From Candidatus Shapirobacteria bacterium (lineage in GTDB: Bacteria; Patescibacteriota; Microgenomatia; UBA12405): a DNA stretch of 62,552 nt. This document shows positions 1-62,552 of the stretch, piece by piece. The DNA lies in the NCBI GenBank assembly GCA_041649835.1, contig JBAZML010000004.1, positions 1 to 62,552 of the forward strand. Reading direction: 5' to 3'. How positions within the stretch are numbered: the first letter of the stretch is position 1; the number at the start of each line of letters is the position of its first letter. Both the position numbers and the translations under genes were made by a program. The notes beneath the pieces were generated by a model, which was not told where the DNA came from, ran no database searches, and was given only the letters and a program-made list of their open reading frames with translations.

Positions 1-273
1 ATTGTTTTCCATAATTGTCGCCAAACGAATTATGGGAATAAGGTGAGATTTACGGCAATTATCGAAAAAGTCCTGCCAAGTATTTTTATCAAGTTGGTCA
101 GTCCTGATGACGACCGTAACATAGCCACAATCACCACCATTACTGTTGATAATATTTTTGGCAGAATCTAAATCTGCGGTTTGCGTCAGGTGAAGACCGA
201 AGATATTTCGTTCAGATGCTAAAATAGGATTGATATTCAGGAAGAATATCGACAGAAGAAAGAATAAAAACAT
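1..273 (-). CDS. Secreted glycoside-hydrolase-like (TIM-barrel) protein, N-terminal part; runs off the window start
   Basis: Not in ORF track. Read manually from ATG at 273: MFLFFLLSIFFLNINPILASERNIFGLHL...NSNGGDCGYVTVVI...WQDFFD...HLIPIIRLAT. Signal peptide plus a motif pattern I recognise from a common Microgenomates GH-like family; frame is open to base 1. Confidence 0.7.
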   Translation of the reverse strand, partial: MFLFFLLSIFFLNINPILASERNIFGLHLTQTADLDSAKNIINSNGGDCGYVTVVIRTDQLDKNTWQDFFDNCRKSHLIPIIRLATIMENN

Positions 274-293
274 AGTCCTTATATTCTAACAAA

Positions 294-1394
294 ATGATTA
301 AAGAAGAAATCTTATCAAAAATTGCTGCAGTGGAAAAAGAAATCCACGATACGCCATATGATAAAAGTAGCCAATTTCACCATGGAGTTTTAAAGGCTAA
401 ATTGTCACGACTTAAAGATGCCTTAGAGGATAGGATAAAAATGGGTAGTGGTGGGGGTGGAGGTGGTGTTGGTTATGCAATTAAGCATTCAGGAGATGCT
501 TCTGTGGTTTTGGTGGGTTTACCTAGTGTGGGTAAATCAACCCTACTAAATGCGGTAACAAACGCAGAATCTAAAGTGGGAAATTATGATTTTACAACTT
601 TGGGAGTAGTTCCCGGGATGATGGAATATAAGGGAATTAGAATTCAAATTTTGGATTTACCGGGAATTATCGAAGGCGCGGCACAGGGTAAGGGTTTTGG
701 TAAAAAAGTTTTGTCAGTTATTAGAGCCTCAAATTTGGTAGTGTTGATGACTGATATTCAAAGATTAGCTTGGTTATCAAAAGTAAAACAAGAGTTGGAA
801 AATGCCGGAATAAGGTTAAATAAGAGACCGCCAAAGGTTCATGTTCACAAAATGGGAAAAGGGTCGATCCAAATAATTGATCCTTTTAATTCCTTGGATA
901 TGGAAATGATGGTGGAGGTAGCCGAGGAGTTGGGTCTAGAAAATGCGGTCATTCAATTAAGTGAAAAGATTCATACAATTGATGAATTTATTGACGCCTT
1001 GAGTAAAACTAGAACTTATATTCCTTTGGTGGAGGTGGTAACAAAGGTGGATATTGCCAGACGAGGAGATTTGCGAAAAATTGAGGATGGAGTGGTCCAA
1101 ATGAGTGCCGGAAAAGGAATTGGAATTGATGATTTTAAAGAAAAAGTATGGCAGGGTTTGGCCCTATGTCGGGTTTATTTAAAAAGAGAAAGAAATGGGG
1201 AAGCAGATAAAAAAGAACCATTAATAATGAGAAAAGGACAGACACTGGATTCGGTGTTGAAGAGGGTTTCTGGTGAAATGAGAGATGATGTAAATAGAGC
1301 CTGTATTTGGGGTAAAAATGCAAGATTTCCCGGACAGGAAGTTAGTTTCTCTTTTCCGGTTTTTGATGAGATGGAAGTGTGGTTTGGGAGATAA
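294..1394 (+). CDS. OBG-family GTPase, DRG/Rbg1 subfamily, with C-terminal TGS domain
   Basis: G1 GLPSVGKS, G2 YDFTT, G3 DLPG, G4 TKVD. DRG-type N-terminus (TPYDK..FHHGVLKAKLSRLK) and TGS-like C-terminus (IWGKNARFPGQEV). Confidence 0.9.
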   Translation: MIKEEILSKIAAVEKEIHDTPYDKSSQFHHGVLKAKLSRLKDALEDRIKMGSGGGGGGVGYAIKHSGDASVVLVGLPSVGKSTLLNAVTNAESKVGNYDFTTLGVVPGMMEYKGIRIQILDLPGIIEGAAQGKGFGKKVLSVIRASNLVVLMTDIQRLAWLSKVKQELENAGIRLNKRPPKVHVHKMGKGSIQIIDPFNSLDMEMMVEVAEELGLENAVIQLSEKIHTIDEFIDALSKTRTYIPLVEVVTKVDIARRGDLRKIEDGVVQMSAGKGIGIDDFKEKVWQGLALCRVYLKRERNGEADKKEPLIMRKGQTLDSVLKRVSGEMRDDVNRACIWGKNARFPGQEVSFSFPVFDEMEVWFGR

Positions 1395-2400
1395 GATTTC
1401 GAAGTTTTTGAGATCTAAGTTTGACAGTTTCCTTTGATAATTTTTCTGATTCTAAAAATAATTTCCGAGCAATGGTTCCGGGACGGGGTGAATATTTGAA
1501 AACGTGAATTTTGGTAAAACCTATTTGTTTAGAAAGATCATAGGTTTCTTGGAAATCGGTATCAGTTTCACTAGGGAAACCAACGATAATATCAGTGCCA
1601 AAAGAGAGGCTAGACCCAAGATTATTGAGAAGAGAAAATTTTTCTAAAATAATTTTTTTGGTGTAATTACGTTTCATTAATTTGAGGATTTTTTCAGATC
1701 CAGATTGAATAGGAATATGAAGAAATTTTTGTATTCTATTGGGATAATTTTTAAATATTTTTATTAAGTTTTCGTCAATACAATTAATGGGAATTGAGCC
1801 GAAAGAAATTAGGGAAATTTCAGTTTGTTCTAAAAGAGCTGTTATTAGATTTGAAAATCCAGGAGTGTACTGATTTAAATTTACACCGGTAATAATTACT
1901 TCTTTATATCCATCCTGAACAGCTTTTTTAACCGTATTTATGGCAGTATCTATCGGAAGAGACCAAAGATAAAAACGTTTATAAGGAACAGTACAGTAAG
2001 TGCAAAAGGCAGTGCAACCGGACTGTACTTTTAATAAAAAACGATTGGTGTGAGAAAATTTATCGAGAATTTTATGAGTATAGGTACAGTTGAGATCGAG
2101 TAATTTTTTCTCTTTTTCTTGATTGTCTAATATTGAAATGTTGTCTGATTGAGAAATGTTTTTTAAGTTGGCACATCCAGATACAATGATTTTTGAATTC
2201 GGAAATATTTTTTGAAGTCGACGAATGAGGCCGACTGATTCCTTGTTAGCCTTTTTAGTAATTGAACAGGTATTGATAAAAATAGTGTTGGGATTGTTTT
2301 GATCTGGAACATAACCCTGATTTATAAGAGATTGGGCAAATTGGTTAGTTTCGGCGGCGTTAACCCGGCAACCAAAGTTGTAGACAGCAAAAGTTTTCAT
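1342..2400 (-). CDS. mtaB: MiaB/MtaB-family radical SAM methylthiotransferase (MtaB-like, no TRAM domain)
   Basis: N-terminal GCRVN, NTCSIT and VSGC; radical SAM CTAFCTYC; HIPIQSGS; TDIIVGFPSET; FKYSPRPGT. Confidence 0.8.
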   Translation of the reverse strand: MKTFAVYNFGCRVNAAETNQFAQSLINQGYVPDQNNPNTIFINTCSITKKANKESVGLIRRLQKIFPNSKIIVSGCANLKNISQSDNISILDNQEKEKKLLDLNCTYTHKILDKFSHTNRFLLKVQSGCTAFCTYCTVPYKRFYLWSLPIDTAINTVKKAVQDGYKEVIITGVNLNQYTPGFSNLITALLEQTEISLISFGSIPINCIDENLIKIFKNYPNRIQKFLHIPIQSGSEKILKLMKRNYTKKIILEKFSLLNNLGSSLSFGTDIIVGFPSETDTDFQETYDLSKQIGFTKIHVFKYSPRPGTIARKLFLESEKLSKETVKLRSQKLRNLISQTTLPSHQKPEKRN

Positions 2401-2870
2401 TTAAGAATTTTAAAATATTCGGAATATAGAGGTTTAAAACCAGATGATGTAAAAGTGTTTTGAGCAGCTTCGTTAAATTGGTAGATTTTTGCCTTTAACC
2501 ATTTAAGACTCCTTTTTTTAGCAATTTTTTCCGCTGACTCTATTAGTTTTTTAGCTACCCCTTGTTTTCGATAATTTTTGGAAACATAAATATCATCAAT
2601 ATAAAGAATTCTATTCTGATAATAAAAACTTTCTATCATTTCGACATTTAATTTTATTAATCCAATAATTTCTTCCTTGTCTTCGGCTATAAACAGATAT
2701 GATTTATAGGAATGATTAAAACAATTTTTTAGATAGTTCTTTAAATTAGTATTTTCAAAAGTTTTGGGATTGATAAATTGTGATTCATTATTTGAATGGT
2801 TTATCCAAGAATCAAGTAAAAAATCTCTGATTTTAGGAATGTCATTGATTGTTCCTTTTCTAATAAACAT
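2397..2870 (-). CDS. GNAT-family N-acetyltransferase
   Basis: YIDDIYVSKNYRKQGVAKKL acetyl-CoA motif. Start reassigned to MFIRK (2870), directly after the epimerase stop. Confidence 0.85.
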   Translation of the reverse strand: MFIRKGTINDIPKIRDFLLDSWINHSNNESQFINPKTFENTNLKNYLKNCFNHSYKSYLFIAEDKEEIIGLIKLNVEMIESFYYQNRILYIDDIYVSKNYRKQGVAKKLIESAEKIAKKRSLKWLKAKIYQFNEAAQNTFTSSGFKPLYSEYFKILK

Positions 2871-2871
2871 A

Positions 2872-3744
2872 TTATTTGTGGGGGTTTTTACTGATGAAGT
2901 CTTTAATGTAGTCGAGGATATCAACGGTTGTAGTCCAAGCCAGTTCTTCGCGAGCTTTAGTGGGTGTTTCCCCAGATTCACTGCGACCGGGATAGCCTTC
3001 TATATATTCAATTGGGCCGCCAAAAGCCTGAGCTATTTCAGCAACTGAATATTTTTTTGAATTTTCCAAAGCATAACCGTCACCATTGCCCTTTTCTCCG
3101 GCTAAAATCATTCCTTTAGCTAGATCTCCAACATAGGTAAAGTTCCTTTTTTGAGTTCCCGGTTTAACTACCGGAAATGCTTCTCCGTTAAGATAGGCCT
3201 GTTCATATTTTGCGATTAAAGTGGCATATTTCCCCACTCCATTCTCTCTTGGTCCGAAGGCATTATAGAAATAACAAATGGCATAGGGTAGTTTGTACCA
3301 ACGACCATAGTTGTTGATTAAATCAACATTAGTAGCTTTTGAAAAAGAATAGGGGTTTTGATGACGACCATTACCTTCTGCGGCAAATTTAGTGCTTGAG
3401 GCGGCGTAGACTAATTTTCCCACTTTTCGTTGACGACAAAATTCAACTACGGCGAAGGTACCAATAGTATTCATGTCGAAAACTTTTTCAGAATCATCAA
3501 AAGAGGGGGCAACACGGGCGTATTCCCCAAGGTGATAGACGATGTCCGGTGTTTCAGAAATAATTTTATTGATATCTTTTGTATGTCCAACCCGATATTC
3601 AGCTCCTTCAATATGATTTTTAGTACTACCGGTAAAATAATTGTCGAGAGAAATGACCTTATTATTTGAATCCTTGACTAGATTTTCAATGATATGTGAG
3701 CCGATATGTCCGGCACCGCCAGTAACTAAAATTGTCTTTTGCAT
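2872..3744 (-). CDS. NAD-dependent epimerase/dehydratase (extended SDR)
   Basis: TGGAGHIG Rossmann motif, YSFSK catalytic YxxxK, YFYNAFGP, RNFTYVGD. Confidence 0.9.
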   Translation of the reverse strand: MQKTILVTGGAGHIGSHIIENLVKDSNNKVISLDNYFTGSTKNHIEGAEYRVGHTKDINKIISETPDIVYHLGEYARVAPSFDDSEKVFDMNTIGTFAVVEFCRQRKVGKLVYAASSTKFAAEGNGRHQNPYSFSKATNVDLINNYGRWYKLPYAICYFYNAFGPRENGVGKYATLIAKYEQAYLNGEAFPVVKPGTQKRNFTYVGDLAKGMILAGEKGNGDGYALENSKKYSVAEIAQAFGGPIEYIEGYPGRSESGETPTKAREELAWTTTVDILDYIKDFISKNPHK

Positions 3745-3750
3745 AGGTAA

Positions 3751-4839
3751 TTATAACTCAGAATAAACAACCCGCAGGGTTTCCATTAGTTTTGAATAAA
3801 AACGTAGATTATGAATTGTTGCCAATCTTAAGGCGGTTATTTCTTTGATACGAAAAAGATGGGCTAAATATGAGCGGGAATATTTTTGACAAAGTAGACA
3901 ATCGCAATATTTTGAAACCGGTTGGGAATCCCGATAATGAATACTTTTGTCTGGAGTGTAATATTCATATCCTTGGCTATTTTTCTCACTATAGACATAA
4001 AGTCTTTTGTGACGGGCATCACGAGTGGGTAGAACACAATCAAAAATATTCCACCCCATTTTTACTAAAGCGGTGATTTCGTGTGGTTTACCAATACCGA
4101 GGGCGTAAAGAAAGTAATTTTTGGGAGTAAAATCGGCAATAGTTTTTGCCACTTCATAATCAAAAGTACCATCAGCTTTAATCGGCCAGCCACCATAACC
4201 GAGGCCATCAAAGCCAATTTTGACTAGCTCTTCCGTACAGTATCGACGAAGATCAAGAAATTTTCCGCCCTGAACAACACCTAAAAGATAAGGAATTTTA
4301 TCGGGTCTTAGTTTTTTCTGAGCGATTAATATATCGAAAATTTGACGACATTCCCGTGCCCACTTTAGAGTGCGTTCAACACTAATTTTGGCTTCTTCAT
4401 AAGTACTTTTTGGATCAGTAAAGTCGTCTAGTACCACGACCATGTCGCTTTTTAATTCAAGTTGAAGTTTGATGGACATTTCCGGAGTAAAAAGAATTTT
4501 TTTACCGTCAAGTTTAAAGGTAACGCCAATATCTGTGACGGCTTTGTTGCCACCCATCGTTTTAGCTAAAGACATGACTTGGAAACCACCAGAATCAGAG
4601 ATGACTCCCCCACTCCAATTCATAAAGGGACGGACACCTTTAAACATTTTAATGACATCATGACCCGGATCACGGTATAGATGAAAAGTATTAACTAAAA
4701 TACCTAAGGTTTGGGTATTTTTTATGTCTTCAGAATCCAGGGTCTTTAAGACGGCTCGGGTTGCATCGGGAAAAAATACCGGAAGTTGGATTTTATCTCC
4801 TTGAAGAGTTTTGAAATGTGTAGGACGAGTAGAGTTCAT
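3751..4839 (-). CDS. tgt: tRNA-guanine transglycosylase (queuine tRNA-ribosyltransferase family)
   Basis: LVNTFHL, SDSGGFQVMSL, VVQGG, FDCVLPTRDAR, Zn site CDCLLC...TIHNL. Confidence 0.92.
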   Translation of the reverse strand: MNSTRPTHFKTLQGDKIQLPVFFPDATRAVLKTLDSEDIKNTQTLGILVNTFHLYRDPGHDVIKMFKGVRPFMNWSGGVISDSGGFQVMSLAKTMGGNKAVTDIGVTFKLDGKKILFTPEMSIKLQLELKSDMVVVLDDFTDPKSTYEEAKISVERTLKWARECRQIFDILIAQKKLRPDKIPYLLGVVQGGKFLDLRRYCTEELVKIGFDGLGYGGWPIKADGTFDYEVAKTIADFTPKNYFLYALGIGKPHEITALVKMGWNIFDCVLPTRDARHKRLYVYSEKNSQGYEYYTPDKSIHYRDSQPVSKYCDCLLCQKYSRSYLAHLFRIKEITALRLATIHNLRFYSKLMETLRVVYSEL

Positions 4840-4844
4840 TTAAG

Positions 4845-4918
4845 TCGGGGATACAGGATTCGAACCTGCAACCTCATGGTCCCAAACCATGCACGCTAGC
4901 CAATTGCGCCAATCCCCG
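4845..4918 (-). tRNA. tRNA-Pro(TGG)
   Basis: Manual cloverleaf: anticodon arm CATGG-TTTGGGA-CCATG, T-loop TTCGAAT. Confidence 0.95.
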
Positions 4919-4940
4919 ATGCTCACTTCGTTCGATCGGG
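4915..4940. repeat. Short REP-like hairpin abutting the tRNA-Pro 5' end
   Basis: CCCGAT-gctcacttcgttcg-ATCGGG inverted repeat. Confidence 0.5.
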
Positions 4941-4961
4941 ATAAACCCCGCGAAATGAGGG

Positions 4962-5045
4962 TGCCGCTGGCGGGAATCGAACCCACACGGTATTGCTACC
5001 ACAAGATTTTAAGTCTGGCGTGTATACCAATTTCACCACAGCGGC
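4962..5045 (-). tRNA. tRNA-Leu(TAA)
   Basis: Cloverleaf with long variable arm; anticodon loop CTTAAAA; T-loop TTCGATT. Confidence 0.95.
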
Positions 5046-5061
5046 AATTTGTTAATGAATG

Positions 5062-5134
5062 AGCGAGAGACGGGACTCGAACCCGCAACCTTCTCCTTGG
5101 CAAGGAGATGCTCAACCAATTGAGCTACTCTCGC
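5062..5134 (-). tRNA. tRNA-Gly(GCC)
   Basis: Anticodon arm CTCC-TTGCCAA-GGAG; T-loop TTCGAGT. Confidence 0.95.
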
Positions 5135-5158
5135 AAACGTCCCGCATTATCGGGATTG

Positions 5159-5231
5159 TGCCGAAGATTGGACTCGAACCAATATCCCAGGTTTTTCAGA
5201 CCAGTGCCGTGACCATCTTGGCTACTTCGGC
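5159..5231 (-). tRNA. tRNA-Phe(GAA)
   Basis: Anticodon loop CTGAAAA; acceptor stem GCCGAAG/CTTCGGC. Confidence 0.95.
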
Positions 5232-5289
5232 AAGAAGTACTAGATATTATAGCAACTTTTATTCTTTTTTAGTTTTTAAAATTTGATAG

Positions 5290-5371
5290 TGCCGTCGAGA
5301 GGAATCGAACCTCCATGGATTGCTCCACACGCTTCTGAAACGTGCTTGTCTACCAGTTTCAACACGACGGC
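5290..5371 (-). tRNA. tRNA-Leu(CAG)
   Basis: Anticodon arm CACGT-TTCAGAA-GCGTG; long variable arm. Confidence 0.95.
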
Positions 5372-5401
5372 AAGATGAAATATTTTACCATTGGACTGGA
5401 T

Positions 5402-5608
5402 TTAACGGTGTTGGTGGAATGTTTCGTGATGATTATTCCTTTTTCTTAATTTACAAACAACTTCTTGGGTTTTTTGTTGTCGGGGATGAAAATCAGGACC
5501 ATAGCTTTTCCAAAATTGTGCTTGAATGTTTGCAATTTCAGCTTCAGGCATGCCACTATTTATATCAAGCCTTTGACCATCAGAAGTTATATATGTAATA
5601 ATTTCCAC
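5402..5608 (-). CDS. Small hypothetical protein between the two divergent tRNA groups
   Basis: 68-aa ORF (GTG start) fills the only tRNA-free gap in the cluster; no recognisable motif. Confidence 0.5.
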   Translation of the reverse strand: MEIITYITSDGQRLDINSGMPEAEIANIQAQFWKSYGPDFHPRQQKTQEVVCKLRKRNNHHETFHQHR

Positions 5609-5673
5609 AGTTTGGGATATATTACATCTGACTATCTAATTTAGTCAACATTTTTGATAAAATAACATTTAAT

Positions 5674-5747
5674 GCGGGTATAGTTTAGTGGTAGAACGAA
5701 AGATTTCCAATCTCTCGGCGAGAGTTCGATTCTCTCTACCCGCTCCA
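5674..5747 (+). tRNA. tRNA-Gly(TCC), CCA encoded
   Basis: GCGGGTA...TACCCGC-T-CCA; anticodon loop TTTCCAA. Confidence 0.95.
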
Positions 5748-5752
5748 AATCC

Positions 5753-5777
5753 AAATCCCCTACTTTGGGGATTTTTT
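5753..5777 (+). terminator. Intrinsic terminator after tRNA-Gly
   Basis: AAATCCCC-tacttt-GGGGATTT followed by a T tract. Confidence 0.75.
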
Positions 5778-5801
5778 CTTTACTGATAAAATATAGATAT
5801 T

Positions 5802-5874
5802 GGCTGTTTAGCTCAGTTGGTAGAGCATCCCGTTTACATCGGGGCGGTCGGGGGTTCAAATCCCTCAACAGCCA
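5802..5874 (+). tRNA. tRNA-Val(TAC)
   Basis: Anticodon loop TTTACAT; T-loop TTCAAAT. Confidence 0.95.
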
Positions 5875-5979
5875 CAACGTAATGCCGATAAACCGGCAAA
5901 CGTTGTTAGGAACATAAAATTAATAATTTGTACGTTCCATCTCATTCTGTTGCTATAATATAGCGTTCTTTTATAATCT

Positions 5980-6061
5980 GCCGACGTGTTGAAATTGGTA
6001 TACAAGCACGCTTGAGGTGCGTGTGGAGCAATCCATGGAGGTTCAAGTCCTCTCGTCGGCA
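5980..6061 (+). tRNA. tRNA-Leu(GAG)
   Basis: Anticodon arm CACGC-TTGAGGT-GCGTG; long variable arm. Confidence 0.95.
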
Positions 6062-6073
6062 CATAAAAAACGA

Positions 6074-6144
6074 TGCCCCGTCGTCTAATGGTAGGACAAC
6101 AGCCTTTGGAGCTGTCTACTGTGGTTCGAATCCATGCGGGGCAA
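6074..6144 (+). tRNA. tRNA-Gln(TTG)
   Basis: Anticodon arm ACAGC-CTTTGGA-GCTGT; T1-A72 acceptor pair typical of tRNA-Gln. Confidence 0.95.
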
Positions 6145-6190
6145 CAAAGAAAATATAACCATAAGATAGGATAATATGATGTTAAGAAGT

Positions 6191-6415
6191 TTAGTCTTTG
6201 TTTTGAAAAATATCTTGATGTTCGACTTTTATAATTAAGTCTTTTTTAACACCGGCGATGGCTGGTAATAAGTGATTAAGGACCTGTTCGGCTGTCATAC
6301 GGAATTCATTCCCTTTTGCTGATATTTTTAACCATCCTTTTTCATCTTTAAAATATTTTTCAGCAAAGTTTTTTGTACCAATAAAAATTGTATAGCTTTT
6401 ATTACTCAGGTTCAT
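6191..6415 (-). CDS. Small hypothetical protein
   Basis: 74-aa ORF; extended -10 (TGtTAGAAT) 7 nt upstream of the ATG. Confidence 0.65.
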   Translation of the reverse strand: MNLSNKSYTIFIGTKNFAEKYFKDEKGWLKISAKGNEFRMTAEQVLNHLLPAIAGVKKDLIIKVEHQDIFQNKD

Positions 6416-6523
6416 TGCCTAAATTCTAACATCATGGGTTTTAAATTCATTCCAATGAGTCAATAAATAGTCTTATAATGTTGTATTTGATCAATAGATT
6501 CTGTACAATCTGCCTCATCTAAC

Positions 6524-6976
6524 ATGAAAGTAATAGAAGTGGGCTGCCATACTGACATAATTCAAATTATGAAACATGAGGCGAAGATAAACAATCTTCC
6601 TAACGGACAAATTGGGTTACGACATTTCCATATATCTCAAATAGAAACTGTTGAAGCTACTGGTACAGATAGAAATAGTCAGGCACAAGTTTATGAAGGT
6701 GATTGTGATAGCCGAGGAATACATGCAAAACCCGAAGAGGTTACTTATCTTAGAATTGTTGATACTAGTCTTGATGTACCAATGTGTGTTCCAAAAGCAA
6801 GAAAACAAATAGGGTTGATTGATAGTCTTGATTATTTAGGTCACTTATCGACTGATAAAGCACATTTACTTTATGATCCAAGAAAAATTACAAGAGCTTC
6901 TGAAAATGAGTTTTGGTTTACGGGAGACGCAAGAGAGTCACTTATTGCTGTAGTAACAATAAAACAGAAGCCTTAA
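6524..6976 (+). CDS. Hypothetical protein
   Basis: 150-aa ORF with no overlap of other genes; no recognisable motif. Confidence 0.65.
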   Translation: MKVIEVGCHTDIIQIMKHEAKINNLPNGQIGLRHFHISQIETVEATGTDRNSQAQVYEGDCDSRGIHAKPEEVTYLRIVDTSLDVPMCVPKARKQIGLIDSLDYLGHLSTDKAHLLYDPRKITRASENEFWFTGDARESLIAVVTIKQKP

Positions 6977-7044
6977 TTTTTATATCATTTTAGTGATCAA
7001 CATTAGTATTTATGCAACTTATTGATTCGGGATAGATTAGAATT

Positions 7045-8247
7045 TTAAAGTTTTTTACTTTTTGAGTCGAAAGTTCTTCTGGCAATGATTGCGGTAATGA
7101 TTGCTAATAAAGCGAAACAGGCACTGACACTAAACACGTGAATAACTCCAAATTTATTTGCAATGATTCCAAATATTAGAGGGGCGGAAGCGGTAGCAAT
7201 TCCAACGATAAGTGAATTTAAAGCAAATACTTTTTCATATGAATGTTCCTTTTCAGTTGCTTCAGCTAGCATTGTTTGAATGACGGGGACGGTACCTTTG
7301 GTTAGAGCCCCTAATATTACGGCGATAATAATGATAGCAATCCAATTTTGACTTAAGGCAAATAAAATAATATTTACAGCCATAAAAAATTCTGCAGTGA
7401 TAAAGACTTTTGTATTTCCAAATTTATCGACAAAACGACCCAATAGGCTTTTTCCAAGAAAATTTCCAATGAAAAAGAACCCTGTAAATGTCCCTAAAAT
7501 TGCCGGATTAACTCCCTTTGACAAAAGTAAAAATGGGATAAAGACAAAAAGTGAGGAACTGGCAAACGAATCAAGAAAACCGGTAAGTGATACCGTTAGA
7601 AAACTTTTATGTTTTAAAAAATATAGTAATGAAACAGATTTCTCATCTGATTGCTTAACTTTGACATTATCTTTTTGACTGAATGTAATTAAGAGAGCGA
7701 AGATACCTAGAGCCACAGCTCCATAGATACCACTTGTTAGTCTCCAACCAATATAAGAAGCAAAAAAAGTAACACCGGCTGATACTCCAACCCTTCCGAG
7801 GTCACCAATGGCGGTAAAATTTCCCATGGCTTTACCCAGTCGTTCTTTTTGTGCCCATTTAGCGACCGAAGCAAAAGCAATTGGATGAAATATTCCAAAA
7901 CCTGTACCTGCAATTAAAAATGCAATAACTACAAACCAGTAATTTGGAGAAATTGAGGTTGCAATAAAACCCAAACTATATAAACCAATTGCCCATGTCA
8001 ATGATCTTAATCCGCCTAATTTTGTAGCAATTATTCCTGCGGGCAATGCCAGGAATATCCCCAATAGATTGAGTACAGAGCCTAAGAACCCAATTTGAAT
8101 TAAATCAAGATGAAGATCTTCTTTTATAAAGGGCAACAACAGTGGAAGACTGACAATGAAACCATCGTTTAAAACATGAAGTATATTGAGTAGATTTACA
8201 TTGTCGATATTTTTTATTGAGAAACGCATCAAAAATAATTTTAGCAT
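7045..8247 (-). CDS. MFS transporter
   Basis: About 12 hydrophobic segments; loop motif GRFVDKFG; GFGIFHP (Fsr-like). Confidence 0.9.
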   Translation of the reverse strand: MLKLFLMRFSIKNIDNVNLLNILHVLNDGFIVSLPLLLPFIKEDLHLDLIQIGFLGSVLNLLGIFLALPAGIIATKLGGLRSLTWAIGLYSLGFIATSISPNYWFVVIAFLIAGTGFGIFHPIAFASVAKWAQKERLGKAMGNFTAIGDLGRVGVSAGVTFFASYIGWRLTSGIYGAVALGIFALLITFSQKDNVKVKQSDEKSVSLLYFLKHKSFLTVSLTGFLDSFASSSLFVFIPFLLLSKGVNPAILGTFTGFFFIGNFLGKSLLGRFVDKFGNTKVFITAEFFMAVNIILFALSQNWIAIIIIAVILGALTKGTVPVIQTMLAEATEKEHSYEKVFALNSLIVGIATASAPLIFGIIANKFGVIHVFSVSACFALLAIITAIIARRTFDSKSKKL

Positions 8248-8311
8248 TAAGTCAAAAGGGAATAATTAGTACCATTTCTGAAGGTCTTTTTGTAAGTTTA
8301 TAAAAAGGTTT

Positions 8312-9064
8312 TTATTTCCAATTACCTCTCATTTTTACTGGTAAGGTGGAAGCAAGATTTCTCATTAGCAAATCGAGAGAGGGTGAATCCTTGGCTGTTT
8401 CCTGAATAAAGGTATTGCCAATAGTTAAATTTACCCGATGAAATAAATTTGCTCCGTTTCTATCAAAATTATGGTCGTAATGAATACCAAGCGGAATATA
8501 TATGGCCGGGGGTAATAGCCTACCGCAAGCGATAACACCACTTTCCCCGTTGTCAAGAATTCCGGTATCACTGCGGTGCCCTTCAGGATTGATCATGACG
8601 CCGGTGGGAGTGTGTGATTTACCCAATTCCTGAAGATGTCTCAACCAATTCTTATAAGTAGCGGTAGCTTGTTCTTGACTGTAACCAAATTCGGGGTCGT
8701 TAATTTGATATGACTGAATAACTCTAATTGTTTCAACTCCGCATTGTTGGGCTTCGTTTATCAAAGCTGAAAATAATTTACCTCGTGGTTCACTTGGATC
8801 GGTATGAGAGTATGAAACCGGGGCGATTAAGTGTCTATTTTGTCCATGATCTAATCTTCGGGAAATATAGGCTTCATATAGTGGATCGGGATATGAAATG
8901 TGGTTAGAATAAACGATAAAGCTAAGCTCCGGTCTTCTAACCAAAAGATCGGAAATTTCAGATATTTTTTCTTTTGATTCTTTATCAATATTTATCCGAT
9001 AACAAAGACTGGGGATTAAATTAAATGAAAAAAATCTTCTGACGGAGTGATTTTCTTTAGACAT
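8312..9064 (-). CDS. Lysophospholipid/glycerol-3-phosphate acyltransferase (PlsC superfamily)
   Basis: Catalytic NHxxxxD (SNHISYPD) and block III NPEGHRS. Confidence 0.75.
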   Translation of the reverse strand: MSKENHSVRRFFSFNLIPSLCYRINIDKESKEKISEISDLLVRRPELSFIVYSNHISYPDPLYEAYISRRLDHGQNRHLIAPVSYSHTDPSEPRGKLFSALINEAQQCGVETIRVIQSYQINDPEFGYSQEQATATYKNWLRHLQELGKSHTPTGVMINPEGHRSDTGILDNGESGVIACGRLLPPAIYIPLGIHYDHNFDRNGANLFHRVNLTIGNTFIQETAKDSPSLDLLMRNLASTLPVKMRGNWK

Positions 9065-9183
9065 AAAGAATTATTTTAATATGTAATTACAATTATATCT
9101 AATTCAAGTATTAAAAGTAAAAAAATTTGATAGATGATAATCAATGTGGGTGGAAAAATGTTATTTTGTGAGAGAATCAAGAA

Positions 9184-9810
9184 ATGAATTTATTTTTAGC
9201 AGCAGAGGCCAAAAATCCCCTTTCACTTGAAAAATTAAGGGAAGTGGTCGGTGGATTTAAAGATAAAAAAATTGCATATATTCCAACCGCTGCCAATGGA
9301 GAGCGGGGCTGGGAATGTTGGAAAGAGGGTGGTTCCTGGAAAATGATTAATACTTTAGAAGCAAAAGTTTCATTAATTATTTTGGAGAATTATGGAAATA
9401 ATTCGGTTATAAAATTATTGGAAGGACAGGATATAATTTGGTTTGCCGGAGGTTGCCCCGGGTATTTAATGTATTGGTTGAAAAGAACTGAGATTGATAA
9501 AAATTTACCTAGATTATTAAAAAATGAAAAAGTTTGGTTTGTTGGTTCAAGTGCCGGAAGTATGGTGATGGGAAAGACATTGGATGCAGCGGAATGGGAT
9601 TTTACGGATGCTGAAATCGGTGCCCGAGATATGGGAGCATTGGGTTTGGTAAATTTTGATATATTCCCCCACTATGAGGAAGATTTATTGACAGATATTA
9701 GGAAAAATCATAAAAGAAATAAACTATATTTGTTAAAAAATGGTGAAGAGATAATTGTTAGAAATGGTAAGGTTGAGGTGGTGGGTGAAGAAAGAATTTT
9801 GATAAAATAA
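9184..9810 (+). CDS. Peptidase S51 / dipeptidase E family
   Basis: IAYIPTA, FAGG, nucleophile elbow GSSAGS, FPHY. Confidence 0.88.
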   Translation: MNLFLAAEAKNPLSLEKLREVVGGFKDKKIAYIPTAANGERGWECWKEGGSWKMINTLEAKVSLIILENYGNNSVIKLLEGQDIIWFAGGCPGYLMYWLKRTEIDKNLPRLLKNEKVWFVGSSAGSMVMGKTLDAAEWDFTDAEIGARDMGALGLVNFDIFPHYEEDLLTDIRKNHKRNKLYLLKNGEEIIVRNGKVEVVGEERILIK

Positions 9811-9814
9811 ATTT

Positions 9815-10237
9815 ATGAGATTTAATCATTTAATACCGGAATTAAGTGTTTCCGATTTTAAAAAAAGTTTGGATTTTTATACTAAAATTTTAGGCTTTAA
9901 GGTTGAATATGATCGCCCGGAAAAAAATTTTGCCTATCTATCATTTCAGGGTAGTCAACTAATGATTGATCAGGGAAACAATGAAAAAAGTGCTTGGTTT
10001 ACTGGAAAATTAGAGTATCCAAGAGGCAGAGGTATTCATTTCCAATTAGATATTGACGACTTGAAACCTATGATTGCTTCTTTGAAAAAAAATAAATATC
10101 CCATTAAAGAAAAGGCAAAAGATTATTGGTTTCGAAAAGATAATAAGATGATAGGGATGAGAGGAATTTTAGTTATGGATCCTGATGGGTATCTTTTGAT
10201 GTTTAACGAAGATTTAGGGGAAAAAGTGGTATCATAA
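9815..10237 (+). CDS. VOC/glyoxalase/bleomycin-resistance family protein
   Basis: PELSVSDFKKSLDFY start and DPDGYLL end motifs. Confidence 0.88.
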   Translation: MRFNHLIPELSVSDFKKSLDFYTKILGFKVEYDRPEKNFAYLSFQGSQLMIDQGNNEKSAWFTGKLEYPRGRGIHFQLDIDDLKPMIASLKKNKYPIKEKAKDYWFRKDNKMIGMRGILVMDPDGYLLMFNEDLGEKVVS

Positions 10238-10240
10238 ATT

Positions 10241-10678
10241 ATGTCAAAGGAGAGATTTCAATTAAGGGCGGCAGTATATTTAATGTTAATAAAAGACGGA
10301 AAAATATTGTTGTCGAGAAGATATAATACCGGTTGGATGGATGGAAAATATAGCTTGATTTCCGGACATCTTGATGGGGGTGAAACGATTTCTAAGGCCA
10401 TGATTCGGGAGGCTTTTGAAGAGGCAAATATAAAAATTGATAATAAAGATTTGATACCAGCGACAGTGACACATCGAATGTCTGATGTAGAATATGTTGA
10501 TTTTTTCTATATAGCTTCGAAGTGGGGAGGTGAGCCCAGGATAATGGAAACTGATAAATGTGATGAGTTAAAATGGTTTCCTCTTGATAATTTACCCAAC
10601 AATTTGTTGACCCATATTAGAATGGCAATTGTGAGTTATCAGAATAGGGTAGCTTTTTTTGAAAGTGGTTGGAACTAG
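10241..10678 (+). CDS. NUDIX hydrolase
   Basis: Nudix box GHLDGGETISKAMIREAFEEAN. Confidence 0.9.
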   Translation: MSKERFQLRAAVYLMLIKDGKILLSRRYNTGWMDGKYSLISGHLDGGETISKAMIREAFEEANIKIDNKDLIPATVTHRMSDVEYVDFFYIASKWGGEPRIMETDKCDELKWFPLDNLPNNLLTHIRMAIVSYQNRVAFFESGWN

Positions 10679-10711
10679 CTTGTTTCGGGGTCGATGGTGG
10701 TAAAATTAGTC

Positions 10712-11164
10712 ATGAAAGCGGAAGAGTTTCAGTTAAAAGATCAGGATGGTGTGGTTAGAAAATTATCAGATTATAAAGGTAAGTGGGTTTTGTTATATTT
10801 TTACCCAAAGGATGATACCCCGGGTTGTACGATTGAAGCTTGTAGTTTACGTGATAATTTTTATCAACTAGAAAAATTAGGAGTACAGATTTTGGGAGTC
10901 TCGAAAGATAGTATTGCTTCTCATAAGAAATTTGCAGACAGGTATAATTTAAATTTTCCAATATTAAGTGATGAATTAACAGAAACGATTAAGGTTTACG
11001 GGGCTTGGGGTAAAAAAATATTTATGGGTCATGTATTTGAAGGAATTTTAAGAAAAAGTTTTTTGGTAGATGATACTGGTGAGATAAGAAAGGTGTACGA
11101 AAATGTCAATCCGACGAAACATGCCGGAGAAATATTGACTGATTTGGTATTACTAAAAAAATAA
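10712..11164 (+). CDS. bcp: Peroxiredoxin Bcp/PrxQ
   Basis: FYPKDDTPGCTIEAC. Start moved to MKAEEF, 5 nt after TGgTAAAAT. Confidence 0.92.
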   Translation: MKAEEFQLKDQDGVVRKLSDYKGKWVLLYFYPKDDTPGCTIEACSLRDNFYQLEKLGVQILGVSKDSIASHKKFADRYNLNFPILSDELTETIKVYGAWGKKIFMGHVFEGILRKSFLVDDTGEIRKVYENVNPTKHAGEILTDLVLLKK

Positions 11165-12397
11165 ATGAATATTTTTTCGAAAAAGCTGGAGAGGAATTTC
11201 TCGTTGATGTTTTGGATACAAGCTTTAACCGAGGTTAAAGTAATCAATGTTATAAGCACCTTGTTTATGTTGTCGAGAGGTTTGAGTTTAAGTCAGATTG
11301 TCTATTCGGGAATTGCCTTTTCTTTGGTAACAATTTTGTCCGAGGTACCCTCAAGTTATTTGGCTGATAAATGGGGTAGAAAGAAAATTTTAATATTATC
11401 GGTAATATTTAGTTTGTTTTATTGGGTGATAAACATTTTTGCGAGAGGTTGGTGGTTGATATTGGCGATTGCTGTTTATGCTTTTGCAAATTCGCTAATG
11501 TCGGGAACAGATGAAGCACTGTTGTATGACACCTCAAAAGAATTAAAAACAGAAACCGATAGTCTGAAACAATTGGGCCAGTATTTTTCCGGACAGAGAA
11601 TTTTTAAAATGATCATGCCGGTAGTGGCGGTGTTAATTGCCAAAGATTTGAGTAACCAACAGTATGTTTATTTGCTGTTAATTGATGTTATAGCCAATAT
11701 CGGAGCCTTATTTTTGTGTTTTTTGTTAAAAGAACCTAAACATTTCATGGATTTGGAAACGGTTGAATCCGGAGTGTTTAAAGATGCGTTAAAAATATTT
11801 AAAAACAATAAATATTTACTAAATAGTGTTTTAAATAAGTCACTGATGTTTTTGACAACTTTTATGATTTGGAGGGTGTCTTCTGATTATTTTATGAGTT
11901 TTGGGGCTTCAGTATTATTGATTGGGGTGACTACGTCGATAATGCAAATTTTTATATTTATTATTAATCAAAATGTGACTAAAATTTTTCCAAAAGTGCC
12001 AGAGGCTGAAAGAATAAATATTCTTAATTGGCTGGTATTTTTGTCAGTGTTTGTCTTTTTATTAAATCATTTATTATGGAAAAACATTACTTTGGCATTA
12101 ATTACATATATCATTTTTAATGTTGCTCAGGTGGCGACATGGCCACTTTTTTCACAATTGTTCAATAAAGTAAGTAGGTCTTATAATCGAGCAACTACCC
12201 TATCTTTGGCAAATTTTACAAAAAGTTTTCTTGATATCCCAGTATTATTATTAGGTTCAATTTTAATTGATAAAGGTTATACCTATTTATTTTCCTGGTG
12301 TTTAATGATGGTATTGACAGTGCTGTTATTTTTTAAGATCGGAGGGAGTAGCACTGGGGGTCGAGGGCAAGGTGATGTTACCAGTGGGAATACTTAA
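11165..12397 (+). CDS. MFS transporter
   Basis: Multi-TM protein; EVPSSYLADKWGRK and SGTDEALLYD motifs. Confidence 0.88.
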   Translation: MNIFSKKLERNFSLMFWIQALTEVKVINVISTLFMLSRGLSLSQIVYSGIAFSLVTILSEVPSSYLADKWGRKKILILSVIFSLFYWVINIFARGWWLILAIAVYAFANSLMSGTDEALLYDTSKELKTETDSLKQLGQYFSGQRIFKMIMPVVAVLIAKDLSNQQYVYLLLIDVIANIGALFLCFLLKEPKHFMDLETVESGVFKDALKIFKNNKYLLNSVLNKSLMFLTTFMIWRVSSDYFMSFGASVLLIGVTTSIMQIFIFIINQNVTKIFPKVPEAERINILNWLVFLSVFVFLLNHLLWKNITLALITYIIFNVAQVATWPLFSQLFNKVSRSYNRATTLSLANFTKSFLDIPVLLLGSILIDKGYTYLFSWCLMMVLTVLLFFKIGGSSTGGRGQGDVTSGNT

Positions 12398-12526
12398 GGG
12401 GGCATCTTCGAGTCGTTCCAACACCTTCCAATCGATACTTTGAGAGTAAATCCAACCCGCGTAGGAAAGAAATATAAAGAATGTTGCAATTAGTAGATAA
12501 CCCAATGGGTCGATTTTGTGATTCAT
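12326..12526 (-). CDS. Small single-TM hypothetical protein
   Basis: One TM helix plus Pro/Thr/Ser-rich tail; last gene of the minus-strand run. Confidence 0.6.
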   Translation of the reverse strand: MNHKIDPLGYLLIATFFIFLSYAGWIYSQSIDWKVLERLEDAPLSIPTGNITLPSTPSATPSDLKK

Positions 12527-12528
12527 AT

Positions 12529-13853
12529 TTAATTATTTCTGGTAATAGTATATAGGGTTGGATACTTAAGGAAAATAGCCGGACATTCTTCTAAGAGATC
12601 TTTTTGAAATTCCTGATAGATTTTTTTGCGTTCCTGTTGATCAAATGTTTGTCGGCCATCTTCTAAAAGTTTGTCAATTTTGGGATTATTTATCTTTGTC
12701 AAATTAGTTTTTAATTGAGTAGAGTGCCAAAAAAGATATTGATCCGGATCGGTTGGAATACTGCCATAGGCGAGAATAATATCGTAATTTTGAGTATCAA
12801 TTTGAGTGCTGATGTGGGCATTAACTTGAATTCCCAATATTTCCTCCCAATTTTTTTTGATGTTGTCAGCAATTTCCACCAAACGGCGATCGTTATATGT
12901 TAATTCAATTGATTCAATTCTATTTTTGGAAAAAAACTCTTTGGCTTTTTCCGGGTTAAAAGCATAGTTTTTAACTTGTGGTTATATGCCCATGATGTTG
13001 GAGAGATTGGTGAAATGGTTCTTTCATTTAGATCGGTGGTTTTAGGGGTGGCGTAGGCTAGTGCCTGACGTAATTGTTTGTTACCTAATTTGGCGGTATT
13101 TATAAACAGGGCTATGTATTTTTGGTCAGTACGGATGTTTTTGGTAATATCAATCTTTGGCCAATTGTCAAAATTTTTGGGAATTGTGCTAAGTTGAATT
13201 TGGTTGACTTCGCCAATTTTAAAAGCATTTAAAAGATCAGTTTCATTTTGATAAAAGCGATAAAGAATTGAATTATCCGAAGATTTTAAGTATAAATCTT
13301 TAATGTTTCCGTCTTGATAATCAAAGCGGTCAACTTGGTATTCACCCAGAGAGTCGAAATCTTTTTTGATTAGGGGAAGACTTAATGTTGAAAGAATCGG
13401 AGCAAAAGGTTTTTCTGTTTTGATGGTTAGATGCTGAGAATCGGTAAAGGTAATTGATAGTCCGGTAATTTTATAATTGATATCACTGGAGACAAAGGGC
13501 TTACCCTTATGCCACTTGATATCGGGATTTAGTTCAAAAATATATTGAGTATTGTCCTGACGAATATCAAGATTTTTTACTAATGGAGAAGTTTCAAATT
13601 TATTATTTTCGGTATTAACCGTTAAACCATAGGAAATTTTATTAGTAATATCATTGGGAAGGTTGTTGACAGTGTATAAGCCTTCCAGTCCGATTTTTTC
13701 AAGTGGACGGTTAATTTTTAAATAAAAAGATAATAATTGTTGACGAAAAGTGACTAAAATTATTCCCAAAATTAAACCTGAAAGAAGATAGAGCCAATTT
13801 CTTTTAATATAGTAGAAAAATAGTTCAAATTTGAATCTGATTTTAGTGATCAT
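12529..13853 (-). pseudogene. Family-5 (OppA/DppA-like) ABC substrate-binding protein split by a single-base frameshift at about 12980
   Basis: After ...SPISPTSWAYN the alternative frame reads VKNYAFNPEKAKEFF...LVEIADNIK and joins ORF 12529-12882 (DPDQYLFWHS...KIDKLLEDGR). True pseudogene or assembly error cannot be told apart here. Confidence 0.8.
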
Positions 13854-13856
13854 TTT

Positions 13857-14066
13857 TTAGATCAGTGTTTGGACAATGGAAGAAATTAGAAATAGAAGAA
13901 TTATAAATAGGGTCAAATTAAATAGAATTTTTTCCCAGCCCCGACGTTCGGAATTACTTTCGGAGAGAATATTATTATTTTCGTTACTTCCCTTTGATTG
14001 AAGAAAGATTAATGTAGATAGGACGATGCAAATAAGGATTTGGAAAATAACAAGTGCAGTTTTCAT
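13857..14066 (-). CDS. secG: Preprotein translocase subunit SecG
   Basis: Two TM helices; FLQSKG loop and RRGWEK motif. Confidence 0.85.
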   Translation of the reverse strand: MKTALVIFQILICIVLSTLIFLQSKGSNENNNILSESNSERRGWEKILFNLTLFIILLFLISSIVQTLI

Positions 14067-14428
14067 AGTTTTTTAAAGATATAAAGAAGAGAGCTAATTA
14101 TAAAGGAGGTAAATAGATAAGCAAGAAAGTTAGTCAGTGAGTAATTGAATAGTTGAAGGGGATTAACAGAAAAACCAGAAATTAAAAATGAGGCCAGATA
14201 TAAACCCAGAGTGTTTATAACAATACGAATTAAACCCAAGGTGAGAAAGGTAATTGGTAAAAGTAAAATTTTGATAATTGGCTTGAGAATCAGTTCAAAA
14301 ATGGCCAGTATTAGGGCTACTTTAATTATTGTTTCAATTTTTGGCGAAAAGGCGAGGTTGCCCCAAATTTCATTTTCGATGACTAGGGCAAAAGCCAGAT
14401 AGAGAGTGTACTTAAGTATTTTTTTCAT
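14063..14428 (-). CDS. 4-TM YvlD/'phage holin superfamily IV' membrane protein
   Basis: LKPIIKILLLPITFLTLGL...VINT signature. Confidence 0.8.
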   Translation of the reverse strand: MKKILKYTLYLAFALVIENEIWGNLAFSPKIETIIKVALILAIFELILKPIIKILLLPITFLTLGLIRIVINTLGLYLASFLISGFSVNPLQLFNYSLTNFLAYLFTSFIISSLLYIFKKL

Positions 14429-16184
14429 GAGTTAGACTGGTAATTATTATACCGCTTGTTGCCAAAATAACGAGGCCGACAACGATGCTGATACCTAAAT
14501 TAACAAAATGCTGAGTATAGTTGAGTGTCTGGGTTGAAATTTGTTCATCACTATTTTTGAGAGTATAAGTTATTTTTTGATGTTTTGAAGATAAGGATTG
14601 CCAAAATGATATTTGGGGAATGTCAACATAAATTGATGAATAGGGCAATATTGTATCGATGTTTTTGTTAAAAAGTGGATCGGAGCCGGAAAGTTTTAAA
14701 TTTTTTTGAGAATTAGGAGAAGTATTCTGAATGAGAAGTCGATTGCCTTTGAAGGAAATAATTGGGAGACTGGTTTCTCTTTTTATTTCTTCACTGGCAA
14801 AATCAATAAAAATTGATTTTTCTCCAATATCGTTTTTGTAGGATCCTGGTGGAAGCGGATTTTGACTATTTAAACCATGGGTAACAAAAGTAATGTGATT
14901 TAGATCAAGATCATTAAAATAATCAATACCATTGGTAGTTTTACCCCAAGTTGGATCAATTGCTTTCCAGGTTTTAGTGGCTGAATTGTAATATTCCGGC
15001 CAAGCATGGAGAACATCACTTTGAAGATTGGTGGGTTTAATTTTTGGATTATTTGAATAGGCATAGCCTTCAATTTCCCGAGCAGGAATACCTTTGGCGC
15101 GAGCTAGGGTTACAAATAAATCAGTGAATTCCGTACACAGTGAATTATTGGGATCAATTATGGCGGCGATGGCACCAAGTCGGCCGGAAGAATTGATTCT
15201 TTCATAATTATAATTAAGGGTATTTACGACATAATCGTAAATAGATCTGGTGCTTGATAAGCTCTTAGATATGTCCTGGATTTGAGGATCTGATACCGGC
15301 CAAAAGGTTTGAGATTGGAGATATTGATTTTTATCTGTGAGCTCAATTGGAATATGGAGTCCGGTTTTTACCTGCCCTATAGCTGTAATATTTAATTGCT
15401 CTTTATCAGAAAGTTGATATTTTGCCAGCCAATTTCCATCTGGATCAATACTGATACTAACTGGTGGAGGAGAGATGGATTGATAAAAAACTGATTGTGA
15501 ATAAGTGTCGGGAATTAGGGCAATTTCTGAAATTATTGTATTTGTCGATGGATTTTTTAAAGTGTAATTTAATTTAAAATCAAAAAGTTGATAATCTCCA
15601 AGAATGATTAATATCTTGGCGTGAGAATTATTTTGAAAAGTGGTGATGTTTTGGGTAAGCCCGTCTTGAAATTTAGCCGGAATTGAGGCAAAAGATAAAC
15701 TACCAAAATCGCTAGGGGTTTTAATAGTGATTTGAGTATTGTTTAGAGCTTTATCAGTTAATTGAGGTAAAGTTATTTCCCAAGTTTTCCCCTTATGCTT
15801 GGCTAATTCAGAAATTCTATAAATTAATTTGATTGAAGTAGTTTGATTTTTACCTACTTTGGGATGATTAAATTTAAGTTTAATAACTGAGGTCTCGTTT
15901 TGAGTAATAAAACTACTAAGAATATTACCTTCACTGTCAGTAGCACTAAGATCAGAAAGAGGTAAACCTTGAATTTGAATTTGATATTCATTGGGGTAAA
16001 TTTGAGAGTAATTGTTGGTGATGTTAATCAGATGAGTAACTGTGGCCTGACCAGAATTGTTTATAAGGTATTCAATGTTTTCGTTGATAGTGAAATCGGA
16101 AATGGCAAAGGAAGTGGTAGAAAATAGAAATAAAAAACAATATATAAAAAAAGCTAAACGAGAAAACATATCTAATATTAGCAT
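14412..16184 (-). CDS. Membrane-anchored transglutaminase-like domain protein
   Basis: Signal peptide; CTEFTDLFVTLARAKGIPAR, HAWPEYY and DPTW triad motifs; C-terminal TM. Start may be 16169. Confidence 0.88.
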   Translation of the reverse strand: MLILDMFSRLAFFIYCFLFLFSTTSFAISDFTINENIEYLINNSGQATVTHLINITNNYSQIYPNEYQIQIQGLPLSDLSATDSEGNILSSFITQNETSVIKLKFNHPKVGKNQTTSIKLIYRISELAKHKGKTWEITLPQLTDKALNNTQITIKTPSDFGSLSFASIPAKFQDGLTQNITTFQNNSHAKILIILGDYQLFDFKLNYTLKNPSTNTIISEIALIPDTYSQSVFYQSISPPPVSISIDPDGNWLAKYQLSDKEQLNITAIGQVKTGLHIPIELTDKNQYLQSQTFWPVSDPQIQDISKSLSSTRSIYDYVVNTLNYNYERINSSGRLGAIAAIIDPNNSLCTEFTDLFVTLARAKGIPAREIEGYAYSNNPKIKPTNLQSDVLHAWPEYYNSATKTWKAIDPTWGKTTNGIDYFNDLDLNHITFVTHGLNSQNPLPPGSYKNDIGEKSIFIDFASEEIKRETSLPIISFKGNRLLIQNTSPNSQKNLKLSGSDPLFNKNIDTILPYSSIYVDIPQISFWQSLSSKHQKITYTLKNSDEQISTQTLNYTQHFVNLGISIVVGLVILATSGIIITSLTHEKNT

Positions 16185-16196
16185 CTATATAAAAGG

Positions 16197-16224
16197 TTGA
16201 CTTCGGGTATTGTTCGTGTATGAT
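16197..16224 (+). promoter_or_regulatory. Sigma70 promoter of lexA (leaderless)
   Basis: TTGACT-16 nt-TATGAT, ending 7 nt before the ATG at 16232. Confidence 0.65.
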
Positions 16225-16231
16225 AAATGAT

Positions 16232-16849
16232 ATGCCAGCTATTGTTTATAAAAGACAAAAAGAAATATTAGACTTAATTGCAACTTCAATTGATAAGTAT
16301 GGTTATGCGCCAACTTTGACAGAAATTGCCCAACATTTAGGGCTTTCTTCTTTAGCCACTGTTCATGAACATTTAGCTGCCCTGGAAAAGAAAGGTCTTG
16401 TCAGACGTTATCGGGGTGCAGTTAGGGGTATTGAATTGTTAGATAATGGCGAAAAAGGACGTGAAGATACTATTGAATTACCAGTGTTGGGCTTTATCGC
16501 TTGCGGGGCTCCTATTGAGCCATATACTGACCCAAATGCAACGTTAATGGTCTCGACAACACTAATCAAATCAGGAGATAAATCGTTTGTTTTACAAGCT
16601 AAGGGTGATTCAATGATCGATGACGGTATATTAAGTGGTGATTATGTAGTAGTCAAAGAGCAAAAGATGGCTAATAATGGGGATATTGTTGTGGCAGTGT
16701 TACGAAACGGATTTGCTACTTTGAAAAGATATTATCAGGAAGCGAATAGGATTCGTTTACAGCCAGCAAATTCTACTATGAGTCCGATGTATGTAACTGA
16801 AGTGGAAATTCGAGGAAAAGTAGTCGCAGTGATTAGACAATTTAATTAG
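16232..16849 (+). CDS. lexA: SOS repressor LexA
   Basis: wHTH (PTLTEIAQHLGLSSLATVHEHL), cleavage site ACG, catalytic GDSM and TLK. Start moved to MPAIVY. Confidence 0.95.
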   Translation: MPAIVYKRQKEILDLIATSIDKYGYAPTLTEIAQHLGLSSLATVHEHLAALEKKGLVRRYRGAVRGIELLDNGEKGREDTIELPVLGFIACGAPIEPYTDPNATLMVSTTLIKSGDKSFVLQAKGDSMIDDGILSGDYVVVKEQKMANNGDIVVAVLRNGFATLKRYYQEANRIRLQPANSTMSPMYVTEVEIRGKVVAVIRQFN

Positions 16850-16852
16850 ACT

Positions 16853-17311
16853 ATGGCCAAAAAAGTAACTATCGCTTTTTTATTGAGAGATGATGAAATT
16901 TGTTTAGGAATGAAGAAGAGAGGTTTTGGGGTGGGTTTATGGAACGGTACCGGTGGAAAAGTTGTGGATGGGGAAACTCCTGAAGATGCCGCTAAAAGAG
17001 AAGCAAAAGAAGAATTTGGGGTTGATTTGATTGATTTAGAATATAGGGGAAGGATATTTTTTATATATAAAGATGGGATGGAATTCGAGAGTTCTATTTA
17101 TGTGAGTCGAAAATGGAGTGGAGAACCTACTGAGGGTGAAGAAATGTCCCCAAAGTGGTTTAAAACAAATAGATTGCCATACGAATCGATGTGGAGTGAT
17201 GATAAGCTTTGGTTACCGTTGATTTTAGATGGAAAAAGAATTGAAAGCACTTTTTATTTTAATGACGATGCAAAAACCATAGAAAAATTTGATGTAAAGG
17301 AGATAAATTAA
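16853..17311 (+). CDS. 8-oxo-dGTP diphosphatase (MTH1-like NUDIX)
   Basis: LGMKKRGFGVGLWNGTGGKV, Nudix box, LPYESMWSDD. Confidence 0.9.
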   Translation: MAKKVTIAFLLRDDEICLGMKKRGFGVGLWNGTGGKVVDGETPEDAAKREAKEEFGVDLIDLEYRGRIFFIYKDGMEFESSIYVSRKWSGEPTEGEEMSPKWFKTNRLPYESMWSDDKLWLPLILDGKRIESTFYFNDDAKTIEKFDVKEIN

Positions 17312-17949
17312 TGCTATATATAATCTCAACCCCAATTGGAAACATGAAGGATATCACATTGAGGGCTATCAATATGTTTGAATATATCGATGTTTTGTTG
17401 TGTGAGGACACAAGAAAAACCGGTGTTTTATTAAAAGAACTAAAAATTTCAAATTCACCTAAATTAGTATCTTTCTATGACGAAGTAGAGAGACAAAAGA
17501 TCCCTCAAATTGTTGACATGTTAAAAGAAGGATTAAATGTTGGTCTGGTGACTGACGCCGGTACTCCCCTGTTGTCAGATCCGGGGTGGTTACTGATAAA
17601 AAAATGTCAAGAATTGAGATTACAATATACTGCAATTCCGGGTCCATCAGCGACAATTAACGCTTTAGTGTTGGCAGGATTACCAATGGGGAGATTTTCT
17701 TATTTAGGTTTTTTACCAAAGAGAGATGGGGAAAGAAAGAAGATTTTAGAAAAATATAAAGAAATTGAAGGAGCCAAGGTTGTTTATGAATCACCCTTAA
17801 GAACTGAAAAGTTAGTTAAAGAAATAAAAGAGATTTACGGTGAAAAAGTAGAAATAAGAATTGTAAGAGAGATGACGAAAAAATTTGAAGAGATAAAAAA
17901 TGATTGGGATGGCGATATTCGTGGTGAAGTTGTGGTGGTTTTTTCCTAA
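17311..17949 (+). CDS. rsmI: 16S rRNA C1402 2'-O-methyltransferase
   Basis: STPIGNMKDIT, CEDTR, DAGTPLLSDPG, IPGPSA, YESP, REMTKKFE. Confidence 0.93.
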   Translation: MLYIISTPIGNMKDITLRAINMFEYIDVLLCEDTRKTGVLLKELKISNSPKLVSFYDEVERQKIPQIVDMLKEGLNVGLVTDAGTPLLSDPGWLLIKKCQELRLQYTAIPGPSATINALVLAGLPMGRFSYLGFLPKRDGERKKILEKYKEIEGAKVVYESPLRTEKLVKEIKEIYGEKVEIRIVREMTKKFEEIKNDWDGDIRGEVVVVFS

Positions 17950-17952
17950 AAA

Positions 17953-17986
17953 AATATGCCGAATAATTGTTATTAATCGGCATATT
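17953..17986. terminator. Hairpin between convergent rsmI and ppsA
   Basis: AATATGCCGA...TCGGCATATT inverted repeat. Confidence 0.6.
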
Positions 17987-18001
17987 GAAAATTTAAGATA
18001 T

Positions 18002-20290
18002 TTATTTTTTCTTTTCTTTTTTATCTTCTAGTCGTTTGTTTTCGGCCCAGACGATGATTTCACGGGTACGATCGATGGCGTCGGGTGAAACTGAAATAGA
18101 AGTGATTCCCCATTTAACTAATTTTTCCACTAAATCAGGATGGTTGCTTGGTGCTTGACCACAGATTCCAGCCATAATACCCCGTTTTTTTGCTTTAGTT
18201 ACAAGACGCTTTAGTGACCAAAGAACGGAGGGATCGAGTTCATTAAAGTCTTTGGCAATTTCACCATTGTCACGGTCGAGACCAAGAGTAAGCATAGTTA
18301 AGTCATTACTTCCAATAGAAATACCATCAATACCGACGTCAATAAATTTGTCGAGCATGATGACATTAGTAGGAATTTCTGCCATCATAAAAAGTTTAAA
18401 ACTTGGACTGCGTAATAGTCCGGCGTCAGTAACGATTTTTTTTACTTTAATTAATTCTTCAGGGGAACGACAGAAAGGAATCATCAACCAGAGATTTTTA
18501 AGGTTATATTTATTTCTAATCATCTTTATGGCTTCCAGTTCCATATTAAAGACGTCAGGAGAGTTAATATAACGGAGAGCACCTCTAAAACCTAATAAGG
18601 GATTTGGTTCTTCCGGTTCATATAATTTTCCCCATTTTAGATAGCGGTACTCATTGGTTTTAAAATCGGTGGCCCGATAAATAACTGGACGGGGATTAAA
18701 GTTTTTACAAAAATCAGCCATACCTGCGGCTAATCTTTCAATATATTCTTTTTGTCTTCCCTCTTGAATCATTCGTTTGGGATGAACTCCAATATTGGCA
18801 ATCATGAATTCGGCTCGAAGTAAACCAATACCATCAACATTTCTTTTACTAATTTCTTTAGCTAATTCCGGTTCGCCTAGATTGACATAGAGTTTAGTCG
18901 CTGTTTTTTGAAGAGTGTGAACAACTTTTTTAACAACCAAGCCGGAGCTTTGATCACCACTATATATTTTTCCGGTAGTACCATCAACGGTGATAATATC
19001 CCCTTCCTTTATAAGTTTTGTGGCCTTACCAGTACCAACAATACAAGGGACACCTAATTCACGACTAACAATGGCAGCATGAGAAGTTTGACCACCTTTG
19101 TCAGTAATAATTCCGTTTACTTTTTTCATGGCGGGGACAAAGTCGGGAGTGGTCATTTCGGTAATTAAAATTTGACCTTTGGTAACGCGATTTATTTCTT
19201 TTGGACTTTTGATAATGACAGCAACACCAGAAGCAGAACCAGGACTGGCAGGTTCTCCGGTTAAAATGGGTACGAGATTAACATCTATTTTTGTTTGTTC
19301 GTTGATATTTTTTTGACTAACGTCAACAGTGGTAATAGGTCTGGTCTGAACAAAATAGAGTTTATTTTTTTCAATAGCAAATTCAATGTCTTGAGCTTTA
19401 CCGTAATGGTTGTGAAGTTTTTGGGCTAATTTAGCAACTTTTATGGCCATTGAGTCATCAATTTTTGCCTTATTTTGCTTATATTTAGGAACTTCTAATT
19501 CTTTGTTTCCTTCTTTAAAACGAACCAATTGGACATCTTGGTGAACGTGGTTTTTATATTTAATTTCCCAATTGCTTTTGTCGATGAGATGTTGATCAGG
19601 GGTGACCATGCCTTGGACGATATATTCACCCAAACCCCAGATGGTTTCAACTACAATTTCGTTTTTATTATTGGAAACAGGGTTTAAAGTAAAAGCGATA
19701 CCGGAAATTTCACTTTGGACCATTTTTTGGACTGGAACAGCAACTCCGATTTTAAAATGATCATAATGTTTTTTTACCTGGTAAAAGAGGGAACGGGAGG
19801 TGAAGAGACTGGACCAACAATTACGGACTTGGGAAACAACATTACTTGCACCCATAACATTAAGAAAAGTGTCACCTTGACCGGCAAAAGAGGCGTCAGC
19901 ACTATCTTCAGCAGTAGCTGAGGTACGAACAGCAACAGGAACATCTTTTAGACCTCCAAACGAACATAGTTTTTTATAGGCGACCATAATTTCTTGAGCC
20001 ATGTCTTGAGGAATTGGAGACGAGCGAACTAATTTTCTGATTGAAGCCGATGCTTGAGATAATTGTTCAGGATTGTCGACATCAGTAACATCGAGGATAG
20101 CTTTGATTCTTGGTTTAAGATTATTAGCTTCAATAAATCTAAAATAAGCTTCGGCAGTAACACAGTATCCATTTGGAACTGGGATACCTAAGTTATACAT
20201 TTCACCTAAGTTAGCGCCCTTTCCACCGACAACATTAACGTCGGTAAAGTGGATATCTTTGAACCATAATAGAGAAGGAACTTTTTTCAT
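18002..20290 (-). CDS. ppsA: Phosphoenolpyruvate synthase
   Basis: VGGKGANLGEM, AVRTSATAED, phospho-His motif GGQTSHAAIVSRE, GLLRAEF, SIGSNDLT. Confidence 0.96.
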   Translation of the reverse strand: MKKVPSLLWFKDIHFTDVNVVGGKGANLGEMYNLGIPVPNGYCVTAEAYFRFIEANNLKPRIKAILDVTDVDNPEQLSQASASIRKLVRSSPIPQDMAQEIMVAYKKLCSFGGLKDVPVAVRTSATAEDSADASFAGQGDTFLNVMGASNVVSQVRNCWSSLFTSRSLFYQVKKHYDHFKIGVAVPVQKMVQSEISGIAFTLNPVSNNKNEIVVETIWGLGEYIVQGMVTPDQHLIDKSNWEIKYKNHVHQDVQLVRFKEGNKELEVPKYKQNKAKIDDSMAIKVAKLAQKLHNHYGKAQDIEFAIEKNKLYFVQTRPITTVDVSQKNINEQTKIDVNLVPILTGEPASPGSASGVAVIIKSPKEINRVTKGQILITEMTTPDFVPAMKKVNGIITDKGGQTSHAAIVSRELGVPCIVGTGKATKLIKEGDIITVDGTTGKIYSGDQSSGLVVKKVVHTLQKTATKLYVNLGEPELAKEISKRNVDGIGLLRAEFMIANIGVHPKRMIQEGRQKEYIERLAAGMADFCKNFNPRPVIYRATDFKTNEYRYLKWGKLYEPEEPNPLLGFRGALRYINSPDVFNMELEAIKMIRNKYNLKNLWLMIPFCRSPEELIKVKKIVTDAGLLRSPSFKLFMMAEIPTNVIMLDKFIDVGIDGISIGSNDLTMLTLGLDRDNGEIAKDFNELDPSVLWSLKRLVTKAKKRGIMAGICGQAPSNHPDLVEKLVKWGITSISVSPDAIDRTREIIVWAENKRLEDKKEKKK

Positions 20291-20688
20291 TTTTGACTCC
20301 AGCCCCGATTAGGGGAATTTCTAATAATTTCAGTTTCATCTAAGCGATTGGCATCGTCTTGTAAACGATAAGTAGTCCCCTTTTCTCCGGTGGAGGCTTC
20401 AAAAAGTCTGCAATCGGTGATGGCTTGGAAACGATGGATGGTATTCGGGGTAATGGTATATCCGTTATTGGCAATCATTTTTTCGGTAACCAAGTTGTCT
20501 TTATCTTGTCCCCAAATAATGTTGGCTTCACCAGAAAAAAGGCATAAAGTTTCAAGCTTTTCGTCGTGATATTGAAGTGAGAGGCGTTTACCGGCGTTAA
20601 TCTCTAAAATTTTGGCAGTATAGGGTAATTCGGGAGTGGTGAGTATAATTTCACGACCCCAGGGTTTATCAACAATTTGGGCAGTCAT
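20287..20688 (-). CDS. Cupin-domain protein (mannose-6-phosphate isomerase type II-like)
   Basis: KPWG, RLSLQYH..K.ET, PNTIHRF. Confidence 0.85.
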   Translation of the reverse strand: MTAQIVDKPWGREIILTTPELPYTAKILEINAGKRLSLQYHDEKLETLCLFSGEANIIWGQDKDNLVTEKMIANNGYTITPNTIHRFQAITDCRLFEASTGEKGTTYRLQDDANRLDETEIIRNSPNRGWSQK

Positions 20689-20714
20689 ATGAAAAATAAT
20701 AGCAGAAATTCAGT

Positions 20715-21338
20715 TTAAGAGTCGAGGAGGGAAAAAATTATTTTCTCGATAGCAACTTCTTTTGGCTCATACAGAGTGCCACTTTTAGAATTTTTATCTA
20801 ATTCAATTAAATCAAGATAAGCTTTTTTAAGATTACTTTCAGAAAATTTGGAATAGGTGGTTAATTGACGTCTAAGTGTATTTTTGAACCAAAATAAGGC
20901 TAATTCTAATGGAAAGGAAATCATAAGTTGTTGGTATTTTTTAGAAAAATCGACTTTATTTTTGGGTCGAATGGCATTGAGACAAGTAAAGAGAAGTTCC
21001 GGAAGGGCAAATACTTCAATTTTCGCTTGGGGAAATAATTTTAATTTTGCTGCCTCGATTTTTTTGTCTTGCCAAAATATATAGTCAAAATCGGGATGAG
21101 AATTAATTAATTTAACTATTTTGTCTAATGAAGGTTTAAGAAGAGAGAAGGGATTATCTAAAATAATTACTTTTGTTTCGGAAAAAAGTGAGGGAGTATT
21201 TAAAAAATTATCTAATGAATCGGGGTCAATATTTTTGCCACTTTGATGGAACTTTTCGTGTTTGTCATACTTGTTTATTACTTGAGAAAAGGCGGTATAG
21301 CTTTGAGCATTATGGTCCCCATGGAAAATATAGATCAC
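20715..21338 (-). CDS. Short DNA polymerase III delta (HolA)-like protein
   Basis: MIYIFHGD start, FLNTPSLFSETKVIIL, C-terminal YLDLIELDKNSKSG helix. Confidence 0.7.
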   Translation of the reverse strand: MIYIFHGDHNAQSYTAFSQVINKYDKHEKFHQSGKNIDPDSLDNFLNTPSLFSETKVIILDNPFSLLKPSLDKIVKLINSHPDFDYIFWQDKKIEAAKLKLFPQAKIEVFALPELLFTCLNAIRPKNKVDFSKKYQQLMISFPLELALFWFKNTLRRQLTTYSKFSESNLKKAYLDLIELDKNSKSGTLYEPKEVAIEKIIFSLLDS

Positions 21339-21396
21339 AAGTGAATTTACTATATAAATGATTAAATATCCATTTTAAGTAGTATTATTGTAACCA

Positions 21397-21864
21397 ATGG
21401 GAGAATTTATTAGTCGAATAGAACCGTTAAATTTTAAAATAAAAGTTATGACGACTTCTTCGGGTGAGGTAACTATGATTGGTAATAGTGGTCTTCATTT
21501 CATAAATAATGAAAATAGTTAGACATGGCATTATCAACCGGACGGAAATTCAGGACCGGTTGATGAAAAAAGGTCGGAATATGACACGATATTTTTAGCG
21601 GCCTTTGGTGAGTATATAAAGTGTTGGAAGAAATTTGATACTTCAAAAAGGGAAAAACCGGATTTAATTCAAAGTATAACCAACCCGAAAATGGCTAATT
21701 TTATAATCAAAGAATTTAATGAGGGCATCTGGACAACCCGAGGGAATTTTTGCAATGTCTGTTTTGATATACCAGTTATTGAAAAAAACAAACCCTTGTT
21801 GGAAAAATTTTCCAAAGCGAGAGAAAGTTCTATGAGACAAGGGTTTCAAATGATCGTTAAATAG
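21397..21864 (+). pseudogene. 155-codon hypothetical ORF interrupted by an in-frame TAG at codon 42 (21520-21522)
   Basis: Manual translation MGEFISRIEP...NENS*TWHYQPDG...QMIVK*. It fills the otherwise empty gap between holA-like and tRNA-Glu; not in ORF track. Confidence 0.6.
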
Positions 21865-21934
21865 TTTTTCTGTAAATGTATAGATAGTAGTGTGGTTTAT
21901 GATAAAATACTCACTGTTTCAATAAGGCTAAAAC

Positions 21935-22011
21935 GGCTCCATCGTCTAGTGGCCTAGGACTCCTGGCTTTCATCCAGGCAATCGTGGGTTCGACTCCCAC
22001 TGGAGTCACCA
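21935..22011 (+). tRNA. tRNA-Glu(TTC), CCA encoded
   Basis: Anticodon arm CCTGG-CTTTCAT-CCAGG; ends TGGAGTC-A-CCA. Confidence 0.95.
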
Positions 22012-22021
22012 GTGATTTTGT

Positions 22022-23803
22022 TTATGCTTTCTGATATCCCTCGGCTTGAAGATTAAATGATTTAGCATACATACCTTTTAAATCCACTAGTTCTTGATGA
22101 GTCCCCTGCTCGACAATTTTTCCCTTATCAATAACAATAATACGTTTAGCATTTCGGACAGTGGAGAAACGATGAGAGACAATTATCAGAGTTTTATTTT
22201 TTATGGTTTTATAAAGACGGCTAAAAATTTTACTTTCGGAGACGGCATCTATAGAAGCGGTTGGTTCGTCAAGAATTACTATGGGGCTATTTCGATAAAA
22301 GACCCTGGCAATGGCAATTTTTTGCATTTGCCCCCAGGATGGTTCTTCGCCACCATAGCGATGACTCATAGGAGTATTTAGACTGTTTTTATATTTATTA
22401 ATAAATTGAGCATCGGCTTTCTTTAAGGCATTTAAAATTTTTGTGTCATTTTCTATGATTTTTGGGTTACCAATACTGACATTTTCTCTAAGGCTTAAAT
22501 TATGATAATGATTAAATTCCTGAGCTAAATACGAAAGTTGTGAATACCAATTTTCTAGTTTTATGTCCCGTAGATCAACACCGTTTATTAATATTTTTCC
22601 GGAATTTGGTTCATAAAAATGACATATTAGTTTTATGAGAGTACTCTTACCGGCACCATTTTGGCCTACAACAGCTATTTCTTCGCTAGTGTCGATACTA
22701 AGATTTAAATTTTCATAAACATAACGTTTTGAACCAGGGTATTTAAAAGAGACGTTAACAAATTCAATTTTAGGGGGAAGTGGTTGTTTGATATTTTTTT
22801 TGCCACCGGTAATGATGTTTTTAAGATCGATTACCTCTCGAAAATTACCGACATGATAGGTGTTTTCAGTAATACTGACTGAGCTATAGACCAAACCCCG
22901 AAAAAAATCTGATGTTTGTTGAATGGTTTGAAAAAAGAAGGTAAATAGACCGATAGTTAAGAGGTTGTTTTGGGCATCTGAAATAAGAGTGAATAAACAG
23001 GTGGCGCTAATGGATACTGAAAGAATGATTAATCCCAATTCGCTTGGAGTTTGATTTATCCTAATTTTAACCCTGTTGTTGGTAAAAAAATCAAAGGCAT
23101 CTTTATATTTTTTAAAGAGATAATCGATAGCGTTGTTGATTCTTAATTCAGATATATAATTTTTACTGCGGAGTTGATAATTTAAGTCCCACATCATTTT
23201 ATTTTTGTCACTATTTGATTCACGCAATTGCCAATCTTTTTGGATCCAATATCTTTCAATTAAATATTGCGGTATTTGCGATAGAAAAATTAAAAGCCAA
23301 AGGTAAGGATATCGAGGCAAGATAATGACAGTAACGGCAACCAAACTAATAAAATTACTAAATATATTGCTGATATCTTGGACAGTTTGACGAATGCGCC
23401 AACCAAATTCTTCATCAACTTTGGAAATAAGATTTCCGGTTTTTTTACCTTCCAAATGTTGATAATCGAGCCGAGAAACTTTATCGATAAACATGGTGCG
23501 AAGTTGACCTTGAAGTTTGGTGTCGAGAATTCGACTGAGTTGAGTTTGAAAAAAGAAAAAAATAGAACTAAGGACGATAAAAATTACAAAAATTGTGAAA
23601 ATTTTAAATAAGTTATCGGATTGTCGATAAACAATGATGTCTAAAAGTTGAGAAAATAATTTATTTCGAATAAATGGTGTTCCGGCAGCCAATATTTGAA
23701 AACAAAAAACCAGGCTAAAAATTAAGGGATTGAACTTATAAATTAATTTTATAGTCCACAGAGTATTTCTAATGATGTTTTTTAGCGACTTTGATTCTTT
23801 CAC
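22022..23803 (-). CDS. ABC exporter, fused permease/ATPase
   Basis: N-terminal TM domain; Walker A GQNGAGKS; PSWGQMQ signature variant; ILDEPT. Confidence 0.93.
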   Translation of the reverse strand: MKESKSLKNIIRNTLWTIKLIYKFNPLIFSLVFCFQILAAGTPFIRNKLFSQLLDIIVYRQSDNLFKIFTIFVIFIVLSSIFFFFQTQLSRILDTKLQGQLRTMFIDKVSRLDYQHLEGKKTGNLISKVDEEFGWRIRQTVQDISNIFSNFISLVAVTVIILPRYPYLWLLIFLSQIPQYLIERYWIQKDWQLRESNSDKNKMMWDLNYQLRSKNYISELRINNAIDYLFKKYKDAFDFFTNNRVKIRINQTPSELGLIILSVSISATCLFTLISDAQNNLLTIGLFTFFFQTIQQTSDFFRGLVYSSVSITENTYHVGNFREVIDLKNIITGGKKNIKQPLPPKIEFVNVSFKYPGSKRYVYENLNLSIDTSEEIAVVGQNGAGKSTLIKLICHFYEPNSGKILINGVDLRDIKLENWYSQLSYLAQEFNHYHNLSLRENVSIGNPKIIENDTKILNALKKADAQFINKYKNSLNTPMSHRYGGEEPSWGQMQKIAIARVFYRNSPIVILDEPTASIDAVSESKIFSRLYKTIKNKTLIIVSHRFSTVRNAKRIIVIDKGKIVEQGTHQELVDLKGMYAKSFNLQAEGYQKA

Positions 23804-24401
23804 GTCTATTTAATAGTAAACCTGTGAAAATGAAAATAATACTGATTAGTTGGGCGATTTTAAAATTATTTATGGTCCAGGTATCATTTCTAAAAAATTC
23901 GATAAAGAAACGGATAGTTCCATAACCAATTAGATATAGTGAAGTTGGTGTGTAGTTGACTAATTTTTTAGATCTAATGATAAAAAATAAAATTAAGTTT
24001 AAAGATGCTTCGAGCCACCAGGTAGGAATCTCATGATTAAAAAAGTTGCCGAATCTGCCTATTGCTTGGCATAATGGTAATACAGATGTAATTGAATCTA
24101 AGATTTTTAGAAAAGAGATTCGATGGATTAAAGAGAATAAATATATATATATTCCTATAGCAATTATGGCGCCATAAATGGCTAGTCCTCCGTGCCATGT
24201 TTGGATAATCAAAGATGGGTTATGTTGATAGAATGACCACTGATCAATGACATGATAAATTCTGGCACCAAAAACACCAGAAACTAACAGACCAAATAAA
24301 AAAATATTTTCTAATTTTTTGGGGATAATATGATTATTTTTGGAAAAATAATCGATACCAATGACACAAGCAATACCAATAATTAAACCATAAAGATTCA
24401 C
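23769..24401 (-). CDS. lgt: Prolipoprotein diacylglyceryl transferase
   Basis: YGLI, GARIYHV, GGLAIYG, QAIGRFGNFFNHE, RFFIEFFR. Confidence 0.9.
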   Translation of the reverse strand: MNLYGLIIGIACVIGIDYFSKNNHIIPKKLENIFLFGLLVSGVFGARIYHVIDQWSFYQHNPSLIIQTWHGGLAIYGAIIAIGIYIYLFSLIHRISFLKILDSITSVLPLCQAIGRFGNFFNHEIPTWWLEASLNLILFFIIRSKKLVNYTPTSLYLIGYGTIRFFIEFFRNDTWTINNFKIAQLISIIFIFTGLLLNRRERIKVAKKHH

Positions 24402-24405
24402 GCGG

Positions 24406-24477
24406 TGGGCCCTGCGAGGATCGGACTCGCGACCAATTGCTTAAAAGGCAACTGCTCTACCACTGAGCTAAGGACCC
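24406..24477 (-). tRNA. tRNA-Lys(TTT), T-loop TCCGATC
   Basis: Anticodon loop CTTTTAA; T-arm GCGAG-TCCGATC-CTCGC. Confidence 0.93.
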
Positions 24478-24552
24478 AAATTGTCAAAATTGTGCAATGT
24501 TTTTGGTAATTATGACTAATGTCGACAAATCGACACTGCTTACTACCTCTGT

Positions 24553-24864
24553 TTAAATACTTCTTGAACGAGGTTCGCGTAAGAAATATAGTTTGGCACG
24601 GTGAAGAAGACGTTTGGGACTTCTAAGTTTCTTAACAGACTCAATCCAAGGAGAATTCAATGGAAAGATACGTTCAACTCTTACGCCATCAGTGGCATTT
24701 TTGGAAACTAAGAAATTTTTGTTGTCACCCAATCCGGTGATGGATAGAATGATACCGTCGAAGGCCTGAAGTCTTTCTTTATCTTTTTCCTTAATTTTGT
24801 AGTTAACTTTGACAGTATCCCCAATATGGAATTCTGTATCTTGGTGCATGAATTTGATGGCCAT
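24553..24864 (-). CDS. rplS: 50S ribosomal protein L19
   Basis: GDTVKV..KIKE..KERLQAFDG, VERIFP, RAKLYFLR. Confidence 0.95.
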   Translation of the reverse strand: MAIKFMHQDTEFHIGDTVKVNYKIKEKDKERLQAFDGIILSITGLGDNKNFLVSKNATDGVRVERIFPLNSPWIESVKKLRSPKRLLHRAKLYFLREPRSRSI

Positions 24865-24963
24865 AATTTTTTTATTAAAATTTTAGTAGAAACTTTGGTA
24901 TTTTATATTAATCTTGCCAATGAATCAATATACAGGAAGTATTTTTATATGTAATTTGACCCC

Positions 24964-24994
24964 TTGTAATATATGTCACTATATCATATGATAT
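24964..24994 (+). promoter_or_regulatory. Sigma70 promoter overlapped by a perfect 14-bp palindrome
   Basis: TTGTAA (24964-69)-17 nt-TATGAT (24987-92); ATATCATATGATAT at 24981-24994. Confidence 0.55.
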
Positions 24995-25052
24995 TCTTGC
25001 GTAGTAAAACAAATAACTATGAAGCATATCAAATACATACAGTTTGATGCAG

Positions 25053-25075
25053 AACCGCCCACGGGCGGTTTTTTT
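25053..25075 (+). terminator. Intrinsic terminator 1 in leader region
   Basis: AACCGCCC-ac-GGGCGGTT plus T tract. Confidence 0.75.
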
Positions 25076-25089
25076 GTAGATTTTTTACT

Positions 25090-25115
25090 AATCCCCATTG
25101 TTGGGGATTTTTTTT
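25090..25115 (+). terminator. Intrinsic terminator 2 in leader region
   Basis: AATCCCC-attgtt-GGGGATT plus T tract. Confidence 0.75.
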
Positions 25116-25160
25116 ATCACATATTTATAAATTTATATATTAGGAGGTGAAATAAAAAAT

Positions 25161-25439
25161 ATGCCAGAGATAAATACTTATAACGGAGTGGTCAAATATA
25201 GCGAAGGAGAAAGAATAAAATCGACAGATGAATTGTTGGCCGGTAGTACTGTGGTGGGAGGTATGGGGCTGGGCTTTGAACGGAAACCAAAGGCAACAGA
25301 TCTTAGTCCTGTAAAGCCGAAAAGGGCTTATGATGCTGAAGGTAACGAAATAGTAGTAAGAATGGTAATGGACTATCCGTTGAATAAATTTCCTCAGGTC
25401 CGACGAGAGTCGATGCCTTTTTTGACCCCGGTTCTTTAG
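25161..25439 (+). CDS. Small hypothetical protein with strong Shine-Dalgarno
   Basis: 92-aa ORF preceded by AGGAGGTGA at 25142-25150. Confidence 0.7.
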   Translation: MPEINTYNGVVKYSEGERIKSTDELLAGSTVVGGMGLGFERKPKATDLSPVKPKRAYDAEGNEIVVRMVMDYPLNKFPQVRRESMPFLTPVL

Positions 25440-28400
25440 TTGACGGTTAAAATTCTATCTATCTCTTTCTGTAAAGATGGAGAATAGTTTACGCCGTAAG
25501 AAAGGGCTATCTGTTTGCCGTTTGGAAGAATAATCAAACCACGGTGACCGTTTTGGTGGCTTTTTAAAAGTTGATTTAGTTCCATTAATTGGCTTTGAGA
25601 AGTGCCATTGGGAACTTCAATAACAAAATCATATTTGATAATATTCTCGGGAAGTGTTTCAGAAAGCAGATCAATTAAAACAGACTTATTGTCATCTCGG
25701 ACAGAAATTTTACCCTCGATATATAGTCCCCTATTTTCTTCGATAATATTTTTATGTGTTTCGTAAGCTTGAGGGAAAATTACTCCTTCGATTTGACCGG
25801 TACCGTCATCAAGAGTTATGAAAGCCATGGCTGAATTATTTTTTTTGGTGTGAATTACTTTGAATTTATGAACAACAGCGGCAAATTTTACAGTATCATT
25901 GACATTTTTATTGAGGATTTCATCGATTTTTGATAGTGTGGCCTGTCGAAAAGGAGCTAAAATTTTACTGGTAGGATTTTCAGTAATGTAAACTCCCAAC
26001 AACATTTTTTCTAGAGATAATTTTTCCTTTTCCGGCATGGGGGCAACTTGAGGAAAGATATCTTGGGGAATGACGGTATTGGTGTCAGAATTATCGAAAA
26101 GACCAAATTGACCGGAGTTTTTTTTATCATTGAGTTTGCCACATTTATTTCGGATTTCGTCAAGGGCGGCAAGAATAGCGTTCCTTTCACCAAATTGATC
26201 AAAGGCACCAACTTTTATCAGACTTTCGAGGACTTTTTTATTAACTTTTTGACCATTTGCCCGAAGACAGAAATCGTTAAAGTTTTTATATAAACCATTT
26301 TCATCCCTTTCTTTGATAATTAAATCGATAGCAATGTCACCAACGTTTTTTATTGCTGATAAACCAACTCGGATTGACATTCCATCCAATGATTGATCAT
26401 TTTTTTCAAATTCAAAACCTTTGTGAGAGGTATTTATATCTGGAGGTGAAACAATTATTCCTAAATTCCGGCATTCTTCAATACCATCACTGACTTTTTC
26501 GATATCGTTGGCCTCTGCGGTCAGAAGAGCACACATATATTCCACTGGGTAATTGGCTTTCATATAAGCCGTTCGGTATGACAACATGCCATAGGAAGCG
26601 GCGTGTGCCTTGTTGAAACCATAACCCTGAAAAGGTACAAATAAATCCCAAATTTTTTCTGCCCCGGCTTTGGTCATGCCGGAATGTTCAATACAGCCGT
26701 TGACAAAAATTTCGTGTTGTAAGGCCATTTCTTCCGGTATTTTTTTACCGATTGCTTTTCTTAACTTGTCAACAGTAACCCAGTTGTAACCGGCAATTTC
26801 GATGGCCGTAAACAGAATGTCATCTTGATAGACCAGAACTCCATAAGTTTTTCCCAAGAAATTTTCCATATTAGGATGGAGATATTCGACGGGTTTACGG
26901 CCAAATTTACGGTCGATGTAGGCAGAAATGTTATCCATTGGACCCGGACGGTAGAGAGCAACCATAACCATCAGATCTTCAACCCGGTTTGGCTTTAATT
27001 CTTTTAGCCATTTAGTCATACCATCGCTGCCTAATTGAAAAACTCCCATGGTATTTCCTTTTGACAACATTTCAAAAGTTTTGGCATCATCGAGAGGTAA
27101 TTTTCTAAGATTAATGTCGATTCCCCTGGTTTTTTTGACATTTAAAATTGATTGACCCAAAAATGACAAATTGCGAATACCGAGAATGTCGTATTTGATT
27201 AAACCCACATCTTCAGCAGCATGCATTTCATATTGGGTGATTATTTTATCACCGCCACTTTCGATTTGAGTTGGAGAAAAATCATTGACTATTGAAGGTG
27301 AAATGACGATAGCACAGGCGTGAACTGAAATATGTCGGGCACAGCCTTCAATCTGTTTGGCGGTATTGATAATTTTTTTGGCATCTGCGTCAGTGTCAAA
27401 AAGTTGCATTAAATCTGGGGTGATTTCTAGGGCTTTATCAATTGACATAGGAAAGCCTTGCTTTCCCATAGGTATTAATTTTGAGATTCGATCACCAATG
27501 GAATATTCATATCCAAGAGCTCTGGCGGTATCGCGGACTGCTCCTCGAGCCATCATTCGGCCAAAGGTACAGATTTGAGCCATAGCGTTTTTCCCGTATT
27601 GATCGCTGATATGATAGAGCATTTCTTGCCGTTTATCGTCAGCTATGTCAAGGTCAATATCAGGAGGCGAGGGCCGGTCACGATTTAAAAATCTTTCAAA
27701 AGGTAATTGATATCTAATTGGATCGACAGAAACAATTCCGAGAACGAAGGAAACGAGAGAACCGCCGGCGGAACCCCTGGTGTTGGTGGCAACATGATTT
27801 TCTTCACACCACTTAATGAAATCTCTCATAATTAAAAAATAACCGGCAAAACCTTTGGAACAAATAATTTCTAATTCAAAATCGAGGCGGTCTTTTGTTT
27901 CTTGAGAAATGGTGCCATAAAAATCTTTTGCTTGTTGATAGGTAAATTCACGAAGCTGATCTTCTGGAGTGACGCCCTTGGGTAATTTAAATTTGGGAAA
28001 ATACCATTTTCCCAATTCAATAGAAACATTACATTTATCGGCAATTTTTTGAGTATTTTCTATGGCATCAGGAAAATCTGAAAATTGTTCGGACATTTCC
28101 TCGGGACTTTTAACATAAAAATCTGGAGTATTGGCCATACTCATCCGATTGGGGGTATTGATATTAGTTTGAGTATTGATCATAACCAGGACATCCTGAG
28201 CAAAAGCATCTTCCTTATAAAGATAATGACAATCATTGGTGGCAACTAAGGGAATGCCTAATTCACGGCTAATTTTTATAAGTCCTTCATTAGCTTTGTC
28301 TTGATCACTGAGTCCGGGATGCCTTTGAATTTCTAAATAATAATCATCACCAAACAATTTTTGATATTTTTTGGCAACATTTTTGGCCTTGTCATATTCG

Positions 28401-28843
28401 TCGGCTAAAATTAATTGAGGAACTTCACCGAGAGCACAAGCACTTAAACAAATTAATCCTTCGTGGTACTGTTCTAAAATTTCCCAATCTATCCTTGGTT
28501 TGTAATAAAAGCCTTCCTGATGACCAATACTGACAATTTTCATCAGGTTTTTATAACCTTGATTATCTTTTGCTAGAAGAATTAGATGATTATTCTTTCG
28601 ATTTTGAGAAGTTTTTTCAGATCGATTACCCTGACAGGTATACATTTCACAGCCAATAATTGGTTTAATTTCTGCTTTTTGACATGCTTTATAAAATTCG
28701 ATGGCGCCGTACATATTACCGTGATCGGTAATGGCGCAGGCGTTGCCCCCCTGTTCTTTAATCAGACTAACTAGTTTTTTTATTTTACTAAGACCGTCAA
28801 GTAGTGAATATTCTGTATGAAGGTGTAGATGAACAAAAGCCAT
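25436..28843 (-). CDS. dnaE: DNA polymerase III alpha subunit
   Basis: PHP domain HLHLHTEYSLLDG; RGSAGGS; PDIDLD; GFNKAHA; OB fold. Confidence 0.98.
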   Translation of the reverse strand: MAFVHLHLHTEYSLLDGLSKIKKLVSLIKEQGGNACAITDHGNMYGAIEFYKACQKAEIKPIIGCEMYTCQGNRSEKTSQNRKNNHLILLAKDNQGYKNLMKIVSIGHQEGFYYKPRIDWEILEQYHEGLICLSACALGEVPQLILADEYDKAKNVAKKYQKLFGDDYYLEIQRHPGLSDQDKANEGLIKISRELGIPLVATNDCHYLYKEDAFAQDVLVMINTQTNINTPNRMSMANTPDFYVKSPEEMSEQFSDFPDAIENTQKIADKCNVSIELGKWYFPKFKLPKGVTPEDQLREFTYQQAKDFYGTISQETKDRLDFELEIICSKGFAGYFLIMRDFIKWCEENHVATNTRGSAGGSLVSFVLGIVSVDPIRYQLPFERFLNRDRPSPPDIDLDIADDKRQEMLYHISDQYGKNAMAQICTFGRMMARGAVRDTARALGYEYSIGDRISKLIPMGKQGFPMSIDKALEITPDLMQLFDTDADAKKIINTAKQIEGCARHISVHACAIVISPSIVNDFSPTQIESGGDKIITQYEMHAAEDVGLIKYDILGIRNLSFLGQSILNVKKTRGIDINLRKLPLDDAKTFEMLSKGNTMGVFQLGSDGMTKWLKELKPNRVEDLMVMVALYRPGPMDNISAYIDRKFGRKPVEYLHPNMENFLGKTYGVLVYQDDILFTAIEIAGYNWVTVDKLRKAIGKKIPEEMALQHEIFVNGCIEHSGMTKAGAEKIWDLFVPFQGYGFNKAHAASYGMLSYRTAYMKANYPVEYMCALLTAEANDIEKVSDGIEECRNLGIIVSPPDINTSHKGFEFEKNDQSLDGMSIRVGLSAIKNVGDIAIDLIIKERDENGLYKNFNDFCLRANGQKVNKKVLESLIKVGAFDQFGERNAILAALDEIRNKCGKLNDKKNSGQFGLFDNSDTNTVIPQDIFPQVAPMPEKEKLSLEKMLLGVYITENPTSKILAPFRQATLSKIDEILNKNVNDTVKFAAVVHKFKVIHTKKNNSAMAFITLDDGTGQIEGVIFPQAYETHKNIIEENRGLYIEGKISVRDDNKSVLIDLLSETLPENIIKYDFVIEVPNGTSQSQLMELNQLLKSHQNGHRGLIILPNGKQIALSYGVNYSPSLQKEIDRILTVN

Positions 28844-28926
28844 TGCTTAATTATCAATTTTTATCTGTCAATTTTCAATGTAGATAAACTAAATCAAAAG
28901 CTAAAAATACTAATAAAATGCGGTTA

Positions 28927-29808
28927 TTACATCATTGACTGAAGTGCGGCGATTCGATCATTGACGGGAGGATGAGTTGAAAACATGGAAGCAAATTTAT
29001 TGCCTTTGAATGGGTTACTTATGTATAAGGATGCGGTGGCAGTTGAAGCTTGAGTGAAAGGGGTGCTGTCTGAATTAATTTTTTGAAGTGCACTGATTAG
29101 GCCTGAGGGTTGGCGGGTTAGAGCTACACTTGACGCATCTGCAAAAAACTCCCGACGACGAGAAATAGCCAGTTGAATTAATTGAGCGATAATTGGGGCA
29201 AAAATTATTAAAACTATTCCAATAATGGCAAAAATTCCGGAACGGTTATTTCTATCCCGGTCGTCCCCTCCCCAAAATAGTTTCCGACTAGTCAAGTTGA
29301 TTAAAATTGATAGGGTGCCAATTAATACGGAAACAACGGTCATTAATAAAATATCGTAGTTTTTGATATGGGATAATTCATGGGCAATGACTCCCTCGAG
29401 TTCGGTGCGGTTAAGTTTGTTCAATAATCCGGTAGTGGCACAAACGACGGCGTGGTTAGGATTTCTACCGGTGGCAAAAGCATTCATAGCATCAGTTTCG
29501 ATGACATAAATTTTGGGTACAGGGATTTTGGCTGTCATAGCTAAATTTTCAGTAACGGTATAGAAATCAAAATATTCTTTTCTGGTGGCCGGAATGGCTC
29601 GATTTAGACCTAATACAATTTTGTCACCTAGGAAATAGCTACCAAAAGCGGAAAAGGAAGAATAAATAATGGCAATAGGCAAGAAGTATTGACTGTCATA
29701 TGAATAGCTTAAAATATAGCCGACAGATACGATAAATATTATGAAAATTCCAATAATAAATCCGGAGCGGAGCCGATTACTGTTAATTTGTTCGTAAAAA
29801 TTAGCCAT
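28927..29808 (-). CDS. htpX: M48-family zinc metalloprotease HtpX
   Basis: NAFATG, HELSH (HExxH), SRRREFFAD, FSTHPP. Confidence 0.95.
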   Translation of the reverse strand: MANFYEQINSNRLRSGFIIGIFIIFIVSVGYILSYSYDSQYFLPIAIIYSSFSAFGSYFLGDKIVLGLNRAIPATRKEYFDFYTVTENLAMTAKIPVPKIYVIETDAMNAFATGRNPNHAVVCATTGLLNKLNRTELEGVIAHELSHIKNYDILLMTVVSVLIGTLSILINLTSRKLFWGGDDRDRNNRSGIFAIIGIVLIIFAPIIAQLIQLAISRRREFFADASSVALTRQPSGLISALQKINSDSTPFTQASTATASLYISNPFKGNKFASMFSTHPPVNDRIAALQSMM

Positions 29809-29822
29809 GTAGAACCAAAATA

Positions 29823-30407
29823 TTAATTGAGTTTGACTTCAGGGTTTTTGGTTTCGTCTTCTGAAACAGTGGTAATGTTTTTGGCATCAGTTGTTTCTAG
29901 ACCAGGTTTTTTGGTGAAACCAAAAAGTGGAGCGAGCCACATACCGGGAATGGTAGAAATTTTGATATTAAAATCAGCAGAAAGATCAATAAAGGTGCGT
30001 CTGGCATACATAATTTTATCGGCAGTATCACGAAGTTCTTCCATCATATTGCCAACTAAGTTGGAGGCTTTTATTTCAGGATTTGATTCAGCAATAACTT
30101 TGATTGAGCCCATGGTTTTATTTAGAAGAGATTGAGCGGCATCAATAGCTTTTGGATCTTTGGTGTCAATGGCTTTATCGATTAATTTTCTGGCAGCAGT
30201 TAAATCTTCAAAAATGCCTTTTTCATGGGACATATAACCTTTGACGGATTCAATAAGGTTAGGAATAAGTTGACTTTGACGCTTTAATTGATTACCAATC
30301 TCTTGGATAGCGGCGCCAATATGGACTTCGGTGGTTTTTAAACCATTGAAGAAGAAGAAAACATAAAGAACAATTATAGCGATGATGACGACAATAGGTA
30401 TAATCAT
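29823..30407 (-). CDS. lemA: LemA family protein
   Basis: N-terminal TM; QLKRQSQLIPNLIESVKGYMSHE; upstream of htpX as is usual. Confidence 0.93.
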   Translation of the reverse strand: MIIPIVVIIAIIVLYVFFFFNGLKTTEVHIGAAIQEIGNQLKRQSQLIPNLIESVKGYMSHEKGIFEDLTAARKLIDKAIDTKDPKAIDAAQSLLNKTMGSIKVIAESNPEIKASNLVGNMMEELRDTADKIMYARRTFIDLSADFNIKISTIPGMWLAPLFGFTKKPGLETTDAKNITTVSEDETKNPEVKLN

Positions 30408-30434
30408 GAAATAATTATAGCATTATAATGACTT

Positions 30435-31013
30435 ATGACAGAAATTGAGATAAGAGGAAAATTAAATAAGGAAAAATTCACGGAATTAATGGTTTTAATG
30501 AATCGAGAAGCTAAGTTGAAGGATCATTATAAAAGAATATCTGTAGATATATCTCTCGGTTTTGACGAAAAGGAGAGAAGTTGGAAAAATCTGAGTGGAG
30601 TTGATTTGCGAATTAAAAAATCCGGAAATAAAGAAAAAATTAGCGCTAAAATGGGGAATTTTAATGATAAAGAACGCGAAGAGTTGGATATTAAACTTGA
30701 AGAAGGACAGTTGTTAAATGTAATTAAAATGTTTACAAAATTGGGTTTGAATAAAGGGATGATTTATCAATGGGAAAGTTTTGAATTCGATTATCAAGAT
30801 TTTGAAGTGAAACTGTCTAAATATACGGATGATTATTTTACTTTTGAAATAGAATCAGAGACTGGGAAAAATGATCCTGATGATTTAGCTAAAAGATTGA
30901 ATTTAATCCCCTATTCAGACTGTGAATATCGAGAAGCTATCGTTTTCGAAAACCGAAATATACATCAATTGTTCTCAATTGAAGCTGTAGAAAAAATTTT
31001 GAGGTGTTGGTAA
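30435..31013 (+). CDS. CYTH-superfamily (class IV adenylate cyclase-like) protein
   Basis: N-terminal EIEIR (ExExK-like), LRIKK, FEIE. Confidence 0.75.
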   Translation: MTEIEIRGKLNKEKFTELMVLMNREAKLKDHYKRISVDISLGFDEKERSWKNLSGVDLRIKKSGNKEKISAKMGNFNDKEREELDIKLEEGQLLNVIKMFTKLGLNKGMIYQWESFEFDYQDFEVKLSKYTDDYFTFEIESETGKNDPDDLAKRLNLIPYSDCEYREAIVFENRNIHQLFSIEAVEKILRCW

Positions 31014-31063
31014 ATCAAATAATAGATAAAAGGGACGAGTTTTGGTATAGTATGGAGGCTCTA

Positions 31064-31137
31064 GGACCCGTGGTGCAGCGGTCTAGCACATCCGCCTGTC
31101 ACGCGGAAGATCGTGGGTTCAAATCCCATCGGGTCCG
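31064..31137 (+). tRNA. tRNA-Asp(GTC)
   Basis: Anticodon arm TCCGC-CTGTCAC-GCGGA. Confidence 0.95.
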
Positions 31138-31142
31138 CTAGC

Positions 31143-31170
31143 AAAATCCCCCTTATTTTGGGGGATTTTT
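31143..31170 (+). terminator. Intrinsic terminator after tRNA-Asp
   Basis: AAAATCCCCC-ttatttt-GGGGGATTTT. Confidence 0.75.
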
Positions 31171-31881
31171 ATGAATTTGATAGAATTAATTATGAATATC
31201 CCTGATTATTTAGATTTGCTATTAAAAAAGATTTGGGAAGAGTCGAAACCAGTCTCAATCTTTTTATATGGATCGATGGTGAGGGATGATTTTGAGAAGG
31301 ATAGTGATTATGAAATTGGAATTGTTTACAAAGAAGAGAATAAGTGGTCGAGGCAAAAACTAGCTGAATTAAATAAATACAAAAACGTGAAGGTTTATCC
31401 TTTTGTTTGGGAAGAATTGCAGAAAGGTGAAATTGATACACCTTTTCCAAAAGCAATTTATTTACACGGATTAGTTAATAGTGGAGTAGTTTTGTATGGA
31501 GAAGGATTAGAAAGTGTTATTAAATGTCCTAAAATTACTAAGGAGGATTTAATTGAAGAAGTTGGTTTTTGTTTGGGTAGGGCATACTCAGCAGTGGTTT
31601 CTTCAAGACAAAATGATTGGGTGTCAGTTAGAGATTCTTTTACAAAGTCGGCTTTGTATGGATTGCAGGTTCTAATTTTTATAAAGACCAAAAAATTGGT
31701 TTATTCGTATAAAGAAATTGAGGAAAAGTCAGATAAATTTATTGAAGATGAATATCGAGAATTAATTAAACATGTGATTGGAGTGAGGAGGGGGGATGAG
31801 GTGGTGTTAACTTCCCTACTTTACAAAAACATTAGTTTTTTGAACAGGGTAGTGTTGAAGGATTTAAAAAATTGGAAATAA
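31171..31881 (+). CDS. Pol-beta-type nucleotidyltransferase domain protein with helical C-terminal domain
   Basis: SIFLYGSMVRDDFEKDSDYEI matches hG[GS]x9-13Dh[DE]h. Confidence 0.75.
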   Translation: MNLIELIMNIPDYLDLLLKKIWEESKPVSIFLYGSMVRDDFEKDSDYEIGIVYKEENKWSRQKLAELNKYKNVKVYPFVWEELQKGEIDTPFPKAIYLHGLVNSGVVLYGEGLESVIKCPKITKEDLIEEVGFCLGRAYSAVVSSRQNDWVSVRDSFTKSALYGLQVLIFIKTKKLVYSYKEIEEKSDKFIEDEYRELIKHVIGVRRGDEVVLTSLLYKNISFLNRVVLKDLKNWK

Positions 31882-31883
31882 TT

Positions 31884-32495
31884 TTATTCTAAAATTCCGT
31901 CAAGATTGGCGTCATAGATGATTTCTTCGGAAACCAATCTATAATTTAATATTTCTTTTTTTTCAAACCAAACGTCAATTTCTAATTTGGCTTCTTCTAC
32001 TGATCCAGAAGAATGAATAATATTTCTAACTGAACGGTTATCTATGTTGGCAGCAGAGTAAGAATCAACGGTATAATCCCCACGAATTGTTCCGGGAACA
32101 GAAGATAGTGGTTCGGTAGAACCGGTAATTTTGCGGACAACACCAACAGCATTCATCCCCTGCCAGATCATAACAACAACGGGACCGGAACTCATAAATG
32201 ATTTAAGGGTGTCACGAATTCTTTCGGCATAAACAACAGGGTCATCAGTTCCTAAATCCTCATTTCTGGCCTTGGCAGCTTCCAACGCTTTGGTTCCAGT
32301 TTTAAAAGCCCATTCAGGATCGGTTGAATAATGTTCCAGTGCTTTTGCTTTGGTAGGAATGGTCATTTTCAGAGCTACTAATTTTAATCCACATTGTTCA
32401 TAGCGCTTAATTACTTCACCAATTAGGCTTCTTTGGACGCCATCTGGTTTAACAATAACGAGAGTTCTTTCTTGTTTGTTGTCGTAGTTAATCAT
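31884..32495 (-). CDS. ndk: Nucleoside diphosphate kinase
   Basis: TLVIVKPDGVQR, SGPVVVM, PGTIRGD, NIIHSSGS. Confidence 0.95.
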   Translation of the reverse strand: MINYDNKQERTLVIVKPDGVQRSLIGEVIKRYEQCGLKLVALKMTIPTKAKALEHYSTDPEWAFKTGTKALEAAKARNEDLGTDDPVVYAERIRDTLKSFMSSGPVVVMIWQGMNAVGVVRKITGSTEPLSSVPGTIRGDYTVDSYSAANIDNRSVRNIIHSSGSVEEAKLEIDVWFEKKEILNYRLVSEEIIYDANLDGILE

Positions 32496-32546
32496 TGAGG
32501 TATATTTTGACGCCTGATGAATGATTTTTCAACTATATAATATATA

Positions 32547-32574
32547 TTGACATATTGATGATTATCGATATAAT
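32547..32574 (+). promoter_or_regulatory. Consensus sigma70 promoter with overlapping inverted repeat (likely ArsR operator)
   Basis: TTGACA-16 nt-TATAAT; ATATTGAT-N4-ATCGATAT spans the spacer; GTG start 6 nt downstream. Confidence 0.7.
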
Positions 32575-32580
32575 CCAAAT

Positions 32581-32877
32581 GTGGATAAAATATATAAGGC
32601 TTTAGCTGAAATTAATAGAAGGAAAATTGTGTTTTGGTTGGGTTTAGGTGAGTTAAACGTAACAGAAATTGTAAAAAAATTAGATTTAAGTCAAGCAACC
32701 ATATCAAATCATCTATCGGTTTTGAGGAAGGCGGGACTTGTTGTCTATAAAATTAAAGGTAAGGAAAGAATATATAAGCTTAATTTAGATAAGGCGGAAC
32801 TATTTGTAAAAGAATTAAATAGGTTAATGCCTTTGTCGAGTGAGAAGCTCGTGGATGAAATAATTATACGGAGATAA
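32581..32877 (+). CDS. ArsR/SmtB-family transcriptional regulator
   Basis: YKALAEINRRKI...LSQATISNHLSVLRKAGLV...GKERIY. Confidence 0.9.
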   Translation: MDKIYKALAEINRRKIVFWLGLGELNVTEIVKKLDLSQATISNHLSVLRKAGLVVYKIKGKERIYKLNLDKAELFVKELNRLMPLSSEKLVDEIIIRR

Positions 32878-32927
32878 ATAGCCCTGTAGTGTTGACTATA
32901 GGTTTTGTTTTCGCTATGTTTGTTTAT

Positions 32928-33503
32928 ATGGCTAAACAAGCAAAACAGGGTTTTTTTAAATCAAGAGAAGATGTGGTTAGTATGTTTTTAGGATTAGTAG
33001 TGGTGGTGGCAGTGGTAGGTTTTGTGGTTAATTTTATCGAAAGACGTAAGGGCACTGTTGATATTCCTGGAGTAAGTAATGATATTAAAATTGAGGAAAA
33101 CATAATTACTGACGGAAAAGGAGAATCGATTGATGAAGTTGTGGTGCAAAAAAATGACAGTTTGTGGAAAATTGCTGAGAGCTTTTATGGAGATGGATAC
33201 AAATGGACTGAGGTTGCAAAAGCAAACAATTTAACAAATCCAGGCGTAATTTATGTGGGACAAAAGTTAACTATGCCTAAAATTGAAAAAATAGTTGAAG
33301 TAACAACTTCGGATCCAAAAGTTACCACATTAGAAAAATCTGAATATGTGGTGTTAAGAGGAGACACGTTGTGGAATATCTCGATAAAAATTTATGGAGA
33401 TGGATACAAATGGACGAAAATTTGGATGGATAATAAGGATAGACTAAATAGTCCAGATAAACTGGAAATAGGAATGAAGCTGCTGGTCTATGGTAAAATT
33501 TAG
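32928..33503 (+). CDS. Membrane-anchored protein with two LysM domains
   Basis: TM helix, then VVQKNDSLWKIA and VVLRGDTLWNIS repeats. Start moved to MAKQAK, 7 nt after TTGACT-17-TATGTT. Confidence 0.9.
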   Translation: MAKQAKQGFFKSREDVVSMFLGLVVVVAVVGFVVNFIERRKGTVDIPGVSNDIKIEENIITDGKGESIDEVVVQKNDSLWKIAESFYGDGYKWTEVAKANNLTNPGVIYVGQKLTMPKIEKIVEVTTSDPKVTTLEKSEYVVLRGDTLWNISIKIYGDGYKWTKIWMDNKDRLNSPDKLEIGMKLLVYGKI

Positions 33504-33509
33504 ACCAGT

Positions 33510-33580
33510 GCGGCTATGGTTTAGTGGTAAAATGAATCCTTCCCAAGGATTAGTCGAGGGTCCGATTCCCTCTAGCCGCT
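33510..33580 (+). tRNA. tRNA-Gly(CCC), T-loop TCCGATT
   Basis: Anticodon arm AATCC-TTCCCAA-GGATT; T-arm GAGGG-TCCGATT-CCCTC. Confidence 0.93.
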
Positions 33581-33606
33581 CCGAGCTTAGGTTATATTAA
33601 AATTAA

Positions 33607-33679
33607 GCCGAAGTAGCTCAGATGGTAGAGCAGGGCTTTCGTAAAGCCAAGGTCGGGAGTCCGATTCTCCCCTTCGGCT
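33607..33679 (+). tRNA. tRNA-Thr(CGT), T-loop TCCGATT
   Basis: Anticodon loop TTCGTAA; T-arm GGGAG-TCCGATT-CTCCC. Confidence 0.93.
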
Positions 33680-33697
33680 CTGAGGTAAAATATAAAT

Positions 33698-34429
33698 ATG
33701 TCAGAATTTTTTAAATCAAAACAACGGTCCAGATTGGATCGAAAGGAAGACGAGGAAATTACAAAAAAAACAATTATTTTGGGGGGGGTTACAGTTCTGG
33801 CTTTTGTAATTGTAATTATTTTTGGTTTACCTATGTTGATAAAATTATCAGTTTTGTTGGGTAATGCAAAAAATTTATCTAAAACAGATAATCAGGAAAA
33901 AATGCTGCCTCCTTTGCCCCCCAGATTGGTGATAAGTTTTGAGGCAACTAATAGTGCTAGATTTTCAGTTTCGGGGGTAGCGGAGCCAAAGGTTAATGTG
34001 GAATTAATGAAAAATGATGTTTCTTTGGGTAAAAAAACAGTTGATGACAAAGGTAGCTTTGTGTTTAATGATATTACTTTGGATAAAGGTGGCAACACTT
34101 TTACCGCATTGGCTTCAACTGAAAAAGAAGGTAATAGTGAATTGTCAAAAACTGTTACGGTGATATATGACGATCAACCTCCATCTTTAAGTATGATAAA
34201 TCCATCTGAGGATAAAATAACAGTCGATTCGGCTGATTTTGATGTGACAGGTAAGAGTGAGAAGGATGTAAGTGTTACCGTCAATGGTAAATTGGCTTTA
34301 ATTGATGATGAGGGGATGTTTAAATTGAGAGTGCAGCTGAATGCTGGAAAAAATAGTTTGGAAATTATTATTCGGAATCCAGCGGGTAATGAAATTAAAA
34401 AAACAATAGAAATTACTTACGATATCTAG
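33698..34429 (+). CDS. Single-TM protein with two bacterial Ig-like domains
   Basis: TM helix, then VSGVAEP/GGNTFTA and VTGKSE/GKNSLEI beta-sandwich patterns. Confidence 0.75.
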   Translation: MSEFFKSKQRSRLDRKEDEEITKKTIILGGVTVLAFVIVIIFGLPMLIKLSVLLGNAKNLSKTDNQEKMLPPLPPRLVISFEATNSARFSVSGVAEPKVNVELMKNDVSLGKKTVDDKGSFVFNDITLDKGGNTFTALASTEKEGNSELSKTVTVIYDDQPPSLSMINPSEDKITVDSADFDVTGKSEKDVSVTVNGKLALIDDEGMFKLRVQLNAGKNSLEIIIRNPAGNEIKKTIEITYDI

Positions 34430-35483
34430 ATTCGAATATAAGAAAAAACAGAATCCAAGGATAGAGTAAAGAGTTGGCAAAAAGTGAGTGAATAAAAATT
34501 GTCAGAATGAGGCTTTGCCAGTATAAAGTAGTGGTATTTAGACCGGTAGTGAATATTTTGGTAAAGAAAAATAAACCGATAATACCGGTGGTTACAGCAA
34601 TGGTTAATAAGCTGCTATCGAAACCGGAATTCGCATGTGAATTTTTATTTTCCCTTATGGTAGGTAAATTGTTATATCCAACTCCTATAAGTGGTGAAGA
34701 AGAAAAAAGTTTTAGTCCCTGTTTGTAATTTTCAATTTTAGCTTTTATGGAACTATCTCGTTCGAGTTTGGTGCCTTCTCCGGGCATACGGGGGAGAAGA
34801 ATAATAGTAAAAAAGATTAGCAGTGAAGTAGTAAGAAAAATTTTTATATTCTTTTTAATTATAGAAATATAGGCGAAGGTAATAAAAAAGGAGAGAAGGG
34901 TTGAACGGCTGTAAGTTAGAGCAAGTCCCAAATAAATAGGAAAGATGAGTAGGTAATTAGATGGACTGTGAAAATAAACCTTTAAAAGAAAAAGTAAAAA
35001 TATAAGACCGGTGAAAGTTGGATCAAAAAAAGTACCGACCAGCCGATATAAATGTGGGTCCCAATTAAACGTTGAAAAATAGGTAAAGTCTGGCCAGAAA
35101 ATATATTGGATAAAGCCAAAAATTAGTGATGCCCATAAAATTGATTGAAAAAAGATGTCGATTTTCCGGTCAATTTTTGGTGGAAATAAAAGTAATGATA
35201 ATAGTGAAGTTAAACGAAGCCAATAAAAAAAACTGACTAATGAAAACGGAGTGTAAAGCCAATTAAATTTTAAAGTAAATAATGAAAATACGACAAAATA
35301 AAAAATAGGAGAATGAAGTTTTTTTAGAGATATTTTTTGAGATAGAAGGTTATTGATTGCGAGAAATAATATGGCGATATCGAAAATTGGAAAAAATATA
35401 TTGGAAAATTGAATACGAAAAAGTTGCCCGAAGAAAAAACAAATTATAGTTATGTAGAGTGCTACTTTTGTGACAGATGCCAT
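34413..35483 (-). CDS. O-antigen ligase/Wzy_C-family polytopic membrane protein
   Basis: RLVGTFFDP, LTYSRS, PLIGVGY, HANSG (Wzy_C), HSLFANS. Confidence 0.85.
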   Translation of the reverse strand: MASVTKVALYITIICFFFGQLFRIQFSNIFFPIFDIAILFLAINNLLSQKISLKKLHSPIFYFVVFSLFTLKFNWLYTPFSLVSFFYWLRLTSLLSLLLFPPKIDRKIDIFFQSILWASLIFGFIQYIFWPDFTYFSTFNWDPHLYRLVGTFFDPTFTGLIFLLFLLKVYFHSPSNYLLIFPIYLGLALTYSRSTLLSFFITFAYISIIKKNIKIFLTTSLLIFFTIILLPRMPGEGTKLERDSSIKAKIENYKQGLKLFSSSPLIGVGYNNLPTIRENKNSHANSGFDSSLLTIAVTTGIIGLFFFTKIFTTGLNTTTLYWQSLILTIFIHSLFANSLLYPWILFFLIFESRYRK

Positions 35484-36226
35484 AGTTTGGAACGGACAAG
35501 AAAGCTGTTAAAGGAAATAGCTAGACAAAAAATTATCCCGGCGGTACCGTCAAGGAATCCCAGTCTTAAAAAGTAGAGTTCTAGAAATTTAAACTTGGGA
35601 TATAAAATAATTTCCCATAGGTGAGGCCGATGTTTTTGGTCTAAAAGTTCTTGAGCCCGAATTGAGGAGTAAAAATTAATTTTTTGGAGAAAGTCAGATA
35701 AAGATTTGATGGAATAATGCAGAATTATTTGGTTGGTGTCGATGGTACCAGCGGAACTATCCCAGATTTCGTGAACAGGTTGAATAAATTTACCCTCATC
35801 TTTATTAAAAAGTTTTATAGGGAGATCGTTGAGACATTGTCCATGGGAAATAGTGCGACCAAGATAGACAATGTTCCGCTTAAATGTATAATTATTACCT
35901 TTTTCTAGGGATAATTTGTTGATGTAGTTAATGGTTTTTTCTGTGGGGATTTCGTCGGCATCAAGGCTCAAAATCCAATTATTTTTACATTTTGTTAAAC
36001 CAAAATTTCTTTGTTCAGAAAAATTATTATTGAGTTTTTTAAAAAAAACACTTACCGATAATTCCGGGCTGTCAAGGGAATTCAATATTTTTACGGTATT
36101 GTCGGTCGACTCATCGTCAATGGCTATTATTTCATTTACCATCTTTAATTTATAAATCCAACTTCCCCATTCTTTTAGGTTTTCCGATTCGTTTTTGGTG
36201 AGAAGAAGAAGGGAGATGTTATTCAT
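35462..36226 (-). CDS. Glycosyltransferase family 2
   Basis: TKNE, IDDESTDNT, LSLDADE. Start moved to MNNIS, overlapping the upstream stop. Confidence 0.9.
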   Translation of the reverse strand: MNNISLLLLTKNESENLKEWGSWIYKLKMVNEIIAIDDESTDNTVKILNSLDSPELSVSVFFKKLNNNFSEQRNFGLTKCKNNWILSLDADEIPTEKTINYINKLSLEKGNNYTFKRNIVYLGRTISHGQCLNDLPIKLFNKDEGKFIQPVHEIWDSSAGTIDTNQIILHYSIKSLSDFLQKINFYSSIRAQELLDQKHRPHLWEIILYPKFKFLELYFLRLGFLDGTAGIIFCLAISFNSFLVRSKLWHLSQK

Positions 36227-37281
36227 GTTTTTAATGTTTTTAATATTTGATCGACGGTATAATCCCAATCAATTATACAAGTTTTAAAAAATGTAATCGT
36301 CTTTTTTTGATTAATTTTTTTAATTATATTTTTTGCCTCTATTATGTTGTCAATAGGTATAAGTGATCCGTTATAGCCGTTTTTAATAATTTCAGGAGTC
36401 CCTCCTTCATTTCTTGCAAAGACATAACAGTTGTTATTTGTTGCTTCAAGTGTTGTTAAACCAAAAGACTCATTGATTTGATTTGCTAAAAAGAATGTGT
36501 GATTTTTATAGATGGTGTTTTTGTTTTTTTCTCCCAATTTACTATGTATTGAGATGTTTTTAGGTAGATATTTTGTGATATCTTCATGTGATTTTTCACC
36601 GTAGATTTCTACTTCAGGAACAAGTTCTGCAGAAATATGATGTCCTTTTAACATACTCAATAATCCTAGTGATAAAAATTTATGGTTATTTTTAATGATA
36701 ATTTTTTCTGGCCTAATTTTCTTCATTCCTGGATAAATTACAATAGAGTTTTTATTGTAAATCCTTATAAGATTGTTTTTTGAAAAATTTGAGTTTGATA
36801 TTATGTGTTCGATAGACTTGCAATTAATTTGATCAAATATTTTTATTGGATATCGAATTATTCTTGAAAGAATTCTTTTGGGTGTGAAATAATCAAATGA
36901 AGTTTTCTCGTAAAACTCTCTTTTTGTTTCAAGAAAAAAATAATATGTATTTTTTTTTGGTAAGAACCTAAGAATGTGTGGGGATTGAACGATATAACAT
37001 GGAAAGACAAAAGTATAGTCATAATGTTTCTTGCTAATATTTTTTGATATTGAATGTTGTGTTTTGCTTAGTTCAAAAATGGCTTGAATGGATTGTTCGA
37101 TTGAATTGTGGGTTAACTTTATTGGATAATAAAAATTATTATTTACCCCATTAATTGAGTGTTTTTGATGAGAATATATATCTATTTTATATCCTTTTTT
37201 TGAAAGTCTGGATACTATTTCTTTTATTTGATTTAGTCCCCCACCTTGTTTTAGATTATGGAATATTGCAATTTTTATCAC
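36223..37281 (-). CDS. Glycosyltransferase family 4
   Basis: GT-B motifs QGGG, ESFGLTTLEA, EGGTPEII. Confidence 0.85.
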   Translation of the reverse strand: MIKIAIFHNLKQGGGLNQIKEIVSRLSKKGYKIDIYSHQKHSINGVNNNFYYPIKLTHNSIEQSIQAIFELSKTQHSISKNISKKHYDYTFVFPCYIVQSPHILRFLPKKNTYYFFLETKREFYEKTSFDYFTPKRILSRIIRYPIKIFDQINCKSIEHIISNSNFSKNNLIRIYNKNSIVIYPGMKKIRPEKIIIKNNHKFLSLGLLSMLKGHHISAELVPEVEIYGEKSHEDITKYLPKNISIHSKLGEKNKNTIYKNHTFFLANQINESFGLTTLEATNNNCYVFARNEGGTPEIIKNGYNGSLIPIDNIIEAKNIIKKINQKKTITFFKTCIIDWDYTVDQILKTLKT

Positions 37282-37299
37282 AAATGTATATTATGAATT

Positions 37300-39537
37300 A
37301 TGTTAAAAATAATACAAACATTTTTTATTACGTTAACGCTATTTTTTATTATTTCTGTAAAAGAATTATATGCTTTTGCTTTGTTTTCTGATGATTTTAA
37401 TTATAAGGATAATTCCAAATGGTCCTACTTGAGTAATGACGGTAGTATTGATTTTGTTGGTGGTGTTATGAACTTATCTAGTTCTTCCCTGTATTTTCCA
37501 TATATTACTAATTCAATTGGCCAACTATTGAGTAGTGATGGAAATGAAGTAATTGAGTTCAAGTTTAATTATAAATATATAGACTATATGGGTGATGGAA
37601 TTGGAGTTGGATATACAGGTGTGAATGGATATCCATATTTTCAATTTTCAATTTGGGATGATTTGACAACAGGTCCCGTGTTGCAGTATCAAGATAAAAG
37701 TGTTTCGTCAAATGGAGTATGTATTTATACCAGTGGATTAAAGAAAATATCGTTAAAGAATAAAATTACTGATAATTCTTGGCATATATTTAAAATTGAA
37801 AAAATTCTAACTGTATATAAAATTTTTTTAGATAATGAATTGATCCTGACAACTCCAGAGAATCAGTGTATTCCATCAAATATAATGGTTGGTAATCCTT
37901 TAAGTGGAGGTAGGACATGGTGGTCGAAATTAAGCTTAGATTATATTAAAGTTTTTACGGGTAATTATATTCAAAATAAAATTGTCATTATTCCAGGTCT
38001 GGGGGCGAGTTGGAACCCAATATCAATATTGTCAAATATTGCTGTTCCAGCAAATCAGTGGACAATGACTCCATTTGTAAAAAATTATGATTTGCTAATA
38101 ACTGCTTTTGAAAACAATGGTTTAGTTAAAAACCAAGATTTTTATGTATGGAATTATGATTGGCGCAAACCTCTCTCACAAATTGTTAATGATTTTAATA
38201 TTTTTGTGAATACTTTAAATCTTAAAACGGGTCAAAAGATTGATTTAGTAGGTCACAGTTTAGGAGGCTTAGTGGCCCGACTTTGGACTCAGGATCATCC
38301 AACTTTGGTTGACAAATCTATCACTCTTGGTAGTCCTCACTTTGGTTCGGTAATGGCTTATGAAGCTTGGAATGGGGCAAAAATCAGTGACAATTTAGAT
38401 ATTGCTTCAATTGCTTTAAATGTATTGCTCCAAGTTCAAAAGAAAAACAATGATACTGCGGTTCAGACTTTAAGAAAATATGCACCAATCGTTTTTGATT
38501 TATCCCCCACTTTTACATTTTTGAAAAGAAATGGAAGTAACGTAATTGGTAAATATAGTTCATATTTAATGGATAAAAATAACTTAGTGACAGCAATAAA
38601 TGAAAAATTATCGACCATTGATGGCAAGGGTGTGAATACTATTGAAGGGATTTCTTTGGGTGACCGATCTTTATTTGATAAGGTTTTAGGAATTTGGGAA
38701 GATGGCCGACCATTGTCATATGTGAATGGTGTGGGTGATGGAACGGTCTTGAAAAAGAGTGCCCAAATTCTGGGAAGTGAAATAGTCGAGTTTGATTCGA
38801 ATCATGGTGAAATTGTAGATAAATCAACCAATTGGGTATTAGAAAAATTAGGGTTGGGAGTAACTATAAATTTGATAAGCAGTTATCCTCAAAAACAGGC
38901 TATATTTTATTCAGATTCCCAGGCGACAATGAATGTTAATTGTGGTGGCATAGAAATGGATGAGAATGATGGTTGGGTAATAGTTGAAGATCAGGACGGT
39001 AAAAATTGCCAAATAAATTTATTAGGTAATGATAATGGTGACTACCATGTAGTAACAAACAGCGGAAATAATTGGCAATATTTTGAAGGAACTATTGCCA
39101 ACAATGAAGTAATCAACATAGATATTGGTGGCTCTGAAGTTTATTGGCAAAGTTTGAAACAAAATTTGAGTAGTATTGGGGCTGTCAATGCCGTTTCAGC
39201 GGTTACTCAAAAAAATATAATTTTGGCTATTGATGAATATATAAAATATCGATCAACTTCAAAAATATTTAGATTTAGCGAAGAAATTTTAGAAAATATG
39301 AGGTATCTTTTGAACACAAAGGTTTATTTAGCATTTGAGATAAGAGGGATGTATTTAAAGGCTTTGGCAAGCAAATCTTTAGTGGAAACAAATTTGAGGT
39401 TAATGTCGAGAAGAGGAACAATTCCTACATATTCCAGTGCTTTAAATAATGAGCAGGCGAACATTTTAATGAAAAATGGAGAAAATTATGCCGCAAATTA
39501 TATTGCCAATAAGTTATATGGAATTGTTTGGAAATAA
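37300..39537 (+). CDS. Secreted protein: ConA/lectin-like N-domain plus PGAP1/LCAT-like alpha/beta hydrolase
   Basis: Signal peptide; IIPGLGASW oxyanion region, YDWR, VGHSLGG nucleophile, LGSPHFGS, GDGTV, H. Confidence 0.8.
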   Translation: MLKIIQTFFITLTLFFIISVKELYAFALFSDDFNYKDNSKWSYLSNDGSIDFVGGVMNLSSSSLYFPYITNSIGQLLSSDGNEVIEFKFNYKYIDYMGDGIGVGYTGVNGYPYFQFSIWDDLTTGPVLQYQDKSVSSNGVCIYTSGLKKISLKNKITDNSWHIFKIEKILTVYKIFLDNELILTTPENQCIPSNIMVGNPLSGGRTWWSKLSLDYIKVFTGNYIQNKIVIIPGLGASWNPISILSNIAVPANQWTMTPFVKNYDLLITAFENNGLVKNQDFYVWNYDWRKPLSQIVNDFNIFVNTLNLKTGQKIDLVGHSLGGLVARLWTQDHPTLVDKSITLGSPHFGSVMAYEAWNGAKISDNLDIASIALNVLLQVQKKNNDTAVQTLRKYAPIVFDLSPTFTFLKRNGSNVIGKYSSYLMDKNNLVTAINEKLSTIDGKGVNTIEGISLGDRSLFDKVLGIWEDGRPLSYVNGVGDGTVLKKSAQILGSEIVEFDSNHGEIVDKSTNWVLEKLGLGVTINLISSYPQKQAIFYSDSQATMNVNCGGIEMDENDGWVIVEDQDGKNCQINLLGNDNGDYHVVTNSGNNWQYFEGTIANNEVINIDIGGSEVYWQSLKQNLSSIGAVNAVSAVTQKNIILAIDEYIKYRSTSKIFRFSEEILENMRYLLNTKVYLAFEIRGMYLKALASKSLVETNLRLMSRRGTIPTYSSALNNEQANILMKNGENYAANYIANKLYGIVWK

Positions 39538-39540
39538 TTG

Positions 39541-39612
39541 TGGCTGCTAAAGGGATCGAACCTTTGACCTTTCCAATGTGAATGGAATGCTCTACCACTG
39601 AGCCAAGCAGCC
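39541..39612 (-). tRNA. tRNA-Val(CAC)
   Basis: Anticodon arm TTCCA-TTCACAT-TGGAA. Confidence 0.95.
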
Positions 39613-39662
39613 TACACGGGGAATTATACCAAAATATAGACAAGATTTAGGTATAATAGACT

Positions 39663-41030
39663 ATGTCTGAATTAAGTATAGTCATATTTGGCGTCACGGG
39701 AAATCTATCAGAAAAAAAATTGATACCGGCATTATTTGAGTTATGGAAAAACAAAAATATTCCTGAGGATGTATCCATTTTTGGATTGTCGCATCGGAGT
39801 AGAAGCCAAGATGAATTAAAAACTCTCTTTGAGAAATCATTAAAGTCTAGATATGCAAAATTAGACGAAAAGCAGGCGGATGATTTTTGGAAGAAATTTT
39901 ATTTTATGTTTGGTGATTTAAGTGATAATTTGGTTTACAAAAATTTGAAGGAAGTACTGGATAAAAAAAAGAGAAATATTATTTATTATTTAGCTACTCT
40001 TCCAACTTTATATCAAAACATATTTGAAAATCTAGATAAAGAAAATTTAAATAAAAACGATGATGGTTTTGTAAAGATAATGGTCGAAAAACCAATTGGA
40101 AACGATTTGGTCTCAGCAAAAAAATTAAATAAATTATTAAGAAAACATTATTTAGAAAAACAGATTTTTAGAATTGATCATTATTTAGCCAAAGATACGA
40201 TTCAGAATATTCTGGCTTTTAGATTTCATAATAGTGTTTTTGAATCAGTTTGGAAAAAAGACAGAATTGATCATATTCAAATTACTGTTGCTGAGAGTTT
40301 TGGTGCCGAATTCAGAGGAGCTTATTATGATTCAGTTGGTGCTTTAAAGGATGTGGGACAAAATCATGTCTTACAAATGTTGGCTTTCATAACAATGGGT
40401 AGGCCAAGAAAATTTGATAATAAAGAAATAACTTCTAAAAGATTGGGAGTATTGCGGAATCTTGTGGCTTTACCAAAAAATTTGGTGTTGGGCCAATATG
40501 AAGATTATTCTGATAGAAAGATAAATACCAACACATTTTTTGCTTTTAAAACCTATATGAAAAGTGGCAAATTTAAAAATGTGCCCGTATACCTACGTGG
40601 TGGAAAAAAATTAGCGAAGACGGTAGCCGAAATATCAATTGTTTTTAAGGGAGACAATATGGAATTAGCCAATACTTTAACTTTTAGAATTCAACCAAAT
40701 GAAGGAATTGTTTTCAGAATGGCAGTCAAAAAACCTGGTCTGGAGATGAATTGTGAAAGAGGGACAATGCAGTTTTGTTACTCTCAGGTAGGAGAGATAA
40801 AAGATGCCTATGTACGATTGCTAATGGATGCTATTGTTGGCGAACAAACATTTTTTAATGATGCAATCGAAGTTGAGGCTCAGTGGAAATTTATTGACTC
40901 TCTTGGGGCTGAAGCAGTTAAAGTATCTCCTTATAAGGTTGGCACCTGGGGTCCCAAAGAATCCGATGAGTTAATTAGAAAAGATGGTCGGGAGTGGTTA
41001 GTACCATCTGAAGACTTATGCCAAATCTAA
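39663..41030 (+). CDS. zwf: Glucose-6-phosphate 1-dehydrogenase
   Basis: IFGVTGNL, VEKPIG, RIDHYLAK, DVGQNH, RIQPNEG. Confidence 0.95.
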   Translation: MSELSIVIFGVTGNLSEKKLIPALFELWKNKNIPEDVSIFGLSHRSRSQDELKTLFEKSLKSRYAKLDEKQADDFWKKFYFMFGDLSDNLVYKNLKEVLDKKKRNIIYYLATLPTLYQNIFENLDKENLNKNDDGFVKIMVEKPIGNDLVSAKKLNKLLRKHYLEKQIFRIDHYLAKDTIQNILAFRFHNSVFESVWKKDRIDHIQITVAESFGAEFRGAYYDSVGALKDVGQNHVLQMLAFITMGRPRKFDNKEITSKRLGVLRNLVALPKNLVLGQYEDYSDRKINTNTFFAFKTYMKSGKFKNVPVYLRGGKKLAKTVAEISIVFKGDNMELANTLTFRIQPNEGIVFRMAVKKPGLEMNCERGTMQFCYSQVGEIKDAYVRLLMDAIVGEQTFFNDAIEVEAQWKFIDSLGAEAVKVSPYKVGTWGPKESDELIRKDGREWLVPSEDLCQI

Positions 41031-41069
41031 AGATTGTGATAAATCAATATAAGTTATAAACTTGAAGAT

Positions 41070-41648
41070 ATGAAATTTAGAAAAGCTTTCTCACTGGGTA
41101 ATTTTATTTTAGAGTTTGTGCAATCGATAGTATTGGCTTTGTCAGTATTTGTATTGCTCTATTTATTTGTGGCTCAGCCCAATCAGGTTAAAGGAAGCTC
41201 AATGGAACCAAATTTTACTGATGGTGAATATCTGTTAACTGACAAGATAACTTATCAGTTTGCGACTCCACAGCGGGGTGACGTAGTTGTCTTTAAAGCT
41301 CCCTCAACAGAAGCATGCGCCGAAGATGAGTGCGAATATATAAAAAGGGTGATTGGTTTGCCAGGTGATACGGTAATGGTTCAGGAAAGTAAGGTGTATT
41401 TAAACGGTAAATTACTTGAACAGAAATTTTTACCTGATGATTATGTGACGAGTCCGGGTGCTTTTTGTCAGGAAGGTCTAACTGTATCTGTACCCGAAGG
41501 CCAATATCTTGTTTTTGGAGATAACCGGGGTCACTCTCGGGATGGACGTGAATTCGGACCAATTAAAAAAGATTTAATATTGGGAAGAGCCTTTTTTAAA
41601 TACTGGCCTATTAATGCAGCGGGATTAATTCCGACTATCAGATTGTAG
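41070..41648 (+). CDS. lepB: Signal peptidase I
   Basis: GSSMEP, IKRVIGLPGD, GDNRGHSRDGR. Confidence 0.95.
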   Translation: MKFRKAFSLGNFILEFVQSIVLALSVFVLLYLFVAQPNQVKGSSMEPNFTDGEYLLTDKITYQFATPQRGDVVVFKAPSTEACAEDECEYIKRVIGLPGDTVMVQESKVYLNGKLLEQKFLPDDYVTSPGAFCQEGLTVSVPEGQYLVFGDNRGHSRDGREFGPIKKDLILGRAFFKYWPINAAGLIPTIRL

Positions 41649-42473
41649 ATCTTTTTTACAGACTTCTTTGTAGAGTTCGCTAAGTTGTTCAAAACGTTTC
41701 TCAACTGGTCCCCTAAATTGAAAGACAACCCGGGTATAGATGTTGGTTTGAGATATTTTTACTTGAGTGGTTTTATCTTCAAAAATAGATTCGAAATCAG
41801 AACTTATGTTATCGAGTCGTGATTTTAAGAATTGGGGAATATTTTCTTTATTGATGGGAATTAAACCCTCTTCAATTTTTTGACGCATACGTCTGGCAAT
41901 GTCCTCAGCGCGGCGGACAGAAGCGTTTTCTTTAAGAATAAGTTTATAGGCTTCAATCATTAAACGGGTATCGCCAATGCCACTGAGGGCTCGGGCATGG
42001 CCTTCGGAGATTAATCCTGATAATAATCCATCTTTTAAAGCATCAGGAAGACTGAGAAGCTTTAAGACATTGATGATATAGGGAATACTTTTACTAACTT
42101 TTTTGGCAATAGCATGATTGTCCAAACCAAATTCCTCTTTTAATCTCAGAAAAGCCTTGGCTCTTTCAATTGGATTTAGATCCCGACGTTGAACGTTTTC
42201 CACAATAGCCATTTCCAACATTTGTTGGGGGGTGGTCTTTTTTATTATTGCTGGTACGTAAGGTAGTTTTAAAATTCTGGCAGCGCGCCAACGACGCTCA
42301 CCGGCAATAATTTGATAACCGGCAGGTGTTTGGGCAATGATGAGAGGTTCTAAAATACCGTGTTCGCGGATAGATTCAACTAACTCAGAAACAGAATCGG
42401 GATTGATAATACCTCTGGGTTGAAGTGGATTCGGTTCAAGTTGATTGGTAGGAATTTGAGTGACATCTTTCAT
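41625..42473 (-). CDS. parB: ParB/Spo0J chromosome partitioning protein
   Basis: NPLQPR, GILEPL, IAGERRWRAA, ENVQRRDLNPIE, EGHARAL. Confidence 0.95.
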   Translation of the reverse strand: MKDVTQIPTNQLEPNPLQPRGIINPDSVSELVESIREHGILEPLIIAQTPAGYQIIAGERRWRAARILKLPYVPAIIKKTTPQQMLEMAIVENVQRRDLNPIERAKAFLRLKEEFGLDNHAIAKKVSKSIPYIINVLKLLSLPDALKDGLLSGLISEGHARALSGIGDTRLMIEAYKLILKENASVRRAEDIARRMRQKIEEGLIPINKENIPQFLKSRLDNISSDFESIFEDKTTQVKISQTNIYTRVVFQFRGPVEKRFEQLSELYKEVCKKDLQSDSRN

Positions 42474-42530
42474 GCTAAAAGCATACTATGAAAACCCTTG
42501 TGAAAAAATGGGGACGAAATGTATCAGATT

Positions 42531-42950
42531 TTACTTTTTAGCAACGGAAACGGATTTTTTAGCTACTTTTTTTACAGCAACTGCTTTTACAGCCACTTTT
42601 TCTACGATGGTATTTTTAGTGACGTATTTTGCATTGACAGCTTTTTTGACTCTAACAATTTTTTTTATTTTAGCAACTTCTTTTGTCTTAATGACTTTTT
42701 TAGCTTTGATAACGGAAACAAATTTTTTACCTAATCTGGTGAAAAATTTGACGATTCCGGGACGCATGGCATAAACAGTAAAGTCTTTACCGGTTTTGGT
42801 ACCAACACCTCCGTGAACTTTTGATCCTACTTGACGAACAATAATTTGACCAACAGTAATTTTTTGGTCACCAAATTTTTTAATACCCCGTCTTTGTCCA
42901 GGACGATTTGATTTTTGATTGGTTTTACCCTGTGATTTGGTATGTGCCAT
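42531..42950 (-). CDS. rpmA: 50S ribosomal protein L27 with Lys/Ala/Val-rich C-terminal extension
   Basis: MAHTK...IIVRQ.G...GKDFTVYA...GIVKF core, followed by about 58 extra basic residues. Confidence 0.92.
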   Translation of the reverse strand: MAHTKSQGKTNQKSNRPGQRRGIKKFGDQKITVGQIIVRQVGSKVHGGVGTKTGKDFTVYAMRPGIVKFFTRLGKKFVSVIKAKKVIKTKEVAKIKKIVRVKKAVNAKYVTKNTIVEKVAVKAVAVKKVAKKSVSVAKK

Positions 42951-42986
42951 AGTTTTAGATGATTAGTTAATTAGATAAGAAGATAA

Positions 42987-43292
42987 TTAGTAATTTATCT
43001 TGGTGATTTTAATGTCAGCAAGTTGAGCTCGAAAGCCGTGAGTTTTTCGGTAACGGGATTTGGCTTTAAAAACAGAAACGCGGAGTTTTTCACCCTGATA
43101 GTCGCGAACGTTTTCAAAATCGACTGAGGCGCCTTTGACAAGAGGAGTGCCAACAGTAACTTTATCGTCATTAACGGTCAAAAGAACTTGATCGGTGGAT
43201 TTAATAGTGGGATCAAATTTATCAACAGTAATGGTTTGATTTTCCTCAACTTTGTATTGTGTGCCAGAAATGGCAATTACCGCATATTTCAT
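42987..43292 (-). CDS. rplU: 50S ribosomal protein L21
   Basis: MKYAVIAISGTQYKVEE...KAKSRYRKTHGFR. Confidence 0.95.
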   Translation of the reverse strand: MKYAVIAISGTQYKVEENQTITVDKFDPTIKSTDQVLLTVNDDKVTVGTPLVKGASVDFENVRDYQGEKLRVSVFKAKSRYRKTHGFRAQLADIKITKINY

Positions 43293-43321
43293 ACTTTTCG
43301 ATTATATCATAGGATAAATTT

Positions 43322-44320
43322 TTAGGCGGAGGAAATAATTCCAAGAGAAAAAAGCAAGGCCATAATAGAGTTACCTCCGACAGACATAAACGGCAGAGGA
43401 ATGCCGGTGACTGGTAATAAACCAAGATTCATTCCAATGTTAATAAAAGTCTGGGCCCAAATTTCAAAGGCGATTCCTAAGGTAAACAGGAATAGGGGCA
43501 AATTATTTGTGGTACTGAATGCCTTGCTTAGAAGTGTTTTGATAATTAAAAAATATGAAGATAGCATTAATATGACTGCAAATAGGCCTAATTCCTCGGT
43601 GGTAGCGGAAAAAATGAAGTCTGAATGTTTTTCAGGTAAAAATAATAATTGTCCTTGAGTCCCTTGGCGGTAACCTTTGCCAAACAAACCTCCAGAGCCG
43701 ATGGCTATTTGAGATTGAATCAGATTATAACCTTGACCAAGCGGATCAGAAGCAGGTTTTAAAAAATGTTCGATACGTTGACGTTGATAATCTTTTAAAA
43801 TAAATTTGTAGGCTAATGGTGAAGCGAGAATTAGAATAATACCGGCAAAAATACTAAGTCTCAAAAGTTTTTTGTTATAAAGTATTATCGGAATCATAAG
43901 AATGAATACTGTAATTGCACTTCCAAGATCAGGTTGAAGCATGATAATTCCAACCGGGATTAAGTGTAGTAGTGGCATTGTGGTTGTTGATAAAAAAAGC
44001 ATCAATGGACCTTTAACAATTTCACTAGGTTGGACCGAAATAGGGCCAATATAAAGCCAGCGTCTAGAACCTCGAATAAAGTTTCCGGTAATAATTGGTA
44101 TCAGTAATATGATGCAAGATATGATCAACAACATTATTCCCTGCCCTTTAACTTGTTTTGGATTTATTTGTGTACCAACTATAAATAAAATGATTCCGAG
44201 TATCCAAGCAAATAATTGCTTCCAAAAAAGTTGGGGTGCCAAAGAGCTAATCATCAGTAGATTAAGTGAACAAAGAATTATCAGGCTAATTATGAGAGGT
44301 AGAGAGATAATTTTTCTCAT
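43322..44320 (-). CDS. rodA: SEDS peptidoglycan polymerase RodA
   Basis: GSRRW, QPSE, QPDLG, QRQRI, QSQIAIGSGG, LPEKHSDFIF, GIPLPFMS. Confidence 0.92.
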   Translation of the reverse strand: MRKIISLPLIISLIILCSLNLLMISSLAPQLFWKQLFAWILGIILFIVGTQINPKQVKGQGIMLLIISCIILLIPIITGNFIRGSRRWLYIGPISVQPSEIVKGPLMLFLSTTTMPLLHLIPVGIIMLQPDLGSAITVFILMIPIILYNKKLLRLSIFAGIILILASPLAYKFILKDYQRQRIEHFLKPASDPLGQGYNLIQSQIAIGSGGLFGKGYRQGTQGQLLFLPEKHSDFIFSATTEELGLFAVILMLSSYFLIIKTLLSKAFSTTNNLPLFLFTLGIAFEIWAQTFINIGMNLGLLPVTGIPLPFMSVGGNSIMALLFSLGIISSA

Positions 44321-47097
44321 GAACTTTTTTCAAGACTAAGAGTATCTCCAACCTTGATAGAGTTGGCTAAAGTTTTTTCTAAAAGCTTTGATTCAAATTC
44401 TTTTGGCCAAGTTGGTGCAATGATAGTAATTCTATCTTGAACTTGTAGGCCTTGAGTTTTTCTTAAAACCTGAATATTTCTAAGTAAATCCCGATATTCA
44501 CCTTCGGCGGCTAATTCTGGGGTAATAGTTGTTTCTAAAATTGTTTTAATATCAGGAGTTACTTTTGTTATATTGACACTTTTTACATTAACTTCTTCGG
44601 CAATAATATCGAGTAAATCCTGACTTATTTCATTGGGACAATGAATATCAAGATTGGATAATGGTTGCCGGATTTTAATGGCAGCTTTTTGTCGTTCGGC
44701 ATGTGCCAATTGACATAAAGCTCTAACCAGTTCCATGTCCTTTTCTAACTTTTCGTCGATAAGTGTTTTATCACTTTTTGGCCAAGCTTCGATGTGAACG
44801 GATGATTTTTGATGGAGATTTTGATATAAAATTTCACTTAAAAATGGAGTTATGGGTGCCATTAATATAAAAATATTGTCAAAAACATGGGTTAACAATT
44901 CAAAATTATCATTCCTATCTCGACTTCTGCGGATATACCAGGTTGAAAGATCGTTAACGAATTTTTCGATACTTTCAGTAACTTTAGAAGTATTATATTT
45001 TTCTAAATTTTTGGTGGTAATTTCAATAGTATGATTTAAACGTGAAAGTAACCATTTATCCATAGGATGGGTAAATTGCTGTGCAACTCTTTTTACTACA
45101 TCTTGATTTGGTTGCCAGTTTTCTATGTTGGCGTGTTGAGTGAAAAAACGATAAGAATTCCATAGAATTAAAAGGAAATCTCGTTTGACTTGGTCAGCGA
45201 TGTTATAACCAAAGTTGACACTGGTGTGAGCTTTTTGTTGGCAATAAAGCCATCTCATAGGATCGGCACCCATTTTTTCAATGGCTTCGTCAAAAGGAAT
45301 ACCATTTTTTTTGGTTTTACTCATCCTTTCTCCTTTTTGATCACGGACTTCGGAATAAGTGACGACACTTTTGTAAGGAGCGACACTCTCAAGAGTGACG
45401 CTGAAATAAAGCATGGAATAAAACCAAAGACGAATCTGTTCGGTCATTTCTAAAACCATTTCGGCAGGGAACCATTTTTGCCAATATGATTTATCGCTGA
45501 GATATTCAAGAGTAGAAAAAGGTACAACTCCAGCATCAAGCCAAACATCACCAACATCAGGGATTCGTTTGACGTTTTTGCCACATTTGGGACAAGTTAT
45601 TTCGATTTCATCAATCCAGGGACGATGAAAAGATGGTAATTTTTCGACCATTTCAGGATTAATGGCTTTTTGCTGTAACTCTTCTTTGGAACCAATGACC
45701 GTTAATTCACCACAATCACATTGATAAAAGGGTAAAGCCAGACCATAGAAACGTTTACGGCTTATCATCCAATCTTCCATGGAATCAAGCCAGTTTTGCA
45801 TCCGGCGACCGGTATATTTGGGATGCCAGTCAACTTTTTTGGCAGCCTCTTTTAATAAGGGACGGATTTCGTCAGAATTGATGTACCAGGAGTTTTCTAG
45901 TTTAAACAAACACTTGGTTTTACAGCGCCAGCAATGGGGATAACGATGAGTTATGGATTCTGTTTTAAAAAGCGAGTCAATTGATTTTAAATATTCAAAA
46001 ACTTCATCATTAACTCCATGGGCATATTTTCCGGTCAAATTACCATAACCCTCACCAATATGGCCATTGTCTGTTAGGGGTGACAACATATCAGCATTGA
46101 GTTTTTTACCTAATTCAAAATCCTCTTGACCACAGCCGGGGGCAATATGAACAACGCCCGTACCTTCGGAAGGATTTACCTGGTCCCACTCGGTAATGTA
46201 GTGATTAATCCCCTGTTGAGCTGGGATATTAAAGACTGAATCATATTTTAAATTTAATAATGTTTTACCATCAATTGGTTCATAATCAGTTAATCCCAAC
46301 CTATCAGCAGATTCACGAGCGAGATATAAAATTTGATTTTCGTATTTGGCTTTTACATATTCAAAATCAGTATTAATAGCTAGTAAAACATTGGCGGCGA
46401 GAGTCCAGGGAGTAGTAGTCCAGGCGAGAACATATTCATTGTCGCGACCAGATAATTTAAATTTTAAAAAGACAGAAGTATCGGTATCCATTTGATAACC
46501 ATCAGTCTGTTCATGTTGAGAAAGACCGGTTTCACAACGGGGACACCAGGTGGTGGCACTTTTCTTTTTGACAAGCCAGCCTTTTTGCCAGACAGTTTTC
46601 AAAAAATGCCAGATATAAAGATTGTTAGTTTGAGAATTGGTGTAATAAGAGTTATCCCAATCCATAAACATACCAAGACGTATGGATTGTTCAGTTTGGA
46701 TTTTTGAAAATTTATCGACACGAGCCAAGCAAGCTTTGGTGAAGTTTTCCACCCCAAATTCTTGAATGTCTTTTTTAGAGTTAAAACCATTTTCTTTTTC
46801 AACTTCAACTTCGACCCAAAGTCCTTGACAATCAAAACCATTTTGAAACCTTTGAGCGAACCCCTCCGCATTTTTAAATCTCTGAAAAACGTCTTTTAGA
46901 GTTCGGCCACGGGCATGATGAACACCCATGGGAGCGTTGGCAGTAATTGGTCCATCAATAAATGAAAAGGTTTCGGTAGAGTTGTCATTTTTGTGAAGAT
47001 ATTTTTCGAAAATATCGTTTTTTTGCCACCAAGTTAATATTTCTTTTTCCTGTTGAGGAAAATCAGGAGTATTGGGAAGTTCTTTGAAGTAAGACAT
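44317..47097 (-). CDS. ileS: Isoleucine--tRNA ligase, type 2 (IleRS2)
   Basis: GPITANAPMGVHH, GFDCQGL, WTTTPWTL, GTGVVHIAPG, DWMISRKRFYG, RMSKT. Confidence 0.93.
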   Translation of the reverse strand: MSYFKELPNTPDFPQQEKEILTWWQKNDIFEKYLHKNDNSTETFSFIDGPITANAPMGVHHARGRTLKDVFQRFKNAEGFAQRFQNGFDCQGLWVEVEVEKENGFNSKKDIQEFGVENFTKACLARVDKFSKIQTEQSIRLGMFMDWDNSYYTNSQTNNLYIWHFLKTVWQKGWLVKKKSATTWCPRCETGLSQHEQTDGYQMDTDTSVFLKFKLSGRDNEYVLAWTTTPWTLAANVLLAINTDFEYVKAKYENQILYLARESADRLGLTDYEPIDGKTLLNLKYDSVFNIPAQQGINHYITEWDQVNPSEGTGVVHIAPGCGQEDFELGKKLNADMLSPLTDNGHIGEGYGNLTGKYAHGVNDEVFEYLKSIDSLFKTESITHRYPHCWRCKTKCLFKLENSWYINSDEIRPLLKEAAKKVDWHPKYTGRRMQNWLDSMEDWMISRKRFYGLALPFYQCDCGELTVIGSKEELQQKAINPEMVEKLPSFHRPWIDEIEITCPKCGKNVKRIPDVGDVWLDAGVVPFSTLEYLSDKSYWQKWFPAEMVLEMTEQIRLWFYSMLYFSVTLESVAPYKSVVTYSEVRDQKGERMSKTKKNGIPFDEAIEKMGADPMRWLYCQQKAHTSVNFGYNIADQVKRDFLLILWNSYRFFTQHANIENWQPNQDVVKRVAQQFTHPMDKWLLSRLNHTIEITTKNLEKYNTSKVTESIEKFVNDLSTWYIRRSRDRNDNFELLTHVFDNIFILMAPITPFLSEILYQNLHQKSSVHIEAWPKSDKTLIDEKLEKDMELVRALCQLAHAERQKAAIKIRQPLSNLDIHCPNEISQDLLDIIAEEVNVKSVNITKVTPDIKTILETTITPELAAEGEYRDLLRNIQVLRKTQGLQVQDRITIIAPTWPKEFESKLLEKTLANSIKVGDTLSLEKSS

Positions 47098-47126
47098 GGT
47101 TTATTATATAAAATTTTAATTGATTT

Positions 47127-47152
47127 ATCCGACTCGCTTGTGCTCGCTGGAT
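47127..47152. repeat. REP-like hairpin
   Basis: ATCC-gactcgcttgtgctcgct-GGAT; core resembles the element at 4915-4940. Confidence 0.4.
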
Positions 47153-47200
47153 GGTATTTTAGGAAAAATTTTTCACTTTGTTTAAATTTTTATCTAAAAT

Positions 47201-47228
47201 ACAAAAAAATCCGCTTTTTTGCGGATTT
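47201..47228 (-). terminator. Intrinsic terminator of the dcw/ftsZ transcript
   Basis: Minus strand AAATCCGC-aaaaaa-GCGGATTT followed by a T tract. Confidence 0.75.
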
Positions 47229-47234
47229 AAATAT

Positions 47235-47267
47235 GCCATCGTCTCCCGACTTGTCGGGATGGATGGC
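47235..47267. repeat. Long GC-rich hairpin (REP-like)
   Basis: GCCATC-gtc-TCCCGAC-tt-GTCGGGA-tg-GATGGC. Confidence 0.55.
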
Positions 47268-47318
47268 TATGTAATAATTATTGAATTAATACTGAACACT
47301 GGGCTTATTATACAATGA

Positions 47319-48470
47319 TTATTTATTTTTTCTTAAAAAGGCGGGGATGTCGAATTCATCTTCAATTTCAACACCCATGGGAATTTCCTGATCTGCCATC
47401 AAGTTTTGAAGTTGAGGAGCCAACTCTTTTGGTTCTTCAATGGAGTCAAGATTAATAAGTGTTTTTTGGAGAGATAGTGGTTTTTTGTAGGAGGAATATA
47501 CTGAATTTTTAGCAGGGTCAAAACCGGTGGCAATGACAGTAACCTTAATTTTATCCTTTAGATCAGGATCTATTGATGCTCCAAAGATGACATTGGCATC
47601 GGTAGCAACGTGAGAGGTAATAGTTTTTGCTGATTCTTCAATTTCGGCCATAGTTAGGTCCGGGCCTCCGGTTATATTGATGAGAACTCCGCGAGCACCA
47701 TCAATATTAACCTCAACTAAGGGTGAATCAATTGCGGCTTCAACGGCATCTTGGGCTTTGTTAGCACCTTCCCCTTCTCCAACGCCCATTAGAGCGGATC
47801 CGGCGTTACTCATAATGGATTTAATATCAGCGAAATCCAAGTTAATGAGTCCGGGTGTAGTTATAAGATCGGCAATGGCTTTGGTGCCCTTGGTTAAGAC
47901 TGAATCGGCGATTTTGAAGGCTTCAAGCAATGTTGCTTGAGAATTAACCACTTCCATAACCCTTTGATTAGGAATAACAATTAGGGTGTCGACGTTTTGC
48001 CGAAGTCGAGATAGACCCTCATCTGCCTTGCTCATACGTCGGGTGCCCTCAAATAAAAATGGTTTGGTGACGACGGCAATTGTTAGAATATTTAATTCTT
48101 TTTTGGCTATTTCAGCAATTATTGGAGCTGCACCGGTACAGGTGCCTCCACCCATGCCACCAGTGATAAAAAGCATATCTGTACCCTCAAGGACTTCTTT
48201 GATGCGTTCTCGGGATTCTTCGGCAGCTTGTTGACCGATGTTCGGATCGCCTCCAGCTCCAAGACCTTTGGTGATTTTTTCGCCAATTTGAATTTTGATC
48301 GGAGCCAACGAATTTAATAAGGCTTGAGAATCGGTGTTGACAGCAATAAAATCGACACCTTTGATTTCTTCTTGAGAAATCATTGAGTTGACGGCGTTAT
48401 TACCACCACCACCGACACCGATGACTTTTATTTTGGCAAATTGACCAGTAAGAGTTTTAATTAAGCCCAT
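47319..48470 (-). CDS. ftsZ: Cell division protein FtsZ
   Basis: GVGGGGNNAV, GGMGGGTCTG, NLDFAD, C-terminal DIPAFLR. Confidence 0.98.
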   Translation of the reverse strand: MGLIKTLTGQFAKIKVIGVGGGGNNAVNSMISQEEIKGVDFIAVNTDSQALLNSLAPIKIQIGEKITKGLGAGGDPNIGQQAAEESRERIKEVLEGTDMLFITGGMGGGTCTGAAPIIAEIAKKELNILTIAVVTKPFLFEGTRRMSKADEGLSRLRQNVDTLIVIPNQRVMEVVNSQATLLEAFKIADSVLTKGTKAIADLITTPGLINLDFADIKSIMSNAGSALMGVGEGEGANKAQDAVEAAIDSPLVEVNIDGARGVLINITGGPDLTMAEIEESAKTITSHVATDANVIFGASIDPDLKDKIKVTVIATGFDPAKNSVYSSYKKPLSLQKTLINLDSIEEPKELAPQLQNLMADQEIPMGVEIEDEFDIPAFLRKNK

Positions 48471-48472
48471 AT

Positions 48473-49726
48473 TTAGGGTAAAAGAGGTTCAATAAAATTT
48501 TTAAGACGTCCAAAAATTCCATCAAAAGATACTTTTAATTTTTTGTTTGAAGAATTATTTTTTGGGTTAATTTTATGGGTTTGAAAGTACAGGATGGTAC
48601 CAATAGTACTGGAAAATGCCGGATTGGTGATGTCATCAACCAAACCTCCTAATCGTGGAGGTTCTGCTATTCTGACCGGGAGTGGAATAATATCACCGCA
48701 TATTTCTTTGGCTAAAATGGTTTGAGAACCACCTCCGGTCAAGACAATACCGGCCGGGATAGAATTTTTATAGCCATTATCTTCAATTTGATCGAAAATA
48801 AGACCAAATATTTCTTCTAATCTGGCTTTAATAATACCGTTAACTGTGGTAGAAAAAGAGATTTTCTTTTTATCTTCGCCAAGAATACCCAGATGAGTCA
48901 ATTCAATTTCGTCTTCAAAGCCTTTTTTGTCGGCATAAGCTTTTAATTTTATTTTGATTTTTTCGGAATCTTGAAGGGGCAGTCTCAGACCTATAGCTAA
49001 ATCATTGGTGATGTTGTTGGCACCAATGGGAATAACACCGGAAAAGATGGGTGAGGATTCCTGAAAAATTGTCAGAGTAGTGTTACTTCCACCAATATCC
49101 ACAAGAGCAACACCTAATTCTGTTTCAGTATCAGTCAGGCAAGCTTTGGCAGCAGTTAAACCGGAATATGCCAATGAATCGACTTTTATACCGATATCTT
49201 CGAGACACTTGTAGAGATTTTTTAAAGCTGGAGTTGAAGCTATGATTAAATGAGTTTCCACTTCAAGACGAATACCATTCATTCCAATTGGATCGACAAC
49301 ACCTTCCTGACCGTCAACAGTATAAAGTCTGGGAATAACATGAATAATTTCTTTGTTGGCTGGTAGCGAAATTGCCTTGGCAGCTTCGATAGCTCTTTCG
49401 ATATCAGCTGCAGAAATTTCTCCGTTGGTACTACTAATGGCGGTAACCCCTTTGGAGTTAATTGATTCAAAATGAGGAGCTGTTAGGGAAATGAAAGCAT
49501 GATTGATTTGAAAACCAGCCATTCTTTCAGAAGATTCTATACATTCGGTTATAGTTTTGGAGGCTTGTTCAAGATTAATAATTTGACCCTTTTTAAATCC
49601 AACAGCTGGAACTGAAGCAACCCCAACGACATTGATTTTTGTTTCATTTTCCGGATATTGCCCGATAATGCTGGTTATCTTTGAGGTACCGATGTCTAAA
49701 CAATTGATAGTCTTAAAATGTTGCAT
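48473..49726 (-). CDS. ftsA: Cell division protein FtsA
   Basis: LDIGTSK, VDIGGSNT, GIVLTGGG. Confidence 0.96.
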   Translation of the reverse strand: MQHFKTINCLDIGTSKITSIIGQYPENETKINVVGVASVPAVGFKKGQIINLEQASKTITECIESSERMAGFQINHAFISLTAPHFESINSKGVTAISSTNGEISAADIERAIEAAKAISLPANKEIIHVIPRLYTVDGQEGVVDPIGMNGIRLEVETHLIIASTPALKNLYKCLEDIGIKVDSLAYSGLTAAKACLTDTETELGVALVDIGGSNTTLTIFQESSPIFSGVIPIGANNITNDLAIGLRLPLQDSEKIKIKLKAYADKKGFEDEIELTHLGILGEDKKKISFSTTVNGIIKARLEEIFGLIFDQIEDNGYKNSIPAGIVLTGGGSQTILAKEICGDIIPLPVRIAEPPRLGGLVDDITNPAFSSTIGTILYFQTHKINPKNNSSNKKLKVSFDGIFGRLKNFIEPLLP

Positions 49727-49735
49727 GTTTTAATT

Positions 49736-50815
49736 TTAGAGCCTTTTGATAAGTTTTAATAGTTTAAGATTTGGTGACGGTGGAATTGAGGAGGTATTTT
49801 TTTTAATATATAAAAGTTTATAGATAGCACTATCAAGTGAATCACTGGTAAGTTCCGCATCTTTAATTATAATTGTATTTTTGGGTGATTTTTTTTGTAA
49901 CCATAAAGCATTTTTAAGTTGTTCATCTTGTTGGCTTATGGGTAAGGGAATAACAATGGAATTGAGATTTAAGGTGGCAATTTCTTGGGTTGTATTGGCA
50001 CCGGCCCGGCTGATAGTAACTGCAGCATGATGAAATACCCAACCAATATCAGCTGAATCAATGTAGTCTTTGGTTATGTAATTAGGGAATTTTTTAGAAA
50101 GCCGGCTGAAGGACTTGAAATCTTTTGGTCCGGTTTGATGGATAACTGTAAAATTTTGAGTCAGAAAAGATAATAACTTTTTTAAAATTATGTTTAGGTG
50201 ATGAGAACCTTGATTACCTGCAGTAAGATAAATCAGTGGAAATTTTTTGAGATTGAATTTTTCTTTTTCGAAAGTTTCGGAGTGAATATTAAATATTTCT
50301 CTTCGAAGAAGATTACCAGTCAAATGATGTTTGTCAGACATTTTTTGAATCGGAAAGGAGAGAGCTGTAAATTGCGAAAAGAGTGAATTAATTCTGGTAG
50401 ATAAACTCAGAGTTTGAGTTTGTTCATGAGTAATGGAAGGGATTTTATTAAAATAGGCGGCTATGACGACGGGAACGGAGACATAACCACCAAAGGAAAC
50501 AACCAGATGGGGTTTAATTTTAGTGATGATTTTATGAGCCTCCTTAAAGCCGATAAAAATTTGGGGTAAACCGGAAAGAGTATTTGGTAACCAACGACGA
50601 TCAAATTTACCACAAGGAATACCGTAAAATTTAACTTTATAGTGCGGAATTATTTTTGATTCAATTGAAATTTCTGTATCAACACTGGAATTAAATTGCC
50701 GACCAATGTAATAGATATCCCAGTTGATGTCGCGATCATCTCTTAGTTGATGAATTAATTCAAGAGCGGGAGTGGTGTGGGTGCCGGTAATGATTATTTT
50801 TCTCGTTTCGGTCAT
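49736..50815 (-). CDS. murG: Lipid I N-acetylglucosaminyltransferase MurG
   Basis: TGTHTTP, FGGYVSVP, HEQ, GNLLR, GNQGS, SRAGANT, Q..NA. Confidence 0.92.
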   Translation of the reverse strand: MTETRKIIITGTHTTPALELIHQLRDDRDINWDIYYIGRQFNSSVDTEISIESKIIPHYKVKFYGIPCGKFDRRWLPNTLSGLPQIFIGFKEAHKIITKIKPHLVVSFGGYVSVPVVIAAYFNKIPSITHEQTQTLSLSTRINSLFSQFTALSFPIQKMSDKHHLTGNLLRREIFNIHSETFEKEKFNLKKFPLIYLTAGNQGSHHLNIILKKLLSFLTQNFTVIHQTGPKDFKSFSRLSKKFPNYITKDYIDSADIGWVFHHAAVTISRAGANTTQEIATLNLNSIVIPLPISQQDEQLKNALWLQKKSPKNTIIIKDAELTSDSLDSAIYKLLYIKKNTSSIPPSPNLKLLKLIKRL

Positions 50816-51890
50816 TAACTGAGTATAGCAATTTAGAATATCTTTTTTCGATATTCATAGCCAAACCAAGAGCGCAAAACAAGGTTATTAATGAAGATCC
50901 TCCATAGGCGATGAAAGGAAAAGGAATGCCGGTTAGTGGTATCAGGGCAACAATAGCTGCGAAATTAATTAAACCTTGATAAGCAATCCAACAGGCAATG
51001 CCCCCCAAAAGTAATTTTTCGTAAAGTTCGGTAGCGATTTGAGAAATTCGAATAAGACGAGAAATTAATAACAAATATAAATAAGTAATCAGAGTCAAAC
51101 CGATAAATCCTGTCTCTTCACCGACAATAGCCAGTATCGAATCGGTACTAATTTTGGGGAGAAACTTGTATTTATGATCAGAATTGGCAAAACCTTTACC
51201 TGATAATCCGCCAGAGGCAAGTGACAAAATCATTTGTTCACTGTGATAACTAAGATTTTGGTCGGTCTGTTGATTTAATAAAGTTTTGACACGATTAAGT
51301 CGGTATGGAGATATCAAAATCAATAACAAACTCATGATAGTAATGACAAATCCCGCTGAAAATAGACTCAATATTTCTGCACCTGATAAATAGTATATGG
51401 AGATAACAATGGCAGAAATCATAACGGTAGTACTCAGATTTGGTTCAGAAATAATCAAAATTAAAGGTAGTCCTAAATATAAGGCTAAATTTTTGAGATT
51501 TCTTTTTTCCGACAATGAAAATAAATAAGAAAAAAAGATAACTGATGCCAGTTTGAAAAGTTCAGAGGGTTGAAAATTAAAAAATCCGAGATCAATTTGT
51601 CGTCGGGCTCCAAGAATTTTAAGGCCAATTCCGGGAATTAAGACTAAAATTAGCAGGATAACGGAGACAAAATAAATTCGAAAAGAATTGTTGACAAAAA
51701 TACTCAGTTTGATTTTTGAAATGATGAACATACAGATGAATCCGAATCCTAGCCAGATGAGTTGTTTTTTTAAAAAAAAATACGGATCACCAAGAGTTTT
51801 TTCAGCCTCAAAAAGTGATGAAGAAGAAATAAAAAGAAGACCAATAAATGACAAAAGTGACGAATAAGTGAACAAGGGAGATATCTTCAT
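50760..51890 (-). CDS. ftsW: SEDS protein FtsW
   Basis: KKQLIW, GARRQI, FQPSELFK, EPNLS, YRLNR, GIPFPFIAYGGSS. Confidence 0.93.
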   Translation of the reverse strand: MKISPLFTYSSLLSFIGLLFISSSSLFEAEKTLGDPYFFLKKQLIWLGFGFICMFIISKIKLSIFVNNSFRIYFVSVILLILVLIPGIGLKILGARRQIDLGFFNFQPSELFKLASVIFFSYLFSLSEKRNLKNLALYLGLPLILIISEPNLSTTVMISAIVISIYYLSGAEILSLFSAGFVITIMSLLLILISPYRLNRVKTLLNQQTDQNLSYHSEQMILSLASGGLSGKGFANSDHKYKFLPKISTDSILAIVGEETGFIGLTLITYLYLLLISRLIRISQIATELYEKLLLGGIACWIAYQGLINFAAIVALIPLTGIPFPFIAYGGSSLITLFCALGLAMNIEKRYSKLLYSVNDRNEKNNHYRHPHHSRS

Positions 51891-51891
51891 T

Positions 51892-52983
51892 TCAAAATTT
51901 TGCTAGGATTTCAGGTCTAATAATAATTGGATCAATTTGATTTGAAAATATTTCAAATGAATTATATTTTTGGATGGTAATCCCCTTTTGATCTCTTTTG
52001 GTTAATTCCGAACCGATTATATTTTGATTGCTAAATCTTTTTTGTTCCTGAGCAATATCGATTGAGTAATTTAAATTGATAAATTCGGCTAAGTGATAAT
52101 AAAAAAGAGGGGTTAAATTGTTAATTAATTCAATTTGGGTATAAAAAGCAAAAGAAGCGGTCAGACGGGGATTACACTCCAGTAGATAAACCTGATTATC
52201 TGAGACAATAAAGTCTAAACCAAAAAAACCACGATAATTTAATGGTTTTAATATTTTTTCAGAAAAATTGGTAGTGATTTGATTTATTTGTTCCTGAATT
52301 TCCACGGGTGCAAGGGAGGGCCATTGGCGTCCAACTGTGGCAAAAGGATTTTGGGTAAAATCGATTAGACCAGTATATTGAAGTGCCGGAGGACTTTGAA
52401 TTAATCCGTAACGAGTGAGACAACAATTATTTAATAAAGAATAACCTGTTAAAAGCGGCGAAAATTTGGCTAAAGTTTTTTGGGGAATAATAGTTTGAGC
52501 AATTTCATAATTATTGAAATGGTGAGTACTGTTACCTGCCCAACCAAAATGAGTTTGGATAATTAAATTTTCACCGAATTTTTCCTGGGTTTTTTTAAAA
52601 GATTCCTGATTGAATTCCGCAATTATACCCGGTACAACCGGTAATTTATTTTGTTGACATATATCGAAGAATTTAACCTTATCTTCTAAAAATCGGTTCA
52701 TAGAAGCGGCATTACTGGCATTAATCCAGTGATTTTTTAAAGTTAAATGTTCAATTTTAGCGGAAGGTTTAAAAGGAATAATGACGGGTTTTGGAAATAA
52801 TTTTATTTTTTCTTGAATATTATTTTGAGACAAAAGGAAACCGCTATTTTTTATTTTTAAATTATCTTGAAAAATAGACTGAAAATTAGGTAGCTCGGGC
52901 AAATTTATGTCTAAAAATTTGTCGACTACTAAGAAGAAAAAATCGTAACCGGAATTTTTTAATAAATCTTCTAAATGATTCAT
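51892..52983 (-). CDS. ATP-grasp carboxylate-amine ligase of unknown specificity
   Basis: LEDKVKFF, FGWAGNST loop, YRGFFGLDFIV...VYLLECNPR. Confidence 0.82.
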   Translation of the reverse strand: MNHLEDLLKNSGYDFFFLVVDKFLDINLPELPNFQSIFQDNLKIKNSGFLLSQNNIQEKIKLFPKPVIIPFKPSAKIEHLTLKNHWINASNAASMNRFLEDKVKFFDICQQNKLPVVPGIIAEFNQESFKKTQEKFGENLIIQTHFGWAGNSTHHFNNYEIAQTIIPQKTLAKFSPLLTGYSLLNNCCLTRYGLIQSPPALQYTGLIDFTQNPFATVGRQWPSLAPVEIQEQINQITTNFSEKILKPLNYRGFFGLDFIVSDNQVYLLECNPRLTASFAFYTQIELINNLTPLFYYHLAEFINLNYSIDIAQEQKRFSNQNIIGSELTKRDQKGITIQKYNSFEIFSNQIDPIIIRPEILAKF

Positions 52984-53780
52984 AATCTGGCGGTACCGGT
53001 CAACAAAATAACCGGATATTCCCCAACTTCAAAGCTTTTTCGGGCTTCATAGAATGAGGCAAGGGTTAATGCAGATTCGGGAGAAGCTCTAAATTGTTTC
53101 ATAAATTCGAGACAATTGATTGCCTGAGTGTTTTTGACGATAATTCCAATACCTTGATGTTTTTTTATTGCCTGAATAATTTCCTTTTTTAGAGGTAGAT
53201 ATTTGACACTGAGAGCGTCGGTAATAGTTTCTGTTTCTAGTGTATATTGAGGGTCAAAGCTACTACAGATAGTGGGATTACTGGCGGGTTGAGCAGCGAA
53301 AATTTTAACGCTATCGGGCATAATTTTGCTGATTCCCAAAAGGGTGGTGCCGCTGCCGACAGGAATAAAAATACTGGTGATTTGAGGTAATTGGGCTAAT
53401 ATTTCGGTGGTAATTTGACCGTAGCCGGTTTGAGCAGTAATGTCGGTTGATTGACGAAGTAGATATGATTGGTTGGCTTTTGAAAATTTGATGGCATCAC
53501 TAATGGGTTTAAGGGATTCGATAATATGTCCTTTGATAAGGGATAATTTTTTGGGATTAATGTTTGGAGATACAAAAACGGTTAAAGGGATGCTGGCCTG
53601 TTGACAGTAAAAAGAGGCTGAAATAGCAGCGTTGCCAGTAGAGGAAATTACCGCTGATTTAAAGTCATTATTAATTAAATTTTGAACTTGTAAGGGCAAG
53701 GCTCGGTCTTTGGCTGAACCGGTAGGATTTTGATCTTCTCTCTTGAAATAAATTTCATCAATTTTGGTTAAGGGTGTCAT
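52980..53780 (-). CDS. Fold-type II PLP-dependent enzyme (threonine synthase/cysteine synthase-like)
   Basis: KREDQNPTGSAKDR (PLP lysine), SSTGNAA, PVGSGTT phosphate loop, VILLTG. Confidence 0.88.
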   Translation of the reverse strand: MTPLTKIDEIYFKREDQNPTGSAKDRALPLQVQNLINNDFKSAVISSTGNAAISASFYCQQASIPLTVFVSPNINPKKLSLIKGHIIESLKPISDAIKFSKANQSYLLRQSTDITAQTGYGQITTEILAQLPQITSIFIPVGSGTTLLGISKIMPDSVKIFAAQPASNPTICSSFDPQYTLETETITDALSVKYLPLKKEIIQAIKKHQGIGIIVKNTQAINCLEFMKQFRASPESALTLASFYEARKSFEVGEYPVILLTGTARL

Positions 53781-53849
53781 ATTAGATAAATAGTTGATTA
53801 GATGAGTAGATGTGTAATAATCGAATTGATTATATTTTAACTAAATTAT

Positions 53850-54014
53850 ATGTCAGATACTAATAATAAGGTTATTTGTCCTGATTGTCAGGTAGAGATA
53901 GAAAGTGAAACTTTCGGAGTGGGAGATATTCTAGAATGTCAGGAATGTGGAACTGAGGTAGAAATCATATCAATAAATCCGTTACAATATCGTGAATTAG
54001 TTGAGGAGAAGTAA
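53850..54014 (+). CDS. LysW-like small acidic Zn-ribbon (amino-group carrier-like) protein, 54 aa
   Basis: Not in ORF track (under 60 aa). MSDTNNKVICPDCQVEIESETFGVGDILECQECGTEVEIISINPLQYRELVEEK: two CxxC pairs in the LysW pattern (CPxC...GDILxCxxCGxExEx...P.L); ends EEK rather than EDWGE. Confidence 0.82.
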   Translation: MSDTNNKVICPDCQVEIESETFGVGDILECQECGTEVEIISINPLQYRELVEEK

Positions 54015-54542
54015 GCGGTAAGCTCCATCATATTTGAAACTATTATCAGTGATTTCAAACTCTCCATAACGGACTCCCCTACCTAGTCGGGAAGAATCAA
54101 CGTAAATTACCTTGTTACCAATTTTTTCGATAACGAATAAAAGATGGTGGCCATTTTTTTGACGGATTAAATCGGCAGTTTGAATGTCATGAACATCGAT
54201 TCTTTTTGATAGAGGATGTGAGGTAAGCATGTCGGCGGAGATGCGGCGGACATCAAGATTGATAGAAAAATAGAAATTTAAGAGATGACAAGCGAGACCA
54301 GAGCAGTCGATACCTAATTGGTGTTTCTTCTGAAAATTGTAGATTTGTTGAGGACTTAAATCGATTATTTTAATATTCTCATTATTGGCAAATTCAATGG
54401 TTTTTAAGGCTAATTCTTTGGCATTTCCTTTGCCGATTAAAGTATTATCAGATGAAATTTGCTTGGGAATATTAGTGTGATACGGCAAGCCGATGTATTT
54501 TAGAATTTCCTGACGGAGTTCTTCTAGTTTAATCCGAGCCAT
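53997..54542 (-). CDS. NlpC/P60-like (papain-fold) protein
   Basis: YIGLPY...GIDCSGL...ADLI....GHH...VDSS. Confidence 0.75.
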   Translation of the reverse strand: MARIKLEELRQEILKYIGLPYHTNIPKQISSDNTLIGKGNAKELALKTIEFANNENIKIIDLSPQQIYNFQKKHQLGIDCSGLACHLLNFYFSINLDVRRISADMLTSHPLSKRIDVHDIQTADLIRQKNGHHLLFVIEKIGNKVIYVDSSRLGRGVRYGEFEITDNSFKYDGAYRLLLLN

Positions 54543-55558
54543 AATCCAAAAATTGCTAATATGACTGTTGCCAGCCAGGCTCTAAATACTATTTTTGGTT
54601 CTTCCCAACCATTTTTTTGCAGGGTTAAATGAATTGGAGCTGCCGGAAATAATTTTTTATGAAGGTATATTTTACTAAAGATTTGTAAAGCACTAGACAT
54701 ACCTTCGATAATAAATGGGGCGCCAACAATAAACAAAGGAACTACTTTACCTAGTAGTAGAGCGATAACAGCGAAGGTGGCACCAAAAGAGAGAGAACCA
54801 ACATCACCGAGCCAAATACGGGCTGGGTAAACATTGAAATAGAGAAAGGCAATTAAAGATCCTATCCATAAAGATAGAAATAGAGAAATGGGTGTATCCA
54901 ATGAAGTTCCGGCCAAAATCCAAAAGGCAAAAAGGGAAATCATTAAGGTACCACAAGCTAATCCATCTAAACCGTCGGTAATATTGAAAAAATTAGCAAA
55001 AGCAACAATGATTATTGTAGAGATAGGAATAAAAAACAGACCCAGGCTAACGGCGCCGATAAAAGGTAAATAGATAAAATTGATACCAAGTTGAAAGTAA
55101 ATAAGTAAGGAAATAATGGTTGCCAAAACCAACTGAAGTAACAACTTGTATTTCATCCGAAGACCAAAAAATCCGGTATTTTTAAAATTAAAAAACTTGA
55201 GAATATCATCGTAAAGTCCAAGGAGGCCAAAACTTATAAAGGTAAAGAAAATAACGATTAGTTCGTTAATTAAATGATAATTACTGGAAATAAAAAGTCG
55301 TGACATTTTTAAAATTGGGAACAGAAATGAGAACAAAATGACAACGGTGAGAATAATCAAAAGTCCCCCACCAACAGGAGTGCCGCTTTTTTGAGCATGA
55401 AATTTATCAAAAATAGGGGTACTTTTATTTTGAAAATCTAGAGTTGATTGCTTTTGCCGTTGAAATTTTAATCGGTAAAGAAGATTAATATAGGGAACTA
55501 CCAGGATGCTGGTGGCGAGGAAGGAAAACAATAATAGGCCGAGGTATAGGTGGATCAT
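54524..55558 (-). CDS. mraY: Phospho-MurNAc-peptide transferase MraY
   Basis: KSGTPVGGG, GLYDD, NITDGLDGL, WLGDVGS, APIH. Confidence 0.95.
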   Translation of the reverse strand: MIHLYLGLLLFSFLATSILVVPYINLLYRLKFQRQKQSTLDFQNKSTPIFDKFHAQKSGTPVGGGLLIILTVVILFSFLFPILKMSRLFISSNYHLINELIVIFFTFISFGLLGLYDDILKFFNFKNTGFFGLRMKYKLLLQLVLATIISLLIYFQLGINFIYLPFIGAVSLGLFFIPISTIIIVAFANFFNITDGLDGLACGTLMISLFAFWILAGTSLDTPISLFLSLWIGSLIAFLYFNVYPARIWLGDVGSLSFGATFAVIALLLGKVVPLFIVGAPFIIEGMSSALQIFSKIYLHKKLFPAAPIHLTLQKNGWEEPKIVFRAWLATVILAIFGLWLGLN

Positions 55559-56883
55559 GTTTTTATATATTTTATATTAGCACCAAGGGAACAGAGCCGG
55601 TCGGCTAACTTTTCATATCCTCGCTCAATAAATTCAACATTATCGATAATACTTTCACCGTTTGCTGTCAGAGCAGCCAATGTGGCGGTGGCACCAGCCC
55701 TCAAATCGGAGACGGCGATGTGAATTGGTTTTAATTTTGAAGGACCGTATATTTTGACTCCATGAAAATATTCGAGATTATCCGATTCAGGATTAAAATG
55801 GTAGTACTCTGAGGGATTGGTGACTTCCGGATTAAAAAATTTTGTTTTGGCTCCCATCTGATTTAGAGTGCTGATATGTTGAAAACGTGAAGGAAATATT
55901 TTTTCAATAATGGAGCTACAACCAACAGATTGTGTCAGAACCAAACTAAAAATTGCTTGCCAATCGGTCATGAATCCTGGTTCGGGACCGGTTTCAATAT
56001 CAATGGCTTTTAAGTTTTTAACCCAATTTATGGAAATTTCATCTCTACCCCGAATTACTTGTGCCCCCATTAGTTCAATGATTCTTAAAAAAGTTTCAAT
56101 ATTTGTAGGTCTAATCCGCATAATATTAATTGAACCTTTGGTACATAATGCGGCACAGGCAAAGGTTACGGTTTCATTTCGGTCACCGATGATTTGATGT
56201 TCTGTTCCGTTAAGTACTGAAACGCCTTTGATATAAATTTTTTTTGGATCAGAGGTGTCCCGTTTTATCTTGGCCCCCATGTCATTTAACATTTCAATGA
56301 GATCATCTATTTCTGGCTCTAGGGCGGCATTTCTAATAACTGTTTCACCATTGGCAACAGCGGCCGTCATGATTACCACTTCGGTGACAGTGTGGGATGG
56401 TTTTGGAAATTCAAAATCGGTTGCTTGAATTCCGGAAGTAGTGAAACGTAAATGATCAGAAAACTCTTCGACATTAATATTCATTTTTTTGTAACATTCG
56501 AAAAGCCGATCAAGAGGTCTGGCACCCAATTTGTCACCACCTGGAATTGGGACGATAGCTTCGCCACAACGAGCCAATAAAGGAGCGGCGAACATAAATG
56601 AGGAACGGGAAACATTTCCGGTACCGTGTGGAACAACCGATGAGTTAATTTTATTGGTGGTGATTTCCAAGCTGTGAGTGCCGGTATAATTTATCGTTGA
56701 ACCCATTGATTTGGCGATACTTTCGGTAATATGAACATCTGATATGCAGGGAACATTGAGTAAATGAGTAGTCTCTTTGGATAGAAGACTGGCAATTATT
56801 TGTTTAAATGAAGCATTTTTGGCACCTCGGATGGAAACTTCACCATTTAGTGGTTTACCACCATTAATAATATATCGGGACAT
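55555..56883 (-). CDS. murA: UDP-GlcNAc 1-carboxyvinyltransferase
   Basis: GAKNA, PGGDKLGARP (Asp at the Cys115 position), EPEIDDL, PGFMTD, DLRAGA, RGYE. Confidence 0.93.
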   Translation of the reverse strand: MSRYIINGGKPLNGEVSIRGAKNASFKQIIASLLSKETTHLLNVPCISDVHITESIAKSMGSTINYTGTHSLEITTNKINSSVVPHGTGNVSRSSFMFAAPLLARCGEAIVPIPGGDKLGARPLDRLFECYKKMNINVEEFSDHLRFTTSGIQATDFEFPKPSHTVTEVVIMTAAVANGETVIRNAALEPEIDDLIEMLNDMGAKIKRDTSDPKKIYIKGVSVLNGTEHQIIGDRNETVTFACAALCTKGSINIMRIRPTNIETFLRIIELMGAQVIRGRDEISINWVKNLKAIDIETGPEPGFMTDWQAIFSLVLTQSVGCSSIIEKIFPSRFQHISTLNQMGAKTKFFNPEVTNPSEYYHFNPESDNLEYFHGVKIYGPSKLKPIHIAVSDLRAGATATLAALTANGESIIDNVEFIERGYEKLADRLCSLGANIKYIKT

Positions 56884-58181
56884 TATTTATTATTTTTGTA
56901 TAAATTAATAATTTTTTGAAATATTTTTAGACCATCAGAACCACCAGAACTAAAGTGTACCAGTATGTCACCAGTTTTTAGACTATTTTGGTAATGTTTT
57001 ACAATCTCTTCCGGAATAGGTAAATAAATACTACGGGGAATAATATTTAAGAAATCTTTGGCAATGAGACGGTCGGATTGTTTTATCTTGGAATTGAATT
57101 TTAATTTATAGATTACTGTTTCAGTGGCAAGTTCAAAAGATGGTAATAAAAGGTTTAAATTGGAACGATATTGCATAAATGAGGCGTGATTTTCATAAAA
57201 AACTTTTAATCTCGATTGGGGATGGGTATCTTTTATGGCTTTGAGTGCAGCACCAATTCTGTCGGCTGATTGGGCAAAATCATCGATAAAGATTATTCCT
57301 TTATTATTTCCAACCACTTCTAAACGTCTTTTTATACCTTTAAAATTTTTGAAACTTCTCTTTATTGATTCTGAAGATATCTTGAGCTTATTTGCCAAGG
57401 TTTCAACTGCCCCTAGATTTTCCTGATTATGTTTGCCTAACAACTGATTGGATATTTTGGTTTCACTGTAGGGTATTTTTTGACATTTGGCGAAACTAAG
57501 CAAAGGTAAAATTAAGGTATCATTTGAATTGTAAATTAAAAGACCATCTTTGGGGATGTTCTCTACCAATTGTTTGAAAGCATTAAAATTTTCGTTTTCA
57601 TTAGAATAACTTTCCCGATGTTCCCATTTGGCACTGGTTAGGATTAGGTATTTGACAGGGTAATATAAAAATTTAGCTTTGGTATCAAGTCCATTTATTG
57701 ATTCGTCGGCTTCGACAACTGACCAATTTGAATTGGAAAAATGGAGAGAATCTAAGCGATTAAGGCTTTGACCTCCAATCATGTAAGCAGGGTCATAATT
57801 AGCATTTTTAAGCAAATAAGTGACGGCAGCAGTAATGGTGGTTTTGCCATAAGACCCGGCAATTAAAATGGAGTTGTTCTTAATTAGGTTTTGGGAAATG
57901 TATTGAGTGGCGGAAATGTAGGGAATTTTTTGAATTTTTATATCTTCAAAATCTGTCTGAGTATTATGGAATGAAGCATAGGATGAACCGATAATAGCTA
58001 AATCAATCTGAGAATTAATCTCTGTCTGATTTATGGGAATGTTGGCTTTTTTTAGTTGTTTATTGAAAGGCGGATAGGTTTTTTCCTGATCTGACCCGCT
58101 TATTTGATGACCTTGTTTTTGTAGAGCTAAGGCAAGTGGCGCTGTCATGGAACCGGCAATGCCAACAAGGTGTATATGCAT
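56883..58181 (-). CDS. MurC-family ligase, Mpl-like (UDP-MurNAc:peptide ligase)
   Basis: IHLVGIAGS, GSDQEKTYPP (Mpl-type GSDxxxYPP), AGSYGKTT, VEADE, GIKRRLE, DDFAQ. Confidence 0.75.
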   Translation of the reverse strand: MHIHLVGIAGSMTAPLALALQKQGHQISGSDQEKTYPPFNKQLKKANIPINQTEINSQIDLAIIGSSYASFHNTQTDFEDIKIQKIPYISATQYISQNLIKNNSILIAGSYGKTTITAAVTYLLKNANYDPAYMIGGQSLNRLDSLHFSNSNWSVVEADESINGLDTKAKFLYYPVKYLILTSAKWEHRESYSNENENFNAFKQLVENIPKDGLLIYNSNDTLILPLLSFAKCQKIPYSETKISNQLLGKHNQENLGAVETLANKLKISSESIKRSFKNFKGIKRRLEVVGNNKGIIFIDDFAQSADRIGAALKAIKDTHPQSRLKVFYENHASFMQYRSNLNLLLPSFELATETVIYKLKFNSKIKQSDRLIAKDFLNIIPRSIYLPIPEEIVKHYQNSLKTGDILVHFSSGGSDGLKIFQKIINLYKNNK

Positions 58182-58183
58182 AT

Positions 58184-58786
58184 CTATTGATTATATGACA
58201 ACCACTGCCCTTGAGTAAAATACTGGAATCCTGGGAAATTTCTTTTGTAGTAGCCAAGCTTGGTTTTGGCATTAAAACGTCCCAAGTAACAATACTTTAA
58301 CTTTGAATTAAAACTATCAGTAACTAACTGGAGGGAGAGTCTAATGGGTAAATCATTGTGAGCTAATTTGGGATTATAAAAAACATAGGCTATATGAGAG
58401 ATATTTTTATCGATATAGCAAATTGAGTAGGCACAAATTTGCTTATCCTGGTCATACCATTCATATAGATAGTTAAAAATATGATTGATGAATACGGTTT
58501 TTATTGAGGATACTGGGAATTCCCAACCCAATTCTTTGACCCAACTGACAAGTTGTTTTTGAATTTTGGGAGTATATAAAAACTCAGATAGAGGAATTAG
58601 TTTGTAGGTAAAATTTTCGGTTTTTTTGATAATTCTTCTGTTTTCTGATGATAATTGAAATAAATTCAAATTGCATCGAGAACTGGAATTTTCATCAATG
58701 TAAAAAGTATGTTTGGAATTTCGTTGTGGTAAAAGACCATTTTGATAATTTTCTTCAATCGAATGATCGTTTTGGATATTATACAT
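58184..58786 (-). CDS. Bpt/ATE-like aminoacyl-tRNA-dependent transferase
   Basis: SR..LNLFQLSSENRRIIKK, YVFYNP.L...L, YCYLG....GYYK..F align by eye with the ATE_N/ATE_C pattern of Bpt. Start moved to MYNIQ, overlapping the murE stop. Confidence 0.65.
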   Translation of the reverse strand: MYNIQNDHSIEENYQNGLLPQRNSKHTFYIDENSSSRCNLNLFQLSSENRRIIKKTENFTYKLIPLSEFLYTPKIQKQLVSWVKELGWEFPVSSIKTVFINHIFNYLYEWYDQDKQICAYSICYIDKNISHIAYVFYNPKLAHNDLPIRLSLQLVTDSFNSKLKYCYLGRFNAKTKLGYYKRNFPGFQYFTQGQWLSYNQ

Positions 58787-60032
58787 TTTGAGATTTAAGC
58801 CGAAAGGCAGTTCTAAAAGCTTCGGCTTCTGACCAGGGATATTCAGTGGAGCCATGAAGAATACTAGTTTCATGACCTTTGCCACAGGCGATAATAGTGT
58901 CCCCTGCTTTGGCGATTTTAATTGCTAGGTTGAAGGCATCCTGACGGTTGGGAATATTGGCATAATGAAATTTACTTGGGTCGGTAATAATCGGATTCAA
59001 TGAATCAATTAAAATTGATTTTTGAAGATTAATCCCGGAAATTATTTGTTGATTTATATCTTCGACTTTTTCATTTCTGGTATCGTCAGCAGTAATAATG
59101 GCAATATCTGACAATTCAGATACATTTTTTCCCATTATGGGCCTTTTACTTTTGTCCCGGCCACCGGTAGCTCCAAAAATAACAATTATTCTACCTTTGG
59201 TAGTGAGACGAAGAGAGGAAAGGGTAACCAAAAGAGCGTTGGGAGTATGGGCAAAATCAATGATTGTCTTTAGATGAAGACTGTTTTCAATTATTTCTCG
59301 ACGACCTTTAGTTTCGGGAAATTTGATAATTGTTTGAGAGAATATTTTTGGATCAAGGTTTAATTTTGAAAATACAGCAAAACTAGCCAGAATATTATAG
59401 ATTTGATATTCATAATTACTGTCGGTAGTTAGCTTATGATCATTTACGGTAAAGTTTAGGGTATTGGAATCGATTTCTATATTTTTGGCAGTAAAATCGG
59501 ATTTATTTTTTATACTATATGTTGAAACCGGAATAGTAATCATTTTACTTAGTGCCTGATATTGAGAGTCATCACGGTTAATGACACCGAAGTCAGATTG
59601 TGAAAAGAGTTTGGCTTTGGTAGCGGTGTAATTTTCAATTGTTTTGTGGTAATCAAGGTGCTCGTGAGAAATATTGGTTATCAAACTTATTTTAAAATGA
59701 CAGCCAAAATATCGATATTGATCAATGGCGTGTGAGGTGACCTCGCAAATGACATGGGTATAACCATTTTTTTGGTAATCCAAAAACATTTGTTGAAGTA
59801 TTTTGGGATCAGGACTGGTGGTGTGTAGGCCAGGAGAACTTATGGTACTAATGACTCCACATTTTATACCGCTGTTTTCCAATAGTTTTTGTAATAAGGT
59901 ACAGGTAGTAGTTTTACCGTCAGTTCCGGTGACTCCAATTAGAATAAGTTTACGGCTAGGAAATTTAAAATATAGATTCCAAAATATGCTTTGAGGTAAG
60001 TGCCAAAGGAGATTTTTTAATTTACGAATCAT
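58779..60032 (-). CDS. murE: UDP-MurNAc-dipeptide--diamino acid ligase MurE
   Basis: GVTGTDGKTT, CEVTSH, TNISHEHLDYH, IDFAHTP, FGATGGRDKSKRPIMG, DDTR, GKGHE. Confidence 0.9.
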   Translation of the reverse strand: MIRKLKNLLWHLPQSIFWNLYFKFPSRKLILIGVTGTDGKTTTCTLLQKLLENSGIKCGVISTISSPGLHTTSPDPKILQQMFLDYQKNGYTHVICEVTSHAIDQYRYFGCHFKISLITNISHEHLDYHKTIENYTATKAKLFSQSDFGVINRDDSQYQALSKMITIPVSTYSIKNKSDFTAKNIEIDSNTLNFTVNDHKLTTDSNYEYQIYNILASFAVFSKLNLDPKIFSQTIIKFPETKGRREIIENSLHLKTIIDFAHTPNALLVTLSSLRLTTKGRIIVIFGATGGRDKSKRPIMGKNVSELSDIAIITADDTRNEKVEDINQQIISGINLQKSILIDSLNPIITDPSKFHYANIPNRQDAFNLAIKIAKAGDTIIACGKGHETSILHGSTEYPWSEAEAFRTAFRLKSQNV

Positions 60033-60045
60033 AAAAGATGTTTAA

Positions 60046-61641
60046 TTATAACAAAGGCTTCAATTTTTGAGCTATTTCGAACCAGATTGGGGCAGCGGTT
60101 GATGAGCCCCATTGAGATAATTTGGGATTGTTAACGGTGACAATCATAGTAAATATGGGATCGACACAAGGATAAAAACCAATGTATGAACCAATAGTGT
60201 TGGAATCGATATATTCCCCCTTTATAGCAACCTGAGCAGTACCACTTTTAGCACAAACTTCCATGTCTTTTGGTTTTAAAACGGCAATAGGACTATTATC
60301 GACAGCATAGCTTAAAATATCCCTCATTAAAGCCATGGTTTCGGGACTGTAGACGTCACTTTTTTCAATGGGACTATTTTGATTCAGATGGACTTTTACT
60401 AATTGACCATTGTTGGCGATAGCGTTGAAGGCTTGAATCATCTGGAGTTGATTTACAGCCAATCCCTGGCCAAAAGCAGCAGTGGCCAAATCAATATCCG
60501 GCCAAATTGTTTTAAGAGGAGAGATTGATTCTCCGGTTAATTCAACCCCGGTTTTTTGATCGAGTTTCAAACGATGAAAATAATCTAGGAAATTCTTTAA
60601 TCCCATTTCACCAATTATGTAACTCATGCCAATATTATCGGAATTTTTAATAATATCTTTTAAAGTCGAATCGGCATGGAAATTGTTGTCCCAGTTGTTG
60701 ATTGTATATTGACCAATAGTTCTGGATTGATTACATTTTTGACAGATAAAGTCAGAACTGATGCTTTTGGAATCCAAAGCGGCAGACATAATTAAGGGTT
60801 TAAAAATAGATCCCGGTTCAAATAAATCACTTATATTGGATACTTTTGTTTTTTCTTGGGCAGAAGGACTGGATTCGTAGCTAGCCATGGTAATAATTTC
60901 ACCACTTTGAGGTTTTATAATAATTATTGAGGCTGAATCAGCCTGATATTTTTCAACTCCTGCCTTTAAGGCTTTTTCAGATAAAAATTGAATTTGACGA
61001 TTGAGAGAAGTACGAATATTTTGGCCGTCTATTTCATTTTTTTGCCAATTTTTACGGGTTAATAAATTTCCTCCAGTACCATCAACAATGGTTCTGGTGA
61101 AACCGATTTGTCCGGAAATTTGTCGACGGTAATATCTTTCCAGGTTAAAAATAATATTTGAAGCTAAATTTTTTTCCGGGTAATAACGATTTTGTTTTAA
61201 ACTAAAATCTAAGCCATCAAGAGTTGACAATTTGAGCATTTCATCACGATTGAATTGAGTGATAAATTCCATCCATTTTTGAGCCGGATTGTTATATTTT
61301 TCTAAAGCTTTGGCGTTTTGGGTAGCAAATTCTGGTTTGATAGCGCTTATCTCGGTTAGAATTTCAGATAAATCTTTTTTAAAATTTGGCTTGTAAAAAG
61401 CAAGATTATAATAAGAATAGTCTAAACTTAGGGGATAATTATCTGAACTTAAAATGTGTCCCTGTTGAGGAACAATTTTTTCCAGTTTATATATTTGGGA
61501 AATAGCTTTATCATGAAGTTCCTGGCCTTTGATTACCTGCCAATAAAATAATTTGGCTAATATAAAAATAAAACAAATATAAATAGTAACTAGAATTGTT
61601 TTAGGGCGTGATGATTCCATTGAGGGCGTATTTGTTGGCAA
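60046..61641 (-). CDS. ftsI: Class B penicillin-binding protein (FtsI/PBP3-like)
   Basis: N-terminal TM; SxxK (GSIFK), SDN, KSGTAQ. Confidence 0.9.
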   Translation of the reverse strand: MPTNTPSMESSRPKTILVTIYICFIFILAKLFYWQVIKGQELHDKAISQIYKLEKIVPQQGHILSSDNYPLSLDYSYYNLAFYKPNFKKDLSEILTEISAIKPEFATQNAKALEKYNNPAQKWMEFITQFNRDEMLKLSTLDGLDFSLKQNRYYPEKNLASNIIFNLERYYRRQISGQIGFTRTIVDGTGGNLLTRKNWQKNEIDGQNIRTSLNRQIQFLSEKALKAGVEKYQADSASIIIIKPQSGEIITMASYESSPSAQEKTKVSNISDLFEPGSIFKPLIMSAALDSKSISSDFICQKCNQSRTIGQYTINNWDNNFHADSTLKDIIKNSDNIGMSYIIGEMGLKNFLDYFHRLKLDQKTGVELTGESISPLKTIWPDIDLATAAFGQGLAVNQLQMIQAFNAIANNGQLVKVHLNQNSPIEKSDVYSPETMALMRDILSYAVDNSPIAVLKPKDMEVCAKSGTAQVAIKGEYIDSNTIGSYIGFYPCVDPIFTMIVTVNNPKLSQWGSSTAAPIWFEIAQKLKPLL

Positions 61642-61807
61642 AATCTATTTCTAATTTTTGATTTTCATATTTTAATTGAGCATATTTTTTTTCAGATTCA
61701 GAATATTTTTGATTATAGGCAACTATTTGTCCGGAATAATAAACGGAAAATGATAACTGAAAGGCAAGTAGTCCCAGGGCAATGGCAAAAATTACACGAT
61801 TTGACAT
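61601..61807 (-). CDS. FtsL-like small bitopic coiled-coil protein
   Basis: TM helix plus coiled coil; lies between rsmH and ftsI. Confidence 0.65.
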   Translation of the reverse strand: MSNRVIFAIALGLLAFQLSFSVYYSGQIVAYNQKYSESEKKYAQLKYENQKLEIDFANKYALNGIITP

Positions 61808-62550
61808 TATTTTATTTTATAAAATCTAAGAACGGATGAACGGGATAAGGGATTTTTTCTTATTTCAGTATGGTTTGGCAGAATTTTTTTGGTTTCCAGA
61901 TGATGAGTGATTATAAATTTTTTCACTATTCGGTCTTCTCCGGAATGAAATGAAATGATGGCTACTTTGGCATCTTTTTTGGTGATTTTTAGACTAGTTT
62001 CAAGAAGTTTTTTCAGATTAAGAAATTCCTGATTTACTGCGATTCTAAGGGCTAGAAATATTTTAGTTGCCGGATTTTTAAAAGTGGAATAGTGCTTTTT
62101 TTGATAGTAACTATCAATAATATCGCTTAAATATTTACCGTTTTTTATAGGTTTTTTTTGTCTGGCCTGAATTATTTCAAACACAAGTGGTTTGGCTAAT
62201 TTTTCCTGAGCATATTTGGTGAAGAGTTCATATAATTGGTCTTTATCCCAAGTGTTAATTATTTCTTCGGCAGTAAGTGATTGAGTTTTGGGATTTAATC
62301 TCATATCAAGTGACTCAATGTCGTTAAAAGAAAATCCCCTACCGCTTTCTGATTGTTGATTGACACTTAAGCCTAAATCGGCCAAGATTCCGTCTAAAGG
62401 GATACTAATTTCTTTTTTCCAAATAGTTAATAATTTAGAAAAGTTACCTTTTATGGGGTAAAAATTGGTTGATAATTCTAATTTTTTTATTCTATCAATA
62501 GCAACTTTTTGATTTTCAGGATCGGCGTCTAAACCATAAACTGTGGCCCC
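61807..62550 (-). CDS. rsmH: 16S rRNA C1402 N4-methyltransferase RsmH; 5' end outside the window
   Basis: Frame stays open to the window end (GATVYGLDADP...GNFS...DGILADLG); LDMRL, FLALRIAVNQE, ISFHSGEDRIVK, NPLSRS. Confidence 0.93.
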   Translation of the reverse strand, partial: GATVYGLDADPENQKVAIDRIKKLELSTNFYPIKGNFSKLLTIWKKEISIPLDGILADLGLSVNQQSESGRGFSFNDIESLDMRLNPKTQSLTAEEIINTWDKDQLYELFTKYAQEKLAKPLVFEIIQARQKKPIKNGKYLSDIIDSYYQKKHYSTFKNPATKIFLALRIAVNQEFLNLKKLLETSLKITKKDAKVAIISFHSGEDRIVKKFIITHHLETKKILPNHTEIRKNPLSRSSVLRFYKIK

Positions 62551-62552
62551 TT

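Follow-up and report, generated by a model that had tools for sequence, protein, structure and literature searches.

The window analyzed here is a stretch of 62,552 nucleotides from the 99.7% complete genome of a tiny, uncultured Shapirobacteria-type CPR bacterium. It contains a dcw locus whose genes lie on the minus strand with a single exception. The locus begins with rsmH (61807-62550), a 68-aa ORF in the FtsL position with no family match in the scans (61601-61807), and ftsI (60046-61641), with rsmH and ftsI recognized from ORFs and family scans. Next come murE (58779-60032, 417 aa; TIGR01085) and genes for a putative ATE1/Bpt-like aminoacyl-tRNA transferase (58184-58786, 200 aa from an ATG at 58786; PF04377 near its cut-off) and an Mpl-type UDP-MurNAc ligase (56883-58181, 432 aa; murC/mpl profiles, structure, and tree), followed by murA (55555-56883; TIGR01072, 405 bits against a cut-off of 393) and mraY (54524-55558; PF00953, and TIGR00445 with 166 bits). 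Four genes then form what we call the module: those for an NlpC/P60-like cysteine peptidase (53997-54542, 181 aa; orthologs with PF00877 and fold matches), a LysW-like zinc-ribbon carrier protein (53850-54014, plus strand, 54 aa; PF21344), a threonine-synthase-like fold-type II PLP enzyme (52980-53780, 266 aa; PF00291), and an ATP-grasp ligase (51892-52983, 363 aa; PF02655). The locus closes with ftsW (50760-51890), murG (49736-50815), ftsA (48473-49726), and ftsZ (47319-48470), identified by Pfam in a canonical downstream context.

Minus-strand neighbors overlap or lie no more than 13 nt apart, except at the LysW-like gene; the ATG codon of the ATE-like gene overlaps the murE stop. The LysW-like gene shares 18 nt at its 3′ end with the NlpC/P60-like gene and is divergent from the PLP gene, with 69 nt between them (53781-53849). 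Sites that are promoter-like by consensus match only occur around this region and reach into both flanking genes: CTGACA-16-TATAAT on the minus strand (53856..53829, 11/12 matches) and TTGATT-16-AATAAT with a TG on the plus strand (53794..53821). All 17/17 examined genomes of the same family, from 11 genera, had the identical gene order, as did the single genome sampled from the neighboring family. The order given by the sequence-only reading, from rsmH to ftsZ, is real and strictly conserved rather than a product of chance, and synteny across relatives confirms that the extra genes belong to the dcw locus as conserved components.

Besides MurE, the Mpl-like ligase, and a MurF-like ligase, a Mur_ligase_M search of the whole genome recovered just one further member of the Mur-ligase family, a true FolC, making four genes in all. 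The Mpl-like ligase is the sole MurC/Mpl-clade ligase in the genome. Genome-wide, we found no canonical MurC, no MurD, no MurI (glutamate racemase), and no fold-IV D-amino-acid transaminase. Ddl, Alr, MurB, MurA, MraY, and MurG are all present. The murF-like, ddl, alr, and murB genes lie on other contigs (C13 and C16), outside the dcw locus; for the MurF-like ligase, murF is the best-matching profile, with a score below the murF cut-off. Because these four genes are merely relocated, the residue 4-5 steps and the MurB step are canonical. The idea that Mur genes are replaced fails for murF, ddl, murB, and alr. The noted absence of murC, murB, and ddl between murG and ftsA and the placement of the ATE-like gene in the murF slot describe position only. 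The absence of MurI says little here, since MurI is missing from about three-quarters of the class, many murD-positive genomes among them.

MurE scored 319 bits with TIGR01085 (cut-off 257) and is the canonical step 3, retained. It lacks the N-terminal UDP-binding domain, with matches starting at profile position ~75-94; this short form is class-wide and present in murD-positive relatives too, and hence independent of the module. The Mpl-like ligase shares with Mpl (E. coli b4233; Psychrobacter arcticus 3hn7) the three-domain architecture of the MurC/Mpl clade. Its best solved structure is Psychrobacter Mpl 3hn7, it carries the Tyr of the GSD...YPP motif and the Mpl-type loop after EADE (motifs: PMC3060825), and it clades with E. 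coli Mpl apart from canonical MurC with support of 97/90, in a tree with one Mpl reference on a long branch. Structure, motifs, and tree thus agree with the earlier assignment as Mpl-like, with the caveat that the murC model (201 bits, cut-off 335) outscores the mpl model. Unlike Mpl, the window ligase has DDFAQS in place of DDFAHHP, falls below the mpl equivalog cut-off (154 vs 389 bits), and is the only muramate ligase, placed in a biosynthetic operon. Ligation of L-Ala-D-Glu to UDP-MurNAc by Psychrobacter Mpl is slow but measurable, and Mpl is a recycling enzyme that accepts several peptides (PMC3060825). Since MurE is kept here, the substrate of the window ligase is more probably a dipeptide than a tripeptide or the longer preformed peptide first suggested for it.

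The ATE-like protein reached 24.5 bits with PF04377 (cut-off 25), and many of its 516 homologs carry this domain. Foldseek placed its AF2 model (pLDDT 93.3) closest to human, yeast, and K. lactis ATE1 (E 3e-9, TM 0.71), then MprF and FemX. The predicted fold is therefore of the ATE1/FemX type, common to ATE1/Bpt (PMC9351520) and more distantly FemX, MurM, and MprF, and the proposed kinship with ATE and FemABX transferases stands. Likeness to ATE1/Bpt extends to the ATE_C core motifs, including an invariant Tyr-Lys pair (Y180-K181), and, for ATE1, to conserved arginines in the N-terminal part (R22, R37, and R50-R51 are invariant), where ATE1 binds its acidic acceptor. A positively charged pocket lets ATE1 and Bpt accept an N-terminal Asp or Glu, and both use a catalytic Lys (PMC9351520). 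In contrast to them, the window protein has just 200 residues without the Cys-rich ATE_N motif, scores far under the Bpt and ATE equivalog cut-offs, and is encoded within a wall operon, with fusion to the ligase in one lineage. Its gene had been taken as a replacement for murF, which it is not: relatives retain murF in the cluster and have the ATE-like gene between murE and the MurC slot.

In the module, the window's own 181-aa protein has no Pfam match, and its orthologs carry PF00877. The pattern GIDCSGL...H...D/E/H is invariant (C80 and H133 invariant, D, E, or H at position 149), and the AF2 model (pLDDT 91.9) matched RipA, Cg1735, T. thermophilus NlpC/P60, and a CHAP endolysin in Foldseek with probability ~1 and E ~0.02. 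No signal peptide was seen in it. Sequence pattern and fold together suggest a cytoplasmic NlpC/P60-like cysteine peptidase. With NlpC/P60 gamma-D-glutamyl-diamino-acid endopeptidases (RipA, T. thermophilus 4xcm) it shares the fold and an identically ordered, papain-like Cys-His-polar triad, but its sequence similarity to them is very weak, it has an extra N-terminal helical part, it appears to be cytoplasmic and translationally coupled to mraY, and it is fused to the ligase in one lineage. YkfC-type NlpC/P60 enzymes are cytoplasmic gamma-D-glutamyl-diamino-acid endopeptidases that trim L-Ala-gamma-D-Glu-X to L-Ala-D-Glu.

The LysW-like protein scored 35.9 bits with PF21344 (cut-off 27) and 38.6 bits with TIGR01206 (cut-off 53). 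It resembles the LysW/ArgW carriers that accompany LysX/ArgX in Thermus, Sulfolobus, and Thermococcus in its zinc-ribbon domain, DPL motif, and short acidic tail, and in having genes for an ATP-grasp ligase and a potentially cargo-releasing hydrolase as neighbors. However, its tail ends in ...LVEEK rather than EDWGE. The terminal Lys is invariant in 38 orthologs in the class and 8 from other classes, and the residues ahead of it vary (EEK, VEK, IQK, DEGK); among short LysW-like matches in a library of 1.8 billion proteins, K is the last residue of 39 cluster representatives, and EDWGE is the ending of 15. The window cluster also differs from the LysW system in that its ATP-grasp ligase gave no RimK/LysX-type match in Pfam and NCBIfam scans, it contains no LysZ, LysY, LysJ, or LysK, and the carrier's partners are a PLP enzyme, a cysteine peptidase, and wall-synthesis genes.

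The PLP enzyme matched PF00291 with 131 bits and ThrC equivalogs with at most 90 bits (cut-offs of at least 266), and it lacks the N-terminal ~60 residues of ThrC. K24, S47-G49-N50, and R109 are invariant, and the best PDB matches of the family profile were ThrC (~100 bits), serine dehydratases (~90), and Ser/Asp racemases (74-80). The ATP-grasp ligase, present in 19/19 sampled genomes of the family, matched PF02655 and was PRK06524-like with 85 bits. Most of its 415 homologs are labeled Shapirobacteria, and no close solved relative was found; biotin carboxylase, an ATP-grasp peptide ligase, and BesA matched weakly.

Of 301 genomes sampled in the class, 34 from 8 families carry the ATE-like gene. 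All 34 have an ATP-grasp homolog, which lay inside the four-gene module at every ATE-positive locus examined except that of L072 (family f7), where it stands alone. No MurC exceeded the cut-off in any of the 34, and no best MurD match among them was stronger than E 1e-33, where true MurD in the class reaches E 1e-43 or better; class-wide, MurD is over its cut-off in 211/301 genomes and MurC in 181/301. The extra genes thus co-vary with the loss of MurC and MurD in all 34 ATE-positive genomes, in keeping with the idea that the Mur ligase ladder is partly replaced. With only about eight families involved, this represents few independent evolutionary events. A full canonical set elsewhere in the genome together with a lack of conserved linkage would have spoken against the sequence-only reading, and this combination was not found.

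The murD-positive relatives have the order murE-murC-murB-murA-murF-mraY-murD-ftsW, from which ATE-positive clusters differ in exactly three respects: the ATE gene is inserted ahead of the MurC slot, the Mpl-like ligase is in that slot, and the four-gene module is in the former place of murD. In a sister group, family f37, the module is located away from the dcw cluster and encloses a divergent MurD (173-184 bits), canonical MurC is kept, and the ATE-like gene is absent; this arrangement connects the module with the residue-2 step. CPR genomes of other classes keep the six genes together with mraY in shuffled orders, and fusions of ATE with the Mpl-like ligase (689 aa) and of the Mpl-like ligase with NlpC/P60 (699 aa) were seen.

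We consider it likely that the six linked genes, from the ATE-like transferase to the ATP-grasp ligase, install stem residues 1-2 in place of MurC and MurD, and they probably replace the D-Glu supply as well. The ATP-grasp ligase would attach L-Glu through its gamma-carboxyl to the invariant Lys at the C-terminus of the carrier, on the epsilon-amine, leaving the alpha-amine and alpha-carboxylate of the tethered Glu free. The PLP enzyme would then invert the tethered residue to D-Glu, and the ATE-like enzyme, whose family recognizes N-terminal Asp/Glu with a free alpha-amine, would add L-Ala from Ala-tRNA. The NlpC/P60-like peptidase would cut the gamma-D-glutamyl amide to free L-Ala-D-Glu, which the Mpl-like ligase would join to UDP-MurNAc. 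We infer all substrates as well as the order of steps, and this specific sequence is tentative. As the ATP-grasp ligase has no informative close relative, tethering to the Lys epsilon-amine is a guess; the alpha-carboxylate of the terminal Lys is an alternative attachment point. By family profile, the PLP enzyme is closest to threonine synthases rather than racemases, which weighs against epimerization, and we know of no fold-type II glutamate racemase. The likeliest product is an ordinary L-Ala-D-Glu start made by a noncanonical route, given that MurE is over its cut-off and a MurF-like ligase is present; nothing shows the noncanonical stem peptide that had been proposed.

We found no publication of this route in the literature. 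Shared with the canonical Mur pathway are the operon context and MurA, MurB, MurE, a MurF-like ligase, Ddl, Alr, MraY, and MurG; in contrast, MurC, MurD, and MurI are absent, and their slots hold non-homologous genes, or a paralogous Mpl-type gene in the case of MurC. A precedent for nonstandard D-Glu installation is MurD2/MurL of Xanthomonas, a D-Glu route without MurI and Dat in which ATP-dependent inversion follows Glu attachment; that route still uses MurC and a MurD homolog on a nucleotide substrate (PMC8788868). MurL is unrelated to any window protein, and the f37 variant, with its MurD-like gene in the module, is the nearest analog.

An unlikely alternative is salvage, in which host wall peptides would be imported, trimmed by the NlpC/P60-like peptidase to L-Ala-D-Glu in the manner of YkfC, loaded onto UDP-MurNAc by the Mpl-like ligase, and finished by MurE and MurF, while the carrier, PLP enzyme, ATP-grasp ligase, and ATE-like protein do something else. 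CPR bacteria are commonly host-attached, and no known D-Glu source is encoded. The ligase is Mpl-like and fused to an NlpC/P60 domain in one lineage, and Mpl itself serves recycling with several peptides (PMC3060825). However, salvage offers no role for four genes that are strictly co-inherited and does not account for the ATE + Mpl-like fusion, and the retention of MurC and a MurD-like ligase in the module of f37 fits the supply of a single residue better than that of a dipeptide.

It is also improbable that the same genes serve residues 1-2 with other roles and yield a truly noncanonical stem, as first proposed. The ATP-grasp ligase might make dipeptides in the manner of Ddl or L-amino-acid ligases, or extend the carrier's Lys alpha-carboxylate; the ATE-like protein might add a different residue or act like FemX on a UDP-MurNAc-peptide or lipid II; and the PLP enzyme might make an unusual amino acid by beta- or gamma-replacement, with no Glu epimerization. 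ATP-grasp enzymes commonly make dipeptides, and the weak matches to an ATP-grasp peptide ligase and BesA, the closeness of the PLP enzyme to ThrC with SbnA- and CysK-type replacement enzymes also scoring, and the fold shared with FemX and MprF suit these roles. MurE of family f1 has DDTR rather than DNPR, but the DDTR/EDPR motif tracks lineage, not module presence. In the fold search, ATE1 clearly outranks FemX, and a MurE over its cut-off, with a MurF-like ligase, Ddl, and Alr, points to a Glu-like residue 2 with a free gamma-carboxyl. Finally, decoration or regulation alone (a cross-bridge, a Van-type D-amino-acid variant, or trimming), with MurC and MurD activities from unrecognizably divergent proteins, recalls the VanT/VanG logic of a PLP enzyme plus ATP-grasp in a fast-evolving class where several family scores are under curated cut-offs, but is very improbable, as all four ligases in the genome are assigned, canonical Ddl and Alr already exist, and coincidence would have to explain how perfectly the genes complement MurC and MurD over 301 genomes, as well as the murD-slot position, the MurD-like gene in the f37 module, and the ligase fusions.

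Replacement of MurC and MurD by the six genes through the proposed steps is, with somewhat better than even confidence, the best explanation as a whole. The gene set points to an undescribed way of starting the cell-wall peptide in this bacterium and its relatives.

The minus-strand gene order proposed in the sequence-only reading was borne out by ORF listing together with Pfam and NCBIfam scans. The 5' part of the cluster encodes RsmH, a 68-aa ORF at the FtsL position that matched no family in these scans, FtsI, MurE, an ATE_C-like protein of 200 aa (the ATE-like aminoacyl-tRNA transferase, or ATE), and a ligase of the MurC/Mpl clade. MurA, MraY, a 181-aa NlpC/P60-like protein, a PLP enzyme, an ATP-grasp enzyme, FtsW, MurG, FtsA, and FtsZ follow on the same strand. 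The gene for a LysW-like carrier (54 aa) lies on the plus strand between the 181-aa gene and the PLP gene. Neighbors overlap or have at most 13 nt between them, except around the LysW-like gene, which is convergent and overlapping with the 181-aa gene and divergent from the PLP gene. The 69-nt spacer between the LysW-like and PLP genes has promoter-like sites on both strands (window 53781-53856), one of them an 11/12 match, and these two genes are divergently transcribed neighbors in every lineage examined, even where the other genes are shuffled. Below, the peptidase-like protein, carrier, PLP enzyme, and ATP-grasp enzyme are called the four-gene module; with the ATE and the Mpl-like ligase they form the six-gene set. 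Directly downstream of ftsZ, window 43322-47097 encodes a class-I aminoacyl-tRNA synthetase of 926 aa with IleRS-like domains and a second SEDS protein of the RodA/FtsW family (332 aa).

The genome, of which the window is contig C4, is 1.16 Mb in 56 contigs and is rated 99.7% complete. A Mur_ligase_M search of it returned only four ligases, two in the window (MurE and the MurC/Mpl-like enzyme), one resembling MurF on contig C13, and FolC on contig C14. The genes murF, ddl, alr, and murB are not missing; all four have merely been relocated. MurB was found on contig C16, and ddl (minus strand), alr, and the MurF-like gene occupy C13:25009-28286, where ddl adjoins alr-murF and the latter two overlap by 4 nt and are translationally coupled. 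The alr and Ddl products are a true alanine racemase and a true Ddl, and the MurF-like ligase scores 159 bits, below its family cut-off of 289. Since ddl and alr-murF all sit beside the ribosomal protein genes nusG-rplK-rplA, the D-Ala-D-Ala branch left the dcw cluster as one unit.

Other enzymes are truly missing from the genome: MurC, MurD, and every known source of D-Glu. The best TIGR01087 match in the whole genome is a cross-hit to MurE, at 88 bits against a MurD cut-off of 212. The FolC-like ligase (C14:16676-18714) was ruled out as a hidden MurD because it is a true FolC (322 bits; cut-off 163). Its gene overlaps one that, judged by eye from the sequence, resembles a YhhQ/VUT-type membrane transporter, perhaps a sign that this genome, with its few biosynthetic capabilities, salvages folate or vitamins. 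Neither a glutamate racemase (MurI, at E ≤ 1) nor a fold-IV transaminase was found in the genome. The absence of MurI can no longer be taken as strong evidence and is weakly informative, because just 80 of the 301 genomes surveyed in the class Microgenomatia have MurI above cut-off and many murD-positive ones lack it.

The arrangement is conserved well beyond the window. The complete order is identical in all 17 genomes examined of the window's family, spanning 11 genera and including one single-contig genome, and also in the sampled genome of a neighboring family; close homologues bear the label Candidatus Shapirobacteria. In four other families of the class (f15, f21, f23, and f39) the module likewise lies between mraY and ftsW, and the cluster reads murE-ATE-ligase-murB-murA-(ddl)-murF-mraY-module-ftsW. 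The murD-positive members of the class have murE-murC-murB-murA-(ddl, alr)-murF-mraY-murD-ftsW. The exact difference is thus that the ATE is added before the MurC slot, another ligase fills that slot, and the module replaces murD.

We surveyed presence and absence in the 301 class genomes. MurD was above cut-off in 211 and MurC in 181, and the ATE-like gene was found in 34, every one of which has an ATP-grasp homologue. None of the 34 has a MurD match better than E 1e-33, where true MurD in the class gives 1e-43 to 1e-127, and none has MurC above cut-off (best 287 bits). These 34 genomes represent about eight families, so the independent events are few. A clear MurD and the ATE-like gene are both lacking in scattered genomes of families f43, f44, and f49 and in parts of f4 and f8. 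The sole sampled genome of family f7 (L072, G005:C1:73600-93500; 1.8 Mb, 2% contamination) has an isolated ATP-grasp homologue, as no gene for the PLP enzyme, carrier, or peptidase lies within 10 kb of it, and its ATE-like gene is on a different contig.

An instructive intermediate state is seen in one further family, f37, represented by 18 genomes. Its module is located outside the dcw cluster, and a ligase of ~455 aa is embedded between the peptidase and carrier genes (loci L062:6954-8315 (+), L068:6409-7806 (+), and L074:11949-12944 (−)). This ligase is a divergent MurD (173-184 bits; cut-off 212), sister of the MurD clade in the tree, and is the sole MurD-like signal in these genomes, which keep a canonical MurC and have no ATE-like gene. 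The combination ties the module to the residue-2 step of the stem peptide, and links the disappearance of MurC and MurD with the ATE and the new ligase.

Outside the class, the ATE-like family profile matched 19 of the 401 genomes sampled across the phylum, adding six families. There the six genes and mraY are again neighbors, in several different orders, as expected of linkage by function and not by descent alone. Two gene fusions, both open frames without stops, occur in other Patescibacteria classes: one of 689 aa joins the ATE (aa 23-217) to the Mpl-like ligase (aa 228-686; L115:8451-10517 (−)), and one of 699 aa joins the ligase (aa 5-442) to the NlpC/P60-like protein (aa 453-696; L120:7789-9885 (−)). 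The six-gene set is linked by neighborhood, fusions, and presence/absence patterns; it is conserved and found precisely where MurC and MurD are lacking, with the enzymes of the later steps intact.

The ligase in the MurC slot falls below the cut-offs of both equivalogs, with 201 bits on the MurC model TIGR01082 (cut-off 335) and 154 bits on the Mpl model TIGR01081 (cut-off 388.7), so that murC outscores mpl and neither is reached. For comparison, a murD-positive relative has a canonical MurC with 413 bits on TIGR01082. Among solved structures in the PDB, Psychrobacter Mpl (3hn7) is the best match and outranks every MurC. Features specific to Mpl are Tyr35 of GSD..YPP and the loop (S/T)AFFDKRSK after EADEY (PMC3060825). 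The window ligase has GSDQEKTYPP at the former and an insertion with EADESINGLDTKAKF at the latter, and Tyr182 is retained in most members of the ligase family outside the window's own family. In a maximum-likelihood tree with a single Mpl reference, that of E. coli, the ATE-linked ligases are monophyletic (100/99) and join this Mpl (97/90) outside the canonical MurC clade. For the Psychrobacter enzyme, ligation of L-Ala-D-Glu is weak, 1.4 per min compared with 260 when the tripeptide is the substrate (PMC3060825), which puts the activity required here within range of the Mpl scaffold.

The ATE-like ORF was assigned the ATG at 58786 (200 aa), which matches orthologue starts, in preference to a GTG start giving 233 aa. 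The window copy is borderline for PF04377 (ATE_C; 24.5 bits, cut-off 25), a domain that many orthologues carry, and is below the Bpt/arginyltransferase equivalogs (best 29 bits, cut-offs at least 170). ATE_N has no match in the protein, and two alignments of the family show no conserved Cys cluster. In a Foldseek search, its predicted structure (pLDDT 93.3) retrieved ATE1 structures at the top (E 3e-9, TM 0.71), with MprF and FemX next. A Tyr-Lys pair and several Arg residues in the N-terminal part are invariant in the family. In K. lactis ATE1 the catalytic Lys comes after a Tyr, and an Arg-lined pocket, conserved in Bpt, holds the acidic N-terminal acceptor (PMC9351520). We infer a residue-by-residue mapping of this Lys and pocket onto the ATE-like protein.

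The carrier has a zinc ribbon (PF21344, 35.9 bits; cut-off 27), and searches with it retrieve classical EDWGE proteins as homologues. Its own tail, ...LVEEK, lacks EDWGE, and TIGR01206 gives 38.6 bits, below the cut-off of 53.2. The terminal Lys is invariant in the 46 of 46 orthologues read, while the preceding tail varies (…EEK, …VEK, …IQK, …DEGK); among the short matches obtained by searching 1.8 billion cluster representatives exhaustively, K is the last residue in 39, and 15 have the classical EDWGE ending. In LysW/AmCP the cargo is borne by the gamma-carboxyl of the terminal Glu of EDWGE, whereas here the tail ends in Lys. The partners differ as well: LysW works with LysX/ArgX (RimK-type), LysZ, LysY, LysJ, and LysK, but the neighboring ATP-grasp protein matches PF02655 and PRK06524 and no RimK/LysX-type model, and the cluster has no kinase, reductase, or aminotransferase.

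The 181-aa protein has no Pfam match in the window copy; PF00877 is found in 9 among 120 orthologues listed. Its family has a putative triad of invariant C80 and H133 with D, E, or H at position 149, and its model (pLDDT 91.9) resembles RipA, Cg1735, a Thermus NlpC/P60 protein, and a CHAP endolysin; the probability of these fold matches is ~1, yet their E is ~0.02. The PLP enzyme (266 aa) is of fold-type II, with the lysine motif NPTGSxKDR and SS(S/T)GN. Membership of the PALP superfamily is the only one it attains, as it is below the ThrC equivalogs (best 89.6 bits, cut-off 358, starting at profile position ~64). Its sequence leaves the chemistry between racemase and replacement, because no more than ~25 bits separate the scores of ThrC, serine dehydratases, and Ser/Asp racemases against the family. 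The ATP-grasp enzyme (363 aa) has no informative close relative. Its family profile has only weak PDB matches (E 1e-3), namely biotin carboxylase, an ATP-grasp peptide ligase, and BesA, which do not single out a PylC-like, LysX-like, or Ddl-like subtype.

MurE (window 58779-60032; 417 aa) scores 319 bits on TIGR01085, above cut-off, with the match beginning at profile position ~75-94, and has no N-terminal UDP-binding domain. The short form is general in the class, and the truncation was ruled out as part of an "off-nucleotide" route because the MurE of murD-positive relatives is equally short (~400-435 aa). The residue-3 motif is DDTR only in the window's family, EDPR in the rest of the class, and DNPR in E. 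coli. DDTR was rejected as a module-linked change, since other ATE-positive genomes and murD-positive genomes both have EDPR. Judging by DDTR and EDPR versus DNPR, stem-peptide residue 3 may be other than meso-DAP.

We consider it fairly probable that the gene set installs stem-peptide residues 1 and 2. A particular order of steps can be put forward only tentatively, as its chemistry is inferred. An aminoacyl-tRNA transferase activates the donor carboxyl, so its only way of forming the L-Ala→Glu bond would be to attach L-Ala to the Glu amine. This is the reverse of MurD and calls for a ligase, such as an Mpl-type enzyme, that takes a pre-formed peptide. With MurE retained, the cargo is most likely a dipeptide. 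Glu would be tethered to the epsilon-amine of the carrier's C-terminal Lys, epimerized there by the PLP enzyme, and extended by the ATE1-type enzyme with L-Ala from Ala-tRNA. The NlpC/P60 peptidase would release the dipeptide and the Mpl-type ligase would couple it to UDP-MurNAc; in f37, the same module would feed the MurD-like ligase. A Lys-ending carrier could hold Glu by a gamma-glutamyl-epsilon-lysine link. Such a link would leave free the alpha-amine that the PLP and ATE-type enzymes need, mimic the protein "N-terminal Glu" that ATE/Bpt enzymes target, and offer the NlpC/P60 enzyme its usual gamma-D-glutamyl amide. That several CPR lineages build residues 1 and 2 on a LysW-like protein, and not on UDP-MurNAc, is a possibility that we hold at low confidence.

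Three rival readings are less probable. Salvage of host peptides would suit a ligase that accepts pre-formed peptides; on the other side stands the f37 module, which accompanies a MurD-like ligase and a canonical MurC. The same genes might act in other roles, possibly with a truly unusual residue, as the span of PLP chemistries and the weak ATP-grasp matches would allow, and against this can be set the retained MurE, MurF-like ligase, Ddl, and Alr and the higher rank of ATE1 than FemX in the fold search. That the extra genes merely decorate the wall sits poorly with the lack of MurC and MurD in all 34 ATE-positive genomes.

Among known systems, the closest are Mpl, the LysW/LysX carriers, ATE1/Bpt and more distantly FemX, and the NlpC/P60 endopeptidases. 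None of them combines the parts of the six-gene set, and the defining features of several of these families are not found in it. Xanthomonas MurD2/MurL is a precedent for non-standard D-Glu installation (PMC8788868). In the full-text literature we found no description of the gene set, of the MurC/MurD gap in CPR, or of an ATE/Mpl link.

The MurC-MurD steps, which antibiotics target, are considered universal among bacteria that have a wall. A large uncultured group without MurC and MurD, yet with the remaining pathway, means that the textbook ladder is replaceable, and corrects automated metabolic reconstructions that score the wall pathway of such CPR genomes as "incomplete." The small size and apparent solubility of the proteins make the hypothesis directly testable in vitro and by complementation in laboratory E. 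coli. If true, it would give peptidoglycan precursor synthesis its first core step that depends on a carrier protein and on tRNA, and LysW-type carriers their first "carboxyl-side" use. It would bring both carrier chemistry of the LysW type and tRNA-dependent transfer of the ATE/Bpt type into the core of cell-wall synthesis, and would account for D-Glu in genomes without a known racemase or transaminase.

Follow-up and report, generated by a model that had tools for sequence, protein, structure and literature searches.

In the window, the whole 62,552-nt stretch of Candidatus Shapirobacteria DNA that was analysed, the slot that murD occupies in E. coli, between mraY (54524-55558, minus strand, upstream) and ftsW (50760-51890, minus strand, downstream; Pfam FTSW_RODA_SPOVE, 269 bits), holds a pair of minus-strand genes. 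These encode a fold-type II PLP enzyme of 266 aa (52980-53780) and a 363-aa ATP-grasp amidoligase of a CPR-specific family (51892-52983). The ATG of the ATP-grasp gene (52983-52981) overlaps the TGA of the PLP gene (52982-52980) by 4 nt, ATGA (AGATTATGAATC), and ftsW, which is translationally coupled to the ATP-grasp gene, has its ATG at 51890, one base past the ATP-grasp TGA (51894-51892; TTTTGAAATGAAG). An earlier, sequence-only reading had described these junctions, the length of the PLP enzyme and the placement of the pair in the murD slot; the open reading frames and the sequence agree with the former, and the latter is borne out by the flanking genes and by the lack of a murD gene in the genome. 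A 4-nt overlap is commonplace on its own, and it is the conservation of the arrangement that goes beyond chance.

The same reading had treated the locus as a two-gene pair. The pair is real, but a plus-strand open reading frame for a 54-aa LysW-like zinc-ribbon protein ending in ...RELVEEK (53850-54014) had been overlooked, and an open reading frame for a 181-aa protein (53997-54542, minus strand) had not been linked to it. A 70-bp spacer separates the LysW-like gene from the divergent PLP gene, and at its other end the LysW-like gene overlaps the convergent 181-aa gene by 18 nt. A consensus scan places a promoter-like site upstream of the PLP start (CTGACA-16-TATAAT, 11/12; 53829-53856, minus strand) and a weaker one before the LysW-like gene (53794-53821, plus strand), although by the same scan such sites are no more numerous in the region than in shuffled sequence.

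The PLP enzyme belongs to Pfam PALP (131 bits against a cut-off of 35). Its best NCBIfam match is the archaeal-type ThrC model PRK08329 (90 bits, cut-off 358), and its scores against TIGR00260 thrC (23.6 bits, cut-off 167), SbnA (49 bits, cut-off 350) and cysK (23 bits, cut-off 351) are likewise low. The PLP lysine, K24, lies within NPTGSAKDR and is invariant in the family, as are S46-S47-(S/T)48-G49-N50-A-A, L108-R109-x-S111, S143-G144 and T261-G262 among 53 sequences. NPTGSxKDR, SxGN and a C-terminal TG are features shared with short-type ThrC (Aquifex, 2ZSJ; B. subtilis, 6CGQ; T. thermophilus, 1UIM), to which, by sequence, the longer members of the PLP family are most closely related; these longer members possess the ThrC-type N-terminus GIW(K/Q)(Y/F), a segment missing from the protein of this genome, and have ThrC structures as their best matches (E 4e-17). 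Unlike ThrC, to which identity is about 20-25%, the family displays LR(Q/P)S...G(Y) in place of NSxNPxRxEGQKT, GNA in place of GNT, and (G/S)SGT in place of GNAGN. In T. thermophilus ThrC, the phosphate of O-phosphohomoserine is reported to be bound by the Arg of NSxNPxR, the Thr of GNT and the Asn of GNAGN. Alignment to the three structures places Gly/Ala, Ala and Ser/Gly/Thr, respectively, at these positions, and the replacements are family-wide (53 sequences).

The predicted structure of the PLP enzyme (AF2, pLDDT 94) is approximately equidistant from serine racemase, ThrC, Thr deaminase and Asp racemase (TM 0.83-0.88 at about 20% identity; 0.84-0.88 for ThrC structures). Fold-type II racemases, represented by serine racemase and aspartate racemase (5YBW), provide the top fold matches (TM 0.86-0.87) and the best single-sequence PDB matches (3e-8), although identity to them is only about 20%, and in the fold search racemase, synthase and dehydratase tie at a TM of about 0.85, which leaves the reaction type unseparated. 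Position 48, which corresponds to the second base of the racemases, is occupied by Ser in 31 and by Thr in 22 of the 53 sequences, but a hydroxyl here is no proof of a racemase, since ThrC also has Thr at that position.

Relatives of the PLP enzyme carry the names "threonine synthase" or "threonine dehydratase" in their source annotations. The genome, which is 99.7% complete, yields no phmmer match to E. coli ThrB, ThrC, Asd or CysK, a single 23-bit and not credible match to ThrA, and weak matches to CysE (29 and 22 bits); the ThrA, ThrB and Asd searches pertain to the E. coli types. Thus, the claim that no other Thr or Cys pathway genes accompany the pair holds beyond the window and across the genome, as does the view that the enzyme is not a genuine ThrC, with no thrA or thrB elsewhere, given the sub-cut-off scores, the changed substrate loop and the missing pathway. 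Judged from its sequence, the PLP enzyme is a descendant of ThrC that has lost the ThrC phosphate-binding residues and is not itself a threonine synthase.

The ATP-grasp protein exceeds the threshold of Pfam ATP-grasp_3 (35.7 bits, cut-off 23.2) and matches NCBIfam PRK06524, "biotin carboxylase", well below threshold (85 bits, cut-off 684). Its Mg/ATP residues are intact (K102, D257 and E269-x-N271-x-R273), and the best 50 Foldseek matches of its predicted structure (AF2, pLDDT 95) are all PurK, biotin carboxylase or PurT, at a TM of about 0.6 and 12-15% identity. LysX, RimK and Ddl are missing from these best 50, and no LysX or RimK model occurs among its NCBIfam or Pfam matches, so that membership of the LysX/RimK group, which the sequence-only reading had also not favoured, is unsupported by either profiles or fold. 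Matches to Ddl models (E 4e-4 to 4e-3) extend along just some 50 residues, a core-level likeness. Distant homologues (23-29% identity) reside in RimK-like/7TM amidoligase clusters of MurD-positive genomes, without PLP or LysW-like genes; going by this context, the relatives of the ATP-grasp protein are amidoligases, with no indication of the substrate.

The LysW-like protein surpasses the threshold of Pfam Zn_ribbon_LysW (PF21344; 35.9 bits, cut-off 27) and falls below that of TIGR01206 lysW (38.6 bits, cut-off 53.2). In all of the LysW-like homologues examined, at least 33, the C-terminal residue is Lys, within EEK, IEK, VEK, IQK or EGK, and in none of them is there the C-terminal Glu (EDWGE) of LysW/AmCP. 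The 181-aa protein is probably an NlpC/P60-like Cys hydrolase, with the motifs G-I-D-C80-S-G, G-H-H133 and Y-V-D-S-S, of which the Cys and His motifs are invariant in the family alignment. This assignment is drawn from the motifs; the profile scores are sub-threshold: Pfam NLPC_P60 gives E values of 0.02-0.07, and among PDB profiles Spr/MepS are the only matches, at E 0.6-1. The ATP-grasp enzyme always comes with a P60-like hydrolase and a LysW-like protein that ends in Lys, a combination that fits the loading and unloading of a carrier.

More than 45 loci, distributed over several CPR classes, show the same arrangement of a PLP gene followed by an ATP-grasp gene. These module loci belong to Shapiro-, Gottesman-, Dojka- and Magasanikbacteria, Paceibacterota and others, and the order of their genes varies while the set stays constant; the LysW-like gene is always divergent from the PLP gene and lies beside it in every complete locus, and in other classes the P60-like gene adjoins the ATP-grasp gene. 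At one locus (L104) the ATP-grasp and P60-like proteins are fused into a single chain of 628 aa. An apparent PLP-ATP-grasp fusion of 626 aa at another (L082) spans no more than residues 21-220 of the PLP part and could stem from an indel artefact, and it was set aside as evidence. In a few genomes a P60-like gene is kept although the PLP and ATP-grasp genes are missing; three such genes adjoin murE/murF in genomes that lack MurC/MurD and two have unrelated contexts, a pattern that is suggestive only. A full-text literature search found no description of the module.

A sample of 251 genomes of the class, in which about nine GTDB families carry the module, reveals how closely its parts travel together. 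The ATP-grasp family occurs in 42 of the 251 genomes, and the PLP enzyme is found in 41 of these 42 holders and in none of the other 209 (Fisher p=2e-46, uncorrected for phylogeny); the P60-like family is likewise present in 41 of 42. MurD above cut-off is found in 0/42 holders, as compared with 178/209 of the rest (p=3e-28), and MurI in 0/42 against 70/209 (p=3e-7), both values being uncorrected for shared ancestry. Absence of MurI alone does not call for the module, since the class also includes 108 genomes that have MurD but no MurI.

Among the other peptidoglycan genes of this genome, MurA, MurB, MurE, MurF, Ddl and Alr are present, MurE scoring 319 bits over the TIGR01085 cut-off, and neither MurD, MurI nor a D-amino-acid aminotransferase (Aminotran_4) was found in the 99.7%-complete assembly. 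Canonical Alr, Ddl (C13:25009-25893) and MurF cluster on another contig, C13, which rules out a replacement of Ddl or Alr by the pair. Mur-ligase domains occur in four genes only: MurE, MurF, FolC and a divergent MurC/Mpl-like ligase of 432 aa (56883-58181, minus strand). The last scores 201 bits against TIGR01082 murC (cut-off 335) and 154 bits against mpl, is closer to E. coli Mpl (128 bits) than to E. coli MurC (87 bits), and groups in a separate clade adjacent to those of MurC and Mpl. Next to it lies a homologue of ATE/Bpt aminoacyl-tRNA transferases (58184-58885, minus strand), with 24.5 bits against Pfam ATE_C (cut-off 25) and 23-29 bits against NCBIfam arginyltransferase models. The ATE-like gene is present in 28 of the 42 holders, all but Gottesmanbacteria, and in 0 of the 209 other class genomes; it co-varies with the loss of MurC/MurD and in one genome (G531) is fused to the ligase (688 aa).

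Two variants of the system can be distinguished by the genes that accompany the constant four. Variant A, in Gottesmanbacteria, has a canonical MurC (432 bits) and a divergent MurD (190 bits, cut-off 212), the latter placed between the P60-like and LysW-like genes, and no ATE-like gene; variant B, in this genome and all other holders, has the ATE-like gene and the divergent MurC/Mpl-like ligase and no MurD. Because the genes for joining Ala to Glu differ between the two variants, the constant four genes would act upstream of this joining. Also, since Gottesmanbacteria retain a MurD-type ligase inside the module, and since the ATE-like gene and the MurC/Mpl-like ligase co-vary with MurC/MurD loss elsewhere, the ATP-grasp enzyme is probably not the one that puts a residue into the stem; the notion of a one-for-one MurD analogue is weakened by the same embedded ligase. 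Residue 2 is probably ordinary D-Glu, given the canonical MurE and the presence of MurT in Gottesmanbacteria holders.

Based on the lack of MurI and MurD above cut-off among the holders, and on the differing genes downstream, the constant four genes most likely replace the supply of D-Glu and add no exotic residue. In our estimate, there is about an even chance that the four genes replace the D-Glu branch in certain CPR/Patescibacteria, MurI in every case and MurD in most lineages. The sequence-only view that the pair takes part in peptidoglycan precursor synthesis is supported.

For the chemistry, we infer a tether-invert-release mechanism, and with it the loaded amino acid, the attachment atom and the type of PLP reaction. 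Gamma-D-Glu-diamino-acid bonds are the usual target of NlpC/P60 enzymes, ATE/Bpt enzymes take N-terminal Glu or Asp, and PLP chemistry requires a free alpha-amine. In the proposed scheme, the ATP-grasp enzyme would use ATP to join the gamma-carboxyl of L-Glu to the epsilon-amino group of the C-terminal Lys of the carrier, such that the alpha-amino and alpha-carboxyl groups of the loaded Glu would remain free, and the ThrC-derived PLP enzyme would form an aldimine with it and invert C-alpha. In Gottesmanbacteria, the tethered D-Glu would then receive L-Ala in the form of UDP-MurNAc-L-Ala via the embedded divergent MurD, whereas in this genome L-Ala would come from Ala-tRNA via the ATE-like transferase. 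The P60-like hydrolase would cut the gamma-D-Glu-Lys amide, and in this genome the freed L-Ala-D-Glu would be put on UDP-MurNAc by the MurC/Mpl-like ligase, to be followed by canonical MurE, MurF and MraY. The net result would be an ATP-driven, one-way conversion of L- to D-Glu, its direction set by an L-specific loader and a D-specific releaser. This complete sequence of steps, in which stem residues 1 and 2 would be built off the nucleotide sugar, is put forward tentatively, as a possible but rather doubtful route. Several observations speak against the D-Glu reading as a whole: a few genomes retain only the P60-like gene of the pair's partners, the nearest relatives of the PLP enzyme are threonine synthases rather than racemases, the ATP-grasp enzyme is nearer to PurK, biotin carboxylase and PurT than to any carrier-loading ligase, and four proteins plus ATP in place of a single MurI is unparsimonious. 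To our knowledge, there is no fold-type II glutamate racemase.

An alternative would confine the replacement to two enzymes, with the PLP protein serving as a soluble glutamate racemase on free L-Glu and the LysW-like protein being only an accessory subunit. The pair fills the murD slot, with translational coupling to ftsW, its holders lack both MurD and MurI, acyl-phosphate chemistry is common to ATP-grasp and Mur ligases, and murI often adjoins murD in other genomes of the class. However, the MurD-type ligase within the Gottesmanbacteria module would render the ATP-grasp enzyme redundant, MurC/MurD are lost in step with the ATE-like gene and the variant ligase rather than with the ATP-grasp gene, and neither the strictly conserved Lys tail of the carrier nor the P60-like partner and its fusion would be accounted for; we therefore regard this alternative as unlikely.

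The sequence-only reading had proposed that the pair makes and ligates a non-standard stem or bridge residue. By analogy to Aslfm/Racfm, this could be D-Asp, D-Ser, a diamino acid or a lanthionine-like residue, and such a product would suit the location in the dcw cluster and a PLP substrate loop unlike that of ThrC. Aslfm-type ATP-grasps, moreover, acylate the epsilon-amine of Lys, and the ...E-K tail of the carrier resembles the end of the stem tripeptide. Yet this proposal leaves the filling of position 2 without MurD and MurI unexplained, the likeness of the ATP-grasp protein to Ddl is core-level only (E about 1e-3), and the presence of the module is tied to the absence of D-Glu genes. Because MurI and MurD above cut-off are absent in all 42 holders, replacement of the D-Glu branch is favoured over an exotic residue, which, with a canonical MurE and with MurT in the Gottesmanbacteria holders, now seems quite unlikely.

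It is also conceivable, by analogy to SbnA and CysM-CysO, that the carrier acts as a nucleophile in a beta/gamma-replacement: the PLP enzyme would generate an aminoacrylate or vinylglycine from a phospho- or acyl-amino acid, the Lys epsilon-amine would attack it, and the resulting diamino-type adduct would be processed by the ATP-grasp enzyme and the hydrolase. ThrC ancestry implies such chemistry, a PLP gene always accompanies the carrier gene, much as cysM accompanies cysO, the terminal amine of the carrier is invariant, and SbnA models match weakly (49 bits). Nonetheless, the phosphate-binding residues of ThrC are replaced in this family, and activated donors are unlikely to be available, since ThrB, Asd and CysK are absent and the CysE matches are weak (29 and 22 bits). 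The adduct would furthermore be a secondary amine that a hydrolase could not release, the module contains no oxidoreductase, and the D-Glu gap would stay unfilled, all of which makes this route improbable. Finally, an ordinary threonine (or cysteine) synthase next to an unrelated protein-modifying ligase, brought into the cluster by chance, is extremely improbable: although the top family matches bear the name threonine synthase and relatives are annotated likewise, a genuine ThrC or CysK is ruled out by the scores, far below all curated cut-offs (90 against 358 bits), by the changed substrate-loop residues in the active site and by the absence of ThrA, ThrB, Asd and CysK from the genome, and the strict phylum-wide linkage to peptidoglycan genes, with the family absent from 209/251 class genomes, argues against chance.

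In the LysW/ArgW systems of Thermus, Sulfolobus and Thermococcus, and in the AmCP pathways of Streptomyces, a carrier protein is served by a loader (LysX/ArgX), modifiers (LysZ/Y/J) and a releaser (LysK). The module shares with them a zinc-ribbon protein of roughly 54 aa with an acidic, flexible tail, over the LysW Pfam threshold, as well as the tying of the carrier gene to an ATP-grasp, a modifier and a hydrolase, which reflects the same load, modify and release logic. However, the tail ends in Lys and presents an amine, whereas the EDWGE tail of LysW presents a Glu gamma-carboxyl, and thus the polarity of attachment would be reversed. In addition, the ATP-grasp enzyme is not LysX/RimK-like, the modifier is a fold-type II PLP enzyme that requires the free alpha-amine blocked in LysW, the releaser is P60-like rather than an M20 LysK, and the context is peptidoglycan rather than Lys/Arg synthesis.

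A precedent for ATP-driven, one-way epimerisation of Glu is provided by MurL, and the MurD2/MurL route of Xanthomonas and Micromonospora substitutes for MurI where every known source of D-Glu is missing (PMC8788868). The module would likewise replace MurI, and the inversion proposed here would similarly be ATP-dependent, one-way and directed at a tethered Glu rather than a free pool. Unlike the module, with its proposed protein tether and PLP enzyme, MurD2/MurL employs UDP-MurNAc-L-Ala as the tether and a cofactor-independent epimerase with an adenylate intermediate, and its components are not homologous to those of the module save for the MurD-type ligase of the Gottesmanbacteria variant. Partial likenesses exist elsewhere. 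In Enterococcus faecium, the D-Asp ligase Aslfm is an ATP-grasp that couples a D-amino acid, by its side-chain carboxyl, to the Lys epsilon-amine, and the gene for the Asp racemase Racfm is adjacent; in GspSA (glutathionylspermidine synthetase/amidase) an ATP-grasp synthetase is joined in one protein with a papain-like amidase that works on the same amide, as in the ATP-grasp-P60-like fusion described above. There is, however, no specific sequence or fold kinship to either, the acceptor in the module would be a protein tail, and the type of racemase differs.

MurC to MurF and a source of D-Glu are regarded as near-universal in wall-bearing bacteria and are antibiotic targets. In Shapirobacteria, Gottesmanbacteria and members of several other classes, MurI is missing and MurD mostly so, and the same unstudied set of genes is found instead; the database names "threonine synthase/dehydratase" and "biotin carboxylase" are hereby corrected for the PLP and ATP-grasp families. 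If the proposed scheme is true, the module would constitute a third known route to D-Glu, after MurI/Dat and MurD2/MurL, its carrier would be the first amine-presenting carrier protein, a mirror image of LysW, and the ThrC lineage would gain a new activity. Overall, a route that depends on a protein and on tRNA would stand in for MurI, MurC and MurD across much of the CPR, and the module would explain how these organisms of minimal genome build a cell wall.

The minus strand of the window carries a dcw-type cluster running from rsmH through ftsZ. Downstream of rsmH lie ftsI (60046-61641), murE (58779-60032), an ATE-like gene (58184-58885), a MurC/Mpl-like ligase gene (56883-58181), murA, mraY (54524-55558), genes for a 181-aa P60-like protein (53997-54542), a 266-aa PLP enzyme (52980-53780) and a 363-aa ATP-grasp protein (51892-52983), then ftsW (50760-51890), murG, ftsA and ftsZ. 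The sequence-only reading had placed the PLP enzyme and ATP-grasp genes in the murD slot, joined by an ATGA overlap and followed by a 1-nt gap to ftsW; overlap and gap are both borne out by the sequence, and murD does occupy the mraY-ftsW slot in E. coli. The 216-bp "gap" that precedes the PLP gene holds, on the plus strand, a 54-aa LysW-like ORF (53850-54014; MSDTNNKVICPDCQ...ECQECGTEVEIISINPLQYRELVEEK) that overlaps the 3′ end of the oppositely oriented 181-aa gene by 18 nt and, being small, could be overlooked by gene callers in some assemblies.

The pair belongs to a module of four genes (PLP enzyme, ATP-grasp, LysW-like and P60-like) with two co-varying partners (ATE-like and ligase), which is embedded among peptidoglycan precursor genes and confined to CPR genomes without MurI and canonical MurD. 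Among 251 genomes of the window's class, each at least 80% complete, the ATP-grasp family (E ≤ 1e-30) occurs in 42, comprising the window's own family in full (15 genomes) and representatives of eight more families. MurD exceeds its cut-off in 178 of the 251 and MurI in 70, each in none of the 42 holders. The PLP enzyme (E ≤ 1e-33) is found in 41 genomes, every one a holder, and the 181-aa family in 49 (41 holders and eight others); the sole holder without either is an 81%-complete genome. The ATE-like gene is present in 28 genomes, all holders, and is missing only in the holder family f37, the Gottesmanbacteria. Fisher tests, which ignore shared ancestry, give p values from 3e-7 to 2e-46, and the pattern is repeated across some nine families and also outside the class. 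Many module-bearing CPR contigs are deposited as "uncultured Gammaproteobacteria", "Candidatus Methanoperedens" or "Clostridia bacterium", evidently through mislabelling or mis-binning. A literature search found no publications describing the module, whose proteins are named in databases as threonine synthase/dehydratase, PLP-dependent lyase/thiolase, biotin carboxylase or hypothetical.

Gene content is the same and order is reshuffled in the loci compared, of which 10 come from this class, 10 from others and 54 from named GTDB genomes. The Shapirobacteria order is murE, ATE, ligase, murA, mraY, P60-like, LysW-like (opposite strand), PLP, ATP-grasp, ftsW, and that of Gottesmanbacteria is P60-like, MurD-type ligase, LysW-like (opposite strand), PLP, ATP-grasp. 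In other classes, Magasanikbacteria and Paceibacterota among them, the order is either murB (opposite strand), ATP-grasp, P60-like, mraY, ATE, ligase, LysW-like (opposite strand), PLP, or ligase, LysW-like (opposite strand), PLP, ATP-grasp, P60-like, mraY, ftsW. Two sub-pairs are inseparable: LysW-like/PLP, divergent in every case, and ATP-grasp/P60-like, which outside Microgenomates follow each other in that order without exception. Fusions occur as well. The ATE-like protein and ligase form one 688-aa ORF (locus L061, 11448-13514, genome G531), whose residues 8-222 and 227-686 are 63% and 59% identical to the separate genes of genome G428; ATP-grasp and P60-like form one of 628 aa (locus L104, 6716-8602); and in G428 ATP-grasp carries a C-terminal Nudix(-box) domain (547 aa; locus L062, 13653-15296). 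Elsewhere, a 952-aa GyrB ORF with an apparent intein insertion (locus L141, 8777-11635, genome G042) has a paralogue of the P60-like protein and a C39-like peptidase as neighbours.

The assembly to which the window belongs, as contig C4, spans 1.16 Mb and is 99.7% complete. Its only Mur-ligase-domain genes are murE, the MurC/Mpl-like gene, murF (contig C13, 27072-28286) and folC. Searches with E. coli proteins (phmmer) found MurB, Ddl (C13, 25009-25893) and Alr (C13, 25957-27087), no MurD, MurI, ThrB or ThrC, and just a 23-bit match to ThrA; Asd, CysK and Aminotran_4 (D-amino-acid aminotransferase) are also absent from the genome. By this gene content the D-Ala branch is ordinary, and the genome lacks all known D-Glu sources as well as the enzyme for adding D-Glu. 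The ddl, alr and murF genes are grouped at C13, 25009-28286, away from the dcw genes; of the three, ddl is on the opposite strand.

The PLP enzyme, whose PLP lysine is K24 in NPTGSAKDR, yields an AF2 model (pLDDT 94) that lies no nearer to any one of serine racemase, ThrC, threonine deaminase and aspartate racemase than to the rest (TM 0.83-0.88, ~20% identity). At the N-terminus of longer homologues (277-328 aa) stands the ThrC motif GIW(K/Q)(Y/F)...L(K/G)EG(D/N)T, and ThrC structures are their best matches (4e-17); by sequence, therefore, the family is an offshoot of ThrC, and its N-terminal segment is lost in Shapirobacteria. In an alignment of 53 family sequences to ThrC, three motifs are altered (NSxNPxRxEGQKT to LR(Q/P)S...G(Y), GNT to GNA, and GNAGN to (G/S)SGT) and a new pair, Arg109/Ser111, is invariant. 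The enzyme is thus not a threonine synthase, the lost residues being those that in T. thermophilus ThrC bind the substrate phosphate.

The folds that the ATP-grasp model (pLDDT 95) matches best are those of PurK, biotin carboxylase and PurT (TM ~0.6), with LysX, RimK and Ddl all absent from the top 50, and the catalytic Mg/ATP residues of the protein are conserved. The module is not ThrC, Ddl or LysX, and the sequence-only reading is supported in keeping the pair apart from ThrC and RimK and in giving it a cell-wall role. More distant ATP-grasp relatives are found in RimK-like amidoligase clusters; two of 475-490 aa, in MurD-positive genomes (locus L027 in G193, L028 in G089), adjoin RimK-like "alpha-L-glutamate ligase-like" genes and a 7-TM protein and constitute a separate amidoligase system. 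The LysW-like protein scores 35.9 against Pfam Zn_ribbon_LysW (gathering score 27) and 38.6 against TIGR01206 lysW (cut-off 53.2), and every homologue (at least 33) ends in Lys after an acidic stretch (EEK, IEK, VEK, IQK, EGK). In the 181-aa protein the motifs GxDCSG, GxH and Yx(H/D)SS are invariant, and its only matches, all sub-threshold, are to NlpC/P60; it is probably P60-like, at the level of motifs.

Two variants of the module can be distinguished. The Gottesmanbacteria genomes G036 and G117 have canonical MurC (432 bits), MurE, MurF, MurT and FolC, and within the module (locus L038 on G036 contig C6; L040 on G117 contig C8) a divergent 467-aa MurD that scores 190 bits (cut-off 212), compared with 290-420 in other class members. 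The MurT-like lipid II isoglutaminyl synthase subunit of these genomes (loci L042 and L043) carries a Cys4 ribbon. In the remaining holders no MurD-type gene occurs; the MurC-like gene that they carry is divergent (201 bits versus a cut-off of 335), forms a separate clade beside MurC and Mpl, and is always accompanied by the ATE-like gene. From the gene content of the two variants, the ATE-like protein and variant ligase stand in for MurC and MurD, and presence of the four constant genes correlates with absence of MurI. For these reasons the ATP-grasp protein is not favored as a plain MurD analogue.

PLP enzymes require a free α-amine, so a carrier-bound substrate, if used, must attach by its side chain; it would hang from the terminal Lys amine, the carrier's only invariant functional group. 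The ATP-grasp protein would load L-Glu as a γ-carboxyl amide on this Lys, chemistry comparable to that of MfnD, PylC and Aslfm, and the PLP enzyme would invert the tethered Glu. L-Ala could be added next, as ATE/Bpt enzymes aminoacylate N-terminal Glu or Asp. Release would follow, γ-D-Glu-diamino-acid bonds being the characteristic cleavage site of NlpC/P60 enzymes, and then ligation, Mpl-type ligases joining preformed peptides to UDP-MurNAc. A loader that takes only the L form and a releaser that takes only the D form would give the scheme its direction; MurL provides a precedent for ATP-driven, one-way epimerization of tethered Glu (PMC8788868). The scheme has weak points. It is costly, it assigns Glu inversion to a fold type in which no glutamate racemase is known, and its P60 step relies on motifs. 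Three genomes (G051, G140 and G109; loci L143, L144 and L146) lack MurC, MurD, the ATE-like gene, PLP enzyme and ATP-grasp, keep murE, murF and mraY, and have the P60-like gene alone, directly adjoining murE/murF; they represent an even more pared-down variant, perhaps needing scavenged precursors. Finally, MurI exceeds its cut-off in just 70 of the 178 MurD-positive class genomes, and the 108 without it imply that much of the class draws on D-Glu sources beyond the known ones, even with the module absent.

The pair had been proposed to make a non-standard residue and ligate it into the stem. Both parts now seem less likely than a new route to standard D-Glu, the first because MurE is canonical and MurT is present in Gottesmanbacteria, the second because the Gottesmanbacteria module includes a MurD-type ligase, whose divergence and place inside the module hint that it accepts the tethered form. 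The same MurE and MurT evidence suggests ordinary D-Glu as the module's product.

Follow-up and report, generated by a model that had tools for sequence, protein, structure and literature searches.

Within the window, by which we mean the whole stretch of 62,552 nucleotides that was analysed, a short open reading frame (ORF) on the forward strand lies between the genes for a fold-type II PLP enzyme and an NlpC/P60-like protein (Table 1). As described correctly, coordinates included, in the original prediction, it encodes an acidic protein of 54 residues with two CxxC pairs (MSDTNNKVICPDCQVEIESETFGVGDILECQECGTEVEIISINPLQYRELVEEK), which has 13 acidic and 3 basic residues and a pI of 4.05. The layout of its flanks is also as described there: the ORF is divergent from the PLP gene, 69 nt apart, and its 3' end overlaps the NlpC/P60-like gene by 18 nt (53997-54014). 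The neighbourhood comprises mraY, the NlpC/P60-like gene, the PLP gene, an ATP-grasp gene, ftsW, murG, ftsA and ftsZ, with the ATP-grasp gene overlapping the PLP gene by 4 nt and directly followed by ftsW, and the NlpC/P60-like gene overlapping the mraY stop as well as the 3' end of the small gene. No genes of the LysZ/LysY/LysJ/LysK type or of other lysine or arginine pathway steps were found at the locus, and the neighbours are dcw genes, which bears out the earlier assignment of the small gene to a cell-wall rather than a lysine/arginine context.

Table 1. Features of the locus; positions are those of the window.
Feature	Position	Strand	Remarks
ATP-grasp ligase, uncharacterised family, 363 aa	51892..52983	-	PF02655; weakly PRK06524
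Fold-type II PLP enzyme, serine-racemase/ThrC-like, 266 aa	52980..53780	-	PF00291, E 6.5e-38
Intergenic spacer, divergent	53781..53849	.	69 nt; consensus scan only
TTGATT-16-AATAAT	53794-53821	+	in the spacer; pattern match, no evidence of function
CTGACA-16-TATAAT	53856-53829	-	reaches 7 nt into the LysW-like ORF; pattern match only
LysW-like small gene	53850..54014	+	54 codons, two CxxC pairs
NlpC/P60-like protein, cytoplasmic, 181 aa	53997..54542	-	weak Pfam match, E 0.068

The small ORF is a real, conserved gene under strong purifying selection. A search of 5.8 billion protein clusters returned homologues that fall into 36 clusters at 90% identity, nearly all of them 54-55 aa long and all ending EL[VI]EEK, and of 61 relatives from the same order, 50 have the gene. 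When the gene is compared pairwise with its counterparts in eight relatives, synonymous differences amount to a proportion of 0.51-0.88, so that synonymous sites are near saturation, against 0.09-0.29 for non-synonymous differences, and dN/dS, where computable, is 0.05-0.18. The gene had been taken to be unannotated, which does not hold for the family: its members are already known to annotators, and both JGI and NCBI have homologues under the name 'lysine biosynthesis protein LysW'.

As far as the fold is concerned, that name points in the right direction. The LysW globular domain (PF21344) is matched over residues 9-49 of the small protein with 35.9 bits (cut-off 27), and the best solved structures for a profile of the 36 homologues are LysW of Thermococcus kodakarensis (5k2m_E) and of Thermus thermophilus (3wwl_A), both at an E-value of 1e-8, followed by RNA polymerase subunit 12 at 2e-3. 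This gap in the PDB profile search identifies the small protein as a LysW relative and not a generic zinc ribbon, and the predicted LysW-like identity thus stands. Comparison with the LysW equivalog model TIGR01206, which had been proposed as a check, gave a divided answer: the similarity is there (38.6 bits), but the cut-off of 53.2 is not reached, and neither is that of NF041070 (18.4 against 75 bits). It is because of its tail that the small protein falls below these full-length cut-offs. The EDWGE terminus, whose final Glu offers its gamma-carboxyl as the attachment site of LysW, is absent, and the protein ends in LVEEK instead.

This terminus is not a peculiarity of the window. A wider search with a LysW-like profile in 1.84 billion representative proteins gave 462 matches, and about 115 of the representatives are short. 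A C-terminal Lys is found in 52 of these, of which 41 end in EEK and the others in VEK, DEK, ETK, EQK, SEK, EDK and others, while 11 carry the canonical WGE end and the remainder have long acidic tails. The last four positions of the lysine-terminated set read E/h, E, E and K, the K being present in 52 of 52. Tail length is nearly as constant: when the lysine-terminated library representatives are pooled with the 36 close homologue clusters, the stretch after the last Cys measures 21 residues in 69 of 82 proteins, as in the small protein of the window, compared with 26 in all 11 of the WGE type, and such a fixed length is as expected of a residue that is delivered into an active site. The lysine-terminated proteins span down to about 35% identity and form a large, old and divergent LysW-like subfamily whose tail is five residues shorter than that of LysW. 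Tabulating the C-termini of the homologues, as the original prediction had suggested, therefore yields a non-canonical lysine terminus that is invariant and not variable. We also considered fusions of the small protein to an enzyme among the long profile matches and rejected them; these matches are multi-zinc-ribbon proteins (DZR, DUF7351, Trm112p-like and DUF4379), and no PLP or ATP-grasp domain was found in them.

The product of the divergent gene is related to a broad range of fold-type II PLP enzymes, a class that requires a free alpha-amine on its substrate and binds the alpha-carboxylate through an Asn loop. Among curated models, ThrC-like ones rank best, followed by Ser/Thr dehydratases and SbnA, and CysK models are matched as well; in the PDB, sequence comparison puts serine racemases first (3e-8), then CysK and ThrC. 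Foldseek comparison of its AF2 model (pLDDT 94.6) returns serine racemase, TdcB, ThrC and the PLP-dependent aspartate racemase 5ybw at TM scores of 0.83-0.87, so that TdcB and ThrC are as much among the structural neighbours as the racemases are. Conserved throughout the family are the PLP lysine K24 (TGSAKDR), the short length (262-274 aa) and the Asn loop SS(T/S)GNAA, in the form S46-S47-(T45/S7)-G49-N50. The T/S at position 48 presumably corresponds to the re-face base position of serine racemase, but ThrC also has S-T-G-N.

The chemistry of ATP-grasp enzymes consists in linking a carboxylate, by way of an acyl phosphate, to a nucleophile, and the original prediction had discussed the enzyme encoded here against the background of LysX/ArgX. 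The ATP-grasp partner next to the small gene is confirmed, but its kinship with LysX/ArgX is not: the rimK_fam model reaches only an E-value of 0.051, and neither LysX nor RimK is found in the Foldseek top 50 of the AF2 model (pLDDT 95.3), whose closest neighbours are PurK, biotin carboxylase (BC) and PurT (TM about 0.6, about 13% identity). Together with the PF02655 and PRK06524 matches, these fold neighbours set the enzyme apart from the LysX/ArgX type. The genome of the window has a single RimK-like gene (C36), which reaches 43.8 of the 143 bits required and is not linked to the locus.

Across the 61 relatives, the three genes behave as a module. Fifty of these genomes have the small protein, and 51 each have the PLP enzyme and the ATP-grasp enzyme; all three are absent from all ten genomes of one family (f2) and from genome G031. 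The PLP enzyme and the small protein occur in the same relatives with three exceptions, where the small gene is missing or cut by a contig end, and the co-distribution of small and ATP-grasp genes that had been proposed as a check is likewise found, the two being present or absent together and syntenic. In all 14 loci fetched from relatives the gene order is identical, running from mraY through an NlpC-like gene or nothing to the small gene on the opposite strand, the PLP gene, the ATP-grasp gene and ftsW, after which murG, ftsA and ftsZ come next wherever the fetched stretch is long enough.

This arrangement extends well beyond the order. Of 401 genomes sampled across the phylum, 53 are matched by the small-protein profile, and we inspected 20 of these loci, with 16 lysine-terminated, 3 WGE-terminated and 1 DDFF-terminated copies. 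The lysine-terminated copies end in EEEK, VEK, DEEK, NEEK, IEK, DEGK and NLGK, and all 16 have a PLP gene within about 1.2 kb, which is adjacent and divergent in all but one. An ATP-grasp gene lies near the lysine-terminated copy, adjacent or a few genes away, in all but one of the opened loci that have such a copy; at L047, L051, L052 and L055 it is a few genes off or was not found in the fetched stretch. Wherever enough flank was fetched, dcw genes lie alongside. No PLP or ATP-grasp genes were found in the stretches fetched around the three WGE-terminated copies and the DDFF-terminated one. Eight more loci, from Gottesmanbacteria and other Microgenomates, have the order NlpC-like, MurD, small gene, PLP, ATP-grasp. 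The tightest linkage of the small gene is thus to the PLP gene, beyond even that to the ATP-grasp gene.

Other neighbours are less constant. Families f1, f3 and f7, several of the phylum-level loci and all eight of the Gottesmanbacteria-type loci have a homologue of the NlpC/P60-like gene close to the module, but none was found in the stretches fetched from families f5 and f6, where mraY abuts the small gene; we therefore rejected it as an obligatory fourth member and regard it as a frequent neighbour of the module. An amidohydrolase and PgeF, which occur at one locus (L036), were discarded as members too, since they were not found at the other loci or in the genome of the window. No dehydrogenase or other enzyme that could finish a diamino acid is conserved in the module at the fetched loci.

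The module occupies the interval between mraY and ftsW, which is the usual position of murD. The genome of the window is 99.7% complete, and a profile of its own Mur ligases finds only four Mur-fold proteins, which NCBIfam models type as MurC-like (201 bits, against a murC cut-off of 335), MurE, MurF-like and FolC. The MurD model TIGR01087 has its best matches in this genome to MurE (88 bits) and the MurC-like protein (63 bits), against a cut-off of 212. Neither MurD, nor MurI, nor a class-IV aminotransferase (Aminotran_4) was found there, while Ddl is present. Among the 61 relatives, MurD scores above the cut-off in five, all of them from the module-less family f2, and in none of the 50 that carry the small gene. 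In some lineages, including that of the window, murD is thus gone as well as murI.

At the level of the phylum the picture is more differentiated. The 401 sampled genomes divide into 41 with the module and 360 others, 25 of the 41 module calls resting on a profile match and family membership rather than on an inspected locus. MurD is found in 18 of the 41 module genomes (44%) and in 294 of the 360 others (82%; Fisher p 5e-7, kinship ignored), and MurI in 3 (7%) and 159 (44%), respectively (Fisher p 1e-6, kinship again ignored). In three families (f58, f36 and f83), module-less members have MurI, whereas module members are mostly without it. Aminotran_4 occurs in 4 of 41 and 62 of 360 genomes, a difference that is not significant, and a D-amino-acid aminotransferase as an alternative source of D-Glu behind the pattern was set aside. 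Since MurI and Aminotran_4 are both missing from 171 of the 360 genomes without the module, a lack of MurI is not peculiar to module genomes.

The MurD of those module genomes that keep one scores below the usual (E-values of 1e-59 to 1e-77), and a Mur ligase abuts the module in every opened locus of this kind. This ligase is typed as MurD at L036, where it matches the murD model only from position 77 onwards, resembles the L036 MurD at the eight Gottesmanbacteria-type loci and is untyped in the rest. A simple replacement of MurD holds in the order to which the window belongs but fails phylum-wide, where a divergent MurD is kept beside the module in the 18 genomes just mentioned, so that more must be involved than a substitution for MurD. 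Direct neighbourhood of murI and murD is seen in at least 20 module-less genomes, and the module therefore takes the usual place of murI next to murD. It is found beside murD or in its place and is anti-correlated with murI, a pattern that is supportive, although not conclusive, of a role in the D-glutamate step.

To our knowledge, all characterised relatives of LysW are covalent carriers that are loaded on their last residue. The explanation that we favour, tentatively and with somewhat less than even confidence, is that the small protein is a carrier-type partner re-purposed from the LysW fold, and that the module it forms with the PLP and ATP-grasp enzymes acts at the position-2 D-Glu step of peptidoglycan precursor synthesis, replacing MurI and standing where MurD has been lost in the lineage of the window. 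In such a module, the acidic zinc-ribbon body would dock on each enzyme, and the short tail of fixed length would place the terminal Lys in the active site. The ATP-grasp enzyme would activate an acidic amino acid at its side-chain carboxyl, which in the most probable case is the gamma-carboxyl of L-Glu, and couple this group to the Lys epsilon-amine. The tethered residue would keep its alpha-amine and alpha-carboxylate free and could be inverted by the racemase-like PLP enzyme, and the resulting D-residue might then either be handed to MurD or MurE or be set free, possibly through the NlpC/P60-like amidase in those genomes that have one at the module. Where MurD is missing, residue 2 could be joined by the ATP-grasp enzyme itself or by a MurC-like ligase that adds a dipeptide. 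In this scheme we infer alike that the small protein acts as a carrier, which substrate and which attachment atom are used, that epimerisation takes place and how the residue is released.

If the small protein is a carrier, its polarity must differ from that of LysW, with the amine on the carrier and the carboxyl on the cargo. The original prediction had already raised such a reversed chemistry, in which a substrate carboxyl is loaded on the Lys epsilon-amine; it is plausible, and our main reason to infer it is that the PLP partner requires a free alpha-amine. Given the genomic context, the cargo would most probably be Glu and the product D-Glu, but PurK, BC and PurT activate bicarbonate or formate and not amino acids, so that the group loaded by the ATP-grasp enzyme could be a different one. 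The fully specified version, in which a carboxyl carrier derived from the LysW fold receives the gamma-carboxyl of L-Glu on its Lys epsilon-amine from a new kind of ATP-grasp enzyme, a mini PLP enzyme epimerises the residue and D-Glu passes to the stem peptide, the whole replacing glutamate racemase in many CPR lineages and permitting the loss of MurD in lineages of the Shapirobacteria type, is possible but doubtful.

A carrier may not be needed at all. Racemisation of a free amino acid requires neither ATP nor a carrier, which makes the logic of tethering a conjecture, and the zinc ribbon might instead be a structural or regulatory subunit of the PLP enzyme, the ATP-grasp enzyme or both, with the terminal Lys plugging or completing an active site (for example, through a salt bridge to the phosphate or a transient aldimine with PLP) while the enzymes work on free substrates. 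The linkage to the PLP gene, which is tightest even at the four loci where the ATP-grasp gene is distant or was not found, would fit such a subunit. Against it speak the fold and acidic body, which the protein shares with a family known so far for covalent carriers only, the invariant terminal residue at a fixed distance, which is typical of an attachment site, and the three-way co-distribution with an ATP-dependent ligase, which fits loading. On balance we consider a subunit role rather unlikely.

The building block concerned might also be another one. The PLP enzyme matches SbnA, CysK and ThrC models too, and could make a diamino acid by an SbnA-like beta-replacement with the Lys epsilon-amine as the nucleophile; alternatively, a D-amino-acid branch could be formed on a Lys epsilon-amine as in Enterococcus faecium, the EEK tail imitating the ...Glu-Lys end of the stem peptide. 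An ATP-grasp enzyme that acylates the Lys epsilon-amine of a wall precursor is known from that organism (Asl). The location at murD and murI and the anti-correlation with MurI nevertheless point to position 2 of the stem peptide, and the diamino-acid version would lead one to look for a finishing enzyme, of which the module has no conserved example. We therefore judge a different wall building block unlikely.

A third possibility is that the polarity of LysW, RimK and tubulin-tyrosine ligase (TTL) has been kept, the ATP-grasp enzyme activating the alpha-carboxylate of the terminal Lys and adding the amine of an amino acid, which would then be processed in N-protected form. The known ATP-grasp enzymes that modify a C-terminus (LysX, RimK, TTL) do activate a protein carboxylate, and the acidic E-E context resembles the substrates of RimK and TTL. 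Yet the tightly linked PLP enzyme depends on an external aldimine, which cannot arise from an amino acid that is N-acylated, an alpha-carboxylate alone would not demand an invariant Lys side chain across proteins of about 35% identity, and the ligase is not RimK-like, all of which makes this arrangement quite improbable. That the small protein is an ordinary LysW/ArgW of lysine or arginine biosynthesis, as the database names and the PF21344 match would have it, is highly improbable and contradicted by every defining feature except the fold, given the scores below both equivalog cut-offs, the lack of EDWGE and of a terminal Glu, the lack of a LysX-type ligase alongside, the dcw genes as neighbours, and the WGE-type LysW genes of other Patescibacteria, which in the stretches fetched do not lie beside PLP and ATP-grasp genes; the public name is thus not supported by the evidence.

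The proposed carrier module can be set against several known systems. The closest are LysW/ArgW with LysX/ArgX (Thermus, Sulfolobus and Thermococcus) and AmCP of Streptomyces, with which it has in common the zinc-ribbon domain, the acidic body, the size of about 54 aa, the flexible C-terminal tail and the genetic coupling both to an ATP-grasp ligase and to amino-acid-processing enzymes. The small protein shares this fold and probably also the way of working, but it ends in h-E-E-E-K and not in EDWGE, on a tail 5 residues shorter, and its ligase is not of the RimK/LysX kind; moreover, the enzyme that follows is a fold-type II PLP enzyme instead of LysZ/Y/J/K, and the context is the dcw cluster. 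In the biotin carboxyl carrier protein (BCCP) with biotin carboxylase, as in lipoyl carriers, a small protein presents a group linked to a Lys epsilon-amine, in the case of BCCP to an ATP-grasp enzyme of the BC/PurK type, which is what we suppose here. The Lys of BCCP, however, belongs to a beta-hairpin within a barrel-sandwich fold, and a separate ligase equips it with a cofactor that stays in place, while the Lys considered here terminates a zinc ribbon and the module comes without a cofactor ligase.

Among the systems of wall synthesis, MurI and MurD share the genomic slot of the module, whose occurrence is complementary to that of MurI and partly to that of MurD, but neither of them, nor MurL, is homologous to the PLP enzyme, the ATP-grasp enzyme or the small protein. 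Alternative routes to the D-Glu of position 2 do exist: in the MurD2/MurL route of Xanthomonas, L-Glu is added first and epimerised afterwards. E. faecium, with Asl and an aspartate racemase, combines a racemase with an ATP-grasp enzyme that joins the side-chain carboxyl of a D-acidic residue to a Lys epsilon-amine in wall synthesis; there, however, the residue is transferred to Lys3 of the UDP-MurNAc-pentapeptide without the help of a protein partner, and the racemase is PLP-independent. RimK, which acts on ribosomal protein S6, and TTL are ATP-grasp enzymes that work on an acidic protein C-terminus, as is proposed here, but they extend an alpha-carboxylate and have neither a PLP partner nor a wall context.

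A full-text literature search found no description of a lysine-terminated LysW-like protein or of the three-gene module. The linkage of the small gene to the two enzyme genes, at the site that murD and murI normally occupy, points to an undescribed, protein-assisted route for the D-Glu step in CPR bacteria. The synthesis of peptidoglycan precursors is among the best-charted of bacterial pathways, and MurI and MurD are held to be near-universal and serve as drug targets; a large part of the CPR/Patescibacteria, by contrast, appears to handle the D-Glu step with an unrelated small-protein module. If the small protein is indeed a carrier of reversed polarity, it would represent a second chemical class of LysW-type carriers and the first such carrier in wall synthesis, with PLP chemistry carried out on a protein-tethered amino acid. 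For genomes without lysine synthesis, the systematic mis-annotation as 'lysine biosynthesis protein LysW' would also be corrected, and the finding would help to explain how organisms with a minimal metabolism are supplied with D-glutamate.

Searches of the window's genome yielded neither MurD nor MurI nor a class-IV aminotransferase, and its sole MurC-type ligase, encoded in the window itself, scores well below the cut-off of the murC model and resembles Mpl as well (154 bits). In one lineage that retains MurD, represented by locus L036 of the complete genome G111, MurC is canonical (425 bits), and a MurD gene adjoins the module formed by the LysW-like, PLP enzyme and ATP-grasp ligase genes. 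As this MurD aligns to its model only over the part listed in the table, its N-terminal (UDP-substrate-binding) domain is divergent, and MurD scores are generally lower in genomes with the module than in those without it. Between mraY and the NlpC/P60-like, MurD and module genes, L036 further carries an amidohydrolase-family gene and one for the peptidoglycan editing factor PgeF; this arrangement comes from that one genome, and neither gene turned up in the other loci examined or in the window's genome.

Genes and promoter-like elements in the window, elsewhere in its genome (G000; C, contig) and in locus L036
Feature	Position	Strand	Details
MurC-like ligase	window 56883-58181	-	sole MurC-type ligase of genome; murC model 201 bits (cut-off 335)
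ATE-like (arginyl/leucyl-tRNA-protein transferase)	window 58184-58885	-	ATE_C E 4e-5; Bpt/ATE NCBIfam matches
Promoter-like hexamer pair	within window 53794-53856	+	TTGATT-16-AATAAT, with TG; consensus match only
Promoter-like hexamer pair	within window 53794-53856	-	CTGACA-16-TATAAT, 11/12; consensus match only
Ddl	G000 C13:25012-25893
MurF-like ligase	G000 C13:27072-28283
FolC-type ligase	G000 C14:16679-18061		322 bits
Second ATP-grasp	G000 C36:1093-2187		weakly RimK-like
MurD adjoining module	L036:6841-8286		murD model 257 bits, aligned only from position 77 on
Amidohydrolase-family + PgeF	L036:3772-6098		PRK09061-like, 162 bits (amidohydrolase)

In some Patescibacteria a canonical, EDWGE-terminated LysW is encoded without the PLP and ATP-grasp genes beside it (loci L040, L043 and L054, from genomes G132, G333 and G258), and both LysW-like kinds occur together in G132 and G333. 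A genome from the same family as the window's (G031) has no module and, at its dcw site (L035, G031:C4:86000-105000), no ftsW either; the order there is murE-mraY-NlpC-like-gap-murG. Three publicly deposited MAGs that carry the title 'uncultured Gammaproteobacteria' (L060, L061 and L062; G+C 37-39%) show the Patescibacteria-type order NlpC-MurD-[small gene]-PLP-ATP-grasp and are probably mislabelled bins.

Within the dcw cluster, promoter-like hexamer pairs face both directions in the 69-nt spacer between the divergent small gene and PLP gene, which suggests, from consensus match only, a possible own transcription start for the PLP-ATP-grasp-ftsW genes. The ATE-like gene is flanked by murE and the MurC-like ligase gene, and its homologues hold the equivalent position in most related loci; its product may use aminoacyl-tRNA to modify the wall peptide, as a transferase of the Fem-like, tRNA-dependent kind.
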